DNA of 62,272 nucleotides from Sulfurimonas sp. UBA6014 (GTDB lineage: Bacteria > Campylobacterota > Campylobacteria > Campylobacterales > Sulfurimonadaceae). The stretch covers positions 18,984-81,255 of the forward strand of contig DJAA01000034.1 in NCBI GenBank assembly GCA_002428085.1, written 5' to 3'. The notes under the pieces were generated by a model that was not told the origin of the DNA, did not search any database, and saw only the letters and a list, made by a program, of their open reading frames with translations. A program made the translations under genes and the position numbers. This document shows, one piece after another, positions 1 to 62,272 of the stretch (positions are counted from its first letter, which is position 1; every line of letters begins with the position of its first letter).

Positions 1-770
1 AACACGCTCACGAACACGCTCATGGAGAGTCTCATGAACATTCCCATTCGCATCATCATGGAGATTCTCATTCGCACCAAGAGGCACACGCGCACTTGCA
101 TGACAACCCTCAGCTCAATGATGCGAAAACTATTTCAGTTATCACAAAGATTTTAGATAAAAATAACCATGAAGCTGGGCATAATCGTGAGCATTTTAAT
201 GCGCACAAAGTGTTATGCATTAATCTTATGAGCAGTCCTGGAAGCGGAAAAACAGCACTTCTTGAGAGCCTCTCAACTCTTGCAGATTTTAGATTTGGCG
301 TTATTGAGGGTGACTTAGAGACGAGTAAAGATGCGCAGAGACTTCAAGCTTGCGGTATCCAAGCACACCAGATTCAAACAGGCTCGGCATGCCATCTTGA
401 CGCTTTTATGGTTCATAAAGCTCTTCATCATTTAGACATGAATGCAATGGATGTTTGTTTTATAGAAAATGTAGGTAATTTAGTCTGCCCCGCTTCGTAT
501 GACGTGGGAAGCCATTTAAGTATAGTTTTGGTGAGCATCCCTGAAGGTGAGGATAAAATAGCCAAATATCCCGTCATGTTTCGCAAAGCTGATTTGATTT
601 TATTTACTAAAACTGACTTGCTTCCTTATTTTGAGTACGACATCGCCAAAGAAAAAGAGATGGCAAGAAAACTCAAACCCAATGTTGATATTTTAGAAGT
701 GAGCATCAAAGACGCAGACTCGGTAAAAAAAGTCGCACAATGGATAAAATTTAAAATGGAGATGCGATAA
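1..770 (+). CDS. hypB: Hydrogenase nickel-incorporation GTPase HypB; 5' end runs off the window; His-rich N-terminal region
   Basis: The track ORF is 96..770, but the frame stays open back to nt 3 and reads HAHEHAHGESHEHSHSHHHGDSHSHQEAHAHLH. P-loop SSPGSGKT is present. hypC/D/E/A follow. Confidence 0.93.
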   Translation, partial: HAHEHAHGESHEHSHSHHHGDSHSHQEAHAHLHDNPQLNDAKTISVITKILDKNNHEAGHNREHFNAHKVLCINLMSSPGSGKTALLESLSTLADFRFGVIEGDLETSKDAQRLQACGIQAHQIQTGSACHLDAFMVHKALHHLDMNAMDVCFIENVGNLVCPASYDVGSHLSIVLVSIPEGEDKIAKYPVMFRKADLILFTKTDLLPYFEYDIAKEKEMARKLKPNVDILEVSIKDADSVKKVAQWIKFKMEMR

Positions 771-1060
771 TGTGCCTCTCAATCCCAAGTAAAGTTGTAA
801 AAATAGACAAAGATAACGGTGTAGCCACAGTCGACACGATGGGCGTTCAAAGAGATGCCAGCCTTGACCTTGTTTCTCATGAAGAGATTCAAGTGGGTGA
901 TTATGTACTGCTTCATATCGGTTTTGTGATGAGTAAGATTGACGAAGCAGACGCGCTTGATAGCCTCGAACTTTACAAAGAAATCATAACGGCTATGAAT
1001 GAAGAGGACAGACTTCAAGCGATACTTGAGTCTGAGAATTGCCCAAATAGAAGTGCATGA
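770..1060 (+). CDS. hypC: Hydrogenase maturation chaperone HypC
   Basis: 96 aa starting MCLSIPSKV (HypC/HupF N-terminal Cys signature). The start overlaps the hypB stop (TAATG). Confidence 0.93.
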   Translation: MCLSIPSKVVKIDKDNGVATVDTMGVQRDASLDLVSHEEIQVGDYVLLHIGFVMSKIDEADALDSLELYKEIITAMNEEDRLQAILESENCPNRSA

Positions 1061-2244
1061 TGGGCTTAGAACTTAAAAACCTTTATGACGATTTTAGAGA
1101 TGCCGACACCATAAAAGCCTATGCACAAATCATAAAAGAAGACGCTTTAAAACTTCCAAAACCTATAAATATCATGGAGGTGTGCGGCGGACATACGCAT
1201 ACCATTATGAAATATGGAATCCTTCAGCTTTTACCCTCAAACATCAAGTTTATTCACGGTCCAGGTTGTCCGGTTTGCATTATGCCAAAAGAGAGAATCG
1301 ACCATGCTTATGTTTTGGCAGAGCAAAAAGATGTGATACTCGTAACTTTAGGGGATATGATAAAAGTCCCAGGAAGTAAGGGAAGCCTGCAAGATGCAAG
1401 AAGCAAGGGGGCGGATGTACGGTTTGTTTACTCTCCTATGGATTGTTTAAAAATTGCTCGTGAAAACCCCTCCTCTAAAGTGATATTTTTTGCCATAGGG
1501 TTTGAGACCACAACTCCGATGACCGCCGCCTTACTTGATAATGTAATAAAAAACGGCATAAAAAATATTTACTTTCATATAAACCATGTAACAGTCCCAG
1601 AAGCTATGAGTGCATTGCTAGCTGATGAAGACAACAACAAAAGTACGACTTCAGTCGTACCTGCCCCAAGTGAGGCTGAAGCCGCACATCCAAGAAATAA
1701 AATAAATGCCTTTTTAGGACCCTCTCATGTCAGCGTCATAACTGGAAGTAAAATTTACGAAGAGTTCCCAAGAGATTTCCACATGCCGGTAGTCGTAGCA
1801 GGTTTTGAACCTGTAGATGTGATGCAGTCTATTAGCATGATTGTAAAACAGTTTGTAGAAGGACGATGTGAGCTTGAAGTTGAGTATAAAAGAGCTGTAA
1901 CTTATGAGGGGAACTTAAAAGCTCAAGAGCTCATAAACAAGTACTTTGAAAAAGCAGACAAATTCAGATGGCGAGGTCTCGGTGACATTCCAAAAAGCGG
2001 CTTAAAATTAAGAGATGCTTTTAAAGAGTTCGATGCTGAAATACTCTATAAAAACATCTTGCCCACACAAGAGATAAACGACCACAAGCTCTGTATTTGC
2101 GGAGATATTTTAAGAGGAAAAGCAAGCCCGCCAGAGTGCACAATCTTCGGCACAGCCTGCAAGCCGACCAGCCCGATAGGAAGCTGTATGGTAAGCTCAG
2201 AGGGCGCGTGCGCGGCTTATTATAAGTATGGGAATTTGGTGTGA
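1057..2244 (+). CDS. hypD: Hydrogenase maturation Fe-S protein HypD, with an extra internal segment
   Basis: Motifs CGGHTH, GPGCPVC and GFETT plus a C-terminal Cys cluster (CICG...PECTIFGTACKP...GSCMVSSEGACAAY). ATGA overlap with hypC. Confidence 0.93.
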   Translation: MMGLELKNLYDDFRDADTIKAYAQIIKEDALKLPKPINIMEVCGGHTHTIMKYGILQLLPSNIKFIHGPGCPVCIMPKERIDHAYVLAEQKDVILVTLGDMIKVPGSKGSLQDARSKGADVRFVYSPMDCLKIARENPSSKVIFFAIGFETTTPMTAALLDNVIKNGIKNIYFHINHVTVPEAMSALLADEDNNKSTTSVVPAPSEAEAAHPRNKINAFLGPSHVSVITGSKIYEEFPRDFHMPVVVAGFEPVDVMQSISMIVKQFVEGRCELEVEYKRAVTYEGNLKAQELINKYFEKADKFRWRGLGDIPKSGLKLRDAFKEFDAEILYKNILPTQEINDHKLCICGDILRGKASPPECTIFGTACKPTSPIGSCMVSSEGACAAYYKYGNLV

Positions 2245-2344
2245 CACCATTGAAGCAAAAGACATCGTCTATAACGGCGATTTGAAGAAAAAAGATTTAG
2301 AAGGTTTTGCTAAAACATTTGATGCCAACAAAGGGCACTAGCCC

Positions 2345-2390
2345 CAAATTATCGCAAATTATCCTATTTTAAAAGAAAAATGAGTACAAT
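2345..2390 (+). promoter_or_regulatory. Possible internal promoter for hypE-hypA: tandem direct repeat CAAATTATC x2 (10-nt phasing) followed by the -10-like hexamer TACAAT
   Basis: The repeat copies lie at 2345-2353 and 2355-2363. TACAAT is at 2385-2390, about 35 nt before the hypE ATG. This sits in an unusual 181-nt gap inside an otherwise overlapping hyp operon. Confidence 0.3.
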
Positions 2391-2425
2391 CTTTAATAAC
2401 AGAGATAACTAAAAGGGCAAAGTAA

Positions 2426-3418
2426 ATGACTAAAACAATAAGCTTGGCTTGTGGAAATGGTGGGGAGGAGAATAATGAGCTTATCTCAAAGGTGTTTTAC
2501 AAGGCTTTTAAAAATGAGATTTTAGAAAAAAGTGAAGATGCGGCTATTATTCATGGCGGTGCGCTTGCTTTTTCTACCGATAGTTTTACCGTTTCTCCTT
2601 TGTTTTTTTCGGGTGGCGACATAGGAAAACTTGCAGTTTGCGGGACGTGTAATGACCTTGCCATGATGGGGGCTGCTCCGAAATATTTGACTTGCAGTGT
2701 CATTATTGAAGAGGGTTTTGAGCTTGAGCAGTTAGAACACATCGTTGCGAGCATGAAAAAAGAGCTTAGTATTAACGGTGCGATTGTCGTGAGTGGGGAC
2801 ACAAAAGTTGTCCCTCGCGGGAGTGTTGATAAGATTTTCATCAACACAACAGGCATAGGCGAAGTGCTACAAAAAGGGATAAGTTCGAACAACATTACAG
2901 AAGAAGATGTGATTCTGCTTAACCGTGACATCGGGTGTCATGGCGCGACTATTTTTGCCACGCGGGAGGGAATTGAGATGAGTTCTTCACTTCAAAGTGA
3001 CTGCACATCTTTATTTCCACACGTTCAAGCCTTGATAAATGCGAACATAAAAATCACTGCCATGCGAGATGCTACCCGCGGCGGAGTGAGTGCGGTGCTT
3101 AACGAATGGGCAAAGCAGTCCAATATTTGCATAGAAGTTGAAGAGGAAAAAATTCCCGTGAGTGATGAGGTCAAGGGGATTTGCGAAATGCTTGGTTTTG
3201 AAGCGACAGCTTTAGCAAATGAGGGAACATTTTTACTTGCACTCAAAAAAGAGGATGCAGACGCGGCTTGTGAAATTTTAAGAGCGTTTAATCCACATGC
3301 CCAGATGATAGGCATCGTCACAAACAGACATGCTAAAAAAGTGATACTTAAAAGTGCTTGGGGGACTTCACGATTTTTAGAAACACCTACGGGTGAGCTT
3401 TTGCCGAGGATTTGTTAA
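2426..3418 (+). CDS. hypE: Hydrogenase maturation carbamoyl dehydratase HypE
   Basis: 330-aa PurM/AIR-synthase-like protein ending in PRIC, the HypE C-terminal Cys motif. Located in the hyp cluster. Confidence 0.92.
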   Translation: MTKTISLACGNGGEENNELISKVFYKAFKNEILEKSEDAAIIHGGALAFSTDSFTVSPLFFSGGDIGKLAVCGTCNDLAMMGAAPKYLTCSVIIEEGFELEQLEHIVASMKKELSINGAIVVSGDTKVVPRGSVDKIFINTTGIGEVLQKGISSNNITEEDVILLNRDIGCHGATIFATREGIEMSSSLQSDCTSLFPHVQALINANIKITAMRDATRGGVSAVLNEWAKQSNICIEVEEEKIPVSDEVKGICEMLGFEATALANEGTFLLALKKEDADAACEILRAFNPHAQMIGIVTNRHAKKVILKSAWGTSRFLETPTGELLPRIC

Positions 3419-3759
3419 TGCATGAATATAGCATAGTACAGTCGCTTTTAGATTCGTGTGATGAAAATGCCAGAAAAAACAATGCAACAAAAGTGACAAA
3501 AGTTATCGTCAAAATTGGGGTCATGAGCGGAGTAGAGCCTAGTTTGCTTCAGAGCGCTTTTGATACTTTTAAAGAAAAAACGATTTGCGAGGAAGCGGAG
3601 TTTATTATCAATATGCAAGATGTTTTAGTGCGGTGCAATAGCTGTCATGAAGAGTCAACTTTGCAAAAGTTGGAGTATTGTTGTCCAAAATGTGGGAGCA
3701 CAGACCTTAAAATACTCGATGGCGAAGAGATGTACTTAATGCGTTTAGAGCTCGAGTGA
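3418..3759 (+). CDS. hypA: Hydrogenase nickel insertion protein HypA
   Basis: N-terminus MHEYSI. Zinc motif CNSCHEE...CCPKCGS. The ATG at 3418 overlaps the hypE TAA; the track ORF starts 6 nt upstream at TTG. Confidence 0.9.
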   Translation: MHEYSIVQSLLDSCDENARKNNATKVTKVIVKIGVMSGVEPSLLQSAFDTFKEKTICEEAEFIINMQDVLVRCNSCHEESTLQKLEYCCPKCGSTDLKILDGEEMYLMRLELE

Positions 3760-4554
3760 GCGGCGGTGCTCTTTTACAAAATCATAAGCATTTTGGATGA
3801 CTTGAAATCTGTTTGTGTAAAGTTTGATGACTTCATTGTTTTGATGATAAACGGTGTCAGGATGGTATTTTTTTAGCATATATAAATAGTTCTTCTTCAT
3901 TTGGCTCGGTGTTGATGTATCGCAGATGTTGAGGAGTTTGTAAGATTTTTTCAGTTTTTCTTCGTACATGTGTTCAGCTAATGCGGTGTCTTCTTGATAT
4001 GAGCGCTTAAAACTCAGTCCATAGGTGATGAAATGGATAGGGATGCTTACTATTTTTTTGTTTGATAAGATATTTTTTAGGAGTAAAAAAGCGGCTTTTG
4101 TAGTGATTTTAAGAGTAAAACTTGTTTTTTTAGGACCAAGCCGTATGGCATCTTTAAATATAAATTGAAAATATTTAAAAATCTTTTCATGGTAGTGTGA
4201 GAAAGAGACTAGAATTTCAAGTGTATTGATTTTTTCAATAGTGACTCTAGTCTGCTGCGCAACTTGGGTATTGTTTGAAGTTATGATATGAATGGGCATT
4301 TCATGAGAGGCTATTAATTGGTTTAAAAAAGTGGGACTTGTTAAAGGAAAGGCTTTTTTGTGAATTTTAAAAGCCCAGTTTAGAAGATATTTTTTTTTGA
4401 TTTCTTCACCACTTTCATATAAAATAACACTCATGTTTGAAAAATGCTTGATACTTTTAAAACTTTTTTCAGCAAAAAGCATAAGAGGTTTTAAATGCAA
4501 AGAGTCGTTTTGAAGATTAAAAACAATTGCATTATTTTCAAAAGTAATCAGCAT
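3745..4554 (-). CDS. J-domain protein (C-terminal DnaJ-like J domain; N-terminal ~200 aa unassigned)
   Basis: The C-terminal ~65 aa contain KKNYLYMLKKYHPDTV (HPD tripeptide) and helices typical of a J domain. The 3' end overlaps hypA convergently by 15 nt. Confidence 0.7.
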   Translation of the reverse strand: MLITFENNAIVFNLQNDSLHLKPLMLFAEKSFKSIKHFSNMSVILYESGEEIKKKYLLNWAFKIHKKAFPLTSPTFLNQLIASHEMPIHIITSNNTQVAQQTRVTIEKINTLEILVSFSHYHEKIFKYFQFIFKDAIRLGPKKTSFTLKITTKAAFLLLKNILSNKKIVSIPIHFITYGLSFKRSYQEDTALAEHMYEEKLKKSYKLLNICDTSTPSQMKKNYLYMLKKYHPDTVYHQNNEVIKLYTNRFQVIQNAYDFVKEHRRSLEL

Positions 4555-4617
4555 AAAATATTTCCAAGATATACAATATGAAAAAAAATAGTCTCCATTT
4601 TCATACTCAAAAAGCTA

Positions 4618-6105
4618 TTAAAACATTTCAAAATCATCTTCATCTTCGGTAATTTCTATTTTATTAAAAATAAGTTCAAATTGTAAGATGGTGCTAAATA
4701 AAGAACTATCCAAATAGTGGATATCATTAACGGCTTGGTCAATAAAGACATTGCGTCTCCAAGTTGATAAATCAAGCAAAATATTTGAGAGATAGAGTTC
4801 GATTTTTTTATGCGTACTTTCATCTATATCTTCTGTTTGTACTGTTTGCAGCAATTCGCCTAAGGAATTGACGGCATACGATAAATCTTCAAACTCAACT
4901 AATAAAGCTATAAAAGTGGCATAGTTTAAAAGTTTCTCAGAGATTTTACCTAGTGCTGCAAAGTTTTTTTCTTCATTGAACTCTTTGATAAGTCCATATA
5001 TATCGTCTTCTATCTCTGCAAGGTCCTCATTTGTTTCTAGAGTATAATCATCTAGATTGGCACTATAATCTTGTGAACTTACAGCTAAACTTTGACGGGA
5101 TTTTTTTAAAACATTCAACTCTTGTTTATTGAGAACTCTTTTTTCTTTGGATGTTTTTTCTATTGTATTTTCATCTTCTGACTTAGTATGTGAAATTTTT
5201 TCTTCAGAAAGAGCTTCAAAAATAGCTTTGTCACTACTGTTTCCTTTACGAGATTTTTTTATAAAATCTTCTAATCGTAAGTTGTAATGATAGATTTTAA
5301 GTTTTTGGTACTCTATGGTGGTGATGTTGTTCAATGTATACATTTTTAAGGATACGTCATTTAAGAATGGTATATCGCTTATGAAAATATTGTAAATGTT
5401 TCTTCCTGCTCCTGCAGAGGCAAGGGAGATTTTATTTATTTTACTGTTTGTGTCAATCTCTGCTAAGCTGCTTATATATCCAGGCTTTGCTTGAAAAAGT
5501 GAGTCAAGGGAAAATTCACTTCCGATGAAGAGATGTTTTTCTTTATTTGTGAGTCTTAAAAATTTTGAATTGGCATATTGCACTTTTTTGCCGTCATAGA
5601 CAATGATTGGATTTGGGCTGTTTTCTAAAAAAGCACTCAAGGTTGCAATGCTTTGTTCATCTTTTTTTCGGTTTTTTTCTACCTCTTGAGAGACTCTTTT
5701 TTCTAAAAAATGATTTAACTCTTCAAGCTGTGTAACATCTTGTCTAAGAGCTAAGTACTCTACAACAGTATTTTGAGAGTCTAAAATAGGGACTATTGTA
5801 ACAGTAACATAGTAACTAGAGCCATCTTTAGCACGATTTTTAATTTTCCCCTTCCATATTTCTTTGGCTTTGATGGTTTTCCATAAATCTTTATAAACTG
5901 CGGCGGAGACGTCAGGATGCCTGACAATATTATGATTTTTGCCAAGCAATTCTTCTTGGGTATATCCCGATATTTTACAAAATTCATCATTTGCAAAAGT
6001 GATTTCACCTTTGAGATTTGTTTTGGAGACAATCGAACCTGCATCTACAGCTTTTTTATACTCTTCTAAAAGTTTCATGTTATTTTTTAGTTCTTCTTTA
6101 TACAT
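4618..6105 (-). CDS. Cytoplasmic signalling protein: Aer/CetB-type PAS + second PAS-like region + Lys/Glu/Ser-rich linker + unassigned C-terminal helical module with acidic ...DDFEMF terminus
   Basis: PAS motif GKNHNIVRHPDVSAAVYKDLWKTIKAKEIWKGKIKNRAKDGSSYYV resembles the E. coli Aer PAS. The last 135 aa align without gaps to the C-terminus of the 6119..7408 product. Confidence 0.75.
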   Translation of the reverse strand: MYKEELKNNMKLLEEYKKAVDAGSIVSKTNLKGEITFANDEFCKISGYTQEELLGKNHNIVRHPDVSAAVYKDLWKTIKAKEIWKGKIKNRAKDGSSYYVTVTIVPILDSQNTVVEYLALRQDVTQLEELNHFLEKRVSQEVEKNRKKDEQSIATLSAFLENSPNPIIVYDGKKVQYANSKFLRLTNKEKHLFIGSEFSLDSLFQAKPGYISSLAEIDTNSKINKISLASAGAGRNIYNIFISDIPFLNDVSLKMYTLNNITTIEYQKLKIYHYNLRLEDFIKKSRKGNSSDKAIFEALSEEKISHTKSEDENTIEKTSKEKRVLNKQELNVLKKSRQSLAVSSQDYSANLDDYTLETNEDLAEIEDDIYGLIKEFNEEKNFAALGKISEKLLNYATFIALLVEFEDLSYAVNSLGELLQTVQTEDIDESTHKKIELYLSNILLDLSTWRRNVFIDQAVNDIHYLDSSLFSTILQFELIFNKIEITEDEDDFEMF

Positions 6106-6118
6106 ATAAAAACCCTTT

Positions 6119-7408
6119 TTAAAAAAATTCTAAATCGTCTTCTTCTTCGGCTATCCCTTCTTCTTTGAAGATGGATTCAATCTGTAAACAAGAACTCAAA
6201 AGAGAAGAATCAAGATAGTGGATGTCGTTCGCCTCTTGGTTGACAAATATATTTACTCTCCAGCTGTTTAAATCTGCTATGAATCCAAGCATGAGCGTTA
6301 CGAGTTTTTTAATTTTATTTTCATCAAGCTTAGAAGATTCTAAATTTGCTAAAAAATTTGCAAGCGAAGCAATGGCATATGAGAGATGTTCAAACTCAAC
6401 GAGTTGTTTTATGACTTCTACATATGTTAAAAATAGTTCTGACATTTTTTGTAAATCTGCAATATCGCATTGTTTTTCAAACGCAAGTAAAGCGATATCT
6501 AGTTCTTCTTCGATAGTCTCAAGGGACTCTATTTTATCCATAAAAGAGATCGCAGTCATCTCTAAGTATTCAATTGCGGTGATTTTATTGAAATGTGTTT
6601 TTGAGAGAATTTCTTTGGCTTGAGTTGGGATTTCTATAATAACTGCAGGTTGTGTGGAGATGACTTGTATCTTAGGCAATTTAAATGATAAAACACCCTC
6701 GTGAAGTACATAGAGGCTATTTTTGCAATGTTTGAGAAGGATACTACGAATAATCGTAGAACTAATAAAATCAAGCGAAGTTTGTGTCACATAAAGATAC
6801 TCATCGTTCTCTTCAATAATAATGGCAAAAGGGTGGTTTGTTTTTAAGAGCCATAAGCCAAGCCCATAGAGTATTCTTACTGTATCACTGATATTAGTTG
6901 CACCATATTCACTTTTGTTCAGTGTGTCGTTCCAAAAAAAGGCAAGAGCTGCCTCAGAGTTGATTGTAAATTTTTTTGAGAGAGGGTAGGCTGTGTCACT
7001 AAAGAGAGAAACCATTTGCGTTTTTTGGATTGGTTTGGAGCGCATAGAGAGGATAGTCATGTAGTTTTTAGCACGCTGAACAAAAAGCTCGCTATCTATG
7101 GGTTTGGTGATGTAATCTTGCGCGCCACTTTGAAGCATGGCATGTTTAGACTTTTCATCATCAAGCGCACTTAGAGCGATTATCATGCTTGCGGGCGAGA
7201 AAGATTTAATCTCTTTAGTAGCTTCAATACCATCGACTTTTGGCATCATGATATCCATAAATATAAGGTCAAAGTTTTTTTCTCTACACTTTAAAATTGC
7301 CTCAGCCCCATCGATGGCTTCTTCAACATTGATATCTTTAATATCTTCAAGAAGAAGATTCACTGTCATTCTATTGTCTTGGTTATCATCCACTATCAAA
7401 ATATTCAT
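6119..7408 (-). CDS. Response-regulator receiver protein with unassigned middle region and the shared C-terminal helical module (...EEDDLEFF terminus)
   Basis: The REC domain is intact: IVDDN acidic pocket, FMDIMMP phospho-Asp site, ALSA, ITKP. No DNA-binding or enzymatic output motif is recognisable. ATGA overlap with the upstream kinase gene. Confidence 0.8.
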   Translation of the reverse strand: MNILIVDDNQDNRMTVNLLLEDIKDINVEEAIDGAEAILKCREKNFDLIFMDIMMPKVDGIEATKEIKSFSPASMIIALSALDDEKSKHAMLQSGAQDYITKPIDSELFVQRAKNYMTILSMRSKPIQKTQMVSLFSDTAYPLSKKFTINSEAALAFFWNDTLNKSEYGATNISDTVRILYGLGLWLLKTNHPFAIIIEENDEYLYVTQTSLDFISSTIIRSILLKHCKNSLYVLHEGVLSFKLPKIQVISTQPAVIIEIPTQAKEILSKTHFNKITAIEYLEMTAISFMDKIESLETIEEELDIALLAFEKQCDIADLQKMSELFLTYVEVIKQLVEFEHLSYAIASLANFLANLESSKLDENKIKKLVTLMLGFIADLNSWRVNIFVNQEANDIHYLDSSLLSSCLQIESIFKEEGIAEEEDDLEFF

Positions 7409-8559
7409 TCTTTTCCCTTTTTAGTTTTAGAGTTTGTAAAGACGAGCTCAAAGTTTGTTCCACCCAAAAGCTGTGAGTCTAGGATGCGATAATTTATGTT
7501 TAAATCATTACATATGAGCTTTAAAAAATAGAGACCTATCCCTGTTCCTTGTGTCTCTCTTTTCATAAGAGAGCTATTTCCCTGTTCGTAAAGATCAAAA
7601 ACTGACTCCTTATCTGCTATCCCTTTTCCATTGTCATGGATACAAATTTTTATATCATTATTGGACTTTTGTATATTGATACTAATCTTGTTGTCGCCGT
7701 ATTTTATCGCATTAGAGAGTATATTGCTCAGAACTTGCTTAACTCTGTATTCATCCGAATAAATTTCGTTTATTTCACTTGTTAAAAAATCTACTTGGAT
7801 ATTTTTTGCTTGAATCAACGATTCAAACTGCTCTAAAAGAGATATGACTAACTTGTTAAGACTAAAGAGTTTTTTATTGTAGTCGAGTTTATTGGATTGA
7901 AGCTTTGATATGTCTAAAATATTATTGACATTATCAAGCATATCATTCGCATTTACAATGATAGATTTTAAAAGCTTTGCAGTTTTTACAGGTTCTAAAA
8001 CTTGTGAATTGACTACTTTGAGATGAAGATACTTTGAAAAATTTATAATGGCATTAAGCGGTGTTTTAAGCTCATGAGTGAACAAAACTAAAAAAGCCTC
8101 TTTGGCGTCATTTATCCGTTTTTCTTCCTCTTTTTTGAGCATATCGGCTTGCATTTTTCGTTTTAAATGAACATAGCTAGTAACATCTTGACGAATGGCA
8201 ATAAATTCTAAAATAGTCCCTTTTTCATCTTGAAAGGGGATAATTATCGTATCTGCTAAAAATGAATTTCCATTTTTGTTCAAATTTTCTACACGACCAC
8301 GCCATATATTCCCTTCAAGAATAGTGTCCCACATCTCTTTGTACATACTTTGAGGATTATTTGGATGTCTAAAAATATTGTGTGATCGTCCCAGTAATTC
8401 TTCGGGAGGATATCCAGAGACAGTACAAAGATTATCGTTTACATACGTGATAATCCCATTTATATCCGCCTTAGAAACAATCGATGCTTCAGTAAGGACT
8501 CTAAAATAGTGACTGTCTTCATGGAGATTATTTATATAATCTTTATTTTTGTATACCAT
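7405..8559 (-). CDS. Soluble PAS-domain sensor histidine kinase (Aer/CetB-type PAS + HisKA + HATPase_c)
   Basis: PAS GRSHNIFRHPNNPQSMYKEMWDTILEGNIWRGRVENLNKNGNSF. H-box FTHELKTPLNAI. N box ILSNAIKYG. G boxes HDNGKGI and GTGIGLYF. Confidence 0.88.
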   Translation of the reverse strand: MVYKNKDYINNLHEDSHYFRVLTEASIVSKADINGIITYVNDNLCTVSGYPPEELLGRSHNIFRHPNNPQSMYKEMWDTILEGNIWRGRVENLNKNGNSFLADTIIIPFQDEKGTILEFIAIRQDVTSYVHLKRKMQADMLKKEEEKRINDAKEAFLVLFTHELKTPLNAIINFSKYLHLKVVNSQVLEPVKTAKLLKSIIVNANDMLDNVNNILDISKLQSNKLDYNKKLFSLNKLVISLLEQFESLIQAKNIQVDFLTSEINEIYSDEYRVKQVLSNILSNAIKYGDNKISINIQKSNNDIKICIHDNGKGIADKESVFDLYEQGNSSLMKRETQGTGIGLYFLKLICNDLNINYRILDSQLLGGTNFELVFTNSKTKKGKE

Positions 8560-9609
8560 TTAAAGCTTTCTCTTCTCTTCGATGAAATCAAGAATTTTTT
8601 GAGGAATATTTTGAAGTGAAGTTTGTATGTCAACACCGCCAAGGTCGTATGCGACCTTAGGCATGCCATACACAACACAACTTTTTTCATCTTGACCTAT
8701 AGTTTTTGCACCAACATTATGCATGTTGCGCATCCCTTTTGCCCCATCACTTCCCATCCCTGTCAAAATAACACCTACAGCATTAGCACCTGCGCATTTG
8801 GCAACTGAGTTAAAAAGGACATCTACTGAGGGGCGGTGTCCACTCACTTTTTCACCGCCTCCAAGTTGCACATAGTATCTATGCCCTGAACGGCGCAAAA
8901 CCATATGTAAATCTCCCGGCGCAATAAGCACCTGACCGATACTCACGCTATCACCATTTTTTGCCTCTTTTACCTCTACTTGACACAAAGAGTTAAGGCG
9001 TTGTGCAAATTGTCCTGTAAAATTCGCAGGCATATGTTGGACAATGATGATTCCAGGACTATTTCTAGGGAGTTGTATCAAAACATCTTTGAGTGCTTCT
9101 GTTCCCCCAGTGGATGCTCCGATGGCTACGATTTTTTGCGTTGTCTCTGAGAGTGCTCCATGATAGGTAAGCGGTTTTATTGGTGGTGTATCGGTGGATT
9201 TTATTTGTATTTTGGCACGTGCGGCAGATTTTACTTTTGCTAAAAGCTCCTCGCGAATCTCATCTGAGCCATCATAAATATTGGAGTGTGGTTTAGCCAC
9301 AAAATCAATCGCACCCGCTTCAAGCGCGTCAAGCGTTGTTTTTGCCCCTTTTTGGGTTAAAGATGAAACCATAACAACAGGCAGTGGCATGAACTGCATA
9401 AGTTTTTTTACAAAAGTTATGCCGTCCATGCGAGGCATTTCTACATCCAGACAAATAACATCGGGTTTTGATTTGAGAATTTTATCCCGTGCTACGTAGG
9501 CATCGACAGCTGTTTCAACACTGCTTATGTCGGGGTCTTTTGACAATATATCACTTAAAACCGCTCGAGCCGTAGCACTGTCATCAACTATCAAGACCTT
9601 GATTCCCAT
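8560..9609 (-). CDS. cheB: Chemotaxis response regulator protein-glutamate methylesterase CheB
   Basis: Receiver domain (VDDSATAR, DVEMPRMDG) plus methylesterase motifs GASTGG, HMPANFT and GMGSDG. Confidence 0.93.
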   Translation of the reverse strand: MGIKVLIVDDSATARAVLSDILSKDPDISSVETAVDAYVARDKILKSKPDVICLDVEMPRMDGITFVKKLMQFMPLPVVMVSSLTQKGAKTTLDALEAGAIDFVAKPHSNIYDGSDEIREELLAKVKSAARAKIQIKSTDTPPIKPLTYHGALSETTQKIVAIGASTGGTEALKDVLIQLPRNSPGIIIVQHMPANFTGQFAQRLNSLCQVEVKEAKNGDSVSIGQVLIAPGDLHMVLRRSGHRYYVQLGGGEKVSGHRPSVDVLFNSVAKCAGANAVGVILTGMGSDGAKGMRNMHNVGAKTIGQDEKSCVVYGMPKVAYDLGGVDIQTSLQNIPQKILDFIEEKRKL

Positions 9610-10073
9610 TATTCACTCTCTTTTATATATTTGAGCATCACTTTGCCTGTATCACTGATCATTAAAATGCGTCTGCCTTGTGTGCCACCAACATCTTGTG
9701 CGGTAATGGGTATTTTGTATTCGTTCAAAACCTCTTTGGCAATGACGATGTTTTTACGTCCAACCATCATATCTTCATGCGCGATTGTATCTATGACATT
9801 ACCGCCGCCAAAAATTTTGGCTTCCATGTTGTTGAGTTTACAACCGACGTTGAGCATCCCCTCGACAAGTCGGTGGATGGCGATATTTCCATATTTGGGA
9901 CTTTGGAGTCCATTTCCGTTCCACAACGGCACCAAATAATGGTTCATCCCGCCAATCATCTCCACTTTGTCGTAAATGCATACAGAAACACATGAGCCCA
10001 AAATGGTACTTATTTCAGTCGGTCTAGCTCCAATGTAAAACTCACCGACATGAATGAATTTTTTAATAAGCAT
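9609..10073 (-). CDS. cheD: Chemoreceptor glutamine deamidase CheD
   Basis: 154-aa CheD-family protein with the LGSCVSVCIYD catalytic Cys region. One-nt start/stop overlaps with both neighbours. Confidence 0.88.
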   Translation of the reverse strand: MLIKKFIHVGEFYIGARPTEISTILGSCVSVCIYDKVEMIGGMNHYLVPLWNGNGLQSPKYGNIAIHRLVEGMLNVGCKLNNMEAKIFGGGNVIDTIAHEDMMVGRKNIVIAKEVLNEYKIPITAQDVGGTQGRRILMISDTGKVMLKYIKESE

Positions 10074-10966
10074 TAAAACTCCATCATACCACTGTCTGAG
10101 GATTCTTCAAAAAATTCATCTGAACCAAGTCCCTCCGAGACAGATAAACTCGCTTCATCTTTCTGAGCTATTTTTACTAAAAAGACAGTTTTATCATCTT
10201 CACTAAAATGATCAATAGAGCCATCAAGAGACTCAACGATTTCTTTAACAACACTCAATCCAAGACCCAAACCTTGCCCTGGTCGCGTTTTCCCTGTGTT
10301 GTGTTTGTAGAAACGGTTATAAATATTTTTACTGTGATCCGCATATACTCCTTCACCAAAATCTTCAACTCGTATAATATAATCACTTCCTTCTTGCGCA
10401 AATACAATATTTACATCTGCATCTGGATACGAATATTCACAAGCATTTGAGAGGAGATTGAGCAAAATAAGATAAAGTTTTTGCCCATCTGTGACCATTT
10501 TTTCTAGCATCTTATTTTCTACTTTTATATGCAATGATTTTTCTTTTATAAGATGCTCAAAATAGTTTATTGCCTCTTGCGCAATATCTTCAGGGGTGAT
10601 GCGTGCATATGCATTTCCCATCTCGCCGTACTCTATTTCAGAAGCGGCAAAGATATTTTTGAGACTAAAGTCCAGATACGTAAGCTCACTTCGCATCATC
10701 GAACCGATGGCATCAAGACGTGTAGTGTCCACATCTTTTTTGATTTTTCTAGAGAGGCTCAGAAGTGAAGAGAGCGGATTGTTGAACTCATTTTTGATGA
10801 GGGATAAAAAGTAGCTTTTTGCGGCTTCAACTTCTTTGCTACGTTCATTCATTTCAAGAAGTTTTTTGGTCATAAATTCCATTTCAGCGATTGAAGCACT
10901 TTTCTCTTCAAACCTTCTTCCTATCTCTTTTAAAAGCGCTTGGTCACTCATGTTGAATATTTCCAT
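10073..10966 (-). CDS. Histidine-kinase-like protein lacking the phospho-acceptor His (DHp-like helix + intact-looking HATPase_c), acidic ...SGMMEF terminus
   Basis: The H-box position reads FLSLIKNEFNNPL, with Asn codon 10790-10792 where His is expected. N box LLSNACEYS. G1 EDFGEG. G2 GQGLGLGLS. No TM segment or sensor domain. Confidence 0.75.
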   Translation of the reverse strand: MEIFNMSDQALLKEIGRRFEEKSASIAEMEFMTKKLLEMNERSKEVEAAKSYFLSLIKNEFNNPLSSLLSLSRKIKKDVDTTRLDAIGSMMRSELTYLDFSLKNIFAASEIEYGEMGNAYARITPEDIAQEAINYFEHLIKEKSLHIKVENKMLEKMVTDGQKLYLILLNLLSNACEYSYPDADVNIVFAQEGSDYIIRVEDFGEGVYADHSKNIYNRFYKHNTGKTRPGQGLGLGLSVVKEIVESLDGSIDHFSEDDKTVFLVKIAQKDEASLSVSEGLGSDEFFEESSDSGMMEF

Positions 10967-10975
10967 TTTCTTTCC

Positions 10976-11800
10976 TTATTGTTTCATATAGATTGATGAT
11001 CTAACTAACTTTAAATTTTTAACACTTGGTGGAATCGACTCAGAGTGCCCGATAAAAAGTAATCCGCCAGTTTGCAAAAGCTTTGTAAGGTGGACATTTA
11101 TCTGAGTTTGTATCACTTTATCAAAATAAATCATGACATTGCGACAAAAAATGATGTCGATAGGATTGGTAAACATGTTGTAGTTCCCATAGACTAGATT
11201 ATATTTGCGAAAAGTAATCATTTTTTTTATAGAATCATTGACGATAAATTCTTTTGCGATTGGATTGTTTCTCAGAGTAAAATATTTTTTTATGAGGCTA
11301 GTTGATAATCCTTCCATAGATTTTTGAGAATAAATTCCCTGCATCGCCTTTTTTAAAATATCTTCAGAGATATCTGTTGCCAATATTTTAATATCCCATG
11401 ATTCAATATTTGGGATATGCTCATGTAAAAATATAGCAATACTATACGGCTCTTCACCACTGGATGAGGCACTTGACCAGATGCGTAACTTTTTCTTTTC
11501 TTTTTTTAAAAGAGTATTTTTGACATACTCTTGAAAATAAACCCATTGCTCTTTCTCGCGAAAAAAAGAGGTAACGTTTGTAGTGATGGCATCTTCAAGC
11601 TCAAAGTCGGCAGTGCTACCACTTTGATGAATAAAATATTCATAAAGCTCCATATAGCTCTTTAACCCTTTTTTAGTCACGAGCTTACTAAGTCTCGATT
11701 GCATCATGGAGACTTTTTGATCATTTAAAGAGATGCCTAATCTCTCATGAATAAGCTCTCTAAAGAGGTTGAACTCTTTTTTTTTTAATTCTAGCAACAT
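10976..11800 (-). CDS. cheR: Chemotaxis protein methyltransferase CheR
   Basis: CheR motifs RIWSSASSSGEEPYSIAI and IIFCRNVMIYFD. 274 aa with no extra TPR domain. Confidence 0.92.
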   Translation of the reverse strand: MLLELKKKEFNLFRELIHERLGISLNDQKVSMMQSRLSKLVTKKGLKSYMELYEYFIHQSGSTADFELEDAITTNVTSFFREKEQWVYFQEYVKNTLLKKEKKKLRIWSSASSSGEEPYSIAIFLHEHIPNIESWDIKILATDISEDILKKAMQGIYSQKSMEGLSTSLIKKYFTLRNNPIAKEFIVNDSIKKMITFRKYNLVYGNYNMFTNPIDIIFCRNVMIYFDKVIQTQINVHLTKLLQTGGLLFIGHSESIPPSVKNLKLVRSSIYMKQ

Positions 11801-11803
11801 TTT

Positions 11804-13921
11804 TTAATGGACTTTTATCTTAAAAAGTGCATCTACGTTGAGAATAAGAGCAATCTCTCCATTTCCCATAACTGCACCTCCCGTAATACCTTCTAGTTTA
11901 GCAAGCGCTTTTCCTAAGGGTTTGATAACTACCTGCTGACGCCCCACTAAATCATCAATAAGGAGTGCATATTTGCCATCTTCACTCTCGACGCAAATGA
12001 GAGTTGACTCCCAAATTTCTGGTCGTTTGTCGTTAATATCTAGTATCTCATTGAGGCGCATAACAGGAATCATCTCGCCGCGAAGGTCTACAAACTCCCC
12101 TTTGTTCCTTGCCGTATGAACAATATCTTTTGAAGGGATAAAAGATTCAACAACACTTAACGTAGGGATAATAAATATATCTCCCGCACTTTTAACAATC
12201 ATGCCATCAATAATCGCCAAAGTAAGCGGAAGTAAAATCGTAAAAACAGAGCCTTCCCCCATTTTTGACTCAATTTCTACCTTTCCTTGAAGTTTTTCGA
12301 TAGAGGAGCGAACAACATCAAGTCCAACTCCACGACCTGAAATATCGCTAATCACATCCGCAGTAGAAAACCCTGCTTGCATGATGAGTCCATATATTTG
12401 CTGGTCGCTTAAAACATCCTCTTTACTTATGATACCTCGCTCTAGTGCTTTGGCATAGACTTTATCTTTGTTAATGCCGCGTCCATCATCACGTACTTCA
12501 ATAGCGATATTTCCCGCTTTATGATACGCTCTTAAAAGAACATGCCCTTTTGGATTTTTACCTGCTGCTGCACGCTCTTGAACGGTCGCTTCTATCCCAT
12601 GGTCAATAGCATTTCTAATGATGTGAATGAGTGGGTCAGAGAGTGAGTCAACCATAGTTTTATCAACCTCAGTCTCTTCTCCTTCTATGCGCAACTCTAT
12701 ATCTTTGTTCACTTTTTTAGAAGCATCTCGCGCAACACGTTTCATTTTGTCAAATGTGTCATGAACGGGGACCATTCTCAGCGCCATAACACGGTTTTGG
12801 ATAAGACGGGTGATTTTGCTAAGGTTTTCAATGGTCCTTGTTAGCTGAGGGCTGTTGAGACTTTTGATCTCTTCATTTTCAGATACAAAGTTTTGAGTGA
12901 TGACCATCTCGCCCACAGAATCAAAAAGTTCGTCTAATTTTTGTGTATCTATTTTTATGAAAGAGCGTTTATCTTCTTTGCGACGATGTTCAAACTCTAT
13001 AGGCTCTTCTTTTGTGTTTGCTTGAGTTTTCTCTTGTATCAAAGGAGCTATTTCATCGGCTACAACGGTTGCTTCATGGAGAACAACTCTTTCTTCTGGA
13101 AGTGCTTCATTGTCGTTTTGTGTAGCTTCTATCAAAGTGATAGAAAACTCTTGAGGTTCAACAAATAAAAATACCTCTTCAATCGAGTCAACACTCTCCT
13201 CGCTTTCTAAAAAAAGCTCAACATGACTCCAGTGACTTATCTCAACATCAAAATTTTCTATTGTTTGGATGTGAGGAACACTCCATCTAGATTGGAGTAT
13301 TTGTCCTTTTTCACTTAAGAGACCAAAGAAGCGTCCATGGTCATATCCCCTATGATAAATATCGTTATCAAGTTTTAAAACTATTTTATATAAAAATTTT
13401 CCAAGTTGCGCTACTGGCTCTTGGATAGTTTTTTCTTCTATTTTTTTTGGTTCATCTATAAATGTGAAAGGTTCATCTTTATTAGAAAACTCTTGAGCAA
13501 CATTACTCATATCTGCAAAAGGGGTCTCTTGAGTTGATTTGTTCAGAAGAAGCTGTTTGATAGATTCAAGGGTAGAGTGGTAGTTTGGAGGAACACCCTC
13601 ATCTCCACTTACTTCTAGCCAGAGTGTTGCTTTTATGACATCTACAGCACTTAGAAAAATATCTATTGCATAAGCTGGCACACTCACTGTGCTATCGCGG
13701 TAGTGATCTAAAACATCTTCAAAAAGATGGACAAATCCGCCCAAACGGGTAAAACCAAAAGAGTTGGCACTTCCTTTAAGTGTATGAACACCGCGAAAGA
13801 GCTCATTGAGTAACTCTTTATTTTGTGAGTCCTCTTCATAATTGATAATATCTATATCGAGTTTCTCAATGATTTCAGTTGCTTCTTCGATAAATATAGA
13901 ACGTATTTCTTCTTTAGTCAT
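11804..13921 (-). CDS. cheA: Chemotaxis histidine kinase CheA (no fused receiver)
   Basis: P1 HPt FRGVHTLKGSANSFG. N box IIRNAIDHGIE. G boxes RDDGRGI and GRGVGLDVV. C-terminal CheW-like P5. I place the start at MTKEEIRS (ATG 13921), which overlaps the upstream stop as ATGACTAA; the track ORF extends 11 codons further. Confidence 0.92.
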   Translation of the reverse strand: MTKEEIRSIFIEEATEIIEKLDIDIINYEEDSQNKELLNELFRGVHTLKGSANSFGFTRLGGFVHLFEDVLDHYRDSTVSVPAYAIDIFLSAVDVIKATLWLEVSGDEGVPPNYHSTLESIKQLLLNKSTQETPFADMSNVAQEFSNKDEPFTFIDEPKKIEEKTIQEPVAQLGKFLYKIVLKLDNDIYHRGYDHGRFFGLLSEKGQILQSRWSVPHIQTIENFDVEISHWSHVELFLESEESVDSIEEVFLFVEPQEFSITLIEATQNDNEALPEERVVLHEATVVADEIAPLIQEKTQANTKEEPIEFEHRRKEDKRSFIKIDTQKLDELFDSVGEMVITQNFVSENEEIKSLNSPQLTRTIENLSKITRLIQNRVMALRMVPVHDTFDKMKRVARDASKKVNKDIELRIEGEETEVDKTMVDSLSDPLIHIIRNAIDHGIEATVQERAAAGKNPKGHVLLRAYHKAGNIAIEVRDDGRGINKDKVYAKALERGIISKEDVLSDQQIYGLIMQAGFSTADVISDISGRGVGLDVVRSSIEKLQGKVEIESKMGEGSVFTILLPLTLAIIDGMIVKSAGDIFIIPTLSVVESFIPSKDIVHTARNKGEFVDLRGEMIPVMRLNEILDINDKRPEIWESTLICVESEDGKYALLIDDLVGRQQVVIKPLGKALAKLEGITGGAVMGNGEIALILNVDALFKIKVH

Positions 13922-14180
13922 GGTGTATCCAATGCAAACTGCCATAATTGGCAAGTTTTAGTATTCCATCGTCTATTGCGGGAATGCGAATTTGAGGTTT
14001 GCTTTTTTTGATACTAAATAAAAGAGCAAAAAGGGAAGAAGAGACAAAAATCTCTTTCTCCCCAATCACTTCTATAGATTCAATATATTCTAAACGGGGT
14101 TGAATAAACTTTTTTAGCTCGATTACTTCACCCAAATCCATATCTAGTTCTATCTCAAGAACATCGCCATCTATTGTCAT
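13914..14180 (-). CDS. Small STAS-like (SpoIIAA/anti-sigma-antagonist-like) protein
   Basis: 88 aa. The beta-alpha pattern and the FVSSSLFALL segment resemble the STAS ...fiDSSGl... region. Abuts the mcp stop and overlaps the cheA start. Confidence 0.5.
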   Translation of the reverse strand: MTIDGDVLEIELDMDLGEVIELKKFIQPRLEYIESIEVIGEKEIFVSSSLFALLFSIKKSKPQIRIPAIDDGILKLANYGSLHWIHHD

Positions 14181-16136
14181 TTAGAACTCCTTCAAGTCCT
14201 CATCATCAAGTGGAAAAACGTCATGATTGCTCTTTGAAGGTTTTTTAGACGCGAGAGCTTTTTTAGGTTGTGCAAAGCCCATACGCTTCGTTGTTTTTTG
14301 CGTGCGACCTGTTGGTCTCTCTGAGTGTCCTGCACTTGTAATACCAACCATTGCTGCGATAACTGCCACCATATCTTGCATAGAGACAGCTTGCGCGTTG
14401 AGCTCTTCAGATGCAGCTGCGGCTTCTTCAGATGTTGCAGCATTTTGTTGTGTTACTTGGTCGATATTTCCCATAGCTTGCGCGATTTGGCTCATCCCTT
14501 CACTTTGTTCTTTTGTAGAGATAGAGATTTCACTGATAAGATTTGAAGTCTTTTTGATTCGCTCATCAATATTTCCAAATGCCTCATTTGTTTTCTTTGC
14601 TACATCTAAACCATTTTTGATTTGTTTGATTGATTGCTCGATGATCTCTGAAGTCTCTGTCGCAGCATTTGCTGAGCGTTGAGCAAGACCTTTAACTTCA
14701 TCAGCAACAACGGCAAAACCTAATCCATGCTCACCTGCACGTGCCGCTTCAACAGCTGCATTAAGGGCTAGAAGTTTTGTTTGTGATGCTATCTCATCAA
14801 TAGTTTTGATGATTTTTGCGATTCTCTCACTTGAACTGTTTATCTCTTGCATAGCAGCCATCAGTTCCGTTCCACGTGCAAAACCTTCAGATGCGGCTTC
14901 TTTGGTATCTTTTGCCAAGATATCCGCTTCACGAGAGTTGTCTGCATTTTGGTTGTTGATGGCAGTTGCTTGCTCTACCGTCGCACTTACCTCTTCTATA
15001 GAGCTTGCTTGTTGGGAGGCACCCTCTGCTAAAGCTTGAGAAGATTCAGATATTTCACCCGCCGCACTTACGACTTGTGAGTTCGCACTTGTGATGGACT
15101 CAACTGCACGAATAATAGGAACTGTGATACTTCTAATGAGGTAAACAGCCAAAGAGGCACCAACAATCAACGCTATGATTAAACCTACAATCATGATGTA
15201 AGAAGATGCAGCCAAACTCTCAGCTGATTCTTTTGAAATTTCAGCAGTTTGACCCATCGCAACTCTCGCTGTTTCTTGTGCTGCTTCTAAAACTTCGCTG
15301 CCTACACTTGTACGCTTTTTAGCGAGTTCTTCAAGCATAATCCAACTTTTGATAAAGTTGTCAAGCGCTTCTTTATACTCGTTTGCAGCCATTTCTGTCT
15401 CTTTAATCGTCTCAAGATCTTCTGCTCTAAAGGTTATTTTGGTAAGAGCACCAAACAACTGTTCCATTTTAGGAAAGTTTTTTTGTGCATCGTAAATGAT
15501 AGACGGCTCTCGAAGTGCCTGTGATTTGAATGCTTTGATTCTTGTGTCATTCCCTATATCGATAATATCATTGACGATTGATATTTTTTGCAATCTCTCT
15601 TTAAGTTTTTCAGGAGACTGTTTGGAAGCAATCTCACTGTTCATCATTTTTGTCTGGTTGAGTAAAAAATCATTACAACTTGCCATATACTTCGCCGCAC
15701 CTTTGTCAAGGTCGCCTCTATAAGTATTGAGCTTGCCTAGAAGAGTTTCTGTATCTGTAATAAGTGCATCGTACTCTAGAGTTTTTATTCTTGCTTTTTT
15801 CTCAAGTTCAGTGAGCTTTGGCAATGAATATTTTTCAGCAAGTGCTTTAGCCTCATCAAGATGGAATTTTATATCACTTAAATACTGGCGTCCTTCCACG
15901 AGAAATTTCTTCTCTTCACTCAGACCATACCCTCTGATGGCATACATAGTTAAAAGAGCGTGTCTCTCGACATTATTTCCTACTCCCAACTCTGGCACAT
16001 ATATATTTGCTAGCTGGTGTGAACCTTCCTCAACGTTTTTCATGTTAATGATAGCCATTGAACCCAAAATAACGGTGATCAAAAGGAGTAAAACAAACCC
16101 TATACTAATCTTATATGTTAATGTCAAATTTTTCAT
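14181..16136 (-). CDS. Methyl-accepting chemotaxis protein (two TM segments, ~290-aa helical periplasmic domain)
   Basis: Hairpin tip [34 protein letters not shown]. Methylation-type sites [16 protein letters not shown] and AASEELNA. Long low-complexity C-terminal linker ending DDEDLKEF. Confidence 0.93.
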
Positions 16137-16138
16137 CT

Positions 16139-16660
16139 TTACACTCCTGCTTTTTCTGTTTTATTTGATTTACGCTCTTCGAAAGAACCGATTTGTGTCA
16201 GTTCGTCATCCTCAAAAATCTTTTCCATGTCAAGAATCAAAATAACATCTGATCCAACTTCTGCAACACTCTTGATAAAAGTGGTGTCAATATGTGAGCC
16301 AAATTTTGGTGGTTCATTTAAATCTTTTTCACTAAATGTGAGAACATCCTCAACTCGGTCCACAATAAAGCCTATGTTTACCCCACTCACTTCATTGATG
16401 ATAATTGCAGTGTTCATATCATGCTCTTTTTTTTCTATGCCAAACTTTACGCGAATGTCTACTATGGGGATAATAGAACCACGAAGATTGACAACCCCTT
16501 CTACGAAAGGCGGAGTTCTAGGTACATGCGTGATTTTCATCATTGCAATAATTTCGTTTATGTGAGAAATATCTATTCCATACTGTTCATTCTTAACAAA
16601 GAAACTCAAATAACGATGTCTGCTTCCGCCTTCTTCACCTTCTAAATCTTTTGTTCTCAT
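16139..16660 (-). CDS. cheW: Chemotaxis coupling protein CheW
   Basis: 173-aa single CheW-like domain ([21 protein letters not shown]..., [13 protein letters not shown]). Confidence 0.9.
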
Positions 16661-17046
16661 TAAATCCCCAATACCATTTTTACAGCTTTAATCAGCTTTT
16701 CATCACTAAATGGCTTTACCATCCACCCCGTAACCCCTATCTCTTTGCCTCTTTCTTTCATAACAGGAGAACTCTCTGTTGTTAAAATCAGAATAGGTTT
16801 ATTTTTAAAACGTTCATCTGCTTTTAATGTTGCTGCGAGGTCAAGTCCATTCATCTGCGGCATATTTATATCACTGATGAGCATGTCGAAATTTTCATTT
16901 CCGCTCATCAAAAGATTTAGCAGCTCTGCAGGATTTTGATAAAGTGCTAAAATAACGCCCCCATTTTGCACCATCTCATCGAGCGCCATTTGAGCGGTAG
17001 CCAAAATAGTTTTTGAATCATCTACTAAAATAACTTTCTTTGCCAA
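16660..17046 (-). CDS. cheY: Chemotaxis response regulator CheY
   Basis: 128-aa stand-alone receiver (LVDDS, ISDINMPQMNG, LTTE, VKPF). First gene of the operon. Confidence 0.9.
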   Translation of the reverse strand: MAKKVILVDDSKTILATAQMALDEMVQNGGVILALYQNPAELLNLLMSGNENFDMLISDINMPQMNGLDLAATLKADERFKNKPILILTTESSPVMKERGKEIGVTGWMVKPFSDEKLIKAVKMVLGI

Positions 17047-17206
17047 AGCTTATCCTTTTAATTGCACATCTAAGCTATTTAACTCATTTAATTTTGAGCA
17101 AAAATGCAATGTTGGAAATTGTATCTTTTATATTTATAAAATTTTATTAAAAATTCTAATGAATTAAAATAGATGGCTGAGTCTTATACTCAAGTTATAC
17201 CGCGCT

Positions 17207-17227
17207 ACTTTTCACTTTTTGAAAAGT
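17207..17227. repeat. 8-bp inverted repeat ACTTTTCA-N5-TGAAAAGT in the cheY/rplU divergent intergenic region
   Basis: Read directly from the sequence. AT-rich stem of unknown function; a possible operator. Confidence 0.3.
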
Positions 17228-17273
17228 AATGAAAATTATGCATAAGTTAAATAAAACTTAAAGCTTGATGAGA

Positions 17274-17279
17274 TATAAT
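17274..17279 (+). promoter_or_regulatory. -10-like TATAAT upstream of rplU
   Basis: TATAAT lies about 78 nt before the rplU ATG in an AT-rich spacer. No clear -35 element, as is common in this phylum. Confidence 0.3.
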
Positions 17280-17357
17280 TCCAGACTTTTTGTAAAAATA
17301 GACTTTTGAGTAGAGTATTTAAAAGTTTATAAGCATAATATATTTCAAGGATCGTGA

Positions 17358-17666
17358 ATGTACGCAATTATTAAAAATGGTGGTAAACAGTATAAAGTTC
17401 AAGAGGGCGATATTTTAACATTTGATAAAATGTCACTTGAACCTAAAGATATCATCGAAATCAAAGAAGTTCTAGCGGTAAATGCCGGCGAACTAAAAAT
17501 GGGAATCCCATTTGTAAAGGGTGCAGTTGTAACTGCTGAGGTTATCAACGAGGGTCGTGATAAAAAAGTTATTACTTTTAAGAAACGTCGCCGTAAAGAT
17601 AGTAAAGTAAAAAGAGGTTTCAGAAGAGACTTCACTCGTGTTCGTATCACGAAAATAGCTGCTTAA
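17358..17666 (+). CDS. rplU: 50S ribosomal protein L21
   Basis: [19 protein letters not shown]-terminus; 102 aa. Confidence 0.96.
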
Positions 17667-17692
17667 GCTAAACACAACGAAGGAGAATTGAG

Positions 17693-17950
17693 ATGGCACA
17701 TAAAAAAGGTCAAGGTAGTACACAAAATAATCGTGACTCGGCTGGTAGAAGACTTGGTGTAAAAAAATATGGTGGCGAAGCTGTCGTTGCTGGTAATATT
17801 ATCATTCGTCAACGTGGAACTAAAGTTCACCCAGGTAAAAACATGGGTATGGGGAAAGATCATACTTTATTTGCACTTATCGATGGTGTAGTTAAATTTG
17901 AGCGAAAAGACAAAAAACGTCAACAAGTTTCTATTATTCCTGCTGCGTAA
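17693..17950 (+). CDS. rpmA: 50S ribosomal protein L27
   Basis: [25 protein letters not shown]-terminus; 85 aa. Confidence 0.96.
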
Positions 17951-17957
17951 TTTTATC

Positions 17958-17985
17958 TATTTGGGCAATCGCCCAAATATTTTCT
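17958..17985 (+). terminator. Rho-independent terminator after rpmA
   Basis: Stem TATTTGGGC / GCCCAAATA with loop AATC, followed by TTTTCT. Confidence 0.7.
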
Positions 17986-18104
17986 ACTCCAACTGCTAGG
18001 TTTCATATTTAAAAATCTAAATCTAAATAATTAATAATCCACTTTTTGCTTCTAAGGGAAGTGAATTTTTAAGTATTAAAGAATTATTGTATTGAGGAAA
18101 ACAA

Positions 18105-19211
18105 ATGTTTACAGATAGTGTCGAATTAACAGTCTCATCAGGAAAAGGTGGACAAGGTTGTGTAGCATTTCGCCGTGAAAAATTTGTTTTACAAGGTGGT
18201 CCAAACGGCGGTGATGGCGGTGCTGGCGGAGATATTATTTTTCGATGTGACAACAATACACATACCCTCTCGCATTTTCAAAGAAAAATGCATATTAAAG
18301 CTGACAATGGCATGCAGGGTGATACTTCTCGAATGACAGGAAAATCTGGAGCAGACAAAGTGATTATTGTTCCTCCAGGGACACAGATTATTGATGTAGA
18401 AACAGGTGATATTTTATTTGACATGCTCAAAGATTCGCAAGAAGAGAGATTTGTCAAAGGTGGAAGAGGTGGACTTGGAAACTTTCACTTTAAATCATCA
18501 ACAAATCAAAGACCAACCTATGCACAACCTGGTGAGCAAGGGATTACCAAGCTTATAAAATTAGAATTAAAGCTTATAGCCGATGTTGGTCTTGTTGGTT
18601 TTCCAAATGTTGGCAAATCTACACTTATCTCTACAGTCTCAAACGCACGTCCTGAGATTGCAAATTATGAATTTACAACGCTGACTCCAAAACTAGGTCA
18701 AGTCAATATTGGTGATTTTGAGTCTTTTATCATGGCAGATATTCCAGGTATTATTGGTGGCGCCCATGAAGGGAAAGGTCTTGGAATTCAATTTTTAAGA
18801 CATATCGAAAGAACAAAAATACTTCTTTATATGATAGATTTAGCCTCGTACAGAGATTTGAAAGAGCAGTACGAAACGCTTAAAAATGAAATTTTAGCAT
18901 TTTCACAAATCATGAGCACCAATAAATACGCCATAGCACTTACAAGAGCTGATGTTGTTCCACCTGAAGAAATTTCAGATTTAGTAAGTAGTTTTTTGGA
19001 TTTGGTTGGAGTCAAAGCTAAGGAAAAAAGTGAATATGATTTTGATGCAACAATCCCTTATTTTATTCAAGAGAGTGCAGATGAGACATTAGGGTATGAT
19101 AAATCTCTCCCTTATTTTGTAGTGCCTATATCTTCTGCTACAACGAGAAATATAGAACCTCTCAAATATGCACTCTTTAATCTAGTTCGTACCGATAGAA
19201 AAACTTACTAG
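18105..19211 (+). CDS. obg: GTPase Obg/CgtA
   Basis: Glycine-rich Obg fold (GGPNGGDGGAGGDI) and G1 motif GFPNVGKST. Confidence 0.95.
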   Translation: MFTDSVELTVSSGKGGQGCVAFRREKFVLQGGPNGGDGGAGGDIIFRCDNNTHTLSHFQRKMHIKADNGMQGDTSRMTGKSGADKVIIVPPGTQIIDVETGDILFDMLKDSQEERFVKGGRGGLGNFHFKSSTNQRPTYAQPGEQGITKLIKLELKLIADVGLVGFPNVGKSTLISTVSNARPEIANYEFTTLTPKLGQVNIGDFESFIMADIPGIIGGAHEGKGLGIQFLRHIERTKILLYMIDLASYRDLKEQYETLKNEILAFSQIMSTNKYAIALTRADVVPPEEISDLVSSFLDLVGVKAKEKSEYDFDATIPYFIQESADETLGYDKSLPYFVVPISSATTRNIEPLKYALFNLVRTDRKTY

Positions 19212-19219
19212 AGCGTATC

Positions 19220-19984
19220 ATGAAGAGAGTTGTCGTAAAAGTTGGAAGTGCAGTTTTAGCCCAAAATGGTGTTTTGGCAGAAGAAAGAATGCAGGCATTA
19301 GTAGATTTTTTATCGCAACTTCACCAATCCCATGAAGTTATTTTAGTCTCTTCAGGCGCAGTAGCTGCGGGATATATCCAACTCCAACTTGATAGAAAAA
19401 TTTTGCAAAACAAGCAAGCATTGGCTTCTATAGGGCAACCTGTTCTCATGAATAGATACGCTCAGAAATTTTCCAAATATGATATCCTAACAGCACAAGT
19501 TTTGGTAACTGCGGCAAATTTTAGAAAGGCTGGCGATATTACTAGAATCAAAAATACTGTCGATACACTTTTGCTCAATAAAGTTATTCCCATCGTCAAT
19601 GAAAATGATGCAACTGCAACGCAAGAGCTTGTTTTAGGTGATAATGATCAGCTTTCAGCATACATAACAAAGCATACAGATTCAGATATGTTGATAATAC
19701 TCTCGGACATTGATGCGTATTATGACTCTGACCCGCGTGAAAATCCAAATGCAAAGGTACTCAAAGTTGTAAATAGTATTGAAGATTCTCAACTGCAAAA
19801 AAATGCCAATCCAAATAATCTTTTTGCTACAGGCGGAATCGTTACAAAATTAAAAGCGGCTGCTTATCTCTTAGAATGTGGAAATAGTATGTTTTTATCA
19901 AGCGGATTTGATTTACATGACGTCAAAAGTTTTATGCTTGAAGATAAACATTTAGGCGGCACGCTGTTTAAAAAAGAGTTTTAA
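19220..19984 (+). CDS. proB: Glutamate 5-kinase (short form without PUA domain)
   Basis: Amino-acid kinase family; VVKVGSAVL N-terminus; 254 aa. Confidence 0.9.
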   Translation: MKRVVVKVGSAVLAQNGVLAEERMQALVDFLSQLHQSHEVILVSSGAVAAGYIQLQLDRKILQNKQALASIGQPVLMNRYAQKFSKYDILTAQVLVTAANFRKAGDITRIKNTVDTLLLNKVIPIVNENDATATQELVLGDNDQLSAYITKHTDSDMLIILSDIDAYYDSDPRENPNAKVLKVVNSIEDSQLQKNANPNNLFATGGIVTKLKAAAYLLECGNSMFLSSGFDLHDVKSFMLEDKHLGGTLFKKEF

Positions 19985-20892
19985 TGAAAATCATTTTTAT
20001 GGGTACACCAGAATATGCCAAAGTAATTTTGCAAAAAATGATTGATACAAAATGGATAGAAGTCGTTGCAGTTTATACCCAGCCCGATAAGCCTGTAGGG
20101 AGAAATAAAATAATGACTCCACCTCAAGTTAAGACTTTGGCATCTGCAAATTTTATCGATGTTTTTCAGCCGCAGAGACTTAGAGAGAAAGAAGTTGTTG
20201 AAGAGCTTTTAAAAATAGAGTGCGATTATATAGTTGTGGCTGCTTATGGACAAATTTTGCCTCGTGCTATTTTAGACCATGCGCCTTGTATAAATCTTCA
20301 CGCTTCCATACTGCCTCAGTATCGTGGAGCAAGTCCTATTCAGCAAACTCTTTTGAGTGGCGATAAAAAAACGGGTGTAGCTGCGATGCTTATGCAAGAG
20401 GGATTGGACACGGGAGATATTTTAAAAATCCAAACCGTTGATGTTTGTGATGATGTGATGGTTGAGGAACTTTTTCAAATACTGACTGATATTGCCGCAA
20501 ATTTGACTATAAATGTTTTAGAAAATTTTAGCTCATTCGTGCCAACTATACAAGATGAATCAAAAGCGACGCACTGTACAAAGATTAGTAAAGCTGAGGG
20601 TGAGATTATTTTTGATGATGCAGTAAAAATTTATAACAAATACCGTGCTTTTACCCCATGGCCAGGGGTTTATTTACCGAGTGGATTGAAGCTTAAAAAT
20701 ATCAAATTGGAAAATAAATCAAGTTCTAATACTATGGGAGAAATTTTAAAAATTGATGTTGATAGTATCGTGGTTGGTTGTAAAGAGGGGAGTTTGCGAA
20801 TATTTAGTGTTCAAGCTCCATCAAAAAATGAGATAGATATTCTCTCTTATGTGAATGGCAAAAGGCTTAAAGTTGAAGATACTTTATCTTGA
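19984..20892 (+). CDS. fmt: Methionyl-tRNA formyltransferase
   Basis: MKIIFMGTPEYA N-terminus and the HASILPQYRGASPIQ motif. Confidence 0.93.
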   Translation: MKIIFMGTPEYAKVILQKMIDTKWIEVVAVYTQPDKPVGRNKIMTPPQVKTLASANFIDVFQPQRLREKEVVEELLKIECDYIVVAAYGQILPRAILDHAPCINLHASILPQYRGASPIQQTLLSGDKKTGVAAMLMQEGLDTGDILKIQTVDVCDDVMVEELFQILTDIAANLTINVLENFSSFVPTIQDESKATHCTKISKAEGEIIFDDAVKIYNKYRAFTPWPGVYLPSGLKLKNIKLENKSSSNTMGEILKIDVDSIVVGCKEGSLRIFSVQAPSKNEIDILSYVNGKRLKVEDTLS

Positions 20893-21508
20893 GAGTGTAG
20901 ATTCAACTCAAAGTTATTTAAAAAACTTGGTTCGAAATGCAGGCATTACACTTCCATATGCCGTTGTAGCCAAAATACAAACAGATGGTGTTGGAAGTAG
21001 AGGAAATGCTTGGAGTGGCTTGGATGGAAATTTATTCCTCTCTTTTGCATTTTCCTTAGAAGATTTGCCGCAAGATTTAAAAATGGAATCATCATCCATC
21101 TATTTTTCCTATATTTTGAAAGAAACTTTAAGTGAAATGAATTCATCTGTTTGGTTAAAATGGCCAAATGATTTGTATATTGATGAAAAAAAAATCGGTG
21201 GAATGATTACAAATGTTATAAAAAATACTATCATTTGTGGACTAGGATTAAATTTAGTGAGTGCTCCTGAGGGTTTTTCAAGTTTAGATATAAGTATTTG
21301 TAATGAAGAGCTCCTGGAAAAATATTTTAAAAAAATAGAAACAAAAATTTCATGGAAGCAAGTTTTTAGTAAATATAAGTTAGAATTTTATAGAAATCAA
21401 AAATTTTTCACACATAAAAATAATTTAAGAATTTCATTAGAAGGTGCTGTACTGCAAAGTGACGGCTCGATTATAAAAAATGGCGAGAGGATACACAGCT
21501 TAAGATGA
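20855..21508 (+). CDS. birA: Biotin-[acetyl-CoA-carboxylase] ligase (group I, no HTH); start uncertain
   Basis: GVGSRGNAWSG biotin-binding loop and KWPNDLYI. The track start overlaps fmt by 38 nt, so a downstream TTG start is possible. Confidence 0.85.
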   Translation: MAKGLKLKILYLESVDSTQSYLKNLVRNAGITLPYAVVAKIQTDGVGSRGNAWSGLDGNLFLSFAFSLEDLPQDLKMESSSIYFSYILKETLSEMNSSVWLKWPNDLYIDEKKIGGMITNVIKNTIICGLGLNLVSAPEGFSSLDISICNEELLEKYFKKIETKISWKQVFSKYKLEFYRNQKFFTHKNNLRISLEGAVLQSDGSIIKNGERIHSLR

Positions 21509-22287
21509 GTGAAGTAATAGTAATAGCAAATCAGAAGGGTGGTGTTGGCAAAACAACAACTGCTGTAAACTTAGCCGCATCCCTTGCTGTAGCGGAAAAA
21601 AAAGTACTTTTAATCGATTCTGATCCTCAAGCTAATGCGACTACGTCCCTTGGTTTTCACAGAAATGATTATGAATTTAATCTCTATCATGTGCTTATAG
21701 GGACAAAAAATATAAAAGATATTATTTTAAAATCAGATTTACCAACACTCCATTTAGCTCCTTCAAATATAGGATTAGTAGGAATTGAAAAAGAATACTA
21801 TGATGCAAACAATACAAAAGGGCGAGAGCTTGTTTTAAAAAGAGCCATTGAGTGTATAAGAAAAGATTATGATTATATTATCATAGATTCACCTCCAGCA
21901 CTTGGGCCCATGACAATTAATGCGCTTTCAGCATCCAACTCAGTTATTATTCCTATCCAATGTGAATTTTTTGCATTGGAAGGTTTGGCACAACTTTTAA
22001 ATACAGTCAAGTTAGTGAGAAAGTCAATCAATCCAAAACTTAGCATAAAAGGTTTTTTGCCTACTATGTTTAGCCCTCAGAATAATCTTTCAAAGCAGGT
22101 ATTTGCAGATTTGAGGCAGCATTTTAATAATAAACTTTTTAAAGATGAAAAAGATGGATATATCGTAGTTCCAAGAAATGTAAAGTTGGCAGAGTCTCCA
22201 TCTTTTGGTAAACCTGTAATCCTTTACGATGTAAAATCACTCGGTTCTATTGCCTATCAAAGTTTAGCGCAAGCGATAATAAAATAA
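21505..22287 (+). CDS. parA: Chromosome partitioning ATPase ParA/Soj
   Basis: Deviant Walker A KGGVGKTTTAVNLA. Confidence 0.93.
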   Translation: MSEVIVIANQKGGVGKTTTAVNLAASLAVAEKKVLLIDSDPQANATTSLGFHRNDYEFNLYHVLIGTKNIKDIILKSDLPTLHLAPSNIGLVGIEKEYYDANNTKGRELVLKRAIECIRKDYDYIIIDSPPALGPMTINALSASNSVIIPIQCEFFALEGLAQLLNTVKLVRKSINPKLSIKGFLPTMFSPQNNLSKQVFADLRQHFNNKLFKDEKDGYIVVPRNVKLAESPSFGKPVILYDVKSLGSIAYQSLAQAIIK

Positions 22288-23138
22288 TGAAAACACAAGC
22301 TTTAGGGAGAGGGCTAGATGCCCTGTTTGGAGAAATTGACGAAGCGTATGAAAATGAAGGGACGCAGCAGGATGCAATTTTAGAAATTTCGCTAAAAGAT
22401 ATTCGACCCAATCCATACCAACCAAGAAAATCATTCGATGAAGAATCTTTGTCTGAATTAGCGGAGTCTATTAAAAAAGATGGATTGCTTCAACCGATAA
22501 TTGTAACAGAAGATATTGATGGCTATATTTTAATTGCAGGTGAGAGAAGATTTCGTGCTTCTAAATTGGCTAAGTTAAAAACAATACGTGCTATTGTGTT
22601 AAATAGTGATGAGCAAAAAATGAGACAATTTGCTCTGATTGAAAATATCCAAAGAGAAGATTTAAATTCAATTGAACTTGCTGATTCATATAATGAACTA
22701 ATCAAGTTGCATGATGTAACTCATGAAGAGTTATCACAAATGATTCATAAAAGTAGAGCACATATAACCAATACTATTAGACTGCTACAATTGTCTCAAA
22801 AAACTCAGAAATCCTTAATTGAAAAAAAAATCACTGCTGGTCATGCAAGGGTGCTTATTGGACTTGATGAGAAACAGCAGCAATTGATGGTAAACTCTAT
22901 AGTCGGTCAAAAGCTTAGTGTTCGAGATGTTGAACTAATGATGAAAAATATGAAAGAAACAGAGGAAGTTAAACCTACCACTGAAACAGCATTTCATTAT
23001 GATTTCCTAAATTTAAAAAATAAATTTTTAAATTTAGGTTTTCATGTCAAAACTTCCAAAAATAAAGTAACAATTGAATTTGAAAATGAAGATCAAATAG
23101 AAAAATTATTTCATATGCTTCCTCTTGATAATCATTGA
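22287..23138 (+). CDS. parB: Chromosome partitioning protein ParB/Spo0J
   Basis: ParB box motifs PNPYQPRK and GERRFRASKLA, plus an HTH region. Confidence 0.93.
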   Translation: MKTQALGRGLDALFGEIDEAYENEGTQQDAILEISLKDIRPNPYQPRKSFDEESLSELAESIKKDGLLQPIIVTEDIDGYILIAGERRFRASKLAKLKTIRAIVLNSDEQKMRQFALIENIQREDLNSIELADSYNELIKLHDVTHEELSQMIHKSRAHITNTIRLLQLSQKTQKSLIEKKITAGHARVLIGLDEKQQQLMVNSIVGQKLSVRDVELMMKNMKETEEVKPTTETAFHYDFLNLKNKFLNLGFHVKTSKNKVTIEFENEDQIEKLFHMLPLDNH

Positions 23139-23215
23139 TTCACACACTTAACTAAAAAATATAAAAATCTTTAATTTTTTTATCTAATTTAACTATCCTT
23201 TCAATTTATAAATTG

Positions 23216-23221
23216 TATAAT
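23216..23221 (+). promoter_or_regulatory. -10 hexamer TATAAT upstream of the atp operon
   Basis: TTGTATAAT about 22 nt before the strong RBS AGGAGG and the ATG at 23244. Confidence 0.4.
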
Positions 23222-23243
23222 CGTTTAACTTTTAGGAGGTGCT

Positions 23244-23666
23244 ATGTTAGATATAAATCCAATACTGCTTTTGGCTACATTTGTTGTATTTCTTTCACTC
23301 GTTGCTGTACTTAATCGTTGGCTTTATAATCCATTGTTTGCTTATATGAATAGTCGTGATTCACACATTAAAAAAGAACTAAATAAAATCAGTTCAAATG
23401 ACAATGAGGTTCAAGAATTACTTTTAAAAGCTCAAACGATAGTTATGAATGCCAAGTTAGATGCTGCGGCTCTAAGAGAGAAAGTTGTTGCAGATGCTAA
23501 AGAGTTAGCAGAGAGTAAATTAGAAGCTAAGCGTTCTGAATTAGCTAGTCAATATTTAGAATTTGAGAAGTCCCTTGCCAAATCTAAAGAACAATTAAAG
23601 AGTGACTTGTTATCTCAAGTGCCACTTTTTAGAGAAGCTGTTAAAGCTAAATTTAGTCAGTTGTAG
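23244..23666 (+). CDS. atpF': F0F1 ATP synthase subunit b'
   Basis: 140 aa with one N-terminal TM helix and a long charged helix. It is the first of two b-type genes preceding atpH. Confidence 0.85.
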   Translation: MLDINPILLLATFVVFLSLVAVLNRWLYNPLFAYMNSRDSHIKKELNKISSNDNEVQELLLKAQTIVMNAKLDAAALREKVVADAKELAESKLEAKRSELASQYLEFEKSLAKSKEQLKSDLLSQVPLFREAVKAKFSQL

Positions 23667-23679
23667 GAGGAGATAACAC

Positions 23680-24192
23680 ATGGGTAAAATTTTAATAACT
23701 TTATTAATGGTATCGACTTATGCACTGGCATCTGATAGTGGACATATGAGTAGTGATATAGTTCAAAGAACTGTTAACTTTTTATTGTTTGTTGGTCTAG
23801 TTTGGTATCTAGTTGCTGAACCTGTAAAAAACTATTTTGTATCTAGAAGTAAAGGTATTGCTGATGAATTACAAAAAGTTCAAGAGAAGTTAAAAGAGAC
23901 TATCGCTAGAAAAAATGAGGCACTAGATCAAATATCTGATGCTGAAAAATTTAAAGCAGAGTTACAAATAACTTCAAAAAAAGAAAATAAAATAATCAAT
24001 GATAATATTATGGCCCAATGTGATTTTGAACTAGAAAATATAGTGAAACAGAATGCTTCACTTATGGATTTTTTACAAAGAAAAATGGTTCGTAATGTTG
24101 TAGAAGAGACACTTGAAGAAGTCTTAGCTCAAGCAAGTGAGAGTTTCAATAAAGAAGCTATGGCTAATATTATCTTGAAAAAGGTAGCATAA
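23680..24192 (+). CDS. atpF: F0F1 ATP synthase subunit b
   Basis: 170 aa with a TM helix and a long charged helix. Its position is immediately before atpH. Confidence 0.85.
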   Translation: MGKILITLLMVSTYALASDSGHMSSDIVQRTVNFLLFVGLVWYLVAEPVKNYFVSRSKGIADELQKVQEKLKETIARKNEALDQISDAEKFKAELQITSKKENKIINDNIMAQCDFELENIVKQNASLMDFLQRKMVRNVVEETLEEVLAQASESFNKEAMANIILKKVA

Positions 24193-24194
24193 TT

Positions 24195-24725
24195 ATGAAA
24201 GAATTAATAGCTAAAAGATACATTAAAGCTTTAAAGAGCGGTTCCATGAAATCATTTGAAGAAACTGCCTCTTTTTTCTCTTCTTTAGCAGAGTCTTTTA
24301 AAGATGATAAGTTTATCAAAATAATTGATAATCCAAGTATTAGCGAAAAAGATAAAGCTGAAATATTGTTAGCAGCTGCTAGCTCAGCTAAATCAAATAA
24401 AATTAATAATTTGATAAAACTTCTTGCTGAACACAAGCGTATCAATATTATTCCTGCAATCGCGCTAGGGATGAAAAAAGAGCTTGCAAATTCAAGAAAA
24501 ACGTATCAAGGTTTTATTTATAGTGATAATGCAATTGATAAAAAATTAATCTCTGAACTAAGTGTTGGTTTGAGTAAAAAACTCGATGCTACTATTTCTC
24601 TAACTTTTATAAAAAATGATTTCGATGGCATTAAAGTAAATGTAGAGGATCTTGGTGTTGAGATTAATTTTTCTAAGGCAAGAATCAATAGTCAGTTAAT
24701 CGAACATATAGTAAAAGCAATTTAA
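24195..24725 (+). CDS. atpH: F0F1 ATP synthase subunit delta
   Basis: 176-aa OSCP-like protein located between atpF and atpA. Confidence 0.88.
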
Positions 24726-24751
24726 CTTTTAACAAGAGGAGAACAAGAATA

Positions 24752-26269
24752 GTGGTGGCAAAAATTCAAGCTGATGAAATCAGCTCAATAATCAAAGAAC
24801 GTATCGATAACTTTGAATTAAGTGTAAATATTAACGAAACAGGCAGAATTGTTTCTTATGCTGATGGCGTTGCTCAAGTTTATGGACTAAGTAATGTTAT
24901 GGCTGGAGAAATGGTTGAATTCGAAGATGGAACAAGAGGTCTAGTTATGAATCTTGAAGAGAGCAGAGTAGGTGTTGTTATTCTTGGCTCTGGAGATTTA
25001 CTTAAAGAGGGAATGTCAGTTAAAAGACTTGGCCGTCTTCTTCGTGTTCCTGTAGGTGACGCTCTTTTAGGTCGTGTAGTAAATGCACTTGGAGAGCCAA
25101 TAGATGGAAAAGGTCCAATAGATACAACAGAGACGCGTTTTGTTGAAGAAAAAGCACCTGGAATCATGCAGAGAAAATCAGTTCATGAGCCATTAGCTAC
25201 AGGTATCAAAGCTATTGATGCACTTGTGCCAATCGGAAGAGGTCAAAGAGAACTTATCATCGGCGACAGACAAACTGGTAAAACAACTGTTGCATTAGAT
25301 ACTATCATTAACCAAAAAGGTAATGGTGTTATTTGTATATATGTTGCAGTTGGTCAAAAAGAATCCACAGTTGCACAAATTATCCGTCGTTTAGAAGAAC
25401 ACGGTGCCTTAGAATATACTATTATCGTATCTGCAACAGCTGCGGAAGCGGCTGCACTTCAATTTTTAGCTCCATATACTGGTGTGACTATGGGTGAATA
25501 TTTCCGTGATAATGCTAGACATGGTCTCATTGTATATGATGATTTATCTAAACATGCAGTTGCATATCGTGAAATGTCACTTATCCTTCGTCGCCCTCCA
25601 GGTCGTGAAGCATATCCTGGAGATGTTTTTTATGTTCACTCTCGTTTACTTGAACGTGCTGCAAAAATGAGCGATGAAGAGGGAGCTGGTTCGTTAACTG
25701 CACTTCCAATTATTGAAACACAAGCTGGTGACGTTGCGGCGTATATCCCAACCAATGTTATTTCTATTACGGATGGTCAAATTTTCCTTGAAACAGACCT
25801 TTTTAACTCGGGTGTTCGTCCAGCGATTAATGTTGGACTTTCAGTTTCTCGTGTTGGTGGTGCTGCTCAGATTAAAGCTACAAAACAAGTTGCTGGTACT
25901 TTAAGACTTGATCTTGCTCAATACCGTGAACTTCAAGCATTTGCTCAGTTTGCATCTGATCTTGATGAAGTTTCTCGTAATCAATTAGAGCGTGGACAGA
26001 GAATGGTTGAAGTTCTAAAACAAGGACCTTTTTCTCCTCTGTCTGCTGAGAAGCAAGTTGCAATCATTTTTGCTGGCAATGAAGGTTTCTTGGATGATAT
26101 GAATGCATCAAATGTTGTTCGTTTTGAAACTGAGTTATATCCATTTATAGAAGCTTCTTATCCTCAAGTTTTTGAAAATATTAGAAGTACTTCTAAAGTA
26201 GATGATGATACTAAAGCATTATTGATAAAAGCACTTGAAGAATTCAAAGCTAGCTTTATAGCAGCATAA
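24752..26269 (+). CDS. atpA: F0F1 ATP synthase subunit alpha
   Basis: Walker A GDRQTGKT; 505 aa; GTG start. Confidence 0.97.
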
Positions 26270-26279
26270 GGGATACTTT

Positions 26280-28579
<2,300 letters not shown>

Positions 28580-28600
28580 TTCATATTCTAAAGGACTGAA

Positions 28601-28993
28601 ATGGATACGTTTAAACTTGAAATCCTAACCCCTAATGGTCAAATTTTTAATGGTGAGGCTGTTAGTGTAACTCTTCCAGGTGAAGAGGGTGAGTTTGGTG
28701 TTTTAGCACATCACGCTTCTCTCACCACCTTGTTGGAAGCAGGTGTTATAGATATTGAAAAAGAGAATAAAGCAGTTGAATCTATTTTAATCAACTGGGG
28801 TGTGGTCAATGTAGATGAAGAGAAGGTTATAGTTCTCGTAGAGGGTGCTGTTGCTATTCGTGGAGATAATGAAAGTGCAATCTCAAAAGCTCTTGAAGAT
28901 GCAAGAGAATTAATTTCTTCTATTGCAGATTCAAATTCTGCAATAGCATCAGTTTCTGCAAAAATAGAATCAGCTGCTAAAAGATTATTGTAA
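28601..28993 (+). CDS. atpC: F0F1 ATP synthase subunit epsilon
   Basis: 130-aa beta-sandwich plus helical hairpin pattern. Last gene of the atp operon. Confidence 0.93.
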   Translation: MDTFKLEILTPNGQIFNGEAVSVTLPGEEGEFGVLAHHASLTTLLEAGVIDIEKENKAVESILINWGVVNVDEEKVIVLVEGAVAIRGDNESAISKALEDARELISSIADSNSAIASVSAKIESAAKRLL

Positions 28994-28996
28994 TTC

Positions 28997-29563
28997 ATGA
29001 TAAATAATTTAATAGATTTTTATCTAAAAAGTCACCCAGTGACTTTGGGTGTCTTGATACTTTTATCAATTTATTTTATTGTAATGAATTGGGTCTTTTT
29101 TTATCGTTTATTTTATGTTAACAACTGGCTTATCAAAGAAGAAAATTCTTTAGAGTCATTACTTTTAGGTGCTTCTTCTGTAAGTGGAGAATCTTTTTTA
29201 AGTTATTTTGTTAAAACTAAATCTAATGTTTCTAAAGAAATATTAGATTTAGGTATATTGGCTGCAACAAAAGAGGTAACCAAAGGACTCTCTACTCTCT
29301 CTATATTTGCTTCAACAACCCCTTTTATAGGTCTCTTTGGTACTGTCGTATCGATTTTGGATACATTTACGCATATTGGACAAAGCACTGGAAGTATGTC
29401 TATTATTTCAAGTGGAGTTTCTGATGCTCTTGTTGCTACTGCAGCAGGTATATTTGTTGCTATTTTTGCTTACACATATCATCAAATTTTGAAGAGAAAA
29501 TCATCTGAAGTGATTGGTTTTATTCGAATGCAGAGTGAAGCAGTTTTAGCTCGTAAGGGGTAG
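28997..29563 (+). CDS. tolQ: MotA/TolQ/ExbB family proton-channel protein (Tol-Pal context)
   Basis: 188 aa with three TM segments and the conserved ...ATTAPFIGLFGTV... region. Starts 3 nt after atpC. Confidence 0.85.
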   Translation: MINNLIDFYLKSHPVTLGVLILLSIYFIVMNWVFFYRLFYVNNWLIKEENSLESLLLGASSVSGESFLSYFVKTKSNVSKEILDLGILAATKEVTKGLSTLSIFASTTPFIGLFGTVVSILDTFTHIGQSTGSMSIISSGVSDALVATAAGIFVAIFAYTYHQILKRKSSEVIGFIRMQSEAVLARKG

Positions 29564-29569
29564 AGTTTC

Positions 29570-29959
29570 ATGTATGAATGGGATGATAAGCCAGAACTAA
29601 ACATTACCCCTTTAGTGGATGTAATGTTAGTATTGTTAGCGATTTTAATGGTTATTGCTCCGAATATAATTTATGAAGAAAATATAAAACTTCCTCAGGG
29701 TTCTATCAGTAAACAGATTTCACAAATTCCTCCCGTTCATATTACGATTGATAAAGAGCTAAATATTAAAGTAAACAAAGAAAATTTTGATTTAAATTCA
29801 TTTGAAGATAATTTTTATACATATTCTCGAAATTTGGACTTAAAAGCTAGCGTTTTGATAAGTGCTGATAAAAGTTTAGATTATGGAACTGTCATGATGG
29901 TTTTAGCAGCTGTCAAATTGTCAGGATTTTCTGAGGTTTCTTTAGCTACAAATGGATAA
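29570..29959 (+). CDS. tolR: ExbD/TolR family protein
   Basis: 129 aa; ELNITPLVDVMLVLLAILMV signature. Confidence 0.88.
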   Translation: MYEWDDKPELNITPLVDVMLVLLAILMVIAPNIIYEENIKLPQGSISKQISQIPPVHITIDKELNIKVNKENFDLNSFEDNFYTYSRNLDLKASVLISADKSLDYGTVMMVLAAVKLSGFSEVSLATNG

Positions 29960-30674
29960 AAATAACTCTTATTTTTATCTAAGTGGTTTGATTTCCTTAT
30001 CACTTTTCACCTTTATTTCATTCTTGTTCATTCAAACACTTTTTTCAAATTCTAAAATTAAATCGTACGCATTAAAAAAAGATAATTTTATATCCGTTTC
30101 GATAAGTATGCCTGAACTCAAAACAAAAAGTAGTAAAAAAAACACCGTAGTTCCAATAATTGAAACTCAAGTCCCAATTGAGGCTAAAGAAATTGATATC
30201 GGAAATCTCTTTAGTGATGTTCAAACAAAGGAAATCACGAAAGAAAAAAAAGAAAAAAAGCCTGAAGAAAATAAAAGAATTCAAGAGATTCAAAAAAGAA
30301 TAAAAAGCAGTGAAGCCCAAACTCCTAATCAAATTGCAGAAGAGTTTAGTAAGGGTGAAAATGCTAAAGTGACTAGTAAAAATACTCCTTCTTCTACTGC
30401 GGATGAAGTAAATGAGTATTTTGCTAAAATTAACGCCCTAGTTTATAGTCATTTTTATCCACCACTAAATTCGCAAGGTCATAGTGTCAAAGCAGTCATT
30501 GAGCTAAGTGCTATTGGGAAGGTGTTAGATTTTAGAATTTTAAATAATTCTAATAATGCTGATTTAAATGAAGAGTGTGCAAAAATCAAAAAAAGATTAA
30601 GTAGTGTTTTGTTTCCGATAAATCCTGAAAATAAATCAGGACGTTACGTGATTATTTTAACCTCAGAGGAGTAG
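29952..30674 (+). CDS. TolA/TonB-like energy-transducer protein (N-terminal anchor, Lys/Glu-rich linker, TonB_C-like end)
   Basis: N-terminal TM segment, KEKKEKKPEENKR linker, and a C-terminal ~80-aa TonB-C-like fold pattern. Overlaps tolR by 8 nt. Confidence 0.7.
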   Translation: MDKNNSYFYLSGLISLSLFTFISFLFIQTLFSNSKIKSYALKKDNFISVSISMPELKTKSSKKNTVVPIIETQVPIEAKEIDIGNLFSDVQTKEITKEKKEKKPEENKRIQEIQKRIKSSEAQTPNQIAEEFSKGENAKVTSKNTPSSTADEVNEYFAKINALVYSHFYPPLNSQGHSVKAVIELSAIGKVLDFRILNNSNNADLNEECAKIKKRLSSVLFPINPENKSGRYVIILTSEE

Positions 30675-30676
30675 TT

Positions 30677-31927
30677 TTGAAAATATTGTTTATATGGTTG
30701 CTTTTGATTTCTTGTTCGTTTGCTGATGATGCCACTATCGAAGTTATAAAAAAAGTAGAATCTTTGCCTACTTTAGCAGTAGAAGATTCATCATCAGACT
30801 ATGAAGAAACATTTAAATTGCAATTTTTTAAAACTCTTGTTGCTGATTTGAATGTAGTTTCGCTTTTTAATGTTGATAGACACTATAGACAAATCAATTT
30901 TGATGATAAAAATGTAGCAACTGAAAATAAAGATATGAATTATGTTTTAAGATACAAGATGTTTGAAGACAATAACGGTGCATTAAACATTGAAACAAAG
31001 CTCATGAGAGCAAATGAAAATGTTTTTACTAAAAATTACACTATGAATAATAAAAATGTGTATATGTTTGTTGCACACACTATTGCTTATGATATTAATG
31101 AATACATGGATGCACCATCTATCGAATGGATAAAGAAAAAGGTAATATTTGCAAGACTTGTAGGTGCTAAACAAAGTGAAATCGTTCTTTCTGATTATAC
31201 TCTTAGTTATCAGCATGTACTTGTTCGAGGTGGTTTTAATGTTTTTCCTAAATGGGCTAATGCAAATCAAGATGCGTTTTATTATACTTCTTTTAATGAT
31301 GTTAAGCCAACTTTGAAGCGCACCGAATTAAAAACTGGAGCAACGCGTGTATTATTGTCTTCTGATGGTATGTTGATTTGTTCAGATATCAGTGATGATT
31401 CAAATACTCTTTTATTAACAATGGCTCCAGATGGGCAACCAGATATTTATATTTATAATATTCAAACAAAAAAACATAAAAAAATTACAGATTATCGTGG
31501 TATTGATGTGAATGGTCAATTTGTTGATGATAATACAATTGTTTTTGTATCCAATAGGTTGGGATATCCAAATATTTTTTCAAAAAATCTTGAATCAAAC
31601 AGCATTGAGCAAATGGTCTATTATGGAAAAAGTAATTCAGCATGTAGTGCACACAAGGATTATGTAGTATATAAAGCTAGAGAAAGTACGAACACTTTCT
31701 CTAGCAATACATTTAACTTACATCTTATCTCTAGAAAAACGGATTTTATTAGAAGATTAACGGCTACGGGAGTAAATGAATTTCCACGTTTTTCTAAAGA
31801 TGGAGATGCCATTTTATTTATAAAAAATTATAAAAATCAAAGTTCTCTAGGGATAATACGACTAAATCAAAATAAAAATTATCTTTTTCCTTTAAAGTAT
31901 GGAAAAATTCAATCAATAGACTGGTAG
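30677..31927 (+). CDS. tolB: Tol-Pal system beta-propeller protein TolB
   Basis: 416 aa with a signal peptide and repeated propeller blades (...PDGQPDIYIYN..., ...FSKDGDAILF...). TTG start. Confidence 0.88.
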   Translation: MKILFIWLLLISCSFADDATIEVIKKVESLPTLAVEDSSSDYEETFKLQFFKTLVADLNVVSLFNVDRHYRQINFDDKNVATENKDMNYVLRYKMFEDNNGALNIETKLMRANENVFTKNYTMNNKNVYMFVAHTIAYDINEYMDAPSIEWIKKKVIFARLVGAKQSEIVLSDYTLSYQHVLVRGGFNVFPKWANANQDAFYYTSFNDVKPTLKRTELKTGATRVLLSSDGMLICSDISDDSNTLLLTMAPDGQPDIYIYNIQTKKHKKITDYRGIDVNGQFVDDNTIVFVSNRLGYPNIFSKNLESNSIEQMVYYGKSNSACSAHKDYVVYKARESTNTFSSNTFNLHLISRKTDFIRRLTATGVNEFPRFSKDGDAILFIKNYKNQSSLGIIRLNQNKNYLFPLKYGKIQSIDW

Positions 31928-31929
31928 AG

Positions 31930-31962
31930 AAATTGAGATAATTATCTCAATTTATTATTTTG
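31930..31962 (+). terminator. Perfect 24-bp palindrome AAATTGAGATAATTATCTCAATTT plus T-rich tail after tolB
   Basis: Read directly: palindrome 31930-31953 followed by ATTATTTTG. TATAAT at 31977-31982 then precedes pal. Confidence 0.6.
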
Positions 31963-32012
31963 TTAGATTTTTAAGGTATAATTTCATTTAATTTTAATGC
32001 CGAGGTTATAAC

Positions 32013-32567
32013 ATGAAAAAAATAGTATTGGTGAGTATCACGATGATGCTTTTAGTTTTTACAGGGTGTAGTTCTAAGACTCCTACAGTGGATGAGACAG
32101 CTGTAGAATCTAAAACAAACAATGAGGCTGCGGCAGTTCAAACAGAAACTGTAACGAATGATGATTCATCTGTTTCAGGTTCTAATGGTACTAATTCAGA
32201 TTCAAATGAAATGAATATGGCTAATATAGAAAAACAAATGTTGTCGATTTATTTTGATTTTGATAAATTTGATATTAAATCAGATATGCAAGAAAAAGTA
32301 TCTGCTGATGCTACTTTAGCAAAAACTACTGCTAATGCTTTTATGGTAAAACTTGAAGGTAATTGTGACGAATGGGGTAGTGATGAGTACAATTTTGCTC
32401 TTGGTTTAAAAAGAGCAAGTTCAGTTAAAGATTCTTTAGTTGCAGAAGGCGTTGATGCAAGTCGAATAACAATGGTTAGTTATGGTGAAAGCAATTCAGT
32501 TTGTGCCGATAAAACTAAAGATTGTTGGGCTAAAAATCGTCGCGTAGATTTTAAACTTCTTCCATAA
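32013..32567 (+). CDS. pal: Peptidoglycan-associated lipoprotein Pal (OmpA family)
   Basis: Lipobox LVFTGCSS. OmpA-like domain motifs (GNCDEWGSDEYNFALGLKRA, NRRVDF). Confidence 0.92.
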   Translation: MKKIVLVSITMMLLVFTGCSSKTPTVDETAVESKTNNEAAAVQTETVTNDDSSVSGSNGTNSDSNEMNMANIEKQMLSIYFDFDKFDIKSDMQEKVSADATLAKTTANAFMVKLEGNCDEWGSDEYNFALGLKRASSVKDSLVAEGVDASRITMVSYGESNSVCADKTKDCWAKNRRVDFKLLP

Positions 32568-32570
32568 TTT

Positions 32571-33491
32571 ATGAATCGCACTATACTCGTTGTATTCGCT
32601 GCGATTATTGTCCCCTTCACTTTATTCAGTACTGAACCCTCTGCGTTCGGTGCTGGTAATTTAAATAATCCCAAACCCTATGGTCTAACTTCAACTGAAG
32701 AAGTTATATTAGAAAACAAAAAAAATCTTCAAAATGTTGTTGTTAAAAGTAATAATCAAGCAAATAAAGTTGATTCTATAAGAGATAGAATTGATGGTTT
32801 GCAAGAAGTTATAGAGGGTTTGGTTGTTAAATCTCATGAAAATAAAATAAACATACAAAAATTAAGTCAAAAAAGTAATCAAGAGCTTGAGAGTTCAAAT
32901 GAGTATGAAAAAAGATTGAGTGAAGTAAGCGAAAAAAATACGAAAACTGTCGAAGAGTTAAAATTAGCAGTTGCAGAAATGTCTTCAATACTGAATACTA
33001 TTAAAACATCATATGTCACTAAGCAAGAATTTAATGCTATGGTTGAAGATGTGAATCGATTTAAAAGTCTGGTTGCAAAAGAGCTAAAAAATCCTTCTAA
33101 AGAGACAAAATCTACGTTTAGTGGTATGAATAACGCAGAAATATATAATAAAGCAAAAACTCTTTATGATAATAAGCAATATACCAATGCTATTGAATAT
33201 TACAGTTATTTAATTGATCAAAATTATAAATCAGCAACTTCGCATTATATGATTGGAGAAATGAATTATTATAGAAAAAACTATGCTCAAGCAGTAGCAT
33301 ATTTTAAAAAAAGTGCAACGTTGCATTCTGAAGCATCTTATATGCCAACGCTTATGCTTCATGCAGCTGTTTCTATGGAAAAAACTGGCGATAAGCTCAA
33401 TGCACAATCTTTTTATAATGCAATAATTTCAAAATATCCTAATTCTGAATATGCACAAAGTGCTAAAAAAAATCTTAGTTCAATGAATTAA
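32571..33491 (+). CDS. ybgF: Tol-Pal system protein YbgF/CpoB (coiled coil + TPR)
   Basis: Signal peptide, long coiled coil, and C-terminal TPR-like repeats (YYRKNYAQAVAYFKK...). Located after pal. Confidence 0.8.
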   Translation: MNRTILVVFAAIIVPFTLFSTEPSAFGAGNLNNPKPYGLTSTEEVILENKKNLQNVVVKSNNQANKVDSIRDRIDGLQEVIEGLVVKSHENKINIQKLSQKSNQELESSNEYEKRLSEVSEKNTKTVEELKLAVAEMSSILNTIKTSYVTKQEFNAMVEDVNRFKSLVAKELKNPSKETKSTFSGMNNAEIYNKAKTLYDNKQYTNAIEYYSYLIDQNYKSATSHYMIGEMNYYRKNYAQAVAYFKKSATLHSEASYMPTLMLHAAVSMEKTGDKLNAQSFYNAIISKYPNSEYAQSAKKNLSSMN

Positions 33492-33563
33492 TACACTGTT
33501 TTTTCTGCGATATTATAGAAATTTATGATAGACTTCAAAAAATTAATTATAAGGCTTTAAATA

Positions 33564-34085
33564 ATGGCAATGCAAATAAATCAAATAGTATCGATTCAAT
33601 ATGAAGTTCGTGATGGTAGTACAGTAGTGGATAGTAACATAGGTGGTGCTCCTTTAGTTTTTATGTTTGGAAAAGGTCAAATAATTTCGGGCTTAGAAAA
33701 TGCGATTGCCAACATGACTATAGGTGAAAAAGCAGATGTTTTAGTAAAGCCAGAAGATGCTTATGGCGCTCACAGTCCAGATGCTACGCAAGAAGTTCCA
33801 AAAGATCAGTTTTCAGGAATAGATTTGGAAGTTGGTATGACTTTATATGGTCAAGGTGAGGATGGTGGAACTGTTCAGGTGACTGTAAGTGAAATTAATG
33901 AGGAGACTGTTGTAATCGATTTCAACCATCCTTTGGCAGGCAAAAGTCTCATGTTTACTGTAACAGTAAATAATGTGAGAGATGCAAGTGCTGAAGAAAT
34001 TTTGACAGGAATTCCTGCAGAAAATATGCAAGAAGATGATGGGTGTTGTGGTTCGGGTGGTGGCAGCGGCTGTGGATGTCACTAA
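33564..34085 (+). CDS. slyD: FKBP-type peptidyl-prolyl isomerase SlyD with Cys/His/Gly-rich metal-binding tail
   Basis: FKBP plus IF-domain pattern (GAPLVFMFGKGQIISGLENA, FNHPLAGK). Tail DDGCCGSGGGSGCGCH. Confidence 0.9.
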   Translation: MAMQINQIVSIQYEVRDGSTVVDSNIGGAPLVFMFGKGQIISGLENAIANMTIGEKADVLVKPEDAYGAHSPDATQEVPKDQFSGIDLEVGMTLYGQGEDGGTVQVTVSEINEETVVIDFNHPLAGKSLMFTVTVNNVRDASAEEILTGIPAENMQEDDGCCGSGGGSGCGCH

Positions 34086-34839
34086 TTTTGTAACTGCTTC
34101 TGAATCATCAAAAGAAGCTTTTAAAACAGCTACTCTTTTAAAAACACTTAGCATAAACTCGTTAATTACGGGAGAAAAAGGTGTTGGAAAAAGAAATCTT
34201 GCAAAATATATACTTCCAGATGCACCTATTGTAGATGCATCTGATTTTAATAATCTACTCGCTACGCTTGAAAGTACTAGAGAAATAATCATAACTAATT
34301 TTGAAGACTCACCCAATATTAAAACAGTAGTTGAATGTATTAGTGTAAATGAAGTGAGAGTTATTGCTACGGCAAAAAATTCATTTCATTATGAAAAAAT
34401 TGATGATTTATTTAGTGTAAAATTTACTATACCACCATTACGTGAGCGATTAGAAGATGTCTCTTTCTTAGTTGAAATGTTCATCAAAGAAGCTTCATTA
34501 TTATTTGCAAGTGAAGAATTATACAATATTAGAGATTTTAAATATGACTTGAGTGAAAATGCAAATTCTTTAAGAAGGCAAGTCATGGTTCAGTGTTTAT
34601 TGCAAAATATTAAAGATGTCGAATTAATGGGTATTATTGAAAATTATTTGCTCACTAGATTGGGTTCAAATAGTGATTATAGAAATCTTTTATATTTATA
34701 TGAAGTACCATTGATTAAAGCAGGCATAACTAAATATAAATCGCAGCTTCAGCTTGCTGATAAACTTGGCTTAAATAGAAATACGCTTAGAAAAAAGATT
34801 TTTGATAATAAACAATATTTAGAAAAAGGGATAAAATGA
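34072..34839 (+). CDS. Degenerate sigma54-activator-like protein (truncated AAA+ core without a GAFTGA region) with C-terminal Fis-type HTH; start uncertain
   Basis: Walker-A-like ITGEKGVGKRNLAKYI. VRVIATA...PPLRERLEDVSFLVEMF matches the EBP C-terminal subdomain. HTH is QLADKLGLNRNTLRKKI. There is no ATG after the slyD stop, so several GTGs at 34048-34072 are candidate starts. Confidence 0.65.
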   Translation: MDVTNFVTASESSKEAFKTATLLKTLSINSLITGEKGVGKRNLAKYILPDAPIVDASDFNNLLATLESTREIIITNFEDSPNIKTVVECISVNEVRVIATAKNSFHYEKIDDLFSVKFTIPPLRERLEDVSFLVEMFIKEASLLFASEELYNIRDFKYDLSENANSLRRQVMVQCLLQNIKDVELMGIIENYLLTRLGSNSDYRNLLYLYEVPLIKAGITKYKSQLQLADKLGLNRNTLRKKIFDNKQYLEKGIK

Positions 34840-35774
34840 AAAAGATAGCAATGATATTTTCAGGGCAGGGTTCTCAAGCCATAGGAATGGGGAAAGATTT
34901 TTATGAAAAAAGTGAAATTGCACGCGATATGTTTAAAAATGCCAGTGAAAGAATAGGCATTGATTTTTATAAATTAATTTTTGAAGAGAATGAAAAACTT
35001 AGTCAAACGGCGTATACACAACCTGCTATTTTACTGATTCAAATGATTGCGTATAGGCTTTTTAAAGAGGCTTATCCAGAGGTGAAAGCTGAATTGTTTT
35101 TAGGACACTCTTTAGGTGAGTTTTCTGCATTATGTGCTAGTGGTGCTATCGATTACATAGATGCCGTCGAATTGGTTCATAAGCGCGGCTTATTTATGCA
35201 ATTTGCTTGTGATAAAATAGAAGCTGGAATGATGGTAATAGTAGGACTTGAGGATGAATTGGTTGAAAAAGTATGTAAAGATGAACTAACTAAAGGGAAA
35301 AAAATCTGGCCAGCTAATTACAATCAGGATGGACAATTGGTTGTTGCGGGAATGAAGGCTGACTTAGTTTCTTCGGAGCAAGCATTTAAAGATGCAGGTG
35401 CAAAAAGAGCACTTCTTTTAGATATGTCTGTTGCTTCTCATTGTGAATTATTAGTATCTGCTCAAGAACCTTTAGCAGAAATTATGGCTAATTTTATAAA
35501 GAATAATTTTGAAGCTCCTATTATTTCTAATGTTACAACTATGCCATACAGCTCAAAAGATGAAGCAATATCTCTCTTAAAGCTCCAGCTTATTAAACCT
35601 GTAAAATATAAGCAATCTATTTTAGCAATAGCTGATACTGTAGATATGGCGATTGAATTTGGTCATGGAACCATATTGAAGGGCTTAAATAAAAGAATCG
35701 CAAAAGATTTAATCACTTTAAATATTTCAGATATGGAATCTTTAAGTAAGGTAATTGAAGAAATTAGACATTAG
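34836..35774 (+). CDS. fabD: Malonyl CoA-ACP transacylase
   Basis: FSGQGSQ and GHSLGEFSAL motifs. Confidence 0.94.
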   Translation: MKKIAMIFSGQGSQAIGMGKDFYEKSEIARDMFKNASERIGIDFYKLIFEENEKLSQTAYTQPAILLIQMIAYRLFKEAYPEVKAELFLGHSLGEFSALCASGAIDYIDAVELVHKRGLFMQFACDKIEAGMMVIVGLEDELVEKVCKDELTKGKKIWPANYNQDGQLVVAGMKADLVSSEQAFKDAGAKRALLLDMSVASHCELLVSAQEPLAEIMANFIKNNFEAPIISNVTTMPYSSKDEAISLLKLQLIKPVKYKQSILAIADTVDMAIEFGHGTILKGLNKRIAKDLITLNISDMESLSKVIEEIRH

Positions 35775-35775
35775 A

Positions 35776-36492
35776 ATGAAGGTTACTTTAGCACAAATCT
35801 CTCCACAATTAAATCGTTCAAATTTAAAATATGCAATTGCAATAATCAATGAATATAAAAATGAGAGTGATTTGATTGTTTTTCCAGAACTCTCTTTAAA
35901 TGGTTATATGCTACAAGATAAATTATATGAAGATGCTTGGAATATTGATGAGTTGCAAGAAATTATCGCATTGAGTCATGATGTGGATATTGTCATTGGA
36001 GGCGCCATAAGAGATGGTGCAGTATTTAGAAATTCCGCTTTATATTTTAGTGATGGCAAGCTACTTAAGCAGCATAATAAAGTCCATCTCCCAAACTATG
36101 GGATGTTTGAAGAAGCTAGATATTTTAAGGCTGGAGATACTTTTGAGAGTTTTACGAGCACTTTAGGAAGATTTTCTATGCTTGTATGTGAAGATTTATG
36201 GCATGAAGCAGTTTGTGAAGATTTAATGGAGAGGAATCTTGATTTTATTGTAGCGCTTGTTGCTTCACCTGCCCGTGGTTTTAATGATGATGGTCTGAAA
36301 ATAAAAAATGATTGGTATAAAATCATTAAAACTTTTGCAAACAAATGTAAAGCAAAAGTAATTTTTGTCAACCGCGTTGGTTTTGAAGATGGGCTTGGTT
36401 TTTGGGGTGGTAGCTGTATTATTGATAAAAACTCAGAAGTTTTGCATGCATTACCACTGTATGATTCTCTTATTAAAACATTTGATATATAG
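35776..36492 (+). CDS. Carbon-nitrogen hydrolase (nitrilase superfamily) protein
   Basis: Catalytic triad context: FPELSLNGY (Glu), HNKVHLPNYG (Lys), LVCEDLWH (Cys). I place the start at MKVTLAQ just after the fabD stop; the track ORF begins 21 nt earlier. Confidence 0.82.
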   Translation: MKVTLAQISPQLNRSNLKYAIAIINEYKNESDLIVFPELSLNGYMLQDKLYEDAWNIDELQEIIALSHDVDIVIGGAIRDGAVFRNSALYFSDGKLLKQHNKVHLPNYGMFEEARYFKAGDTFESFTSTLGRFSMLVCEDLWHEAVCEDLMERNLDFIVALVASPARGFNDDGLKIKNDWYKIIKTFANKCKAKVIFVNRVGFEDGLGFWGGSCIIDKNSEVLHALPLYDSLIKTFDI

Positions 36493-36504
36493 GAAGTTGA
36501 CGAT

Positions 36505-37209
36505 ATGAAAATAGCAATAATGGGTGCAATGCCCGAAGAAATAGCACCAATTTTAGATAAGTTTGGCGAATATACAACTACGGAATATGCAAATAATAAA
36601 TATTATGAGGCAACGTATAAAGGGGTGGAGTTAGTTATAGCATATTCAAAAATTGGCAAAGTATTTTCAACTCTGACTGCAACTACCATGATTCAATATT
36701 TTGGAGCTGATAGACTTTTATTTTCTGGAGTTGCAGGAGCAATATCTTCTAAGCTTAAAGTTGGTGATTTAATAGTTGCAACTAAATTATTACAGCATGA
36801 TTTAGATATTAGTGCCTTTGGACATCCTTTTGGATATGTTCCAGAAGGTTCTGTATTTGTTGAAGCAGACGCTCAAATGATAAACATGAGTAAAGAAGTT
36901 GCAAAAGAGATGGGTAAAGCTATTCATGAAGGCATTATTGCCACGGGTGATCAGTTTATTGCTAATGAAGAGAGAAAAAATTGGATTGGAAATACTTTTC
37001 TTGCAGACGCACTAGAGATGGAAGGTGCAAGTGTCGCAGTTGTTTGCGATGCTTTAAACACTCCTTTCTTTATCCTTCGTGCCATTAGTGATGCAGCTGA
37101 CATGGATGCAAGTTTTTCTTTTGATGCGTTTCTTGAGTCGAGCGCGATTGAGAGTGCAGAGTTTGTTCTAAAAATGGTAGAAAAATTACAGCATAAAAAT
37201 GTTCAATAA
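36505..37209 (+). CDS. mtnN: 5'-methylthioadenosine/S-adenosylhomocysteine nucleosidase
   Basis: MKIAIMGAMPEE N-terminus; FSGVAGA and EMEGASVA motifs. Confidence 0.92.
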   Translation: MKIAIMGAMPEEIAPILDKFGEYTTTEYANNKYYEATYKGVELVIAYSKIGKVFSTLTATTMIQYFGADRLLFSGVAGAISSKLKVGDLIVATKLLQHDLDISAFGHPFGYVPEGSVFVEADAQMINMSKEVAKEMGKAIHEGIIATGDQFIANEERKNWIGNTFLADALEMEGASVAVVCDALNTPFFILRAISDAADMDASFSFDAFLESSAIESAEFVLKMVEKLQHKNVQ

Positions 37210-37214
37210 GTAGT

Positions 37215-37979
37215 ATGTTTGTGCCTATAAAATTATCGAAAAAAATTATGTCGCAACTAGGTAAAACAAATGCTGAGTTTGACCTTATAGAAGAAGGTGA
37301 TAAAATTTTGGTGGGATTGAGTGGCGGAAAAGATTCTCTTACGATGATTCATGCTATGAAAGAACAACAGCGTCGTGCCCCTTTTTCTTTTGATTTTCTT
37401 GCAGTGACAATTTCTTATGGAATGGGAGAAAATTATGATGCACTTGCAAATCATTGTAAAGAGTATGAAATACCATATATGGTTATTGATACAACTGTTT
37501 ATGACTTGGCAAAAGAAAAAATTAGAAAAAACTCCTCTTTTTGTAGTTTTTTTTCACGCATGAGACGAGGGTATTTGTATACAGCTGCGCAACAATATGG
37601 GTGTAATAAAGTGGCATTAGGGCATCACTTGGATGATGCTGCTGAGAGTTTTTTTATGAATTTTATTTATAATGGACAAATGAGAAGCTTAGCTCCAAAG
37701 TATAAAGCTGAGAATGGGCTTATCGTCATTCGTCCTCTTATCCAAATGCGAGAACGTCAACTGCTTGCATTTGTAAATCAAAACGAGATAAAAGCGATTG
37801 GAGATGAAGCATGTCCAGCAATGCGTTTTGATGTTAAGATGCCACATGCTAGGGCACATACCAAAGAGATGTTACAAAAAATGGAGAAAGAATTTCCAAC
37901 TCTTTTTACAAGTTTAAACGCAGCTTTTAAAAATATATCTCATGATAGTTTTTTTGAGAAACAAATTTTTAGTGTTTAA
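37215..37979 (+). CDS. PP-loop ATP pyrophosphatase, TtcA-like family
   Basis: PP-loop LVGLSGGKDS and the SRMRRGYLY motif. Only one Cys sits where TtcA has CxxC. Confidence 0.8.
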   Translation: MFVPIKLSKKIMSQLGKTNAEFDLIEEGDKILVGLSGGKDSLTMIHAMKEQQRRAPFSFDFLAVTISYGMGENYDALANHCKEYEIPYMVIDTTVYDLAKEKIRKNSSFCSFFSRMRRGYLYTAAQQYGCNKVALGHHLDDAAESFFMNFIYNGQMRSLAPKYKAENGLIVIRPLIQMRERQLLAFVNQNEIKAIGDEACPAMRFDVKMPHARAHTKEMLQKMEKEFPTLFTSLNAAFKNISHDSFFEKQIFSV

Positions 37980-38487
37980 TGCCTAAGACTTCTTCATCTT
38001 TAGCGATTTGAGATTTATTAGCGTAAAGGGTTTCTTCTTTTAAAAGCTGTAAAAATTCAAGGATATTCTCTTGATAAGCGAGAGTATCTCTGTCTCTTGA
38101 TAAATCTACAAGCTCTTTAAGTGATTGGGTATCTATTTTTTTTGCATATCTTGGAATAATTTTTAACTCTTTTTGGATATTAGCGATTAAAGTATCAATA
38201 TTGAATGCATTGTCATCTTTTATTTTTTGTACGAGTTCTTTTGTCGAGAGCATTAAAAGATTAGCTCTGTCTTCATCATGATTGTATATATCTAAAGCTA
38301 TTTTTTTTACTATTGTAAAGGCATCATCATGAGATTCTTCATTTGCGGTAATGATAAGCGCAAAAATTTTAGCCCTAAATTCTAATGAACCATGATGGTG
38401 AACAAATAGCTCGCGAAATGCATTAAAAAAACGGTATTTAAACATAAAACCTAGTTGCATAGTAATTCCTTGTGCGGTATTATACAC
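37969..38487 (-). CDS. Hypothetical helical protein
   Basis: 172-aa ORF with no motif I can assign. Convergent 11-nt overlap with the previous gene. Confidence 0.5.
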   Translation of the reverse strand: MYNTAQGITMQLGFMFKYRFFNAFRELFVHHHGSLEFRAKIFALIITANEESHDDAFTIVKKIALDIYNHDEDRANLLMLSTKELVQKIKDDNAFNIDTLIANIQKELKIIPRYAKKIDTQSLKELVDLSRDRDTLAYQENILEFLQLLKEETLYANKSQIAKDEEVLGIKH

Positions 38488-38547
38488 ATTAGAGTGTAAA
38501 AAATAGTTCTAAAATTTATAAAATCGCTGCAAAAATCTTTGACTAAG

Positions 38548-38575
38548 TATCACTAAAATGAGTTAGTGATATAAT
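38548..38575 (+). promoter_or_regulatory. Extended -10 promoter (TGATATAAT) for yebC, overlapped by the 9-bp inverted repeat TATCACTAA-N6-TTAGTGATA
   Basis: The inverted repeat spans 38548-38571. TGnTATAAT is at 38567-38575, about 30 nt before the ATG. RBS AAGGAAG. Confidence 0.55.
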
Positions 38576-38604
38576 CTAAAACATAATAAAAAAGGAAGAT
38601 TTTT

Positions 38605-39312
38605 ATGGGTAGAGCCTTTGAATACAGAAAAGCATCTAAGATGAAAAGATGGGGAACAATGTCGAAATTGTTTCCAAAATTAGGAAAAATTATTACTATG
38701 GCAGCAAAAGAGGGAAGTAGTGACCCTGATATGAACTCAAAGCTTCGTACCGCGATATTGAATGCTAAAGCTGAAAATATGCCAAAAGACAATATCGATG
38801 CTGCTATTAAGCGGGCTTCTGCAAAAGATACAGCAAGCATGCTTGAAGTAAATTTTGAAGGTAAAGTTCCTCATGGAGTCTTGCTTTTTATAGAATGCGC
38901 GACAGATAATAACACAAGAACTGTGGCAAATGTAAAAAATATTTTGACAAAAAATGGTGGCGAATTACTAACAAATGGTTCACTAGAATTTATGTTTACA
39001 AGAAAAGCAGTTTTTGAATTTTTGCTCCAAGATGGTATGAATATTGAAGAATTAGAGCTAGAACTCATTGATGGGGGACTTGAAGAGATAGAAGAGGAAG
39101 ATGGTGTGGTTTTAGTTACAGCTGATTATACAAGTTTTGGTAAAATGAATGAGGTTTTAGAAAAGCTTGGAATTGAGATTACAAAAGCGAATTTAGAGAG
39201 AATTGCAAACACGCCTATTACTATTTCGGATAAGGCGCAAGAAGATATTGATAAAATAATAGAAAGACTCGAAGACGATGAGGATGTACAAAAAGTTTTT
39301 TCAAATTTATAA
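38605..39312 (+). CDS. yebC: YebC/PmpR family DNA-binding transcriptional regulator
   Basis: MGRAFEYRKASKMKRWG...AKAENMPKDNIDAAIKRA family signature. Confidence 0.93.
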   Translation: MGRAFEYRKASKMKRWGTMSKLFPKLGKIITMAAKEGSSDPDMNSKLRTAILNAKAENMPKDNIDAAIKRASAKDTASMLEVNFEGKVPHGVLLFIECATDNNTRTVANVKNILTKNGGELLTNGSLEFMFTRKAVFEFLLQDGMNIEELELELIDGGLEEIEEEDGVVLVTADYTSFGKMNEVLEKLGIEITKANLERIANTPITISDKAQEDIDKIIERLEDDEDVQKVFSNL

Positions 39313-39315
39313 CTA

Positions 39316-39359
39316 AAGATAAGCACGCAAACGAATACTTTCGTTTAAGCGCTTATCTT
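39316..39359. terminator. Long imperfect hairpin between the convergent yebC and mshG/ctsF genes (candidate bidirectional terminator)
   Basis: AAGATAAGC..AAACGAA tact TTCGTTT..GCTTATCTT. The right arm overlaps the last codons of the minus-strand gene. Confidence 0.6.
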
Positions 39360-40597
39360 CCTTGAACCGCGTCGCCCATGCTCCACATAGGGAGGAAGAT
39401 ACCAAGTGCGAGTAAAATAACCATACCAGCAATCATAAATAGCATAATAGGTTCAATCGCCTCTGAGAGGCCATCAATTATTGCATCGAATCGCATTTTG
39501 TAATAATCTGCAACCTTTTTAATCATGGCGTCAAGTGAACCGCTATCTTCTCCAGCAGAAATCATTTGAATAATCATATTTTCAAAAAGTCCTGTTTCTT
39601 TTAGACCTTTGTTGAGTGTTCCTCCTTTTTCAACCGTCGCTCTTACAGACTGCAATTTAGCTTTAAGTGGCAAAGAGTCAATCATCGCGATAGCCGTGTC
39701 AAGTGCATCAGCAATAGGAATACCAGCTCGAATCAACTCTGCAAAAACAAGTGTAAAACGGCTTAGCGTAGCAAACTTAATAAGATTTTTAATCAAATAA
39801 AGTTTTAAAAGAAATTTATGCCAGCCATATCGAATATGGAAATAATTGTTGATTAAATATTTAAATGTAAGAAAAGAAACAAATAATATTGCCAATACAT
39901 AAGGACCAAAATTATTAAAAACATATTCGAGTTTAAGAAGAATAAGTGTTGGCAATGGTAAATCCGCACCCAACTCTTCAAAAATTGTCTTGAATTGTGG
40001 TACAACATACGATATGAGAATAGTAAATGCGACAGCCATTGCAATCATGACATTTCTTGGATATGCCATAGCTTTTTTAAATTTGATAACATTTGCACGA
40101 ATTTCTTCAAGCATATCAGCGAGTGAGTATAATGACTCATCCAAATTACCCGTTTGTTCTCCAAGTTGAACCATGGCAATAGTCAAATTACCTAGTTCAA
40201 ATCTAAAGTTTTCCATAGATTTAGATAAGGAATGTCCGGAGTTTATATCATCAGCTAGTTTAATAAAAACAGTTTTAAGAGCAACATCTTCGGTTGATTT
40301 GCCTATTTCATTGAGTGAATCATGAATAGAAATACCAGCATTAGTCATAACAGCAAGTTGTCTAATAGCGGCTATTTGGGCATCTGGCTTAATTTTATTT
40401 TTTTTGATATTTTTAAAAAAATCAGTTCGTATCCTACGTAATTTTACATCGAGTGGTTCTTCTGCTTCTGTAACTTTTATAATAATTCCAGAATTTTTTA
40501 GCTTTGCGTAGTCACTAGCCTCTTTCCTATCATTTGCATAAAAAGGAATTTGTTCTTTTTTCCCCTTAGTTAATACTGTTGCGATAAAATATTTCAT
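39353..40597 (-). CDS. GspF/PilC-family inner-membrane platform protein (MshG/CtsF-like)
   Basis: 414 aa with a duplicated GspF-type domain and three TM segments. Overlaps the upstream ATPase gene by 4 nt. Confidence 0.88.
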   Translation of the reverse strand: MKYFIATVLTKGKKEQIPFYANDRKEASDYAKLKNSGIIIKVTEAEEPLDVKLRRIRTDFFKNIKKNKIKPDAQIAAIRQLAVMTNAGISIHDSLNEIGKSTEDVALKTVFIKLADDINSGHSLSKSMENFRFELGNLTIAMVQLGEQTGNLDESLYSLADMLEEIRANVIKFKKAMAYPRNVMIAMAVAFTILISYVVPQFKTIFEELGADLPLPTLILLKLEYVFNNFGPYVLAILFVSFLTFKYLINNYFHIRYGWHKFLLKLYLIKNLIKFATLSRFTLVFAELIRAGIPIADALDTAIAMIDSLPLKAKLQSVRATVEKGGTLNKGLKETGLFENMIIQMISAGEDSGSLDAMIKKVADYYKMRFDAIIDGLSEAIEPIMLFMIAGMVILLALGIFLPMWSMGDAVQGR

Positions 40598-42330
40598 CCT
40601 TTTGCCACCCTTAATATTTCTTCTATGCTAGTTATGCCATCTAATGCTTTTTGAATCCCATTTTCATAGATTCCTATAAAACCTTCTTGCTTGGCTTGCG
40701 TTAGCATAACATCTTTTGATGCCCCTTTTGCGATAAGTGAAGATAAAGTTTCTGAAATATTGAGGACTTCACATATCATCTCTCTTCCCATATAACCACT
40801 ATCATTACACTCTTTACAACCTTTGCCTGTATAAAACTTCGCCCCTTTTGGTATAAAATCACCTAATTCTTGGAGTGTTGAAGGTGAGAGAATTTCTTCT
40901 ACTTTGCAGTGAATACAAATTTTTCTTACAAGTCTTTGTGCTTGAATCGCTACTAATGCACCACTAATCAAATAGTGTTGAATCCCCATGTCAGCCATAC
41001 GAGGAATAGAGCTAATTGCGTCATTTGTGTGTAATGTTGAGATAACTAAGTGACCAGTAAGTGCTGCTTTTATAGCAATTTCAAGTGTCTCTTGGTCGCG
41101 AATCTCTCCAATCATAATTTTATCAGGATCTTGTCTTAAGATAGAACGCAGAGCACTAGCAAAACTAAGCCCAACTTTGGCGTTGACTTGAACTTGTTGA
41201 ATGAGGTTCATTCTATATTCAACAGGATCTTCAACTGTAATGACTTTATCTTCGACATTTCTTAGCTCATTGAGTGCACCATAAAGAGTTGTTGTTTTAC
41301 CACTACCTGTAGGACCTGTAACAAGTATGATGCCAAACGGGGCAGCTAATCCTTTTAAAAGCTTATTGTAACTTAGAGCATCCATTCCGGCATCTTCTAG
41401 TTTAACAAGTGCTTTTTGTTTGTCAAGAACACGCATAACGATTGATTCTCCATAAAGAATCGGAAGTGTTGATATCCTAAAGTCATATTCTACAGCACCA
41501 ACTGCAGTTGAAAAACGTCCATCTTGAGGTTTTCTTTTCTCTGCGATATCGAGATTTGCCAAGAGTTTTAGCCGTGAGGCAAGAGGAGGATAAATATCTT
41601 TTTCAAAAATAAACATCTCTGTTAATTTACCATCTACACGACCGCGAACAACACAATTTTTTTCTGTTGGTTCGATATGAATATCGCTTGCACGATTTTT
41701 AATACAAGTTTTTAAAACTACATCAATTAAAAGTAAAATGGAAGAGGCTTCTTGTTGCTCTTCTATCGAATTAATTGAGTTTAATTCGTCTCGAATATTA
41801 GCAACCAATCCTTTTACGCTACTTTTTAACTCAACTTTAAAGAGGTATGACTGGATTTGTTTTTTTGTTGAAACAGCAATTTTGAGTATTTTTCTAGAAA
41901 ATAGTCTTTGAATCGCTTCTTGCGCATTAATATTTAATGGGTCACTAAATGATACAGTCACGCTCATGTCATCTTCGTAAATAGGGAGTGCATTGTGTTT
42001 TTTAAGTTGTGCGAGTGGAACTTTTTCGGTTAATTTATAATCCATATCTACAGAATCTAAATCAATAAAAGGTATTCCTTCTTCTTCGGCTAATTTTTGC
42101 AGGACAACTTGTTCGCTGATGTAATCATAATTATCAATAATGGAGAGTTCATAAACACCATTTCTAACTTGTTGCACTATGAAACGTACAAGTCTGTCCA
42201 TAGTCATAAATCCAGACAAAGTTATGTCTCTTAGAATTAAATCAGGGCTTATGTTTTGCGCTAAAAGTCTATCGACTTGCCTTTGCATAATCGAGCCATT
42301 TGCAAGCAAATCCTGCGTTATCCTATCCAC
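40594..42330 (-). CDS. GspE/PilB-family secretion ATPase (MshE/CtsE-like)
   Basis: Walker A GPTGSGKTTTLY, Walker B KIMIGEIRD, His box GHLVISTLHTND, and tetracysteine CIHC...CKEC. Confidence 0.93.
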   Translation of the reverse strand: MDRITQDLLANGSIMQRQVDRLLAQNISPDLILRDITLSGFMTMDRLVRFIVQQVRNGVYELSIIDNYDYISEQVVLQKLAEEEGIPFIDLDSVDMDYKLTEKVPLAQLKKHNALPIYEDDMSVTVSFSDPLNINAQEAIQRLFSRKILKIAVSTKKQIQSYLFKVELKSSVKGLVANIRDELNSINSIEEQQEASSILLLIDVVLKTCIKNRASDIHIEPTEKNCVVRGRVDGKLTEMFIFEKDIYPPLASRLKLLANLDIAEKRKPQDGRFSTAVGAVEYDFRISTLPILYGESIVMRVLDKQKALVKLEDAGMDALSYNKLLKGLAAPFGIILVTGPTGSGKTTTLYGALNELRNVEDKVITVEDPVEYRMNLIQQVQVNAKVGLSFASALRSILRQDPDKIMIGEIRDQETLEIAIKAALTGHLVISTLHTNDAISSIPRMADMGIQHYLISGALVAIQAQRLVRKICIHCKVEEILSPSTLQELGDFIPKGAKFYTGKGCKECNDSGYMGREMICEVLNISETLSSLIAKGASKDVMLTQAKQEGFIGIYENGIQKALDGITSIEEILRVAKG

Positions 42331-42339
42331 AATAAGCCC

Positions 42340-42882
42340 CTACCAATAGATATGCTGTTTTACAATCATTGTATCATAAAACTCTTCAATAACGATTTTA
42401 CTAAGTTTTTCATCTTTGTTTAAATAGAGTTTGTATGTGAGCTTTTTATTATTTTTATCTTCAAAAAGATAAAATGCTCTTGGTGCGTGCTCTCCAAGAT
42501 TTGTGTATAAATCAAAAACTTTTGAGAGAACGTAGTCCGTAGTAGGTAGTTCGAGTACGGAGAGATTATAATTATCAACAAGAGCATGGTATAAAAGTTT
42601 TTTTTGCATCAAGATAACTGAAAAATAGGCAGAATTTGCGCGAGCTTCTGGAGTAAATTTTAGTAAAGCTATCGGAATTGCCAGTCGGTCTATATAGTCA
42701 GAATTCAAGCAAGAAAAAGCATATAAAGAGACAAATTCTTCATCTTGTTTAAAATTATTGAAATTATTGAAACCTATGCTACATACGTTTTCATATTTTT
42801 GGTTTTGATACAGATTAAACATATCTTGCTTCACATCTCCATACAAATAGAGTGATATGAAAATTGCAATAATTATTTTCAT
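42340..42882 (-). CDS. Hypothetical secreted protein within the secretion-machine operon
   Basis: 180 aa with an N-terminal signal-like segment MKIIIAIFISLYLYG. No recognisable motif. Confidence 0.5.
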   Translation of the reverse strand: MKIIIAIFISLYLYGDVKQDMFNLYQNQKYENVCSIGFNNFNNFKQDEEFVSLYAFSCLNSDYIDRLAIPIALLKFTPEARANSAYFSVILMQKKLLYHALVDNYNLSVLELPTTDYVLSKVFDLYTNLGEHAPRAFYLFEDKNNKKLTYKLYLNKDEKLSKIVIEEFYDTMIVKQHIYW

Positions 42883-43739
42883 TTGAATTTCCCTGAGGTG
42901 ATTTCATCTAATAATATTTTTGCTTGATTAGAGTGAGAATGTTCGATGTATTGTTTAAGTGTTTTAATCGCCATATCTTTTTTATCTAACTTTACTAGTG
43001 ATTTAGTGAAAATTATCCAACTAGCCTCAATATTATTGTTGAGCTGATTTGTGATAAGAGAGTAATTGTAAGACTGAGAGTATTGCCCAAGTTCATAATA
43101 TTTTTTAGCGATAAAAAGACTTAAAGTTGGGTTGTTATTTTTTTTAAATCTTTGTATAACATGTTCAATGTCTTCTTGTGTGTTTTGCCGTGAAATATTT
43201 ATAGAATCATCTTTTTTCTTCTCTTGAATTGGTTCTAACGGTCGAACTTCCTCGATGGCTTCAATCGATGGATTATTTTCTTGTAAAAAAACTTTATTTT
43301 TTCCATTTTTAGGTTCATTGGTTTGAAGATTCTCTTTTTCCTGTACTATGTAAATTTGAGGTGGTGTATTGCCTTGCATATTTTTCATGAAGTTTAAAGA
43401 AGGAGTTAACACGATTTGTTCTTTTTTTAAATTATTTACACCGATTGGCGTTATTTCTTCAATTGCGAGCGCTTCTTTTTTTATATCTTTTTGTGAAGCA
43501 ATATTTGTCAGAGTTCTATTTTCATCTTTTGGCACTGCTGTTTCATGGGGAGTTTTCTCTGGGGCAGCTATTGGTTTTACTGGAGCCGTCTGAGTAATTT
43601 TTGAAGTGTTCAAAGAGGTAAAAGCAATCAATAGTATGACTCCAATAGCAATTATGCTTATAGTTATAATTACGATAGGGAGATATGACTTTATTTTATA
43701 TTTAAGCCATTTTCTTTCTAATTCATAGATATTAGTCAT
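42879..43739 (-). CDS. Membrane-anchored protein with TPR-like C-terminus (MshN/CtsX-position)
   Basis: TM segment LPIVIITISIIAIGVILLIAF, a low-complexity periplasmic linker, and TPR-like FIAKKYYELGQYSQSYNY... I place the start at MTNIYE (ATG 43739), which overlaps the upstream stop as ATGACTAA. Confidence 0.6.
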   Translation of the reverse strand: MTNIYELERKWLKYKIKSYLPIVIITISIIAIGVILLIAFTSLNTSKITQTAPVKPIAAPEKTPHETAVPKDENRTLTNIASQKDIKKEALAIEEITPIGVNNLKKEQIVLTPSLNFMKNMQGNTPPQIYIVQEKENLQTNEPKNGKNKVFLQENNPSIEAIEEVRPLEPIQEKKKDDSINISRQNTQEDIEHVIQRFKKNNNPTLSLFIAKKYYELGQYSQSYNYSLITNQLNNNIEASWIIFTKSLVKLDKKDMAIKTLKQYIEHSHSNQAKILLDEITSGKFK

Positions 43740-44538
43740 GTATAAGACCTGTTTGTAGAGCAGACATCTCAATGAGCTTGTGAGAGAGATAATTTTTATT
43801 TATTTTTAAAGGATTGTTGATTTCATACCACATGTATAAATCAAATAAAGTGTATACAAGTTTGTTTGTATCTCTATAATTTCCTTTAGTAAGTTTATGT
43901 ATCAAATCAACTGAACTATTTTGAAACATATTGGCTGTGTCAAAGCAGTTGGCTTTCATAAGTTTTTTTTGTATATATATCTTCAATTCGGCACTTGATG
44001 TGTTTTCTAGTTCTATACTTTCCCAAATTCTAGTTTGAAAATGTTCCTTTGCTATAAGGTCCTCTTTTTCTGTTTTATGTAAGGTAATAACAAATTTGAC
44101 TTTTCTTGTGTCGGAGAGCAATCTTATTTTTTCCATAAGAGCCGAAGAGTAAAGTTGCGCTTCATCTAAGAGAACGAGCGGTATCTCATGCATTGGATTT
44201 TCGTTAATAATTTTCATAAATTGTGTAAAATTTAATTCACCGTTATATTTGACTTGCAATAAGTCTTGCGCAAGAGTTTTAAAAAATTCACTCTCATCAA
44301 GAATAGGGGTGCTGTAGAGATGTATAGTTTGCATAGCGCTGAGGTCATGATAGAGTTTTGTTAAAAACATACTTTTGCCAGTTCCAGGTTTTCCATACAG
44401 AAGTATCATCTTCAGAGGCTTCTTCACAGAATCTTTTAGGGATTGATAGATTGTAGAGACTCTCTCAAGTTGTATATAATCTTTAGCACTTACAGTATCT
44501 AAAAAAACATCTTTAGAGTTTTGAAAGATACTATTCAT
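43732..44538 (-). CDS. AAA ATPase of the ExeA/MshM type (CtsP-like)
   Basis: Walker A LYGKPGTGKS and Walker B PLVLLDEAQ. I place the start at MNSIFQ, 1 nt after the secretin stop; the track ORF extends 12 codons upstream. Confidence 0.8.
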   Translation of the reverse strand: MNSIFQNSKDVFLDTVSAKDYIQLERVSTIYQSLKDSVKKPLKMILLYGKPGTGKSMFLTKLYHDLSAMQTIHLYSTPILDESEFFKTLAQDLLQVKYNGELNFTQFMKIINENPMHEIPLVLLDEAQLYSSALMEKIRLLSDTRKVKFVITLHKTEKEDLIAKEHFQTRIWESIELENTSSAELKIYIQKKLMKANCFDTANMFQNSSVDLIHKLTKGNYRDTNKLVYTLFDLYMWYEINNPLKINKNYLSHKLIEMSALQTGLIHD

Positions 44539-44539
44539 A

Positions 44540-46072
44540 CTACTCTTTCTCTTCTGAGGTGTTATTGTCATCAAGAAGTTGTGCGGTAATTCCTTTATAG
44601 CCTAAATCTGTAAGCGATAATTCGCTGTTTTCTTTGCTAATGATGTGCGGCTCAATAATAATAACAAGCTCTTGAACTTGTTTAACATTATTTTCATATT
44701 TGAAAAAATAGCTAAGACCTGGAATATCTCCTAAAATAGGCACTTTATTCATTTGTTGTGTATTGCTTGTGTTAATAAGACCGCCCAGTATAATTCTGTT
44801 TCCATCTTTAACAGTCACTACAGAAGAGAGCTGACGACGATTTAAATCTGGTGGCATAACTCTGCCTGAAGATGACCCTGACATTATCTCTCTTGTTTCA
44901 GAAAGAGACGGATTAATTTTTAATGTGATTGTTTTATCGTCGGCTATTTCAGGGGTGATGTCAAGAAGAACACCAGCAAATACAGATTTTACTTCATCAT
45001 TTTGAGTTGTAGCCGCAACACCTCCACCTGTTCCTTGTTGATTTGTTGATTGTTGAATTTTGTAAAAATATTCAGTTCCTGCAGTGATTAAAGCGGGTTG
45101 ATTATTGAGTGTTAAAACTTTAGGGTTAGAGATGGCACTCACATCCCCTTGCGTTTGTAAAAATTTTATCACCTCTTTTAAAGTTCCCCCAGCTTTTAAT
45201 GTAACAAAACCTGTAGGGTCGTAAGAAGTACCCGCTTCGTCTGTTTTTGTCCCCTCACCATAATTAGCTTCTACAGTGATATCTTGAAGTGCGTACAATT
45301 GTTGCCAATCTATCCCTGTTGTTTTACCCTTTGCCATATTCACAGAGAGGAGTTGTACGTCTATTAATACCTGCAATTGTACTTTTTTTTGAAGTTTTTC
45401 TAAATAACTCTCAAGTCTAGCCATCTGCTTTGAGGTTGCAGTTACGGTGATAAGTCCAGCATTTTTATTTATAATCGGTGCATCTGCGACGTAAGCATCG
45501 TTAGGTCTATTTAAAACACTACGAAGTTCAAGGTCTAAATCCAGCCAAAATTTAACTTCATCACTAGACTCTATCTTAATTCCTGATTCAGCACTTGATG
45601 TCCCACCTTCAGTGCCAGAAGTAGAGGTGGCTGTGCTTGTTGTCGTTCCTGTTCCTGTTTGAGAGGCCGATGAAGAGCTTAAAGTAATATCGGTGCTTCC
45701 AGTTCCTTTTCTTTGGGAAAGAATATAATCTATACTAAAAACTTTGGTGCTGAGATATGAGAGCTGAAGTATATTGTTTTCTAATTTATAAGAGAGATTA
45801 TTTTCTTTTAAAATTACATCTAACACTTCATCAATCGTTAGATTTTTTAAATGTGTTTTATTGAGTTTTTTTTGTAAATAGGTCTCCGCATGTGGATCAG
45901 TAACAATAATACTAAATTCACATTCATCGCTCAGTTGCTCAATAAAATCAATAACTTTTGTATCTTTCGTTGAACTGATACTAAAAAGTTCGTAAGAACA
46001 ATCAGTACTAGCACTAGTTGAGAGAAGAGTCACCAAGAGTATTGTGTATATTGAAGAGTGTATTGATTTCAT
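44540..46072 (-). CDS. Secretin (MshL/CtsD/GspD family) with Thr/Ser/Gly-rich linker
   Basis: Signal peptide. Secretin C-domain (VLLDITPEI..., VTVKDGNRIILGGLI, NKVPILGDIPGLSYFFK). Linker SSSSASQTGTGTTTSTATSTSGTEGGTSS. Confidence 0.9.
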   Translation of the reverse strand: MKSIHSSIYTILLVTLLSTSASTDCSYELFSISSTKDTKVIDFIEQLSDECEFSIIVTDPHAETYLQKKLNKTHLKNLTIDEVLDVILKENNLSYKLENNILQLSYLSTKVFSIDYILSQRKGTGSTDITLSSSSASQTGTGTTTSTATSTSGTEGGTSSAESGIKIESSDEVKFWLDLDLELRSVLNRPNDAYVADAPIINKNAGLITVTATSKQMARLESYLEKLQKKVQLQVLIDVQLLSVNMAKGKTTGIDWQQLYALQDITVEANYGEGTKTDEAGTSYDPTGFVTLKAGGTLKEVIKFLQTQGDVSAISNPKVLTLNNQPALITAGTEYFYKIQQSTNQQGTGGGVAATTQNDEVKSVFAGVLLDITPEIADDKTITLKINPSLSETREIMSGSSSGRVMPPDLNRRQLSSVVTVKDGNRIILGGLINTSNTQQMNKVPILGDIPGLSYFFKYENNVKQVQELVIIIEPHIISKENSELSLTDLGYKGITAQLLDDNNTSEEKE

Positions 46073-46081
46073 TATTCTGTC

Positions 46082-46549
46082 CTACTTATTTTTAAATTTA
46101 AGATTTCGATTTGTACTATTAGTTGAGAGCACCAATTTTTTATTATTTTGTGTCAAAACGACCGAATCATGAGTTACTTCAAGGATTGTATATCCATGAA
46201 CAATCCCATTTGTTTTATACCAAATGCCATCAATTAAAGCAGACTTGTTCATGATAGCATCAACGGATAGCTTTTTTTGTGGTATTTTTGGAGTATTTTT
46301 TTGTAAAGAATCTACTTTGAGCGTTGAAGATTTTTGGCTACTCGATACGACTGGCTTAGAAGCATCTACTTTTGCACTCTCTGCTTTTAAAAAAATAAAT
46401 GGACTCTTTACATCGGATGCATCAGCATCTGAAAGCCCAATTCTCGCAGGTTTAATTGCTTCTATTTGTTCATTTACCCAGTCAAGTTCATTTGAGTGAA
46501 GCATAACGCTGAGTAAACATAAAAAACTCACTATGATGGTATTTTTCAT
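46082..46549 (-). CDS. Small periplasmic protein, MshK/PilP-like
   Basis: Signal peptide MKNTIIVSFLCLLSVMLHS. C-terminal LIDGIWYKTNGIVHGYTILEVTHDSVVL pattern is typical of PilP/MshK-type secretin partners. The start overlaps the upstream stop (TAATG). Confidence 0.5.
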   Translation of the reverse strand: MKNTIIVSFLCLLSVMLHSNELDWVNEQIEAIKPARIGLSDADASDVKSPFIFLKAESAKVDASKPVVSSSQKSSTLKVDSLQKNTPKIPQKKLSVDAIMNKSALIDGIWYKTNGIVHGYTILEVTHDSVVLTQNNKKLVLSTNSTNRNLKFKNK

Positions 46550-47181
46550 TAGTATGTAATCCCCCAAACTGAGATGTTAAGGTCGGTGTTGAGTGTATCA
46601 TTTGCATCTATTTTTAAACCATGAATATCTACAACCAGTTCACTTTGTTCAAGTGAGTTTATAAACATAAGTGTGTCTTCATATTTTCCAGATGTTTGAA
46701 GGGTGATATCTAGTATATGACCAAAGGAGGAGTTATTAAAAGCATACTTATTGATAAAATGGATGATTTTAATATTATAATTTTTAGCATTTATAGAAAC
46801 TGAGTGTAAATATTCACCCCATGACCTCTCATCATATATAAGGGAAGATATTGTTTCTATTTGCGCTTTTATATACTCATTGTTTTCTTTGTGCATGATG
46901 GCTTCAGCTCTTGCTTTTTTGATATCATTTTCTAAGAGTGTGATTTTTGTTTCTGGATTGTATTGTAAAAATGTTCTGTCTTCTTTTATCTTAGATTCCA
47001 GAGCTGTTATTTTTAAATTTTGCTCTTGAAAATCATTTGCTGAGCTATCCCAAAAGAACAGATATGAAAAAGCAAAAAGTGCACTAAAAATCATGATATA
47101 CGTCATATATAAATCTTTTTGACTTTTTTCTTTAAAAGCTAAATCTATTTTTTGTAAGTAATCTTCAATGATAATTTTCAT
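46549..47181 (-). CDS. Bitopic membrane protein, MshJ/PilO-like
   Basis: 210 aa with one TM segment (YMTYIMIFSALFAFSYLFFW), a coiled coil, then an alpha/beta domain. Gene order matches MshJ. Confidence 0.5.
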   Translation of the reverse strand: MKIIIEDYLQKIDLAFKEKSQKDLYMTYIMIFSALFAFSYLFFWDSSANDFQEQNLKITALESKIKEDRTFLQYNPETKITLLENDIKKARAEAIMHKENNEYIKAQIETISSLIYDERSWGEYLHSVSINAKNYNIKIIHFINKYAFNNSSFGHILDITLQTSGKYEDTLMFINSLEQSELVVDIHGLKIDANDTLNTDLNISVWGITY

Positions 47182-48713
47182 AATATTTTTACCTTTAGCT
47201 CGGAGAAGTATTTTTTATTCTCTTTGTTATATGAAATATCTTCCAAGAAAAAATTGAATTTATTTTCGTATACTTTTGTTAAATATTCTATCAATTGAGT
47301 TATTTGTTTATCACTTGAGGAGACTAAGTCAAGGGTGAAATTTTTTGTCTCATTAGCTTCACTATAAGACCAAGTTTCAACTTTTACATCGTAATAATTT
47401 AAATCTTTTGTTAACTGTGCCAATAATTTGGATTTCATTGGATAATTAACTTTAACATCATGAATTTTGATAAGTGTTGCTTTTTTTTCGTTGTATTCTT
47501 TCTCTTCTTTTGTGAGAAGCGCTACAGCTTTCGCTTTATCGGCTTCTCTGTTATTTATCGTGGCTTCTCTTGTAGTTTTTATAAGGTGAAGTTCTCTGTA
47601 CTCCTTATCCAATAAATCATGCTGGAGTGTTTGAGCGTATGTCAATACCCAATACGTTACAGGATACATAAAAGCAAGAAGAAGTGAAGCGGCAACAACC
47701 ATGATGATTTTGCCACTGACTCTTTGTTGAAATTTAGGAGGACGTGGATAGGATGTAAAATTACACTCATATTTTTCTTCCTCAGGCAAGGCTGTATAAG
47801 TATGCATAAGTGCATGTATTTGGTCTATATACGTCCCTTCACTCTCAAAACCATAATCAAACTCAAAATTACTGCTTTTTATCCCTAGTTCAGCTTCCGC
47901 CATTTCGTCTAGTTTGCTTAGGGTGTATATTTGTGAACCAATATATAAATGCTCAGTTTTATCTATTTCAAAGGCTCTTTTGACAAAAGTGACAATATCA
48001 TTTATGTTTGCAAAAATTTCTTTATAGAGCTTTATCAAGTGTTCTTTAAAGTCGCTTGTCGTCTCTCTGAGATTGTGATTTGCTAAAAAGTCAATAAACT
48101 CTTCGTACTCTACTCTTTCACCATAAAGCTCACAAAATCTCTCGTGCATCTGAATAAAAGAGTATTTAAGCGATTTTGTATAAACAAACTCTTTATCATA
48201 ATAGAATGTTATAAAGGCATCATTTTGTTGAAAATAGACAAAGCAGTGAGCACCACTATTTTGTATAATTTCTTTTACATAGAGTGATTTTAGAAGGAGG
48301 GGAACGGGGATGATAAGGTCAATATATTTGATTTTTTGTACAGTTTCTTCAAAAATTTCTGCGATATTAATCGGATCTACTATAAAAACTTGAAAATGTC
48401 TATTTTCTGCATCAAGGGAGTTAAAAGTTTCTATAAACTGAACTTGATACGTTATTGCCTGGTCTAACCCTAATTCATCGTATACTTTGCTATTGATAGC
48501 ATCGTACAAATCCTCTTCAGGTATATTTTTAGTTATTTCAATTCGGCTTGTAATAAATCCATTTGTATTTAAATAAGAGATGACAAATTGATTTTTTGCG
48601 TATTGAGGTGAAGTCGTTTCCGTTAAAAAACTAGAAATTCCACTAAAATAAGTCTTTGCATACGGATTTATTGAAATAACACTTGAAAAAGAGTGCTGGT
48701 TTGTTTTATTCAT
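47178..48713 (-). CDS. PilM/PilN-fusion-like assembly protein (MshI-like)
   Basis: 511 aa with a cytoplasmic ~330-aa domain, a TM segment (IIMVVAASLLLAFMYPVTYWVL) and a periplasmic coiled coil. First gene of the machine block. Confidence 0.5.
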   Translation of the reverse strand: MNKTNQHSFSSVISINPYAKTYFSGISSFLTETTSPQYAKNQFVISYLNTNGFITSRIEITKNIPEEDLYDAINSKVYDELGLDQAITYQVQFIETFNSLDAENRHFQVFIVDPINIAEIFEETVQKIKYIDLIIPVPLLLKSLYVKEIIQNSGAHCFVYFQQNDAFITFYYDKEFVYTKSLKYSFIQMHERFCELYGERVEYEEFIDFLANHNLRETTSDFKEHLIKLYKEIFANINDIVTFVKRAFEIDKTEHLYIGSQIYTLSKLDEMAEAELGIKSSNFEFDYGFESEGTYIDQIHALMHTYTALPEEEKYECNFTSYPRPPKFQQRVSGKIIMVVAASLLLAFMYPVTYWVLTYAQTLQHDLLDKEYRELHLIKTTREATINNREADKAKAVALLTKEEKEYNEKKATLIKIHDVKVNYPMKSKLLAQLTKDLNYYDVKVETWSYSEANETKNFTLDLVSSSDKQITQLIEYLTKVYENKFNFFLEDISYNKENKKYFSELKVKIL

Positions 48714-48716
48714 GAG

Positions 48717-50006
48717 TTACAACCTATTGAAATGAACCATTGCCATAGAACAAAATTCATCATTTTTATAAAATTCTACTCTATAAATAGCATTTGCCTC
48801 ATCTACAGAAAATTTCTCATCAAGTTGATTACGAGTTACTCGCAATCCACTTTCATCTTTTGCTGTAGACTTAAGACCAATAATATTCACACGAAAATCC
48901 CTATTCTCTGATATCACAAAATCGTCATTTACAAAAAAATCTGAAGTCATATCAAGAGAAGTTATTTTTCCATCAATTGTAGCATCAAACTTTTTAGGGC
49001 AACCTTGCACATTTTTAAAATATTGAGGAGATAATTTTGTTATGCGTTTATTCCCAATATAAACTATATATGCATCGTCTTCTTTTCTCATACTCCCAAG
49101 GGGATGAGAAAATTTAAACACATTATTCACTGATTTTATCGGAATGTAACTTAAAGATTTTTTTATCCCATTTAAATTGAGTGAAATATTTCCATTAATC
49201 TGCAAATCGCCATAGTTTTCAATGACATTTTCTAATGTATCTATGGTTAATTCAAAATCTCTTTTGAATGATATTTGCATTATATTCATAAATTCTTCAA
49301 TCGCAAGAAGTTGATAAAAAACTTTTTCAGATAAAGAGGAGAGATTTTTGCTGCTCTCTATAGCAAAGGCAGGTTTATTGTTCGTCACCGCATAATAAGT
49401 CAGTGAAAGTTGCATTGTCTCATCTTCAAACTGTGTTTTTGTATTTTTAACATTAAAATTATGGTGCTCTTGAAGAAGCTTTTTATTGAGATTATCTTTC
49501 ACCTTTAAAGCTATATCATTAAGATTTCCAAATAGTTGATTTTGATTGAGTTCGTATTGGTCAATCACACAAGTTTGTCCCCAAGCGTTGGGATTAAATA
49601 TTTTGCCATTGTTTTCTACTCTGTAAAAACCATGCCCATCGTGCAAATTTAATACCAGAGATACATTTTTTGCAGTGATGATTTTTTTGATCTCTTGGAT
49701 TGTTTGTGTATCTTTATCATTTTTTTCAATTATAGAAAATTTTCTGTTCATGTCGCCATTGACACCTCTTTCATCTGCTTGAATGCTCTGTTGATTGAGG
49801 TTTGGAACTATCCATATATTTTTGGAGGTGATATTGTAGTGAGATGCGAGTATGGATGCAGCAAAATAACCACCAGGCTCATCCCCATGTATCCCCCCAA
49901 TAACTAAAAGAGTTGTATTGGAGTCAGGATTTTCTTTTTTGATGAGTTGAATGTCACCACCATATATGAGAGACAAATACAAGAAAAAAAATACAAGCAA
50001 TTTCAT
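48717..50006 (-). CDS. M14-family zinc carboxypeptidase, Csd4/Pgp1-like peptidoglycan peptidase
   Basis: Signal peptide. Zinc-site motifs VIGGIHGDEPGG and LNLHDGHGF. The ~430-aa three-domain size is like H. pylori Csd4. Confidence 0.7.
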   Translation of the reverse strand: MKLLVFFFLYLSLIYGGDIQLIKKENPDSNTTLLVIGGIHGDEPGGYFAASILASHYNITSKNIWIVPNLNQQSIQADERGVNGDMNRKFSIIEKNDKDTQTIQEIKKIITAKNVSLVLNLHDGHGFYRVENNGKIFNPNAWGQTCVIDQYELNQNQLFGNLNDIALKVKDNLNKKLLQEHHNFNVKNTKTQFEDETMQLSLTYYAVTNNKPAFAIESSKNLSSLSEKVFYQLLAIEEFMNIMQISFKRDFELTIDTLENVIENYGDLQINGNISLNLNGIKKSLSYIPIKSVNNVFKFSHPLGSMRKEDDAYIVYIGNKRITKLSPQYFKNVQGCPKKFDATIDGKITSLDMTSDFFVNDDFVISENRDFRVNIIGLKSTAKDESGLRVTRNQLDEKFSVDEANAIYRVEFYKNDEFCSMAMVHFNRL

Positions 50007-50007
50007 T

Positions 50008-50994
50008 TTATTGTTCTGTAAATATTTTCATGATTTTATTTTTCTCAAGTTGAATCATTAAGGTTTTGTCACCTGTAAATTTATAACTATTTGATTCATA
50101 CAACTCTTTAAAGGTTATTTGATAAATATTGTCACCTCCTGGATAGGGAAGTACATTTATATTTGTCAAAATAATGATTTTTTTCTCATCTTTTGTAAAT
50201 ACTCTTGTTTTATATCTTTTAAAATCCTCATATTTCATGCCATCATTTCTGATAAAATCAGAGGAATAAAATTTCAGATACCCCTCTATATCATTATAGA
50301 GCCAGCTGTATCTCCACTGATAGAGCTGTGTTAAAATATTTGCTAGAGTCTCTTTAGAAGTCTCTTTTGGTGTCTCCGCTTCATGGATGATTAAAAGGGT
50401 TTTTTGTATATCAATTCTTTTTTCTAAACACTCTATTTGTGCGTTGTTTATAGCAATGCATCCTTTTGTATATTCATCTCGCTCCTGTTCAGTTGGAAGT
50501 CCATGAATCCAGATACCTGAGCCATTTTTGCCTTTATATGCATCATAAAGATTAGGATAAGATGTTACAAAAGCAAGTGGTCCGTAAAATGAGTCAAGTT
50601 TAGAGATTTTTTCAACAATACCATAGATTCCAATTGGTGTTCTTAAATCCCCTTCTTTCTTTTTATCCCCTTTTTCTTTTCCTGTAAACGCAGCATAATT
50701 TTTTTGAAATTCAAAATTATTTTTTTGATTTTGCTGATAAAGACTTAAGACTGACTTCTCTTTGTTGCATGTAAGCACAGACGAGTAATTTTCAATATAA
50801 CCAAATTTTATATCTTTATCTTTGAGGTACTCATGCCAGTAGGATACTCTTGTGAGTTCCAAATCCATTTGTTTTTCTATATTTTGTATCCCATTGATTC
50901 TGTAGTTTGTCAATAAATCATTTGCATGTAAAGACAACCCGAATAAGAGTACGACAACTATTTTTTGCAAGAGAGTTCTAGTTCTAAAGTTCAC
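50008..50994 (-). CDS. L,D-transpeptidase-fold (YkuD) protein with C-terminal NTF2-like region, Csd6/Pgp2-like
   Basis: Signal peptide and active-site context GIWIHGLP...YTKGCIAINN. The ~328-aa size and domain order are like H. pylori Csd6. Confidence 0.7.
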   Translation of the reverse strand: MNFRTRTLLQKIVVVLLFGLSLHANDLLTNYRINGIQNIEKQMDLELTRVSYWHEYLKDKDIKFGYIENYSSVLTCNKEKSVLSLYQQNQKNNFEFQKNYAAFTGKEKGDKKKEGDLRTPIGIYGIVEKISKLDSFYGPLAFVTSYPNLYDAYKGKNGSGIWIHGLPTEQERDEYTKGCIAINNAQIECLEKRIDIQKTLLIIHEAETPKETSKETLANILTQLYQWRYSWLYNDIEGYLKFYSSDFIRNDGMKYEDFKRYKTRVFTKDEKKIIILTNINVLPYPGGDNIYQITFKELYESNSYKFTGDKTLMIQLEKNKIMKIFTEQ

Positions 50995-51868
50995 TTTTAT
51001 ATCCTATTTCTTCTAAGAAAGACTTATCTTTCGTCCAACCTTTTTTTACACTTACTTGTAAGTCTAAATACGCCTTTTTTCCACTAAGAGTTTCTATTTT
51101 CATCCTTGCATATTGTCCTATTCGTTTAATTGCTTCTCCGCCTTTGCCAATGATTATCCCTTTTTGAGACTCCTTTTCTATAATGATAGTTGCATGAATT
51201 TTATCAAGATTGCCAGCTTCTTTTATCGAATCAATAATAACATCCGATTCATAAGGTATCTCATCGCTAATATTTTCAAAAATCGCTTCTCTGATAAATC
51301 CAGCATAAATATCACGCACAAGCTCACTGGTTAAATCCTCTGGGTCAAACAAAAAAGGTGAATCGGGGAGATTTTTAGAAATCTCTCGAAGCAAGTCTTC
51401 ATGCCCTATTTTTTTGGATATTGCCACGGGGATAAGAGCCTCAAAATGTTGGGCATATGGAGCGTAAGAATTGATCTTTTTAAAGAGTTTGTCTTGAGAT
51501 ACTTGGTCGATTTTACTTAAAGCAATGATGTGTTTTACCCTTGCATTATTGAGTTTTAAAAATTTCTCATAATGTTCAAGCGTATCTGTAACTGGGGCAA
51601 GATAGACTATTAAGTCACAGTCTCCCATAGCTTTTAAAGCTTCATCAAGCATAAATTGGTTAAGTATTTTTTCTCTCTCATGAAGCCCTGGAGTGTCAAC
51701 AAAAATAATTTGTGTGTCGCCATGCATAACAATGGCATTTGACCTTTTTCTTGTAGCATTGGCTTTTTGACTCACCATGGCTATTTTTTCACCTAGAAGG
51801 GAGTTCATTAATGTGCTTTTCCCAGCATTTGGTCGTCCGATGAGCGATACGAAACCAGCTTTAGTCAT
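50984..51868 (-). CDS. era: GTPase Era
   Basis: G1 GRPNAGKST, DTPG, and a C-terminal KH domain (IIIGKGGEAIKRIG). Confidence 0.95.
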   Translation of the reverse strand: MTKAGFVSLIGRPNAGKSTLMNSLLGEKIAMVSQKANATRKRSNAIVMHGDTQIIFVDTPGLHEREKILNQFMLDEALKAMGDCDLIVYLAPVTDTLEHYEKFLKLNNARVKHIIALSKIDQVSQDKLFKKINSYAPYAQHFEALIPVAISKKIGHEDLLREISKNLPDSPFLFDPEDLTSELVRDIYAGFIREAIFENISDEIPYESDVIIDSIKEAGNLDKIHATIIIEKESQKGIIIGKGGEAIKRIGQYARMKIETLSGKKAYLDLQVSVKKGWTKDKSFLEEIGYKSEL

Positions 51869-51885
51869 GTTTAACCTTTAAATTT

Positions 51886-51909
51886 AAAAAGCTCTCCACC
51901 AAGGAGAGC
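51886..51909 (-). terminator. Rho-independent terminator after hslU
   Basis: On the minus strand: GCTCTCC ttggt GGAGAGC followed by TTTTT. Confidence 0.75.
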
Positions 51910-51921
51910 GGAGTGTTATTG

Positions 51922-53250
51922 TTAGAGTATATATCGTGATAGGTCGTCATTAGCAACTACTTTGTCGAGTTTCGTGTGAACAAGCTCTGATGTGATAACT
52001 ACCTCACTGCCAGAGTGTTCATGTGCATAAAAGCTCACCTCTTCAAGAACTTTTTCAAGGACTGTATGGAGTCTTCTGGCTCCAATATCTTCTGTAATTT
52101 CATTGGCACGATGTGCAAGTTTGGCAATGGCTCGAATCGCTTCATCCTCAAAAGTTAGCTTCACACCTTCTACACCAAGGAGTGCTTCATACTGCTTGAG
52201 GAGAGAGTTCTCTGTTTGTGTTAAAATCTTATAGAGAGTCTCTTCCGTTAAAGATTCAAGTTCAACTCTCAATGGAAATCTCCCTTGAAGCTCCGGAATA
52301 AGATCACTCGGTTTGGTCAAATGAAAAGCACCCGCTGCGATAAAAAGAATATGGTCTGTGTTGATGACACCATATTTTGTAGTGACGCTGCTTCCTTCAA
52401 CGATAGGAAGTAAGTCTCTTTGAACTCCTTCTTTGCTCGGGTCATTACGTGTTTGACTTTTTGAGCTCACAGTGATTTTATCGATTTCATCAAGAAAAAT
52501 AATGCCGCCATTTTCTGCGCGTTTTAAAGCTTCATTATTGATGTTTATCATATCAAGAAGCTTTGAAGAGGCTTCAAGCCGTAACAATACTTTGGCATCT
52601 TTTATGGTTACTTCTTTTTTGTTCTCTTCTTTATTCATGGCTGTAAATATTTTTGAAAATGACTCTTGAACCTTTGCCATCTCAGGCGGAAGTCCAGTAT
52701 CATTAAATTCAATATGGATTTTATCAAAAGAGAGTTCTATGATTTTATCATCCATTTCTCCATCAATGACTCTTTGCTCCATGTGAGAGAGCAATCTTTG
52801 GTAGTCATCTTTTTTAGATTCACTCGCACCCTCAGGAAGCGGTGGAAGAAGCTTTTCAACTATTTTATTGAGTATATAATTTTCAATTTTCTCTTTACTT
52901 GCTTCCTCATGCTCTGCTTTGACAAGTGAAATGGCATTGACAACTAAGTCTCGTATCATCGATTCGACATCGCGGCCTACAAAGCCTACTTCTGTATATT
53001 TGCTCGCTTCTACTTTTATGAAAGGGACCTTCATCATCTTTGCTAAACGTCTGGAAATTTCTGTTTTTCCTACACCAGTAGAGCCTATCATGAGGATATT
53101 TTTTGGCATAATTTCCTCTTGAAGCTCTTGAGCGAGTTGCATTCTTCTATAACGAGTCCTCAGTGCCAGAGCAATTGTTTTTTTTGCATCTTTTTGAGAG
53201 ATGACATATTTGTCCAAATACTCCACTATCTCTGTCGGTGTTAAGTTCAT
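51922..53250 (-). CDS. hslU: ATP-dependent protease ATPase subunit HslU
   Basis: [20 protein letters not shown]-terminus and Walker [11 protein letters not shown]. Confidence 0.96.
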
Positions 53251-53792
53251 GCCGTATGTTCCTCTAGCACAAGAGTTTTAATGTTGTGATTTGTATAAAT
53301 ACATAAATCTGCTGCTATATGCAAACTCTCTTGAACAAGCTCTTCTTCATCGAGCTGTGTATGTTTTTTAAGGGCTCTTGCTGCAGAAATAGCATAATTG
53401 CCGCCACTTCCAATAGCTGCGATTTCTCCATCTTCAGGTTCAACGACATCGCCATTTCCAGTGAGAATAAAAATATGTTGGTTATTTAAAACAATCATCA
53501 TAGCTTCCAAGCGGCGAAGAACTTTATCTTTTCTCCATGCTTTTGAAAATTCGACAACTGATTTTAAAAGATCCCCTTTTTTATCTTCAAGAAAATCTTC
53601 AAACATATCAAAAAGATTAAAAGCATCTGCCGTGCTTCCAGCAAATCCAGCCAAGACTTTGCCCCCTCCAAGCGTTCTGATTTTTGTGGCATTACCTTTA
53701 AGAACAGAATTTCCAAAAGTAACTTGCCCATCTCCGCCTATGACAGCTTTATTTTTGCCTTTGTAAGCAAGTATGGTTGTAGCATCAAACAT
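53247..53792 (-). CDS. hslV: ATP-dependent protease subunit HslV
   Basis: [14 protein letters not shown] (N-terminal Thr nucleophile region). An AAGGAG RBS lies before ATG 53792; the track ORF extends 7 codons upstream. Confidence 0.95.
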
Positions 53793-53806
53793 CTTATTGG
53801 TCTCCT

Positions 53807-53833
53807 TTATCAAAGAAGTGAATTCTTTGATAA
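53807..53833. repeat. Perfect 11-bp inverted repeat TTATCAAAGAA-N5-TTCTTTGATAA immediately upstream of the hslV RBS
   Basis: Read directly. It lies between the rplI stop (53888) and the hslV start (53792). Confidence 0.6.
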
Positions 53834-53887
53834 ATTCCTCTCACTAAAGCTACGCCTAGCGGCGAGATAAAATATTTCATATGTTTA

Positions 53888-54334
53888 TTACTCTCCTTGA
53901 ACATCCACATGCAGTTTTGCATGAAGACCATGACCTAGTTTGAAATCTAAATCATGCTCACCAACTGTTTTGATAGCAAATTTTTCATTGATATGTTTTT
54001 TGTCTATCTCTATGTTGTGTTGTTCTTTGAGTGCTGCTGCGATTTCATCTTTTGTTACTGAGCCAAAAAGGTGACCATTTTGTCCTAGTTTTTTTGTTAT
54101 AACAATTTCACATTTATCAAGCTTTTTAGCCATCTCTTTAAGAGCATTTACCTCTTTTTCAAGATTTTGTGCAACGATAAGTTCATTTGCTGCATGTTGT
54201 GCCAAGATTTCAGTGGTAGCAGCTCTAGCAAATCCTTTTCCTATAAGAAAATTTTTCCCATAACCATCTTTAACCTCTTTTACTTCTCCAACTTTGCCTA
54301 AACCTTTTACTTCTTTAATTAATAATACTTTCAT
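53888..54334 (-). CDS. rplI: 50S ribosomal protein L9
   Basis: MKVLLIKEVKGLGKVGEVKEVKDGYGKNFL N-terminus. The track ORF extends 12 codons upstream. Confidence 0.95.
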   Translation of the reverse strand: MKVLLIKEVKGLGKVGEVKEVKDGYGKNFLIGKGFARAATTEILAQHAANELIVAQNLEKEVNALKEMAKKLDKCEIVITKKLGQNGHLFGSVTKDEIAAALKEQHNIEIDKKHINEKFAIKTVGEHDLDFKLGHGLHAKLHVDVQGE

Positions 54335-54350
54335 AAATATCCTTTTACCT

Positions 54351-55088
54351 CTATCTTTGTATTTCGCCACCGTAAGAAACTATGCCATACGTTAAATTTC
54401 CAATTTTTTTATATCCCATATCTGTTAATATTCTTGCCACATGTGCACTGCGACTGCCGACATGACAGTATAAAATTATATTTTCATCTTTGGTTAGTTT
54501 GGCTGCTGCAAGTGTTTGAAAAAAACTACTTGTTGGAACCAAAGCATCCGCACCTTTAATGTGACCCATTTTCCACTCCATGTGTTCACGAACGTCCACT
54601 ATTTTAAAATGAACCATGCCAAGAGTTCTAGCCTCTATAAGAGAAGAGAGTTCATCCCCATCTAACTCACCTTGTTCAAGGAGAAGTTGGGCTTCCTCTT
54701 TTGTCAGACCACGAGAATGGGTATGGACTGCTTCTTCCATCCCCATCTCGAGCCGTTTAGCCGCTGCAAACTCAGGAGTACAAAAAATTTGGCAATGGCA
54801 TGCACCGTTTTGTGGAATCTCTTTTTCTATAGCAGGGGTACAAGGGCAGATTCTGTCTTCTGAACTTTTCAGTTTCCCATCTACTTCAGAGACCATAAAA
54901 CAGGGACAAAAACGCTCTTTGTACATCATTTTATTGCGAGCAAGACCCATTTGAATCCCCTCGTTTATCTCTACTTCAGGATTATATTCCCAAGCATATT
55001 TTTTTATCACTTCATCGGTAAAAGCGATCGATTTTTGTAGCTCAGATTGAAATTCATCTGAATCTATATCAATTTTAATAATACTCAT
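54351..55088 (-). CDS. Ferredoxin-thioredoxin reductase catalytic-subunit-like domain fused to a rhodanese domain (copy A)
   Basis: FTRc Cys pattern FCPCF...ICPCTP...CHCQIFCTPEF. Rhodanese active-site loop YCHVGSRSA. Confidence 0.8.
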   Translation of the reverse strand: MSIIKIDIDSDEFQSELQKSIAFTDEVIKKYAWEYNPEVEINEGIQMGLARNKMMYKERFCPCFMVSEVDGKLKSSEDRICPCTPAIEKEIPQNGACHCQIFCTPEFAAAKRLEMGMEEAVHTHSRGLTKEEAQLLLEQGELDGDELSSLIEARTLGMVHFKIVDVREHMEWKMGHIKGADALVPTSSFFQTLAAAKLTKDENIILYCHVGSRSAHVARILTDMGYKKIGNLTYGIVSYGGEIQR

Positions 55089-55825
55089 CGTAAATTTGTT
55101 ACCTTTTCGCCGCCATAAGAGACAATCCCATGCGTTAAATTTGCTATTTTTGTATAGAGCATATCATTGAGAATTCTCGCACAATGTGCACTTCTGCTTC
55201 CTACATGACAGTAAAGAATGATATTTTCATTTTTGTCTAGTTTTGCCTCATCAAGGGTTTGGAAGAAACTACTTGTTGGAACCAATGCATCTGCCCCTTT
55301 GATATGACCCATTTGCCACTCCATGTGTTCGCGAACATCAACGAGTTTAAAGTTAACCATACCAAGGTCTCTTGCTTCAAGTAAAGCGGAGAGTTCATCT
55401 CCATCCATCTCTTTTTGATGCAATAACACTTCGCACTCTTCTTTTGAGAGTCCGCGTGAGTGGGAATGAACTGCCTCTTCCATGCCAAGTTCTATTCGTC
55501 TATTGGCTGCAAATTCAGGAGTACAAAAAATCTGACAATGGCATACTCCTTCTTCTGGAATCTCTCTCTCTATAGCAGGGGCACAAGGGCATAATCTATC
55601 ATCAGCACTTTTAAACTTTCCATCCACTTCCTCGACCATATAGCACGGACAAAATCTTTTGCCGTACATCATTTTATTGCGAGCAAGCCCCATTTGTACA
55701 CCCTCATTTATCTCCGCTTGAGGATTGTACGCCCAGCCAAACTGTTTGACAACTTTATCTGTAAATTTGATGGATTTTGCCATCTCATCTTGAAACTCAG
55801 ATGAATTCATATCAATTTTAATCAT
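55085..55825 (-). CDS. Ferredoxin-thioredoxin reductase catalytic-subunit-like domain fused to a rhodanese domain (copy B)
   Basis: Same architecture: FCPCY...LCPCAP...CHCQIFCTPEF and YCHVGSRSA. Collinear paralogue of copy A; ATGA overlap. Confidence 0.8.
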   Translation of the reverse strand: MIKIDMNSSEFQDEMAKSIKFTDKVVKQFGWAYNPQAEINEGVQMGLARNKMMYGKRFCPCYMVEEVDGKFKSADDRLCPCAPAIEREIPEEGVCHCQIFCTPEFAANRRIELGMEEAVHSHSRGLSKEECEVLLHQKEMDGDELSALLEARDLGMVNFKLVDVREHMEWQMGHIKGADALVPTSSFFQTLDEAKLDKNENIILYCHVGSRSAHCARILNDMLYTKIANLTHGIVSYGGEKVTNLR

Positions 55826-55852
55826 ATTATTTCCTTTTTGTAATCACGAATG

Positions 55853-57070
55853 TTACTTGTTTTTTCGAGCTTTGCCTTCTATGATAAAGCGTAGAGCATT
55901 GAGTTTGATAAAGCCCTCTGCATCTTTTTGGTTGTATACTTCATCCTCTTCAAAAGTTGAATATTCAGCATTAAAAAGGGAAACATCCGAACTTCTTCCC
56001 ACAACCATGACACTTCCTTTGTAAAGTTTAAGACGTACAGTTCCTTGTACATATTTTTGAGTATTGTCAATAGCAGCTTGAAGCATTTCGCGCTCAGGTG
56101 AAAACCAAAAACCGTTATAGATGAGTTTTGCATAGCGAGGCATCATCTCATCTTTGAGATGAGCGGCTTCACGGTCAAGTGTAATGGATTCCATGGCGCG
56201 GTGCGCTTTGAGCATAATCGTTCCACCTGGAGTTTCATAACATCCACGTGCTTTCATACCAACATAACGGTTCTCAACGATATCGACACGACCTATGCCG
56301 TGTTTGCCGCCAATTTCATTTAAAGTTTTTAGTAAAGTTGCAGGGGTTAATGTCTCTCCATTGAGTGCAAAAGGGTCGCCATTTTTATACGATAGTTCAA
56401 TGTACTCAGCTTGATCAGGTGCATTTTCGGGCGAATTAGACCAAAGCCACATATCTTCCTCAGGTTCTGCATTCGGATTTTCTAAAATCCCCCCTTCATA
56501 AGAGATGTGAAGAAGATTTGCATCCATTGAATAAGGTGATTTTTTCCCTTTTCTTTCAATAGATATCCCATGAAGTTCAGCATATGCAAGGAGTTTTTCT
56601 CTTGAATTTAAATCCCATTCTCTCCATGGAGCGATGATAGTGAGTGTTGCATCATGAGCTAAATATCCCATCTCAAAACGAACTTGGTCATTTCCTTTAC
56701 CCGTTGCACCGTGGCTCACACCATCGGCACCAGTGAGTTTGGCAATTTCAGATTGACGTTTAGCAATAAGCGGACGAGCAATAGAAGTTCCTAACAAATA
56801 CTCTCCTTCATAGAGAGTATTTGCTCTAAACATAGGAAATACATAATTTTTAACGAACTCTTCTTTGAGGTCGTCGATAAAAATATTTTCAGGTTTGATG
56901 CCAAATTCTAGGGCTTTTTTACGAGCTGGTTCAAGCTCTTCACCTTGTCCTAAATCAGCCGTAAAAGTCACAACTTCACATTTGTATTCATCTTGTAGCC
57001 ATTTCAAGATTACACTTGTATCAAGACCGCCAGAGTAGGCTAGTACTACTTTTTTTACCTCTTTTTTCAT
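55853..57070 (-). CDS. argG: Argininosuccinate synthase
   Basis: [11 protein letters not shown]-loop; 405 aa. Confidence 0.96.
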
Positions 57071-57195
57071 GCCAATAAACCTTTTGTGAGAAAAATAATT
57101 GGCGCGATTCTACAATAAGAAAGATTAAAAATCGGCAAGTTTAATAATATATTAAAGGGGAAATTGATAATAGTGTTAAGAGAGAGATAATTGAC

Positions 57196-57221
57196 ACAAA
57201 AGGGTACTTTTACCCTTTTGT
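57196..57221 (-). terminator. Hairpin ACAAAAGGGT-N6-ACCCTTTTGT spanning the flaG stop codon
   Basis: 10-bp perfect stem. One arm encodes the last flaG codons. No separate T tract, so terminator function is uncertain. Confidence 0.45.
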
Positions 57222-57599
57222 ATCAAAGAGTATTCCAGTGACCTCTTGCATTTTTGGAAGAAAGTCAGCGGCTTGTTCTGCTGGAAATCTTCTAATCATC
57301 TTGCTAGTTTCAGACTCTATCACTGAGACGAAAAATATATCCTGCGAATCGACCCCAAATTTTATATTTGTATTCATTGGAGCCATAGCGTCATTGAGTT
57401 GTTTGACTAAATCTTCTACTTTCTCTTTTGAATCCATTTTTTGTGGACTTTGAGTTGCTTCTTTTTGCATCTCTTTTACAACATCGATTTTTGGGGCTAC
57501 TTGTGTTTGTTGTTGTGCTTGTTGCGACACTTTTGCTTGATTATCACTTGCACCTACATTTGTTTGTTGCACTCTAGCAACGTTTGCTATGCCATCCAT
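57210..57599 (-). CDS. flaG: Flagellar protein FlaG
   Basis: 129 aa. Gln-rich N-terminus and C-terminal FlaG-family pattern NIKFGVDSQDIFFVSVIESETSKMIRRFP. Confidence 0.85.
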   Translation of the reverse strand: MDGIANVARVQQTNVGASDNQAKVSQQAQQQTQVAPKIDVVKEMQKEATQSPQKMDSKEKVEDLVKQLNDAMAPMNTNIKFGVDSQDIFFVSVIESETSKMIRRFPAEQAADFLPKMQEVTGILFDTKG

Positions 57600-57639
57600 G
57601 ACTGACTCCTTCTTTGAAGAATAAACTTATCTAGAGGGT

Positions 57640-57666
57640 ACATCGGCTAAAAAAATAATTACTTTA
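57640..57666 (-). promoter_or_regulatory. Sigma28 (FliA)-type promoter for flaG: TAAA-N15-GCCGATGT
   Basis: The minus strand reads TAAAGTAATTATTTTTTTAGCCGATGT, about 40 nt upstream of the flaG ATG, with an AAGGAG RBS in between. Confidence 0.75.
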
Positions 57667-57730
57667 ATCAAAAAATGCAAAAAATAAAATTTTTTATTTT
57701 CTCTCTCTATTTTATGATAATCTTGCATTT

Positions 57731-58936
57731 ATGAATGAATATTTTACATTACTCAAAAATGAACCTGTTTTAAGAAGGTTGTCAACAATTCAGCTTATTG
57801 GTTATTTTGGTGCATGGTTTAGCAATGTGGCAATTTACACCCTTTTGCTTGATATGAATGTCTCAGCAAGCATCATCGCATTTACCGCAATGCTGCACTT
57901 TTTGGCAGGGGTTGTCCAAGCACCTTTTTCTGGTGCCATTATTGATAAAATGAAGCCTAAAAATCTTATGCTTTTTTTACTGAGTATTGAAATTTTTGCA
58001 ACACTTTTTTTGATTTTTGTCCATGATGTCCATGATTTATCGCTTTTATATGTATTGATATTTATGAAAATGGCAGCTGCAAGTTTTTATTTTACAGCGG
58101 AGATGTCACTTTTGCCTAAGATACTTAGTGGCAAAAAACTTCAAAGTGCTAACGAACTTCACTCTATTATCTGGTCAATCTCTTACACTTTAGGGATGGC
58201 TTTAAGTGGGTTTGTTGTCTATTGGTTGGGGGTTCAAACAGCATTTATTTTGGATACTTGTATGTTTTTGATAGGTTTTATTTTGCTCTATACATTAGAA
58301 ATAAAAGTTGAATTTACTAAAAGTGGTGAAAATTTACTGCAGATGATGCAAGATACATTTCGTTATCTCAAAAAGTCCCCCCATGCTATTCATCTGATGC
58401 TTTTACATGCTTTTATAGGATTGACCGCTTTTGATGCGCTAGTGGCATTGATGGTGGATACGTATTATGCTTCTGTGGTCGCCACATCGCTAGCTTTAGG
58501 ACTTTTACATGCTTCAAGAGCAGTGGGTTTAGTGATAGGACCAATGTTTTTAAGTAAATTTATAAACAATAAAAAAATCATATATATTTTCATTTTTCAA
58601 GGTTTAGCTATTTGGCTCTGGGCAGCACTTATGAAAGATTTTTACTTATCACTTTTTGCAAGTATTGTTGTTGGTTTTTTTACTACAACGCTTTGGTCGT
58701 ACACGTACACATTGCTACAGAAAAATATTGAACAAAAATATTATGGACGCATTGTGGCATACAATGACATGCTCTTTTTAAGTTCTGCTGCTTTTACTTC
58801 CTTCATGATAGGGTATTTGGCTACAAATGATTATTCATTAGAATTTATAACGGTGCTCATTGGAGTTGGATTTATCGTAGGTGGCATCTATTTTGCCTGG
58901 ATTTTAAAAACACAAAGTATTCAAGAGATAGAGTAA
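57731..58936 (+). CDS. MFS transporter
   Basis: 401 aa with about 12 predicted TM segments in a typical MFS layout. Confidence 0.85.
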   Translation: MNEYFTLLKNEPVLRRLSTIQLIGYFGAWFSNVAIYTLLLDMNVSASIIAFTAMLHFLAGVVQAPFSGAIIDKMKPKNLMLFLLSIEIFATLFLIFVHDVHDLSLLYVLIFMKMAAASFYFTAEMSLLPKILSGKKLQSANELHSIIWSISYTLGMALSGFVVYWLGVQTAFILDTCMFLIGFILLYTLEIKVEFTKSGENLLQMMQDTFRYLKKSPHAIHLMLLHAFIGLTAFDALVALMVDTYYASVVATSLALGLLHASRAVGLVIGPMFLSKFINNKKIIYIFIFQGLAIWLWAALMKDFYLSLFASIVVGFFTTTLWSYTYTLLQKNIEQKYYGRIVAYNDMLFLSSAAFTSFMIGYLATNDYSLEFITVLIGVGFIVGGIYFAWILKTQSIQEIE

Positions 58937-58938
58937 GG

Positions 58939-59403
58939 TTATTTTCTTAAAGTCGCAACAAGCCGTTTTGTGTGGATAAATAAAGAGAGCGCATCTTGTA
59001 TGTTTTTGCACACAATATCTGCACGCATGAGCGTCTCTTTCGCGCACCCTTCATCCCCTAAAATCGCTATTGCAATTGCAGCCGATGCAAGCATCTCTTG
59101 GTCATTGCCTCCATTGCCGATAGCGGCGCATTTGTCTGCTTGGAGTTGTGCTATGTACTCCGCTTTTTCTTGCGTGTGATGCTCTGAATGAAGCACTTTT
59201 ATAGTGACATGATAGCCTTCAAGCTGCTCATGAACACTGCCAAAAGTATCTGCAGTGATGACATGAAGTGTGTAGCGCTTTGAGAGCTCTTCAAATAACC
59301 CTTTAACTTCTGGCAAAACAAATCCATCTTTGGCAATAGTTCCATTATAATCACACACAATATGTTCTAAATCTAAGGTTTTAACATTTGGTATCGTTAT
59401 CAT
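58939..59403 (-). CDS. Small HAD-superfamily hydrolase (soluble P-type-ATPase-like)
   Basis: Motif I-like IVCDYNGTI and motif IV-like IGNGGNDQEML. 154 aa. Confidence 0.7.
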   Translation of the reverse strand: MITIPNVKTLDLEHIVCDYNGTIAKDGFVLPEVKGLFEELSKRYTLHVITADTFGSVHEQLEGYHVTIKVLHSEHHTQEKAEYIAQLQADKCAAIGNGGNDQEMLASAAIAIAILGDEGCAKETLMRADIVCKNIQDALSLFIHTKRLVATLRK

Positions 59404-59430
59404 TTATGCTCTTTTATCTCTTATGGTGAC

Positions 59431-60828
59431 CTATTTTACAGTCGTAAAACTTAAAACATCCTCACTCATTTCCACTTTGTCACTTACTTTTTTCTTGAGT
59501 CCGCGGGTTGTTGCAAGAGCTTTGTTGATGTCTTTTGAGATGATATAGTATCCACTTTGCTCGTCGTATTCCGCTAGCGGAAGTGAGGTTATTTTTTGGT
59601 TTGAGGCTATGACTTGGATGCTCTCTACTCCAAAAGGCGGCTCTATTGTAAAGGCTCCAAGGCTTATCCATCTTGAGGCGTCATCGGCGTTTACAAACTT
59701 GACAAATCTACTCTCACCATGACCCTCACTAAGCTCCAACAAGTAAGAGAGTTTTGCCTCTTTTGTCTGCGTGTAGCCGATTATGTAAAAGTAACCCATT
59801 TTGTTTAATTTTACAAAAAGTTCTACCTCTTCGCCCTTGTTAAAAAGGAGATTTTCGCTTCCTCTGTTTGAGTTGAGTGAGACTTTTAAGTCACTTGAGC
59901 TTACTACTCCTGCATTTAAAAGTGCGTCAAAATCTACACTTTTTGGTGTTGTTGCTATATCTTTATAAGCAAGTGGATTTATATGTAGAGTTTTTGATTG
60001 TACGACTTCATTTGTTTTGCTATCTAAAAGTTCATAGTTTAAAACCATCGCATTTTTTGTGAGCGTGTATTCTCCTACTAAAAGGAACAAGGCATCTTTT
60101 GGGGTTTTCGCGGTTTTTAGATGCGAATGCAACTCTTTTTGAAACACCGAGCCAAACTGTGCGACTGTGGTACTGTTTTGTAAAAGCGGCGGATAAACAA
60201 AGATTTTATCTTGTTTAAAATGCTCTGCAAAAATTCCACATGCCATGCTTAGAGAGTCAATATTGGCTTTGAGTTTTGCAAGCTCAGTTTGAACTTTTGC
60301 CTTTGTGAATGTCGGTCTCTCCTCAAGTTTTGCCCCTAAAATAAGCGCAACACTTTCATACCTGTCGTACTCGTTTAAGAGTGAGAAAATATCTTCGTAA
60401 AGCTTGAGTTTTAAAGAGGATGTCTCCGCAAGTTCAAGTTCTTTTGTAAGTGCGTTTATCTCTGCATGAAGGTTTTTGAGTTTTTGCGTATAAAGTGCAT
60501 TGACCTTTGCAGGTGAGAGTTTTACGCTCGCCTCCACTTCTAAAGCTCTCGCAACATAACTAAACTCACCCCCAAGTATAGGCAGGTTTGAGCTTATTTT
60601 AATGTTGGACTTTGCCTCTGCGCTTGTGTTCGTCGAAGTCGATTCAAAGTTCGAGCGAACTTCACTTTTTATAACCTGAGCCAAATCAGCCAAAGCCTCT
60701 TTTTTTGCTTCTTGGTTTGTCTGTGCAAAACCAATTCCGCTGATGTCGGCACTTAGGGCAGGTGCAAATAATAATCCACATGCCAAGAGAATTGTTTGTA
60801 CACTTTTATATAGTTCTTTTTGCATCAC
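59431..60828 (-). CDS. Secreted/lipoprotein-like protein: LPP20-like N-terminal region, coiled coil, DUF4384-like C-terminal beta domain
   Basis: Signal or lipobox-like ILLACGLLFAPALSA. GFAQTNQEAKKEALADLAQVIKSEV resembles LPP20. C-terminal VELFVKLNKMGYFYIIGY...SYLLEL resembles DUF4384. ATGA overlap with the upstream caspase gene. Confidence 0.55.
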   Translation of the reverse strand: MMQKELYKSVQTILLACGLLFAPALSADISGIGFAQTNQEAKKEALADLAQVIKSEVRSNFESTSTNTSAEAKSNIKISSNLPILGGEFSYVARALEVEASVKLSPAKVNALYTQKLKNLHAEINALTKELELAETSSLKLKLYEDIFSLLNEYDRYESVALILGAKLEERPTFTKAKVQTELAKLKANIDSLSMACGIFAEHFKQDKIFVYPPLLQNSTTVAQFGSVFQKELHSHLKTAKTPKDALFLLVGEYTLTKNAMVLNYELLDSKTNEVVQSKTLHINPLAYKDIATTPKSVDFDALLNAGVVSSSDLKVSLNSNRGSENLLFNKGEEVELFVKLNKMGYFYIIGYTQTKEAKLSYLLELSEGHGESRFVKFVNADDASRWISLGAFTIEPPFGVESIQVIASNQKITSLPLAEYDEQSGYYIISKDINKALATTRGLKKKVSDKVEMSEDVLSFTTVK

Positions 60829-62272
60829 TTCACTCCTATTGGAAAATCTGTTATGGTCTCGGGTTTGCTTCCCATTGGGGTTTGTTTGCCGTTTGTGAGT
60901 TTTTTGACGCGTTCGCTTATGTAGAAGCTGAGACTATCGACGGTGATTTTTCCGCTTTGCATCAAGTCAGCCTTGCCTTCTAGCCCTTCGATTAGAGCTT
61001 TTGTAAAGGCTCCATTGCCCCAAGATTTATCTTCAAGACTGTACTGTTTGCCTGTGCTTGAGGTAAAAACTACCACTCCATTTTCGGCATCGTTGAGCTC
61101 TTGGATGAGTCCCGTGGTGTCTATGCTTCTGCGTTTACCCATGATATTTCCACTGTGGCAGGCATCAGCAAAAAGTATCACTTTTCCTGCAATACTTGAG
61201 AGTGTCATGGTAAACTCACTAAAAGCTATGCCCGTTCTTCGGTGGCTTTTGTCGTCATAGTTGACAGGTAAAAAGTAAAAATTGCTATTTTCATCATTGA
61301 CTCCGTGTCCTGCCATAAACACCATCGCCACATCTTTGCTCGTCGTTTCTTTTTGAATCCACTCCAAACCATCCAAAATATCACCCTTTGAAGCGGTTTT
61401 ATTTGTCAAAACTTTGACGATAACATCGCTGTAAAGTTTCCCTTTTTGTTTACGCATAACGTCTGCAAAATCTTTCGCATCTTTTGCCGCAAAACCAAGC
61501 CGTATGGTTTCGTCTTCGTACTCACTCACGCCAATAGCTAAAATATAAAGCTTTGGTTTCAAGAGCGCCTCCATATCGCCGAGGTAGTGTATAGTAAACT
61601 CCACAGGGTCGCTAAATCCCCACTTGTTTTGTGCTATGATGCTCAGAGTTCCGCTTTGTTTTGGCAAGGTGACATCAAGGGTCGTGATGTCGCCGTTACT
61701 TTTTGGTTTTAAGCCTCTGCTCTCTTCTAGCGGTCGCCCCTCAAAGAGGTATTTGTACCCTATAATCTCGCTGACACTGCTCGCGCGAACTTTGAGATGG
61801 ACTCTGCCATCTTTTGTGTCTTTCTCAGGAAACTCTGCCATGGTAAGATAAGGCGGCAAACTCTGGGCGATACTTACTGTTTGCTCTTTTTTACCAAGTT
61901 TGGCAAGTGCCTCTTTCTCACTCAAACCCCCGACAATAAGGCTAATAAGCTCAGGATTATAATAGCGCGCCTTCAATTTTCCCACAGGATAAAAAAGTGC
62001 CTCTTTATCGCTCCCTTGGTTAATATGCCAACCAATATATTTATCGCCTTTGAGGCTTGAGTTATAGTAACCGCTTGGAGTCCAAAGCACCCATTCATTG
62101 TCTTTTGAGACGAAAAGAGAAAGCTTAGGCTGTATCGGAAGTACGACTTCAGTCGTACCCTTACCTTGTGAATGCAAAGCCCTAAGCGGCGACAAATCCC
62201 AAATATGCATAATCTGGTCATCACCACCGCTCACCATAGTATCGCCCTCGATAGCGATGTTCCATACCCCGC
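60825..62272 (-). CDS. WD40-repeat / caspase-like (peptidase C14) protein; N-terminus lies beyond the right window edge
   Basis: The frame is open to the window edge (GVWNIAIEGDTMVSGGDDQIMHIWDL is a WD40 blade). Caspase His in FMAGHG (codon 61305-61307). Caspase Cys in FADACHSGN (codon 61158-61160). Confidence 0.8.
   Translation of the reverse strand, partial: GVWNIAIEGDTMVSGGDDQIMHIWDLSPLRALHSQGKGTTEVVLPIQPKLSLFVSKDNEWVLWTPSGYYNSSLKGDKYIGWHINQGSDKEALFYPVGKLKARYYNPELISLIVGGLSEKEALAKLGKKEQTVSIAQSLPPYLTMAEFPEKDTKDGRVHLKVRASSVSEIIGYKYLFEGRPLEESRGLKPKSNGDITTLDVTLPKQSGTLSIIAQNKWGFSDPVEFTIHYLGDMEALLKPKLYILAIGVSEYEDETIRLGFAAKDAKDFADVMRKQKGKLYSDVIVKVLTNKTASKGDILDGLEWIQKETTSKDVAMVFMAGHGVNDENSNFYFLPVNYDDKSHRRTGIAFSEFTMTLSSIAGKVILFADACHSGNIMGKRRSIDTTGLIQELNDAENGVVVFTSSTGKQYSLEDKSWGNGAFTKALIEGLEGKADLMQSGKITVDSLSFYISERVKKLTNGKQTPMGSKPETITDFPIGVK

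Follow-up and report, generated by a model that had tools for sequence, protein, structure and literature searches.

Enteric chemoreceptors are the textbook case of C-terminal tethers, and searches for these have so far covered receptors only and an aromatic residue at position 2 only. Short peptides of two different proteins, the C-terminus of CheZ and the N-terminus of FliM, bind one CheY surface, with CheZ running through an acidic stretch to a ...LLDSLGF terminus whose terminal Phe is buried in CheY, and the acidic C-terminal tail of SSB (DDDIPF) is a hub for many partners. The published receptor pentapeptide pattern is x-[FWY]-x-x-[FWY] (Perez & Stock / Ortega & Krell; PMC7390727). Geobacter 36H receptors terminate in DWKEF (PMC2577667), P. 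aeruginosa McpB (McpB/Aer2) in GWEEF (PMC7698151) and V. cholerae System III receptors in E-[W/V]-E-x-F (PMC11940527); in E. coli one pentapeptide site is common to CheR and phospho-CheB (bioRxiv 10.1101/2024.03.07.583918). The Geobacter terminus EFEKF is grouped with the NWETF-type pentapeptides. In ancestral F7 clusters the McpA-like receptors have DIELF, EVELF, DLELF, EIELF or TVELF at their C-terminus (PMC7184735, Suppl. Table 12, Ortega et al. 2020), a tail whose role has been termed 'important yet unclear' (PMC7184735), and according to that source, which cites Garcia-Fontana 2014, the EVELF tail of P. aeruginosa McpA is bound by none of four CheRs.

The window that we analysed, a stretch of 62,272 nucleotides from Sulfurimonas sp. 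UBA6014, encodes on its minus strand an operon with the Pfam-assigned gene content cheY-cheW-mcp-cheA-cheR-cheD-cheB, in which we counted 12 ORFs (Table 1). The cluster is F7-like, of a Sulfurimonas-like member of the Campylobacterota, a label that rests on its 36H receptor together with cheR, cheD and cheB. The CheA ORF as listed opens at an upstream TTG, and the true start is probably the ATG at 13921. The 88-aa ORF that follows the MCP gene was called a STAS protein in the initial annotation; family and profile searches gave no family match and no significant STAS match, and hhalign against SpoIIAA (an approximate query sequence) placed the two in register at a probability of 0.4%. Among the hallmarks of F7 clusters, cheD and a 36H receptor are present, and this ORF, found in 32 genome loci and most metagenome loci, is STAS-like in register only.

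Table 1. Features of the chemotaxis cluster and its C-terminal tails (positions within the window).
Feature	Position	Strand	Remarks
CheW and CheY	16139-17046 (CheW 16139-16660, CheY 16660-17046)	-	Operon start; Pfam CheW, Response_reg
MCP, class 36H, 651 aa	14181-16136	-	Pfam MCPsignal; signalling domain, ~45-residue basic linker, conserved C-terminal motif
MCP tail, class 1 (Phi-x-E-F)	14184-14219 (last five residues, DLKEF, 14184-14198)	-	Stop-codon reading
88-aa ORF	13914-14180	-	Between MCP and CheA; conserved
CheA	11804-13954	-	Pfam; Hpt, dimerisation, HATPase and CheW-like domains
CheR methyltransferase, candidate partner	10976-11800	-	Pfam CheR, CheR_N; beta-subdomain at residues ~165-200
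psHK, His-less HisKA-like kinase, 297 aa	10073-10966	-	Pfam HATPase_c only
psHK tail GMMEF, class 1	10076-10090	-	Terminus ...EESSDSGMMEF
psHK conserved GSDEFF motif	10109-10126	-	Upstream of tail
CheD deamidase, candidate partner	9609-10073	-	Pfam CheD; start overlaps psHK stop by 1 nt
CheB methylesterase with receiver domain, candidate partner	8560-9609	-	Pfam CheB_methylest, Response_reg
PAS-HisKA-HATPase kinase	7405-8559	-	Pfam; 4-nt overlap with receiver-protein gene
Receiver protein (response regulator)	6119-7408	-	Pfam Response_reg; REC 1-124, alpha/beta middle domain 144-246, helical CTD 262-414, disordered acidic tail
CTD of receiver protein, unannotated helical domain	6167-6625	-	Conserved W...DIHYLDSSLLSSC motif
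Receiver-protein tail DLEFF, class 2	6122-6136	-	Terminus ...AEEEDDLEFF; stop-codon reading
PAS-PAS-CTD protein, 495 aa	4618-6105	-	Pfam PAS; CTD proper ~4666-5118
PAS-protein tail DFEMF, class 2	4621-4635	-	Terminus ...TEDEDDFEMF; stop-codon reading
Protein with C-terminal J domain	3745-4554	-	Pfam DnaJ; adjoins cluster in many loci

Translation of the minus-strand ORFs reproduced exactly the four termini that the initial annotation had read at stop codons: the MCP, psHK, the receiver protein and the PAS protein have short acidic C-termini that end in Phe. Just 5 of the 70 non-overlapping ORFs of the window end in Phe and four of these five are operon proteins, the fifth (19220-19984, ...LFKKEF) having a non-acidic end; the probability that all four tail matches fall within the 12 operon ORFs, given the 70 ORFs of the window, is 5e-4. 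Two of the checks that had been suggested for these termini, enrichment and conservation in orthologous operons, came out in their favour. The tail rule was matched by only 2 of 1,476 unrelated ORFs of related DNA and was near-universal in the four families, and at that background rate the probability of at least four matches in 12 ORFs is 1.7e-9. Across 135 related loci (55 from genomes and 80 from metagenomes) the tails are retained down to ~40% overall identity, with DLKEF ending 58 of 59 distinct MCP orthologues, Phe ending 101 of 102 proteins that carry the C-terminal domain described below (CTD), and E at -1 in 76/76 psHK orthologues. Coincidence, whether by chance or through the composition of an AT-rich genome, has nothing but the small size of the motif to speak for it and is already refuted by this background rate and conservation, so that we give it practically no weight. 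To judge from the sequences, the tails are non-random and under strong purifying selection, and they sit at the tips of variable or disordered linkers, as docking peptides would.

The suggestion that the four proteins carry the same tail holds in that all share an acidic run, a hydrophobic residue at -3 and Phe at 0 (x-Z-x-x-F spacing), but not in that they are of one type or arose four times. Specifically, two motif classes with different invariant positions could be distinguished: class 1, Phi-x-E-F, with E at -1, on the MCP (DLKEF) and psHK ([ML]xEF), and class 2, [DE]-Phi-E-Phi-F, with E at -2 and a hydrophobic residue at -1, on the CTD proteins. Moreover the last ~190 residues of the receiver protein, tail included, are paralogous to those of the PAS protein (BLASTP, 35% identity over 193 aa, E = 8e-30), and since their tails are paralogous they are not independent, which leaves three independent occurrences, not four. 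As had also been remarked, position 2 is Leu or Met in DLKEF, GMMEF and DLEFF; because it is not Trp, Phe or Tyr, these three fall outside the published xZxxZ pattern, which DFEMF alone fits literally. A conserved aliphatic or Met variant on a 36H receptor would thus have been missed by pattern-based censuses.

The CTD had no sequence match in Pfam, NCBIfam or PDB. Its family comprises 936 representative clusters in 1.84 billion proteins, with an N-terminal REC in 87 of 104 members, and in its motif W...DIHYLDSSLLSSC the W, the His and the second Asp are invariant. An HPt domain, taken as a four-helix bundle with a phospho-accepting His in an HxxKG context and similarity to the Hpt profile, was considered and rejected: there was no Pfam Hpt match, hhalign against a CheA P1 profile gave a probability of 10% over one helix, and the His of 'EFEHL' is unconserved. 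The class 2 tail reads [DE] at -4, [LIFM] at -3, E at -2 (92 of 102 CTD proteins of related loci), [FL] at -1 and F at 0, DLELF being the commonest form, and orthologues of the PAS protein end in DFELF, DLELF, SLELF or DLILF. Terminal F is found in 141 of 143 family representatives, and distant members away from che genes carry the tail too. Of 43 long metagenome loci that were fetched via the CTD alone, 27 have its gene beside the same cluster, in several gene orders, and the pair formed by the histidine kinase and REC-CTD genes was found again in most related loci; the PAS-HisKA-HATPase kinase is the probable cognate kinase of the receiver protein.

That the CTD family always bears its tail would suit an intramolecular latch, by which the tails would fold back on their own proteins and be autoinhibitory in cis. 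However, in the AlphaFold2 model of the receiver protein (102-sequence alignment, mean pLDDT 91) tail residues 418-429 are a coil of low confidence (pLDDT below 50), undocked in cis, against more than 90 for the remainder; the modelled tail is neither helical nor folded onto its own receiver domain, and in the MCP some 45 unconserved linker residues part the tail from any domain. We hold autoinhibition to be highly improbable.

The MCP aligns to residues 261-516 of E. coli Tsr over 256 residues without a gap, keeps the EE/QQ pairs of the methylation sites, and has Aer2 as its best NCBIfam match. By the published heptad-class rules (PMC9321776, PMC2577667) its receptor class and cluster lie within the 36H or 34H, F7/F8-type range. 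DLKEF occupies the position of the Tsr linker plus NWETF on a 36H receptor, at the extreme C-terminus and after an unstructured linker within the ~30-50 residues of pentapeptide receptors; the linker, ~45 residues long, is variable and basic and the end acidic, a charge pattern described for such receptors (bioRxiv 10.1101/2024.03.07.583918). Exposed, disordered C-termini with a hydrophobic end might also be degradation or quality-control tags that set protein levels through a protease or chaperone, possibly with the J-domain protein that recurs by the cluster. We know of no degron of such form, and a tag of this kind is very unlikely given that the position of the MCP tail, the charge pattern of its linker and its receptor class are those of a known enzyme tether and that the same motif is kept on McpA-like receptors of another phylum.

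When CheR of the window was compared with Salmonella CheR (1BC5/1AF7), the beta-subdomain aligned without a gap and 0/6 pentapeptide-contact residues (list from PMC2577667) were kept: Q182, R187, G188, G190, G194 and R197 are replaced by K171, L176, R177, N179, K183 and I186. The absence of a Gly-rich loop of the Salmonella kind, remarked in the initial annotation, is right as to residues, but the loop is as long as that of Salmonella and 3 residues longer than that of P. aeruginosa CheR1. The latter enzyme is reportedly pentapeptide-independent. Among orthologues the loop ranges from 8 to 14 residues and is variable in sequence, while DLKEF does not vary; this, together with the lost contacts, disfavours a Salmonella-style CheR site, and it appears unlikely that the tails dock to CheR in the Salmonella manner. 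A single-sequence AlphaFold2 model of CheR fused to the MCP tail reached a pLDDT of 33, and covariation analysis of the tails against operon proteins was uninformative.

These results also bear on the idea of a shared docking partner, in which all four tails would occupy the same site of CheR and/or CheB, as NWETF does, and the non-receptor proteins would be extra tethers or decoys competing with the receptor. The peptides are indeed conserved and docking-like, but a single partner has only part of the evidence behind it. Against the common hydrophobic -3, Phe 0 and acidic run stand invariant positions that differ between the classes, and against the long loop of the window's CheR stand its variability and the missing contacts. 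CheR3 of V. cholerae is the enzyme assigned to System III receptors whether position 2 is W or V (PMC11940527), and the single E. coli site for CheR and phospho-CheB points the same way; the P. aeruginosa CheRs that, in the source quoted above, leave EVELF unbound point the other. In a natural variant of the cluster, where neither CheR nor CheB is encoded within 10 kb, the closely related MCP (58% identity) stops at its signalling domain, with neither linker nor tail, and the psHK and PAS-CTD tails persist. Each class has its own gammaproteobacterial F7 counterpart, class 1 in the Aer2/Tar-type pentapeptide and class 2 in the McpA-type tail (PMC7184735), so that a single common partner is not the most economical reading, and we consider it rather unlikely. 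That psHK retains its class 1 tail even where the surrounding genes include neither cheR nor cheB fits poorly with these enzymes as its sole partner, unless their genes lie elsewhere in the genome.

In psHK the phospho-acceptor His is replaced by Asn (KNEFNNP, aligned to the THELKTP motif of the neighbouring PAS kinase) and HATPase_c is intact; KNEFNNP is invariant in a 15-sequence alignment at 50-100% identity. The last residue of its 76 orthologues at the loci is F in 47, M in 14, L in 14 and I in 1, and 119 of 120 psHK homologues end in EF. Its gene adjoins cheD in nearly all loci, including the variants without CheR and CheB; one locus, L009, is without cheD. The E-x-x-N residues next to the absent His are retained, and these, beside the H-box His, have been linked to phosphatase activity in HisKA proteins. 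The tails might behave like that of CheZ, docking on the alpha4-beta5-alpha5 face of CheY or of the CheB receiver, so that psHK, acting as a phosphatase, and the CTD proteins would be brought to phospho-CheY; no other small protein of the cluster is as conserved as CheY (62-88% identity across loci). The acidic, Phe-ended terminus of CheZ lends this some appeal, but the modelled receiver-protein tail stays off its own receiver domain and is non-helical, and the MCP tail sits where a CheR/CheB tether sits; such receiver docking seems to us unlikely.

The explanation that we favour, with moderate confidence, is that the four termini are short linear docking peptides of two kinds on flexible acidic extensions within an F7-type cluster, although that they dock at all, and to which partners, we infer. 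Class 1 tails would most likely tether an adaptation enzyme of the cluster, for which we judge CheB (61-89% identity across loci) likelier than CheR; the receptor would thereby hold its modifying enzyme close, and psHK would be brought to, or compete for, the same enzyme. The class 2 tail, integral to the CTD module, would most likely bring proteins under phosphorylation or PAS control to some conserved component, not necessarily encoded alongside, with CheD, CheB, CheY and CheW/CheA as candidates. More tentatively, C-terminal 'address' peptides could be a general assembly code of F7-type systems, by which the receptor, the pseudokinase and the CTD family are docked to a few hub proteins of the array and adaptation or output is tuned as tails compete, under the control of phosphorylation or PAS signals; if true, this code would also account for the McpA tail of Pseudomonas, Vibrio and Shewanella.

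Since the tails are strongly conserved across relatives, the 'tether' idea seems to extend beyond receptors to other signalling proteins, here several within one cluster, and, as the initial annotation had supposed, C-terminal tethers on such proteins were not reported in the literature searched. The McpA-type tail of gammaproteobacterial F7 systems recurs in another phylum, on a large unannotated family of response regulators, which defines a new domain-plus-tail module and offers a handle on the function and wiring of ancestral F7 systems.

Finally, the known systems resemble this locus to different degrees. The SSB tail likewise joins an acidic run to a hydrophobic-x-Phe end on a disordered linker, but there one protein serves many partners, whereas here many proteins bear the tail, in an unrelated system. 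SSB-like ...DEIPF termini occur in two of the loci (L092 and L093). As with CheZ and FliM, short peptides of acidic and hydrophobic residues hang on flexible tethers from several different signalling proteins, and CheZ too ends in Phe; its peptide, however, is an amphipathic helix, whereas the tail here is modelled as coil (pLDDT < 50 in the receiver-protein monomer). The NWETF-type tether shares with class 1 the extreme end of a 36H receptor, a flexible linker that is basic and gives way to an acidic end, the hydrophobic -3 and Phe 0, in a cluster that here also encodes cheR, cheB and cheD; it differs (in Tar/Tsr, McpB/Aer2 and Geobacter) in that position 2 is Leu or Met here, the CheR contacts are lost and a tail of the same style is also found on a His-less kinase. 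As far as its residues tell, class 1 is the F7/36H receptor pentapeptide (DWKEF, GWEEF) with its Trp exchanged for Leu or Met. For class 2 the counterpart is the McpA-type tail, found in the same type of gene cluster: DLELF, DIELF and EIELF occur in both sets, CTD proteins conform to the motif [DET]-[IVL]-[ED]-L-F, and DLEFF and DFEMF of the window are one-residue variants of it, although the carriers here are REC-CTD and PAS-CTD proteins of Campylobacterota, with a novel helical domain in place of MCPsignal.

The four C termini described in the initial annotation had been read correctly at their stop codons: the HisKA-like kinase without a phospho-acceptor His (psHK) ends in EESSDSGMMEF, the receiver protein in AEEEDDLEFF, the PAS protein in TEDEDDFEMF and the MCP in DLKEF. 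All four are encoded in a tightly packed operon in which several stop and start codons overlap (see table), and they make up four of the five Phe-terminated ORFs among the 70 non-overlapping ORFs of the window. The fifth, ending in ...GGTLFKKEF, is basic, not acidic, and has no relation to the operon. As a tail rule we required Phe at the last residue (position 0), a hydrophobic residue at -3 and at least three acidic residues among the last 10; outside the four families, 2 of the 1,476 ORFs from 135 related loci matched it. At this background the probability of four matches in twelve operon proteins is about 1.7e-9, and a chance origin of the tails is thus excluded. Both background matches belong to one family of 276-aa ORFs ending in ...ELEDIFNF, for which no family is known and which sit near genes coding for a PAS domain joined to the C-terminal domain (CTD) that the PAS and receiver proteins have in common. 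ORFs in L092 and L093 end in ...DEIPF, which by eye, and by the ending alone, resembles the acidic tail of SSB; they are Phe-ended but fail the tail rule.

Operon genes in operon order, and other features in the window and in related loci (L-numbers)
Feature	Sequence	Position	Strand	Remark
Whole operon	window	3745-17046	-	
cheY	window	16660-17046	-	first in operon order
cheW	window	16139-16660	-	
MCP	window	14181-16136	-	
88-aa ORF	window	13914-14180	-	conserved; between MCP and cheA
cheA	window	11804-13954	-	mechanical ORF, TTG start at 13954
cheR	window	10976-11800	-	
psHK	window	10073-10966	-	HisKA-like, phospho-acceptor His absent
cheD	window	9609-10073	-	
cheB	window	8560-9609	-	
PAS-HisKA-HATPase kinase	window	7405-8559	-	
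Receiver protein	window	6119-7408	-	
PAS protein	window	4618-6105	-	
J-domain protein	window	3745-4554	-	J domain C-terminal; last in operon order
Receiver-protein middle domain	window	6671-6979	-	residues 144-246
Receiver-protein CTD	window	6167-6625	-	
PAS-protein CTD	window	about 4666-5118	-	
Fifth Phe-ended ORF	window	19220-19984	+	
276-aa ORF	L099	14721-15551	-	
276-aa ORF	L134	14798-15628	-	
Distant REC-CTD protein	L139	4010-5539		
Distant REC-CTD protein	L140	3003-4457		
Variant cluster	L007	8665-17261		Sulfuricurvum-type

The nearest relatives are Sulfurimonas MAGs (86% identity for psHK). The true start of cheA is probably the ATG at 13921 (MTKEEIR...), in which case cheA would share 8 nt with the final part of the 88-aa ORF. 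The J-domain protein, whose N-terminal ~200 residues are of unknown type, adjoins the cluster in many genomes and has DjlA among its weak NCBIfam matches.

Related loci were collected with a psHK profile, which returned 55 orthologous genome loci from Sulfurimonas, Sulfuricurvum, Sulfurospirillum and other Campylobacterales, and with a CTD profile, which independently retrieved 80 metagenome loci. On conservation in orthologous operons, a point raised by the initial annotation, the tails were found to be kept. Counting distinct sequences with genome and metagenome loci pooled, the MCP ends in DLKEF in 58/59, psHK has E at -1 in 76/76, and the CTD proteins have F at 0 in 101/102 and E at -2 in 92/102. 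The remaining positions vary within limits, with M, A or L at -3 of psHK and F (47), M (14), L (14) or I (1) as its last residue, and with F or L at -1 and L, I, F or M at -3 of the CTD proteins. In the MCP, an unconserved linker of ~45 residues leads into a conserved [VI]FPL, and DLKEF follows directly. The best 120 psHK homologues (49-100% identity), 119 of which end in EF, have a common upstream GS[DN]EF[FIML]F motif and a variable spacer between motif and tail. Islands of conservation at the end of variable or disordered stretches typify short linear interaction motifs. When the columns of each operon protein were compared by mutual information with position -1 of the CTD tail, F or L, no outlier emerged; the comparison is confounded by phylogeny.

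The receiver and PAS proteins proved to be paralogous, with 35% identity (E = 8e-30) over the C-terminal ~190 residues of each. Their CTD is helical and unannotated, with a conserved motif W...DIHYLDSSLLSSC whose W, His and second Asp do not vary, and it gave no match in Pfam, NCBIfam or PDB sequences, including a profile search of the latter. In 1.84 billion proteins its profile found 936 representative clusters. Of the best 150 representatives, 143 had not been returned before; a terminal F is present in 141 of these, mostly in the form [DEG][LFIM][EDV][LF]F, and DLELF is the commonest ending of the family. An N-terminal receiver domain is present in 87 of 104 full-length members and an N-terminal PAS domain in about 10. 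Since the two proteins are paralogous and nearly all CTD members carry the tail, domain and tail form a single module, and the operon contains three independent tail occurrences rather than four. The initial annotation was right that four proteins carry such tails, but the tails are neither four independent cases nor all of one kind: MCP and psHK end in Phi-x-E-F (class 1; Phi, hydrophobic) and the CTD proteins in [DE]-Phi-E-Phi-F (class 2). A single docking partner for all tails, as proposed there, appears unlikely to us, although it ranks first among the rival readings. The majority consensus of receiver-containing members also shows LRxSHxxKxSAxEY as an upstream motif. The CTD was also compared by hhalign with CheA-P1 as a possible HPt domain, which was not supported (probability 10%).

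The receiver protein was modelled by AlphaFold2 from a 102-sequence alignment with a mean pLDDT of 91, giving a REC domain (1-124), an alpha/beta middle domain (144-246), a disordered hinge (250-257) and the helical CTD (262-414), which is confidently modelled. The tail (418-429) has pLDDT < 50 and is without secondary structure; it is not predicted to fold back in cis, which fits a free tether and makes a cis-latch, the least likely of the rivals, very improbable. A Foldseek search of the model against the PDB returned mostly receiver domains and left the CTD without assignment, the top match being the Leptospira response regulator LvrC (9qih), whose alignment of about 300 columns takes in REC and a second domain. 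The middle domain is well modelled and has no family match.

In psHK the H-box reads KNEFNNP, with Asn for the phospho-acceptor His, as it does throughout an alignment of 15 sequences spanning 50-100% identity. Its HATPase_c motifs remain intact, and beside the missing His the E-x-x-N residues are kept; psHK could be a dedicated phosphatase or a pseudokinase. Its gene nearly always comes immediately before cheD, and in the window the stop of psHK and the start of cheD overlap by 1 nt. The 88-aa ORF, called a STAS protein in the initial annotation, is conserved between MCP and cheA in the majority of related loci. Its Ser48, within ...SSSLF.LL, is invariant, and it had no match in Pfam, NCBIfam or the PDB, including a profile search of PDB sequences. 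A SpoIIAA-like identity was set aside as unsupported: the phospho-Ser region is in register but the hhalign probability was 0.4%, with an approximate SpoIIAA query sequence.

Since its beta-subdomain is 3 residues longer than that of P. aeruginosa CheR1, reportedly pentapeptide-independent in work by Garcia-Fontana in 2014, the window CheR has the 'long loop', and throughout this subdomain it aligned gaplessly with Salmonella CheR (1BC5/1AF7). The six contact residues known from Salmonella, Q182, R187, G188, G190, G194 and R197 (PMC2577667), are all replaced, the aligned residues being K171, L176, R177, N179, K183 and I186. Among 47 orthologues the loop from the invariant F174 to the conserved Y/F185 spans 8-14 residues of variable sequence, and DLKEF is unchanged even with the shortest loops (L021, L022, L027). 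Loss of the contacts and variability of the loop beside a constant DLKEF make a Salmonella-like pentapeptide site unlikely as judged from the alignments, which leaves room for docking elsewhere on CheR. An AlphaFold2 model of a chimera of CheR with the MCP linker and tail, built without an alignment, reached a pLDDT of 33, too low to be informative.

Linkage to the cluster was also seen from the CTD side, since 27 of the 43 loci of at least 12 kb fetched by the CTD alone contain at least three of this cluster's core genes. Most often these run MCP, 88-aa ORF, CheA, CheR, psHK, CheD, CheB, kinase and REC-CTD, with other orders seen. Distant REC-CTD proteins with the same tail also occur outside che clusters (L139, L140), so that the partner need not be encoded next door. 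One of these two genes is surrounded by PAS and CHASE4 kinases, a GGDEF-EAL regulator and a dCache MCP, and the second by metabolic genes. A Sulfuricurvum-type variant cluster (L007, L008, L101, L107, L108) is ordered kinase, psHK (ending ...LKEF or LMEF), CheD, PAS-CTD (DLILF), REC-GGDEF-EAL, one further ORF, CheW and MCP, and neither CheR nor CheB is encoded within 10 kb. In L007, where the contig reaches the receptor, the MCP is 58% identical to that of the window but ends at the signalling domain and has neither linker nor tail. Judged from 20 kb per genome, this fits a link between receptor tail and CheR/CheB. The psHK and PAS-CTD tails are retained in the variant, suggesting that the psHK and CTD tails may serve another partner than CheR/CheB; their constant neighbours are CheD, CheW and usually CheA.

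F7 systems are marked by receptors of heptad class 36H and a cheR-cheD-cheB set. For 256 residues the cytoplasmic domain of the window MCP aligned without gaps to E. coli Tsr (261-516), with the methylation-site EE/QQ pairs kept, placing it in class 36H; among NCBIfam models the best match was Vibrio Aer2, below cut-off. Sulfurimonas, Sulfuricurvum and Sulfurospirillum have extra F7, F8 or F9 clusters with one or two cognate receptors apiece (PMC9321776), and ancestral F7 clusters of gammaproteobacteria contain STAS, cheY, cheA, cheW, aer2, cheR, cheD, cheB, mcpA, STAS and a Ser phosphatase (PMC7184735).

On balance we favour, with moderate confidence, two kinds of docking peptide in an F7-type system, class 1 tethering an adaptation enzyme and class 2 recruiting the CTD proteins. 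Class 1 would be a variant pentapeptide whose enzyme, we infer, is more likely CheB than CheR, and psHK would share this enzyme or compete for it. Class 2 would be a McpA-type tail that brings REC- or PAS-regulated CTD proteins to a conserved component. Ranked below a single partner for all tails, CheZ-like docking to CheY or a receiver is a doubtful reading, and a role as degron is improbable, ahead only of the cis-latch. The tails make the wiring of F7 systems testable with few peptides, which should interest chemotaxis specialists.

Neither the receptor tether nor the McpA tail is new. Our literature search found no description of a conserved Leu/Met variant on a 36H receptor, of such tails on a kinase without the His and on a large response-regulator/PAS family that lacks annotation, or of a McpA-type motif recurring across phyla on non-receptors; on the partner of the McpA tail, or pentapeptides on non-receptors, it gave nothing beyond PMC7184735 and PMC11940527. 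The counterpart of class 1 is the x-W-x-x-F end of Aer2/Tar-type 36H receptors, such as GWEEF of P. aeruginosa McpB, with affinities of 0.52 uM for CheR2 and 93 uM for CheB2 (PMC7698151). DLKEF is the DWKEF of Geobacter 36H receptors (PMC2577667) with Leu for Trp, and the basic MCP linker (10 K/R versus 2 D/E in 44 residues), followed by an acidic stretch in the last ~10 residues, has the charge pattern reported for pentapeptide receptors (bioRxiv 10.1101/2024.03.07.583918). V. cholerae System III receptors were grouped by E-[W/V]-E-x-F in a 2025 review, with CheR3 proposed as the binder (PMC11940527). For class 2 the counterpart is the tail of McpA-like receptors from gammaproteobacterial F7 clusters, which lacks the aromatic pattern and reads DIELF, EVELF, DLELF, EIELF or TVELF (PMC7184735), DLELF being common to both sets.

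Follow-up and report, generated by a model that had tools for sequence, protein, structure and literature searches.

To our knowledge, very few bacterial histidine pseudokinases are known, namely DivL and the recently reported PsmA. DivL of Caulobacter crescentus is a large, membrane-anchored, multi-PAS protein that carries Tyr at the acceptor site and works on CckA and DivK during the cell cycle. A precedent for phosphorylation in trans is provided by CheA and by the split CheA3/CheA4 of Rhodobacter sphaeroides, which contain a His-less dimerisation bundle. As far as we know, the function of CheD is poorly understood outside the CheC-CheD system of Bacillus and Thermotoga. DivL, a His-less histidine kinase, reads a phospho-receiver in reverse (PMC4211667), and CheC, the CheD-binding CheY-P phosphatase of Bacillus and Thermotoga, interacts with CheD more strongly in the presence of CheY-P (PMC3513319). 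In HisKA proteins, Thr or Asn at position H+4 takes part in phosphatase activity and is required in CrdS and HK853, and Glu at H+1 is needed for CrdS kinase activity (Willett & Kirby 2012, PMC3510030). [quoted passage not shown]

The DNA stretch analyzed here (the window) comprises 62,272 nucleotides of contig DJAA01000034.1 of Sulfurimonas sp. UBA6014. A che cluster in it contains a histidine kinase-like gene, pHK, flanked by cheR and cheD, each of which is supported by Pfam. The genes of the cluster are:

16660-17046, minus strand: cheY, start of the cluster (Pfam, synteny)
16139-16660, minus strand: cheW (Pfam, synteny)
14181-16136, minus strand: MCP (Pfam MCPsignal)
13914-14180, minus strand: orf88, small conserved protein upstream of cheA (conserved in 35 loci)
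11804-13954, minus strand: cheA, with Hpt, dimerisation, HATPase_c and CheW-like domains (Pfam)
10976-11800, minus strand: cheR, immediately upstream of pHK (Pfam CheR, CheR_N)
10073-10966, minus strand: pHK, His-less HisKA/HATPase_c protein of 297 aa, stop codon at 10073-10075 (ORF list, Pfam, NCBIfam, HK853 alignment)
9609-10073, minus strand: cheD, translationally coupled to pHK (Pfam CheD, E 1.6e-26)
8560-9609, minus strand: cheB (REC and methylesterase), downstream of cheD (Pfam, synteny)
4618-8559, minus strand: block of accessory genes (Pfam, domain analysis), made up of the next three
7405-8559, minus strand: PAS-HisKA-HATPase_c kinase with a real His, PAS-HK (Pfam)
6119-7408, minus strand: REC plus a novel helical domain, RECX, ending in DLEFF (Pfam, domain analysis)
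4618-6105, minus strand: PAS plus the same novel helical domain, PASX, ending in DFEMF (Pfam, domain analysis)

The first-pass annotation of the window had placed a histidine kinase-like protein between cheR and cheD, and both the ORF list and Pfam agree with this. The ATG of pHK is preceded by AAGGA. The true start of cheA is probably Met12, near position 13921, as tblastn matches begin at residues 3-12. For orf88, neither Pfam nor a PDB profile search returned a match; going by the Figure 1B legend of PMC9239204 and by the Pfam-positive STAS protein in the equivalent cluster L064, it probably represents the "STAS-only" gene of such clusters. Since orf88 lacks Pfam and PDB matches and is missing from the stand-alone pHK-cheD pairs described below, it was rejected as a STAS substrate of pHK. 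RECX and PASX share an invariant His (DIHYLDSS). Their novel helical domain, modelled by AF2 with a pLDDT of 87, gave no significant Foldseek match, no Hpt match and nothing in Pfam; as it has no Hpt match and its genes are not fixed neighbours, it was rejected as an Hpt acceptor. In other loci, the accessory genes PAS-HK, RECX and PASX vary in position near pHK or are missing (synteny). Pfam found no CheC, CheX or CheZ domain in any protein of the window's cluster. CheD, a STAS-like gene, an MCP with a C-terminal peptide and the CheR insertion are indirect evidence that the cluster may be of the F8 type (Wuichet-Zhulin classes, with 34H receptors; PMC11253619).

The data show that pHK is a soluble homologue of HK853/PhoR-type histidine kinases, in which a DHp hairpin precedes a GHKL ATP-binding domain. 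This order of domains follows from the HK853 alignment, AF2 and Foldseek. HK853 covers residues 40-259 (phmmer; 2c2a, 3dge) with E 2e-16, the AF2 model consists of helices 8-77 and 81-113 followed by an alpha/beta domain, and the best Foldseek matches of the model are HK853-RR468 complexes (E about 1e-16) and DivL. NCBIfam histidine kinase models cover residues 42-264, every score being far under its cut-off. The profile comparison with HisKA and HATPase_c that had been proposed as a check came out in two parts: HATPase_c matched with E 3.7e-18, while Pfam HisKA gave no match at E<=0.1 on the window protein, a precomputed PF00512 match being present in many relatives. As the first-pass annotation had stated, pHK has neither a sensor domain nor a transmembrane segment. 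The features of pHK are:

10628-10945, minus strand: N-terminal helix and DHp hairpin, residues 8-113, containing no sensor domain, transmembrane segment or His (AF2, Foldseek)
10775-10795, minus strand: degenerate H-box K58-N-E-F-N-N-P64, with E at H+1, N at H+4 and P at H+5
10790-10792, minus strand: Asn59 codon AAT, site of the phospho-acceptor His (sequence, HK853 alignment, family columns)
10166-10609, minus strand: CA (GHKL ATP-binding) domain, residues 120-267 (Pfam, AF2)
10430-10471, minus strand: N box, which includes LLSNACEYS (residues 171-179)
10346-10369, minus strand: G1 box, which includes EDFGEG (residues 201-206)
10253-10279, minus strand: G2 box, GQGLGLGLS, residues 230-238
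10076-10132, minus strand: disordered acidic C-terminal tail, residues 279-297, ..GSDEFFEESSDSGMMEF (AF2 pLDDT <50, cross-locus tail comparison)

The ATP lid (residues 208-233) is predicted by AF2 to be disordered. Annotation pipelines now name relatives of pHK "sensor histidine kinase", "HAMP domain-containing histidine kinase", "KdpD" or "PhoR"; for proteins of this family such names are misleading. Mo et al. 2022 (mBio, PMC9239204) give gene orders for Campylobacterota chemosensory clusters in which the "K" gene is very probably pHK. It is entered there simply as a histidine kinase, and in the text that was searched there is no word of the missing His, of the family or of the coupling to CheD. 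Our literature search found no description of a CheD-associated family of His-less kinases.

The DHp helix with the degenerate H-box, residues 51-69 of pHK, reads SYFLSLIKNEFNNPLSSLL. In the phmmer alignment, "liKNEFNNPL" of pHK stands opposite "niSHELRTPL" of HK853, so that Asn59 occupies the position of His260, and the replacement of His by Asn that had been read by eye at codon 10790-10792 is confirmed. A family search with an unbiased profile HMM against 1.84 billion proteins was used to examine this column. Asn was present in 233/235 family members of 270-330 aa (about 295 aa) and in 121/121 members of the Geobacterales branch, as well as in all 58 of 58 aligned homologues; among the canonical histidine kinase domains retrieved by the same search (n=57), the column is His in 98%. 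A contig scan with the peptide pattern SL[IV]KNEFN favours Asn and was therefore kept out of these counts. No His occurs in residues 1-137 of the translation, and no family column exceeds 50% His, the DHp columns reaching at most 24%. A shifted alignment that would bring another DHp His into register is ruled out by this, and the earlier statement that the helix holds no other His stands.

A His in orthologues had been named beforehand as the result that would point to a strain-specific change; what was found in orthologues is Asn. AAT is one base away from CAT, and a decayed gene, a strain mutation or a sequencing error might in principle account for Asn59. This explanation, to which we give next to no credence, is ruled out by the orthologues: Asn is found in essentially all of about 355 relatives from several phyla, and the remainder of pHK is under strong purifying selection. 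Judged by the family columns, the Asn at the acceptor site is selected rather than a product of drift, which would have left a random mix of residues there. With Asn in place of the acceptor His across a large multi-phylum family, pHK cannot be expected to autophosphorylate at the usual site.

The protein is not peculiar to one che operon. One search returned >2,400 clusters at 90% identity with E<=1e-20, a number that may include ordinary kinases. The family ranges over Campylobacterota, Geobacterales, Chrysiogenota, Bacteroidota and Magnetococcales.

The data also show that pHK is the fixed upstream neighbour of cheD, the codons of the two genes usually overlapping or nearly touching. In the window, the pHK stop TAA shares 1 nt with the cheD ATG (TAATG), and the CheD protein retains the catalytic Thr, Cys and His (T21, C27 and H44 by alignment to T. 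maritima CheD, 2F9Z). cheD lies immediately downstream of pHK in 58/58 Campylobacterota loci that have both genes, with a gap of <=23 nt in 55, and directly after pHK in all nine sampled distant members (Chrysiogenota, Bacteroidota, Geobacterales, Magnetococcales and metagenomes). Stand-alone pairs without other che genes make up at least three of the nine; the pairs L058, L061 and L066 are accompanied by HDOD, EAL or GGDEF, or housekeeping genes, and have no adjoining receiver gene. Among the neighbours it is CheD that is the invariant partner, and not the REC, PAS or CheY genes. The Bacteroidetes cluster L063 additionally contains a sub-threshold CheC/CheX-like gene.

Beside the acceptor site, three further H-box residues are conserved: E60 (H+1) is kept in 97-99% of the family by column frequencies, N63 (H+4, the HisKA phosphatase residue) in 97-98% and P64 (H+5) in 100%. 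In the CA domain, conserved residues are N170, N174, D202, G204, G206, F219, G232, G234, G236 and L237; conservation of the N, G1, F and G2 boxes runs at 85-100%, with the adenine, Mg and glycine motifs retained. Three basic residues characteristic of active kinases have been lost. At H+3, pHK has N62 where canonical kinases have Arg (88%), in DHp alpha2 it has E110 in place of R/K (88%), and in the N box it has Glu177 in place of Lys (98%). The ATP-binding domain, described in the first-pass annotation as intact, is so in its N, G1, F and G2 boxes but not in its N-box Lys; its description as catalytically competent is made uncertain by the N-box Glu, the H+3 Asn and the alpha2 Glu. The N-terminal helix of the family contains strongly conserved D8, L11, E14, R18, L36 and N40, and these residues, together with the G-N-x-F-x-F tail, look like binding surfaces.

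The tail of pHK carries a family-wide G-(N/D)-E-F-x-F motif and a terminal x-Phi-x-E-F peptide, ending in ...GMMEF. The MCP of the window cluster has a C-terminal peptide of the same type, ..DLKEF, which is conserved in 32/37 MCPs across loci and also in Desulfurispirillum. Within the cluster, the acidic x-Phi-x-x-F tail occurs only on the MCP, pHK and two accessory proteins, and the earlier remark that pHK shares its acidic ...MMEF ending with other cluster proteins holds in the cross-locus comparison. The beta-subdomain of CheR equals in length that of S. typhimurium CheR, which binds the pentapeptide, and exceeds that of P. aeruginosa CheR1 by 3 residues. As a marker of che clusters, the terminal Phe was rejected since the correlation is imperfect: the stand-alone L066 protein ends in F, and the Geobacterales branch in K or A. 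In addition, E20-E21-K-S-A24-S25 of the N-terminal helix fits the classical EExxA(S/T) methylation consensus, a motif that by our estimate would arise by chance in some 1-2% of proteins as large as pHK; the window MCP itself has EEVSAT and QQNAAT. EExxAS is conserved in the Campylobacterota branch only, the distant family having E21 in 51%, A24 in 12% and S25 in 23%.

Compared with the described systems, pHK shows what defines a histidine pseudokinase, i.e., a histidine kinase fold with an acceptor substitution conserved among orthologues. It shares with DivL (4q20) the DHp and CA fold and the replaced acceptor His, and both proteins seem to have been turned from phosphorylation to reading or regulation. 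However, DivL is no closer to pHK than ordinary kinases are (E 1.3e-7 for 4q20, 2e-16 for HK853), and it has no link to CheD and no C-terminal peptide. The bifunctional kinases CrdS, HK853 and EnvZ have the same scaffold and the E/D-x-x-T/N-P motif, the H+4 Asn of pHK corresponding to CrdS N375, but they keep the His and switch between kinase and phosphatase, whereas pHK has neither the His nor a sensor domain. With CheA and CheA3/CheA4 pHK shares a His-less four-helix dimerisation bundle beside a GHKL domain and the chemosensory cluster; unlike CheA, it is a class I HisKA homologue without P1, P5 or a fixed acceptor partner, and the CheA of the window is complete. RsbW/SpoIIAB-type kinases differ in that pHK has a DHp region and scores 17.9 bits against PF13581 (cut-off 27.4); they adjoin their STAS substrate, and the STAS-like orf88 lies three genes from pHK and is absent from the stand-alone pairs. 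The likeness to CheC (the CheX, FliY group) lies in the position directly upstream of cheD, with translational coupling. A helix of pHK also bears a Glu-x-x-Asn pair, the type of catalytic motif seen in CheC and CheX, but E60-x-x-N63 fits the ordinary HisKA E-x-x-T/N motif just as well. The fold of CheC is unrelated, pHK has no CheC/CheX Pfam match, and the ATP-binding domain is found in pHK.

The first-pass annotation had put forward trans-phosphorylation, an ATP-dependent scaffold and a pseudokinase regulator as options. As far as residue patterns can indicate, loss of the basic residues together with the strictly kept H+4 Asn speaks more for a phosphatase, or for binding of phospho-receivers, than for a trans kinase. 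We tentatively propose, at somewhat less than even chances, that pHK is a kinase-dead, phosphatase-competent or phospho-receiver-binding module that acts with CheD much as CheC does. The dimer would form this module and dock a phosphorylated receiver, the cluster CheY or the REC domain of CheB, on DHp alpha1; E60-x-x-N63 and the Asn at the former His site would place a hydrolytic water in the way that bifunctional HisKA kinases do when acting as phosphatases. Loss of the His would block both kinase activity and back-transfer, and the nucleotide-binding domain may, by analogy, be a conformational cofactor rather than a phosphodonor. By binding CheD, with which it would be produced stoichiometrically, pHK would assume the role that CheC has in Bacillus and Thermotoga and couple the phospho-CheY level to CheD availability or activity at receptors. 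In che clusters, the acidic x-Phi-x-E-F peptide, like ..DLKEF of the receptor, would tether pHK to a receptor-tail docking site, probably on CheR or CheB.

Several observations speak against this proposal. A pure phosphatase has no obvious need for strictly conserved G1, G2 and N boxes, the stand-alone pairs have no adjoining receiver gene, the CheC/CheX-like gene of L063 indicates that pHK is not a strict CheC replacement, and PleC H610A loses phosphatase activity too (cited in PMC3510030). Alternatively, pHK may be a non-catalytic, DivL-like pseudokinase or scaffold, whose dimer would bind nucleotide and CheD, a phospho-receiver or the receptor array and act by sequestration or allostery only, e.g., by holding or releasing CheD according to nucleotide state or CheY~P, without phosphatase chemistry. 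In favour of this, DivL ranks with the best matches in both structure and sequence, every locus pairs pHK with CheD whereas receiver genes are not always near, and the N-terminal helix and G-N-x-F-x-F tail resemble binding surfaces. We nevertheless hold this to be rather unlikely, because the near-invariant Glu at H+1, Asn at H+4 and nucleotide pocket suggest chemistry over mere binding, and the substitute in DivL is Tyr, not Asn. Another candidate role is that of a split or trans kinase, whose CA domain would use ATP to phosphorylate a separate polypeptide. The acceptor might lie on PAS-HK, as part of a heterodimer, on CheA P1 or on the REC and PAS proteins with the novel domain, or be a Ser on STAS-like orf88. 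Consistent with this are the conservation of all four boxes and of the H+1 Glu on which CrdS kinase activity depends, the presence of a real PAS-HK and two invariant-His proteins in the window cluster, and weak HATPase_c_2 (RsbW/SpoIIAB type) scores in some members. However, the accessory proteins are mobile or missing and all absent from stand-alone pairs, the N-box Lys and two more basic residues near the transfer site are lost, the novel helical domain has no Hpt match, and L063 has its own HATPase-only gene and SpoIIE gene to serve the STAS protein; we therefore regard a trans kinase as improbable.

Still less probable, in our judgement, is that pHK is a soluble receptor mimic, a substrate or decoy of the adaptation enzymes that buffers CheR, CheB or CheD, is tethered to CheR or CheB by its C-terminal peptide and is bound, deamidated or methylated at a receptor-like site. 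The tail shared in type with the cluster MCP, the location of the gene between cheR and cheD-cheB and the EExxA(S/T) match in the N-terminal helix would fit such a role; yet the EExxAS motif is restricted to the Campylobacterota branch, the Geobacterales branch lacks the terminal Phe, and the conserved nucleotide pocket and E-x-x-N are left unexplained. As a long shot, pHK and CheD may constitute an autonomous two-protein switch that also operates outside che clusters, in which the CheD amidase site would read or edit the strictly conserved Asn cluster of the former H-box helix (N59, N62 and N63). CheD would either take the helix for a receptor and bind it or turn its Asn into Asp, and nucleotide binding by the CA domain would gate access.

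Since the family occurs in cultured organisms, including Sulfurospirillum arcachonense DSM 9755, Desulfurispirillum indicum S5, Trichlorobacter lovleyi and Geobacter spp., the hypothesis that pHK is a phosphatase-competent or phospho-receiver-binding partner of CheD is directly testable. If it is true, a histidine kinase-fold partner would explain CheD regulation in many clusters without CheC, and chemotaxis would gain one more kind of device for signal termination or adaptation; a natural phosphatase-only HisKA protein would also allow the phosphatase mechanism to be seen free of kinase activity. Should CheD instead act on the Asn residues of pHK, a new post-translational switch would have arisen from a kinase scaffold, and CheD would have a second class of substrate or partner besides receptors and CheC. 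The pHK family is an abundant pseudokinase with one fixed substitution, His to Asn, and one fixed partner, CheD, a pairing that suggests a regulatory module of chemosensing in bacteria that has so far gone unstudied.

The window carries a chemosensory cluster of twelve genes, defined from the ORF list and Pfam matches.

Genes of the chemosensory cluster, in transcription order
16660-17046 (-), cheY
16139-16660 (-), cheW
14181-16136 (-), MCP
13914-14180 (-), small conserved ORF, orf88
11804-13954 (-), cheA
10976-11800 (-), cheR
10073-10966 (-), target gene, encoding the kinase-like protein pHK
9609-10073 (-), cheD
8560-9609 (-), cheB
7405-8559 (-), PAS-HisKA-HATPase_c kinase with a normal H-box (FTHELKTPL)
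6119-7408 (-), REC protein whose C-terminal domain is unknown
4618-6105 (-), PAS protein sharing the C-terminal domain of the REC protein

The cheA ORF was called mechanically, with a TTG start and a 41-nt overlap with orf88; because homologue alignments begin at residues 3-12, translation probably starts at Met12, near 13921. The cluster is flanked by genes for HypD, a HypE-like AIR-synthase-related protein (hydrogenase maturation) and the Obg GTPase (1057-3418 (+) and 18105-19211 (+)), as well as for a DnaJ-domain protein (3745-4554 (-)). GC composition is ca. 31-42%, and the nearest relatives are Sulfurimonas MAGs (86% amino acid identity for pHK).

The pHK gene encodes 297 amino acids; its ATG start is preceded by an AAGGA ribosome-binding site, and its stop codon shares one base with the cheD start (TAATG). 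All strings quoted in the first-pass annotation are present in the protein, which, as stated there, has no sensor domain or membrane segment. The sole Pfam match is HATPase_c (residues 160-265, 3.7e-18), with no match to HisKA at E<=0.1. The full-length NCBIfam models PnpS and PhoR align to residues ca. 42-264, both far below family cut-offs, and HK853 from the PDB likewise aligns from about residue 42 to 264. In the latter alignment pHK “liKNEFNNPL” lies opposite “niSHELRTPL”, and therefore Asn59 (AAT, 10792-10790) occupies the position of the phospho-acceptor His260. Inspection of the whole of residues 1-137 revealed no His. An AlphaFold2 model built from 58 homologues contains two helices that form the DHp hairpin (a long one at 8-77 and, after a turn, another at 81-113), an alpha/beta domain (120-267), and a disordered ATP lid (208-233) and tail (279-297). 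The top Foldseek matches are HK853-RR468 complexes (E ~1e-16) and the pseudokinase DivL.

A word-indexed search retrieved 478 relatives of pHK; aligning 58 of these (identity down to 49%) showed N59, E60, F61, N62 and P64 to be invariant. Since this search and a DNA-pattern scan could both be biased, a profile search without a word index was run against 1.84 billion representative proteins. The acceptor column of 235 hits of 270-330 aa contained Asn in 233, Thr in one and Ser in one; in 57 domains of large canonical kinases from the same hit list, it was His in 98%. Further relatives, those of a Geobacter-type member, had Asn in 121 of 121 cases. No column of the family exceeds 50% His, and every DHp column has at most 24%. 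Given these counts, both a conserved His elsewhere in the DHp and a strain-specific mutation or sequencing error can be set aside. We conclude that the His-to-Asn replacement, reported by the first-pass annotation for a single protein, is a property of the whole pHK family, broader and better defined than the sequence alone had revealed.

Counting from the acceptor position (H), the family keeps Glu at H+1 (97-99%) and Pro at H+5 (100%), together with N170 and N174 of the N box, D202, G204 and G206 of G1, F219 of the F box, and G232, G234, G236 and L237 of G2. From this conservation, the parts of the nucleotide pocket that contact adenine and Mg, and its glycine elements, are under selection. 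The ATP-binding domain had been described as looking intact, which holds for the N, G1 and G2 boxes but not for the N-box Lys (98% of canonical kinases): depending on the branch, 59-99% of members have Glu instead. Other positions are also consistently replaced. The canonical Ser at H-1 is Lys/Arg; Arg at H+3 and Thr at H+4 (each 88% of canonical kinases) are both Asn, the latter in 97-98%. For the HisKA phosphatase residue, Asn at H+4 is a minority yet functional variant. In the alpha2 motif LLDxSR, D107 is changed to Ala and R/K110 to Glu. Judged from sequence, three positive charges near the phosphotransfer site are thus lost.

Synteny was mapped by tblastn over 55 Campylobacterota loci from Sulfurimonas, Sulfuricurvum, Sulfurospirillum (S. 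arcachonense DSM 9755 among them) and “Helicobacteraceae” MAGs, which gave the core order cheY-cheW-(MCP)-orf88-cheA-cheR-pHK-cheD-cheB; the PAS-kinase and REC genes are upstream, downstream, divergent or absent. Among 59 pHK-cheD pairs (55 in Campylobacterota loci, three in loci of distant members and that of the window), the pHK stop and the cheD start are separated by -1 nt in 25 and by <=23 nt in 57. An exact-protein look-up found cheD directly downstream of pHK in all nine distant members sampled. Five of them lie in cheR-pHK-cheD(-cheB) or cheA-pHK-cheD-cheB clusters (Desulfurispirillum indicum, one Bacteroidetes MAG and three metagenome contigs), the Magnetococcales pair is at a contig end, and at least three occur as stand-alone pairs, without further che genes in view.

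Stand-alone pHK-cheD pairs
L058, 3041-5721, beside an EAL-HDOD gene and a hemerythrin gene
L061, 3596-7164, beside HDOD-HD and GGDEF genes
L066, 8001-9463, housekeeping neighbours alone

Such pairs suggest a link to c-di-GMP signalling or distant action on receptors. Given cheD adjacency in both settings, pHK and cheD make up a conserved module of two genes, for which the che cluster is one context among others. The window CheD aligns with T. maritima CheD with the Thr-Cys-His triad retained, and so looks active. The Bacteroidetes cluster (L063; cheR-pHK-cheD-cheB) also encodes a 209-aa protein (12918-13547) with sub-threshold CheC (20.8 bits vs. a cut-off of 22) and CheX matches, and has SpoIIE and HATPase-only genes upstream.

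The acidic tail that had been noticed as a shared feature of pHK recurs across loci: four kinds of protein in the Campylobacterota clusters, and no other kind in the clusters compared, have an acidic disordered ending with a terminal x-Phi-x-x-F peptide.

C-terminal endings across loci and in the window
MCP, ..FPLDExDLKEF (32/37); window DLKEF, 14181-14225 (-)
pHK, ..NEFMFDDxxxMVEF; window GMMEF, 10076-10132 (-)
REC protein, ..EDDLE(L/F)F; window DLEFF, 6122-6160 (-)
PAS protein, ..EDxLELF; window DFEMF, 4621-4660 (-)

The pattern is also kept in Desulfurispirillum, and a Bacteroidetes MCP from an equivalent cluster ends in GYEKF, a canonical aromatic pentapeptide. The window CheR aligns without gaps to the pentapeptide-binding S. 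typhimurium CheR, with a beta-subdomain of equal length; this subdomain has three residues more than that of the pentapeptide-independent P. aeruginosa CheR1, and the insert is not Gly-rich. In F8 clusters elsewhere, a pentapeptide MCP occurs together with the pentapeptide-binding type of CheR (PMC11253619). The four-protein tail probably represents a variant CheR/CheB-tethering pentapeptide borne by non-receptor proteins. Family-wide, the conserved part of the tail is G-N-x-F-x-F with acidic residues after it (120/121 in the Geobacterales branch, where the terminal Phe is lost). We infer that two partners may be involved: the universal one for the inner motif, and for the terminal peptide one from the che cluster, either CheR or CheB.

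The REC and PAS proteins share a C-terminal domain (6119-6601 (-) and 4618-5100 (-), respectively; ca. 150 aa) in which the motif D-I-H-Y-L-D-S-S-L-L-S-S-C is invariant. AlphaFold2 predicts a confident 5-6-helix bundle (pLDDT 87) with no Pfam match, significant PDB fold match or Hpt match; it looks like an undescribed output/docking domain of this cluster type. Conserved immediately 5′ of cheA and overlapping its annotated start, orf88 gave no match in Pfam and PDB sequence searches. Its invariant Ser in an “SSSLF” motif resembles, by eye, a STAS phosphorylation loop, and STAS is the name used for a gene of this kind in the searchable text of Mo et al. 2022 (PMC9239204).

Phosphorylated CrdA has a half-life of 53.5 min when no enzyme is added; the wild-type kinase CrdS shortens it to 0.7 min and the H371A variant to 2.6 min, whereas with N375A it is 47.6 min. 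In PleC, the H610A exchange abolishes both activities (PMC3510030). The Bacillus phosphatase CheC is bound by CheD, more strongly with phospho-CheY, in an adaptation loop (PMC3513319). Considering these systems together with the histidine kinase fold lacking His, the selected Asn, the retained E-x-x-N-P and pocket, the lost basic residues, the obligate genetic coupling to an active-looking CheD and the receptor-like tail, the most economical model would be a kinase-dead dimer on whose DHp a phosphorylated receiver (CheY or CheB) docks and is probably hydrolysed, functionally coupled to CheD in a CheC-like manner. We propose this tentatively. Three points speak against it: the pocket is more strictly conserved than a phosphatase seems to require, a receiver gene is missing near the stand-alone pairs, and one Bacteroidetes cluster also has the CheC/CheX-like protein.

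The main alternative, rather unlikely, leaves the architecture unchanged and dispenses with catalysis: pHK would control CheD as a reader or scaffold of the DivL kind. Phosphorylation in trans would make use of the retained pocket, but is improbable because no acceptor is among the fixed partners and the charges of the reaction centre are lost. Less probable still, pHK could be a receptor-mimic substrate: residues 20-25 of its N-terminal helix, E-E-K-S-A-S (10892-10909 (-)), fit EExxA(S/T), the classical receptor methylation consensus, but the match is conserved in the Campylobacterota branch only.

pHK is thus a histidine kinase homologue that lacks the acceptor His defining that family, so that names in public records such as sensor histidine kinase, KdpD, PhoR or “HAMP domain-containing” kinase are unsuitable. 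It belongs in the functional category of the histidine pseudokinases DivL and PsmA, with no specific kinship to DivL in PDB sequence comparison; its genomic behaviour is CheC-like, its fold is not. Full-text literature searches found no description of the family. Unexplained non-che genes adjoin cheD in Geobacter clusters (Tran et al. 2008, PMC2577667), and a gene in Mo et al. 2022 (PMC9239204) is very probably pHK; the searchable text of that paper is silent on the missing His and on the coupling to CheD. The pHK family is a real, conserved and widespread group of uncharacterised His-to-Asn pseudo-histidine kinases in a fixed module with CheD, and what is new among histidine pseudokinases and HisKA phosphatases is its partner and context.
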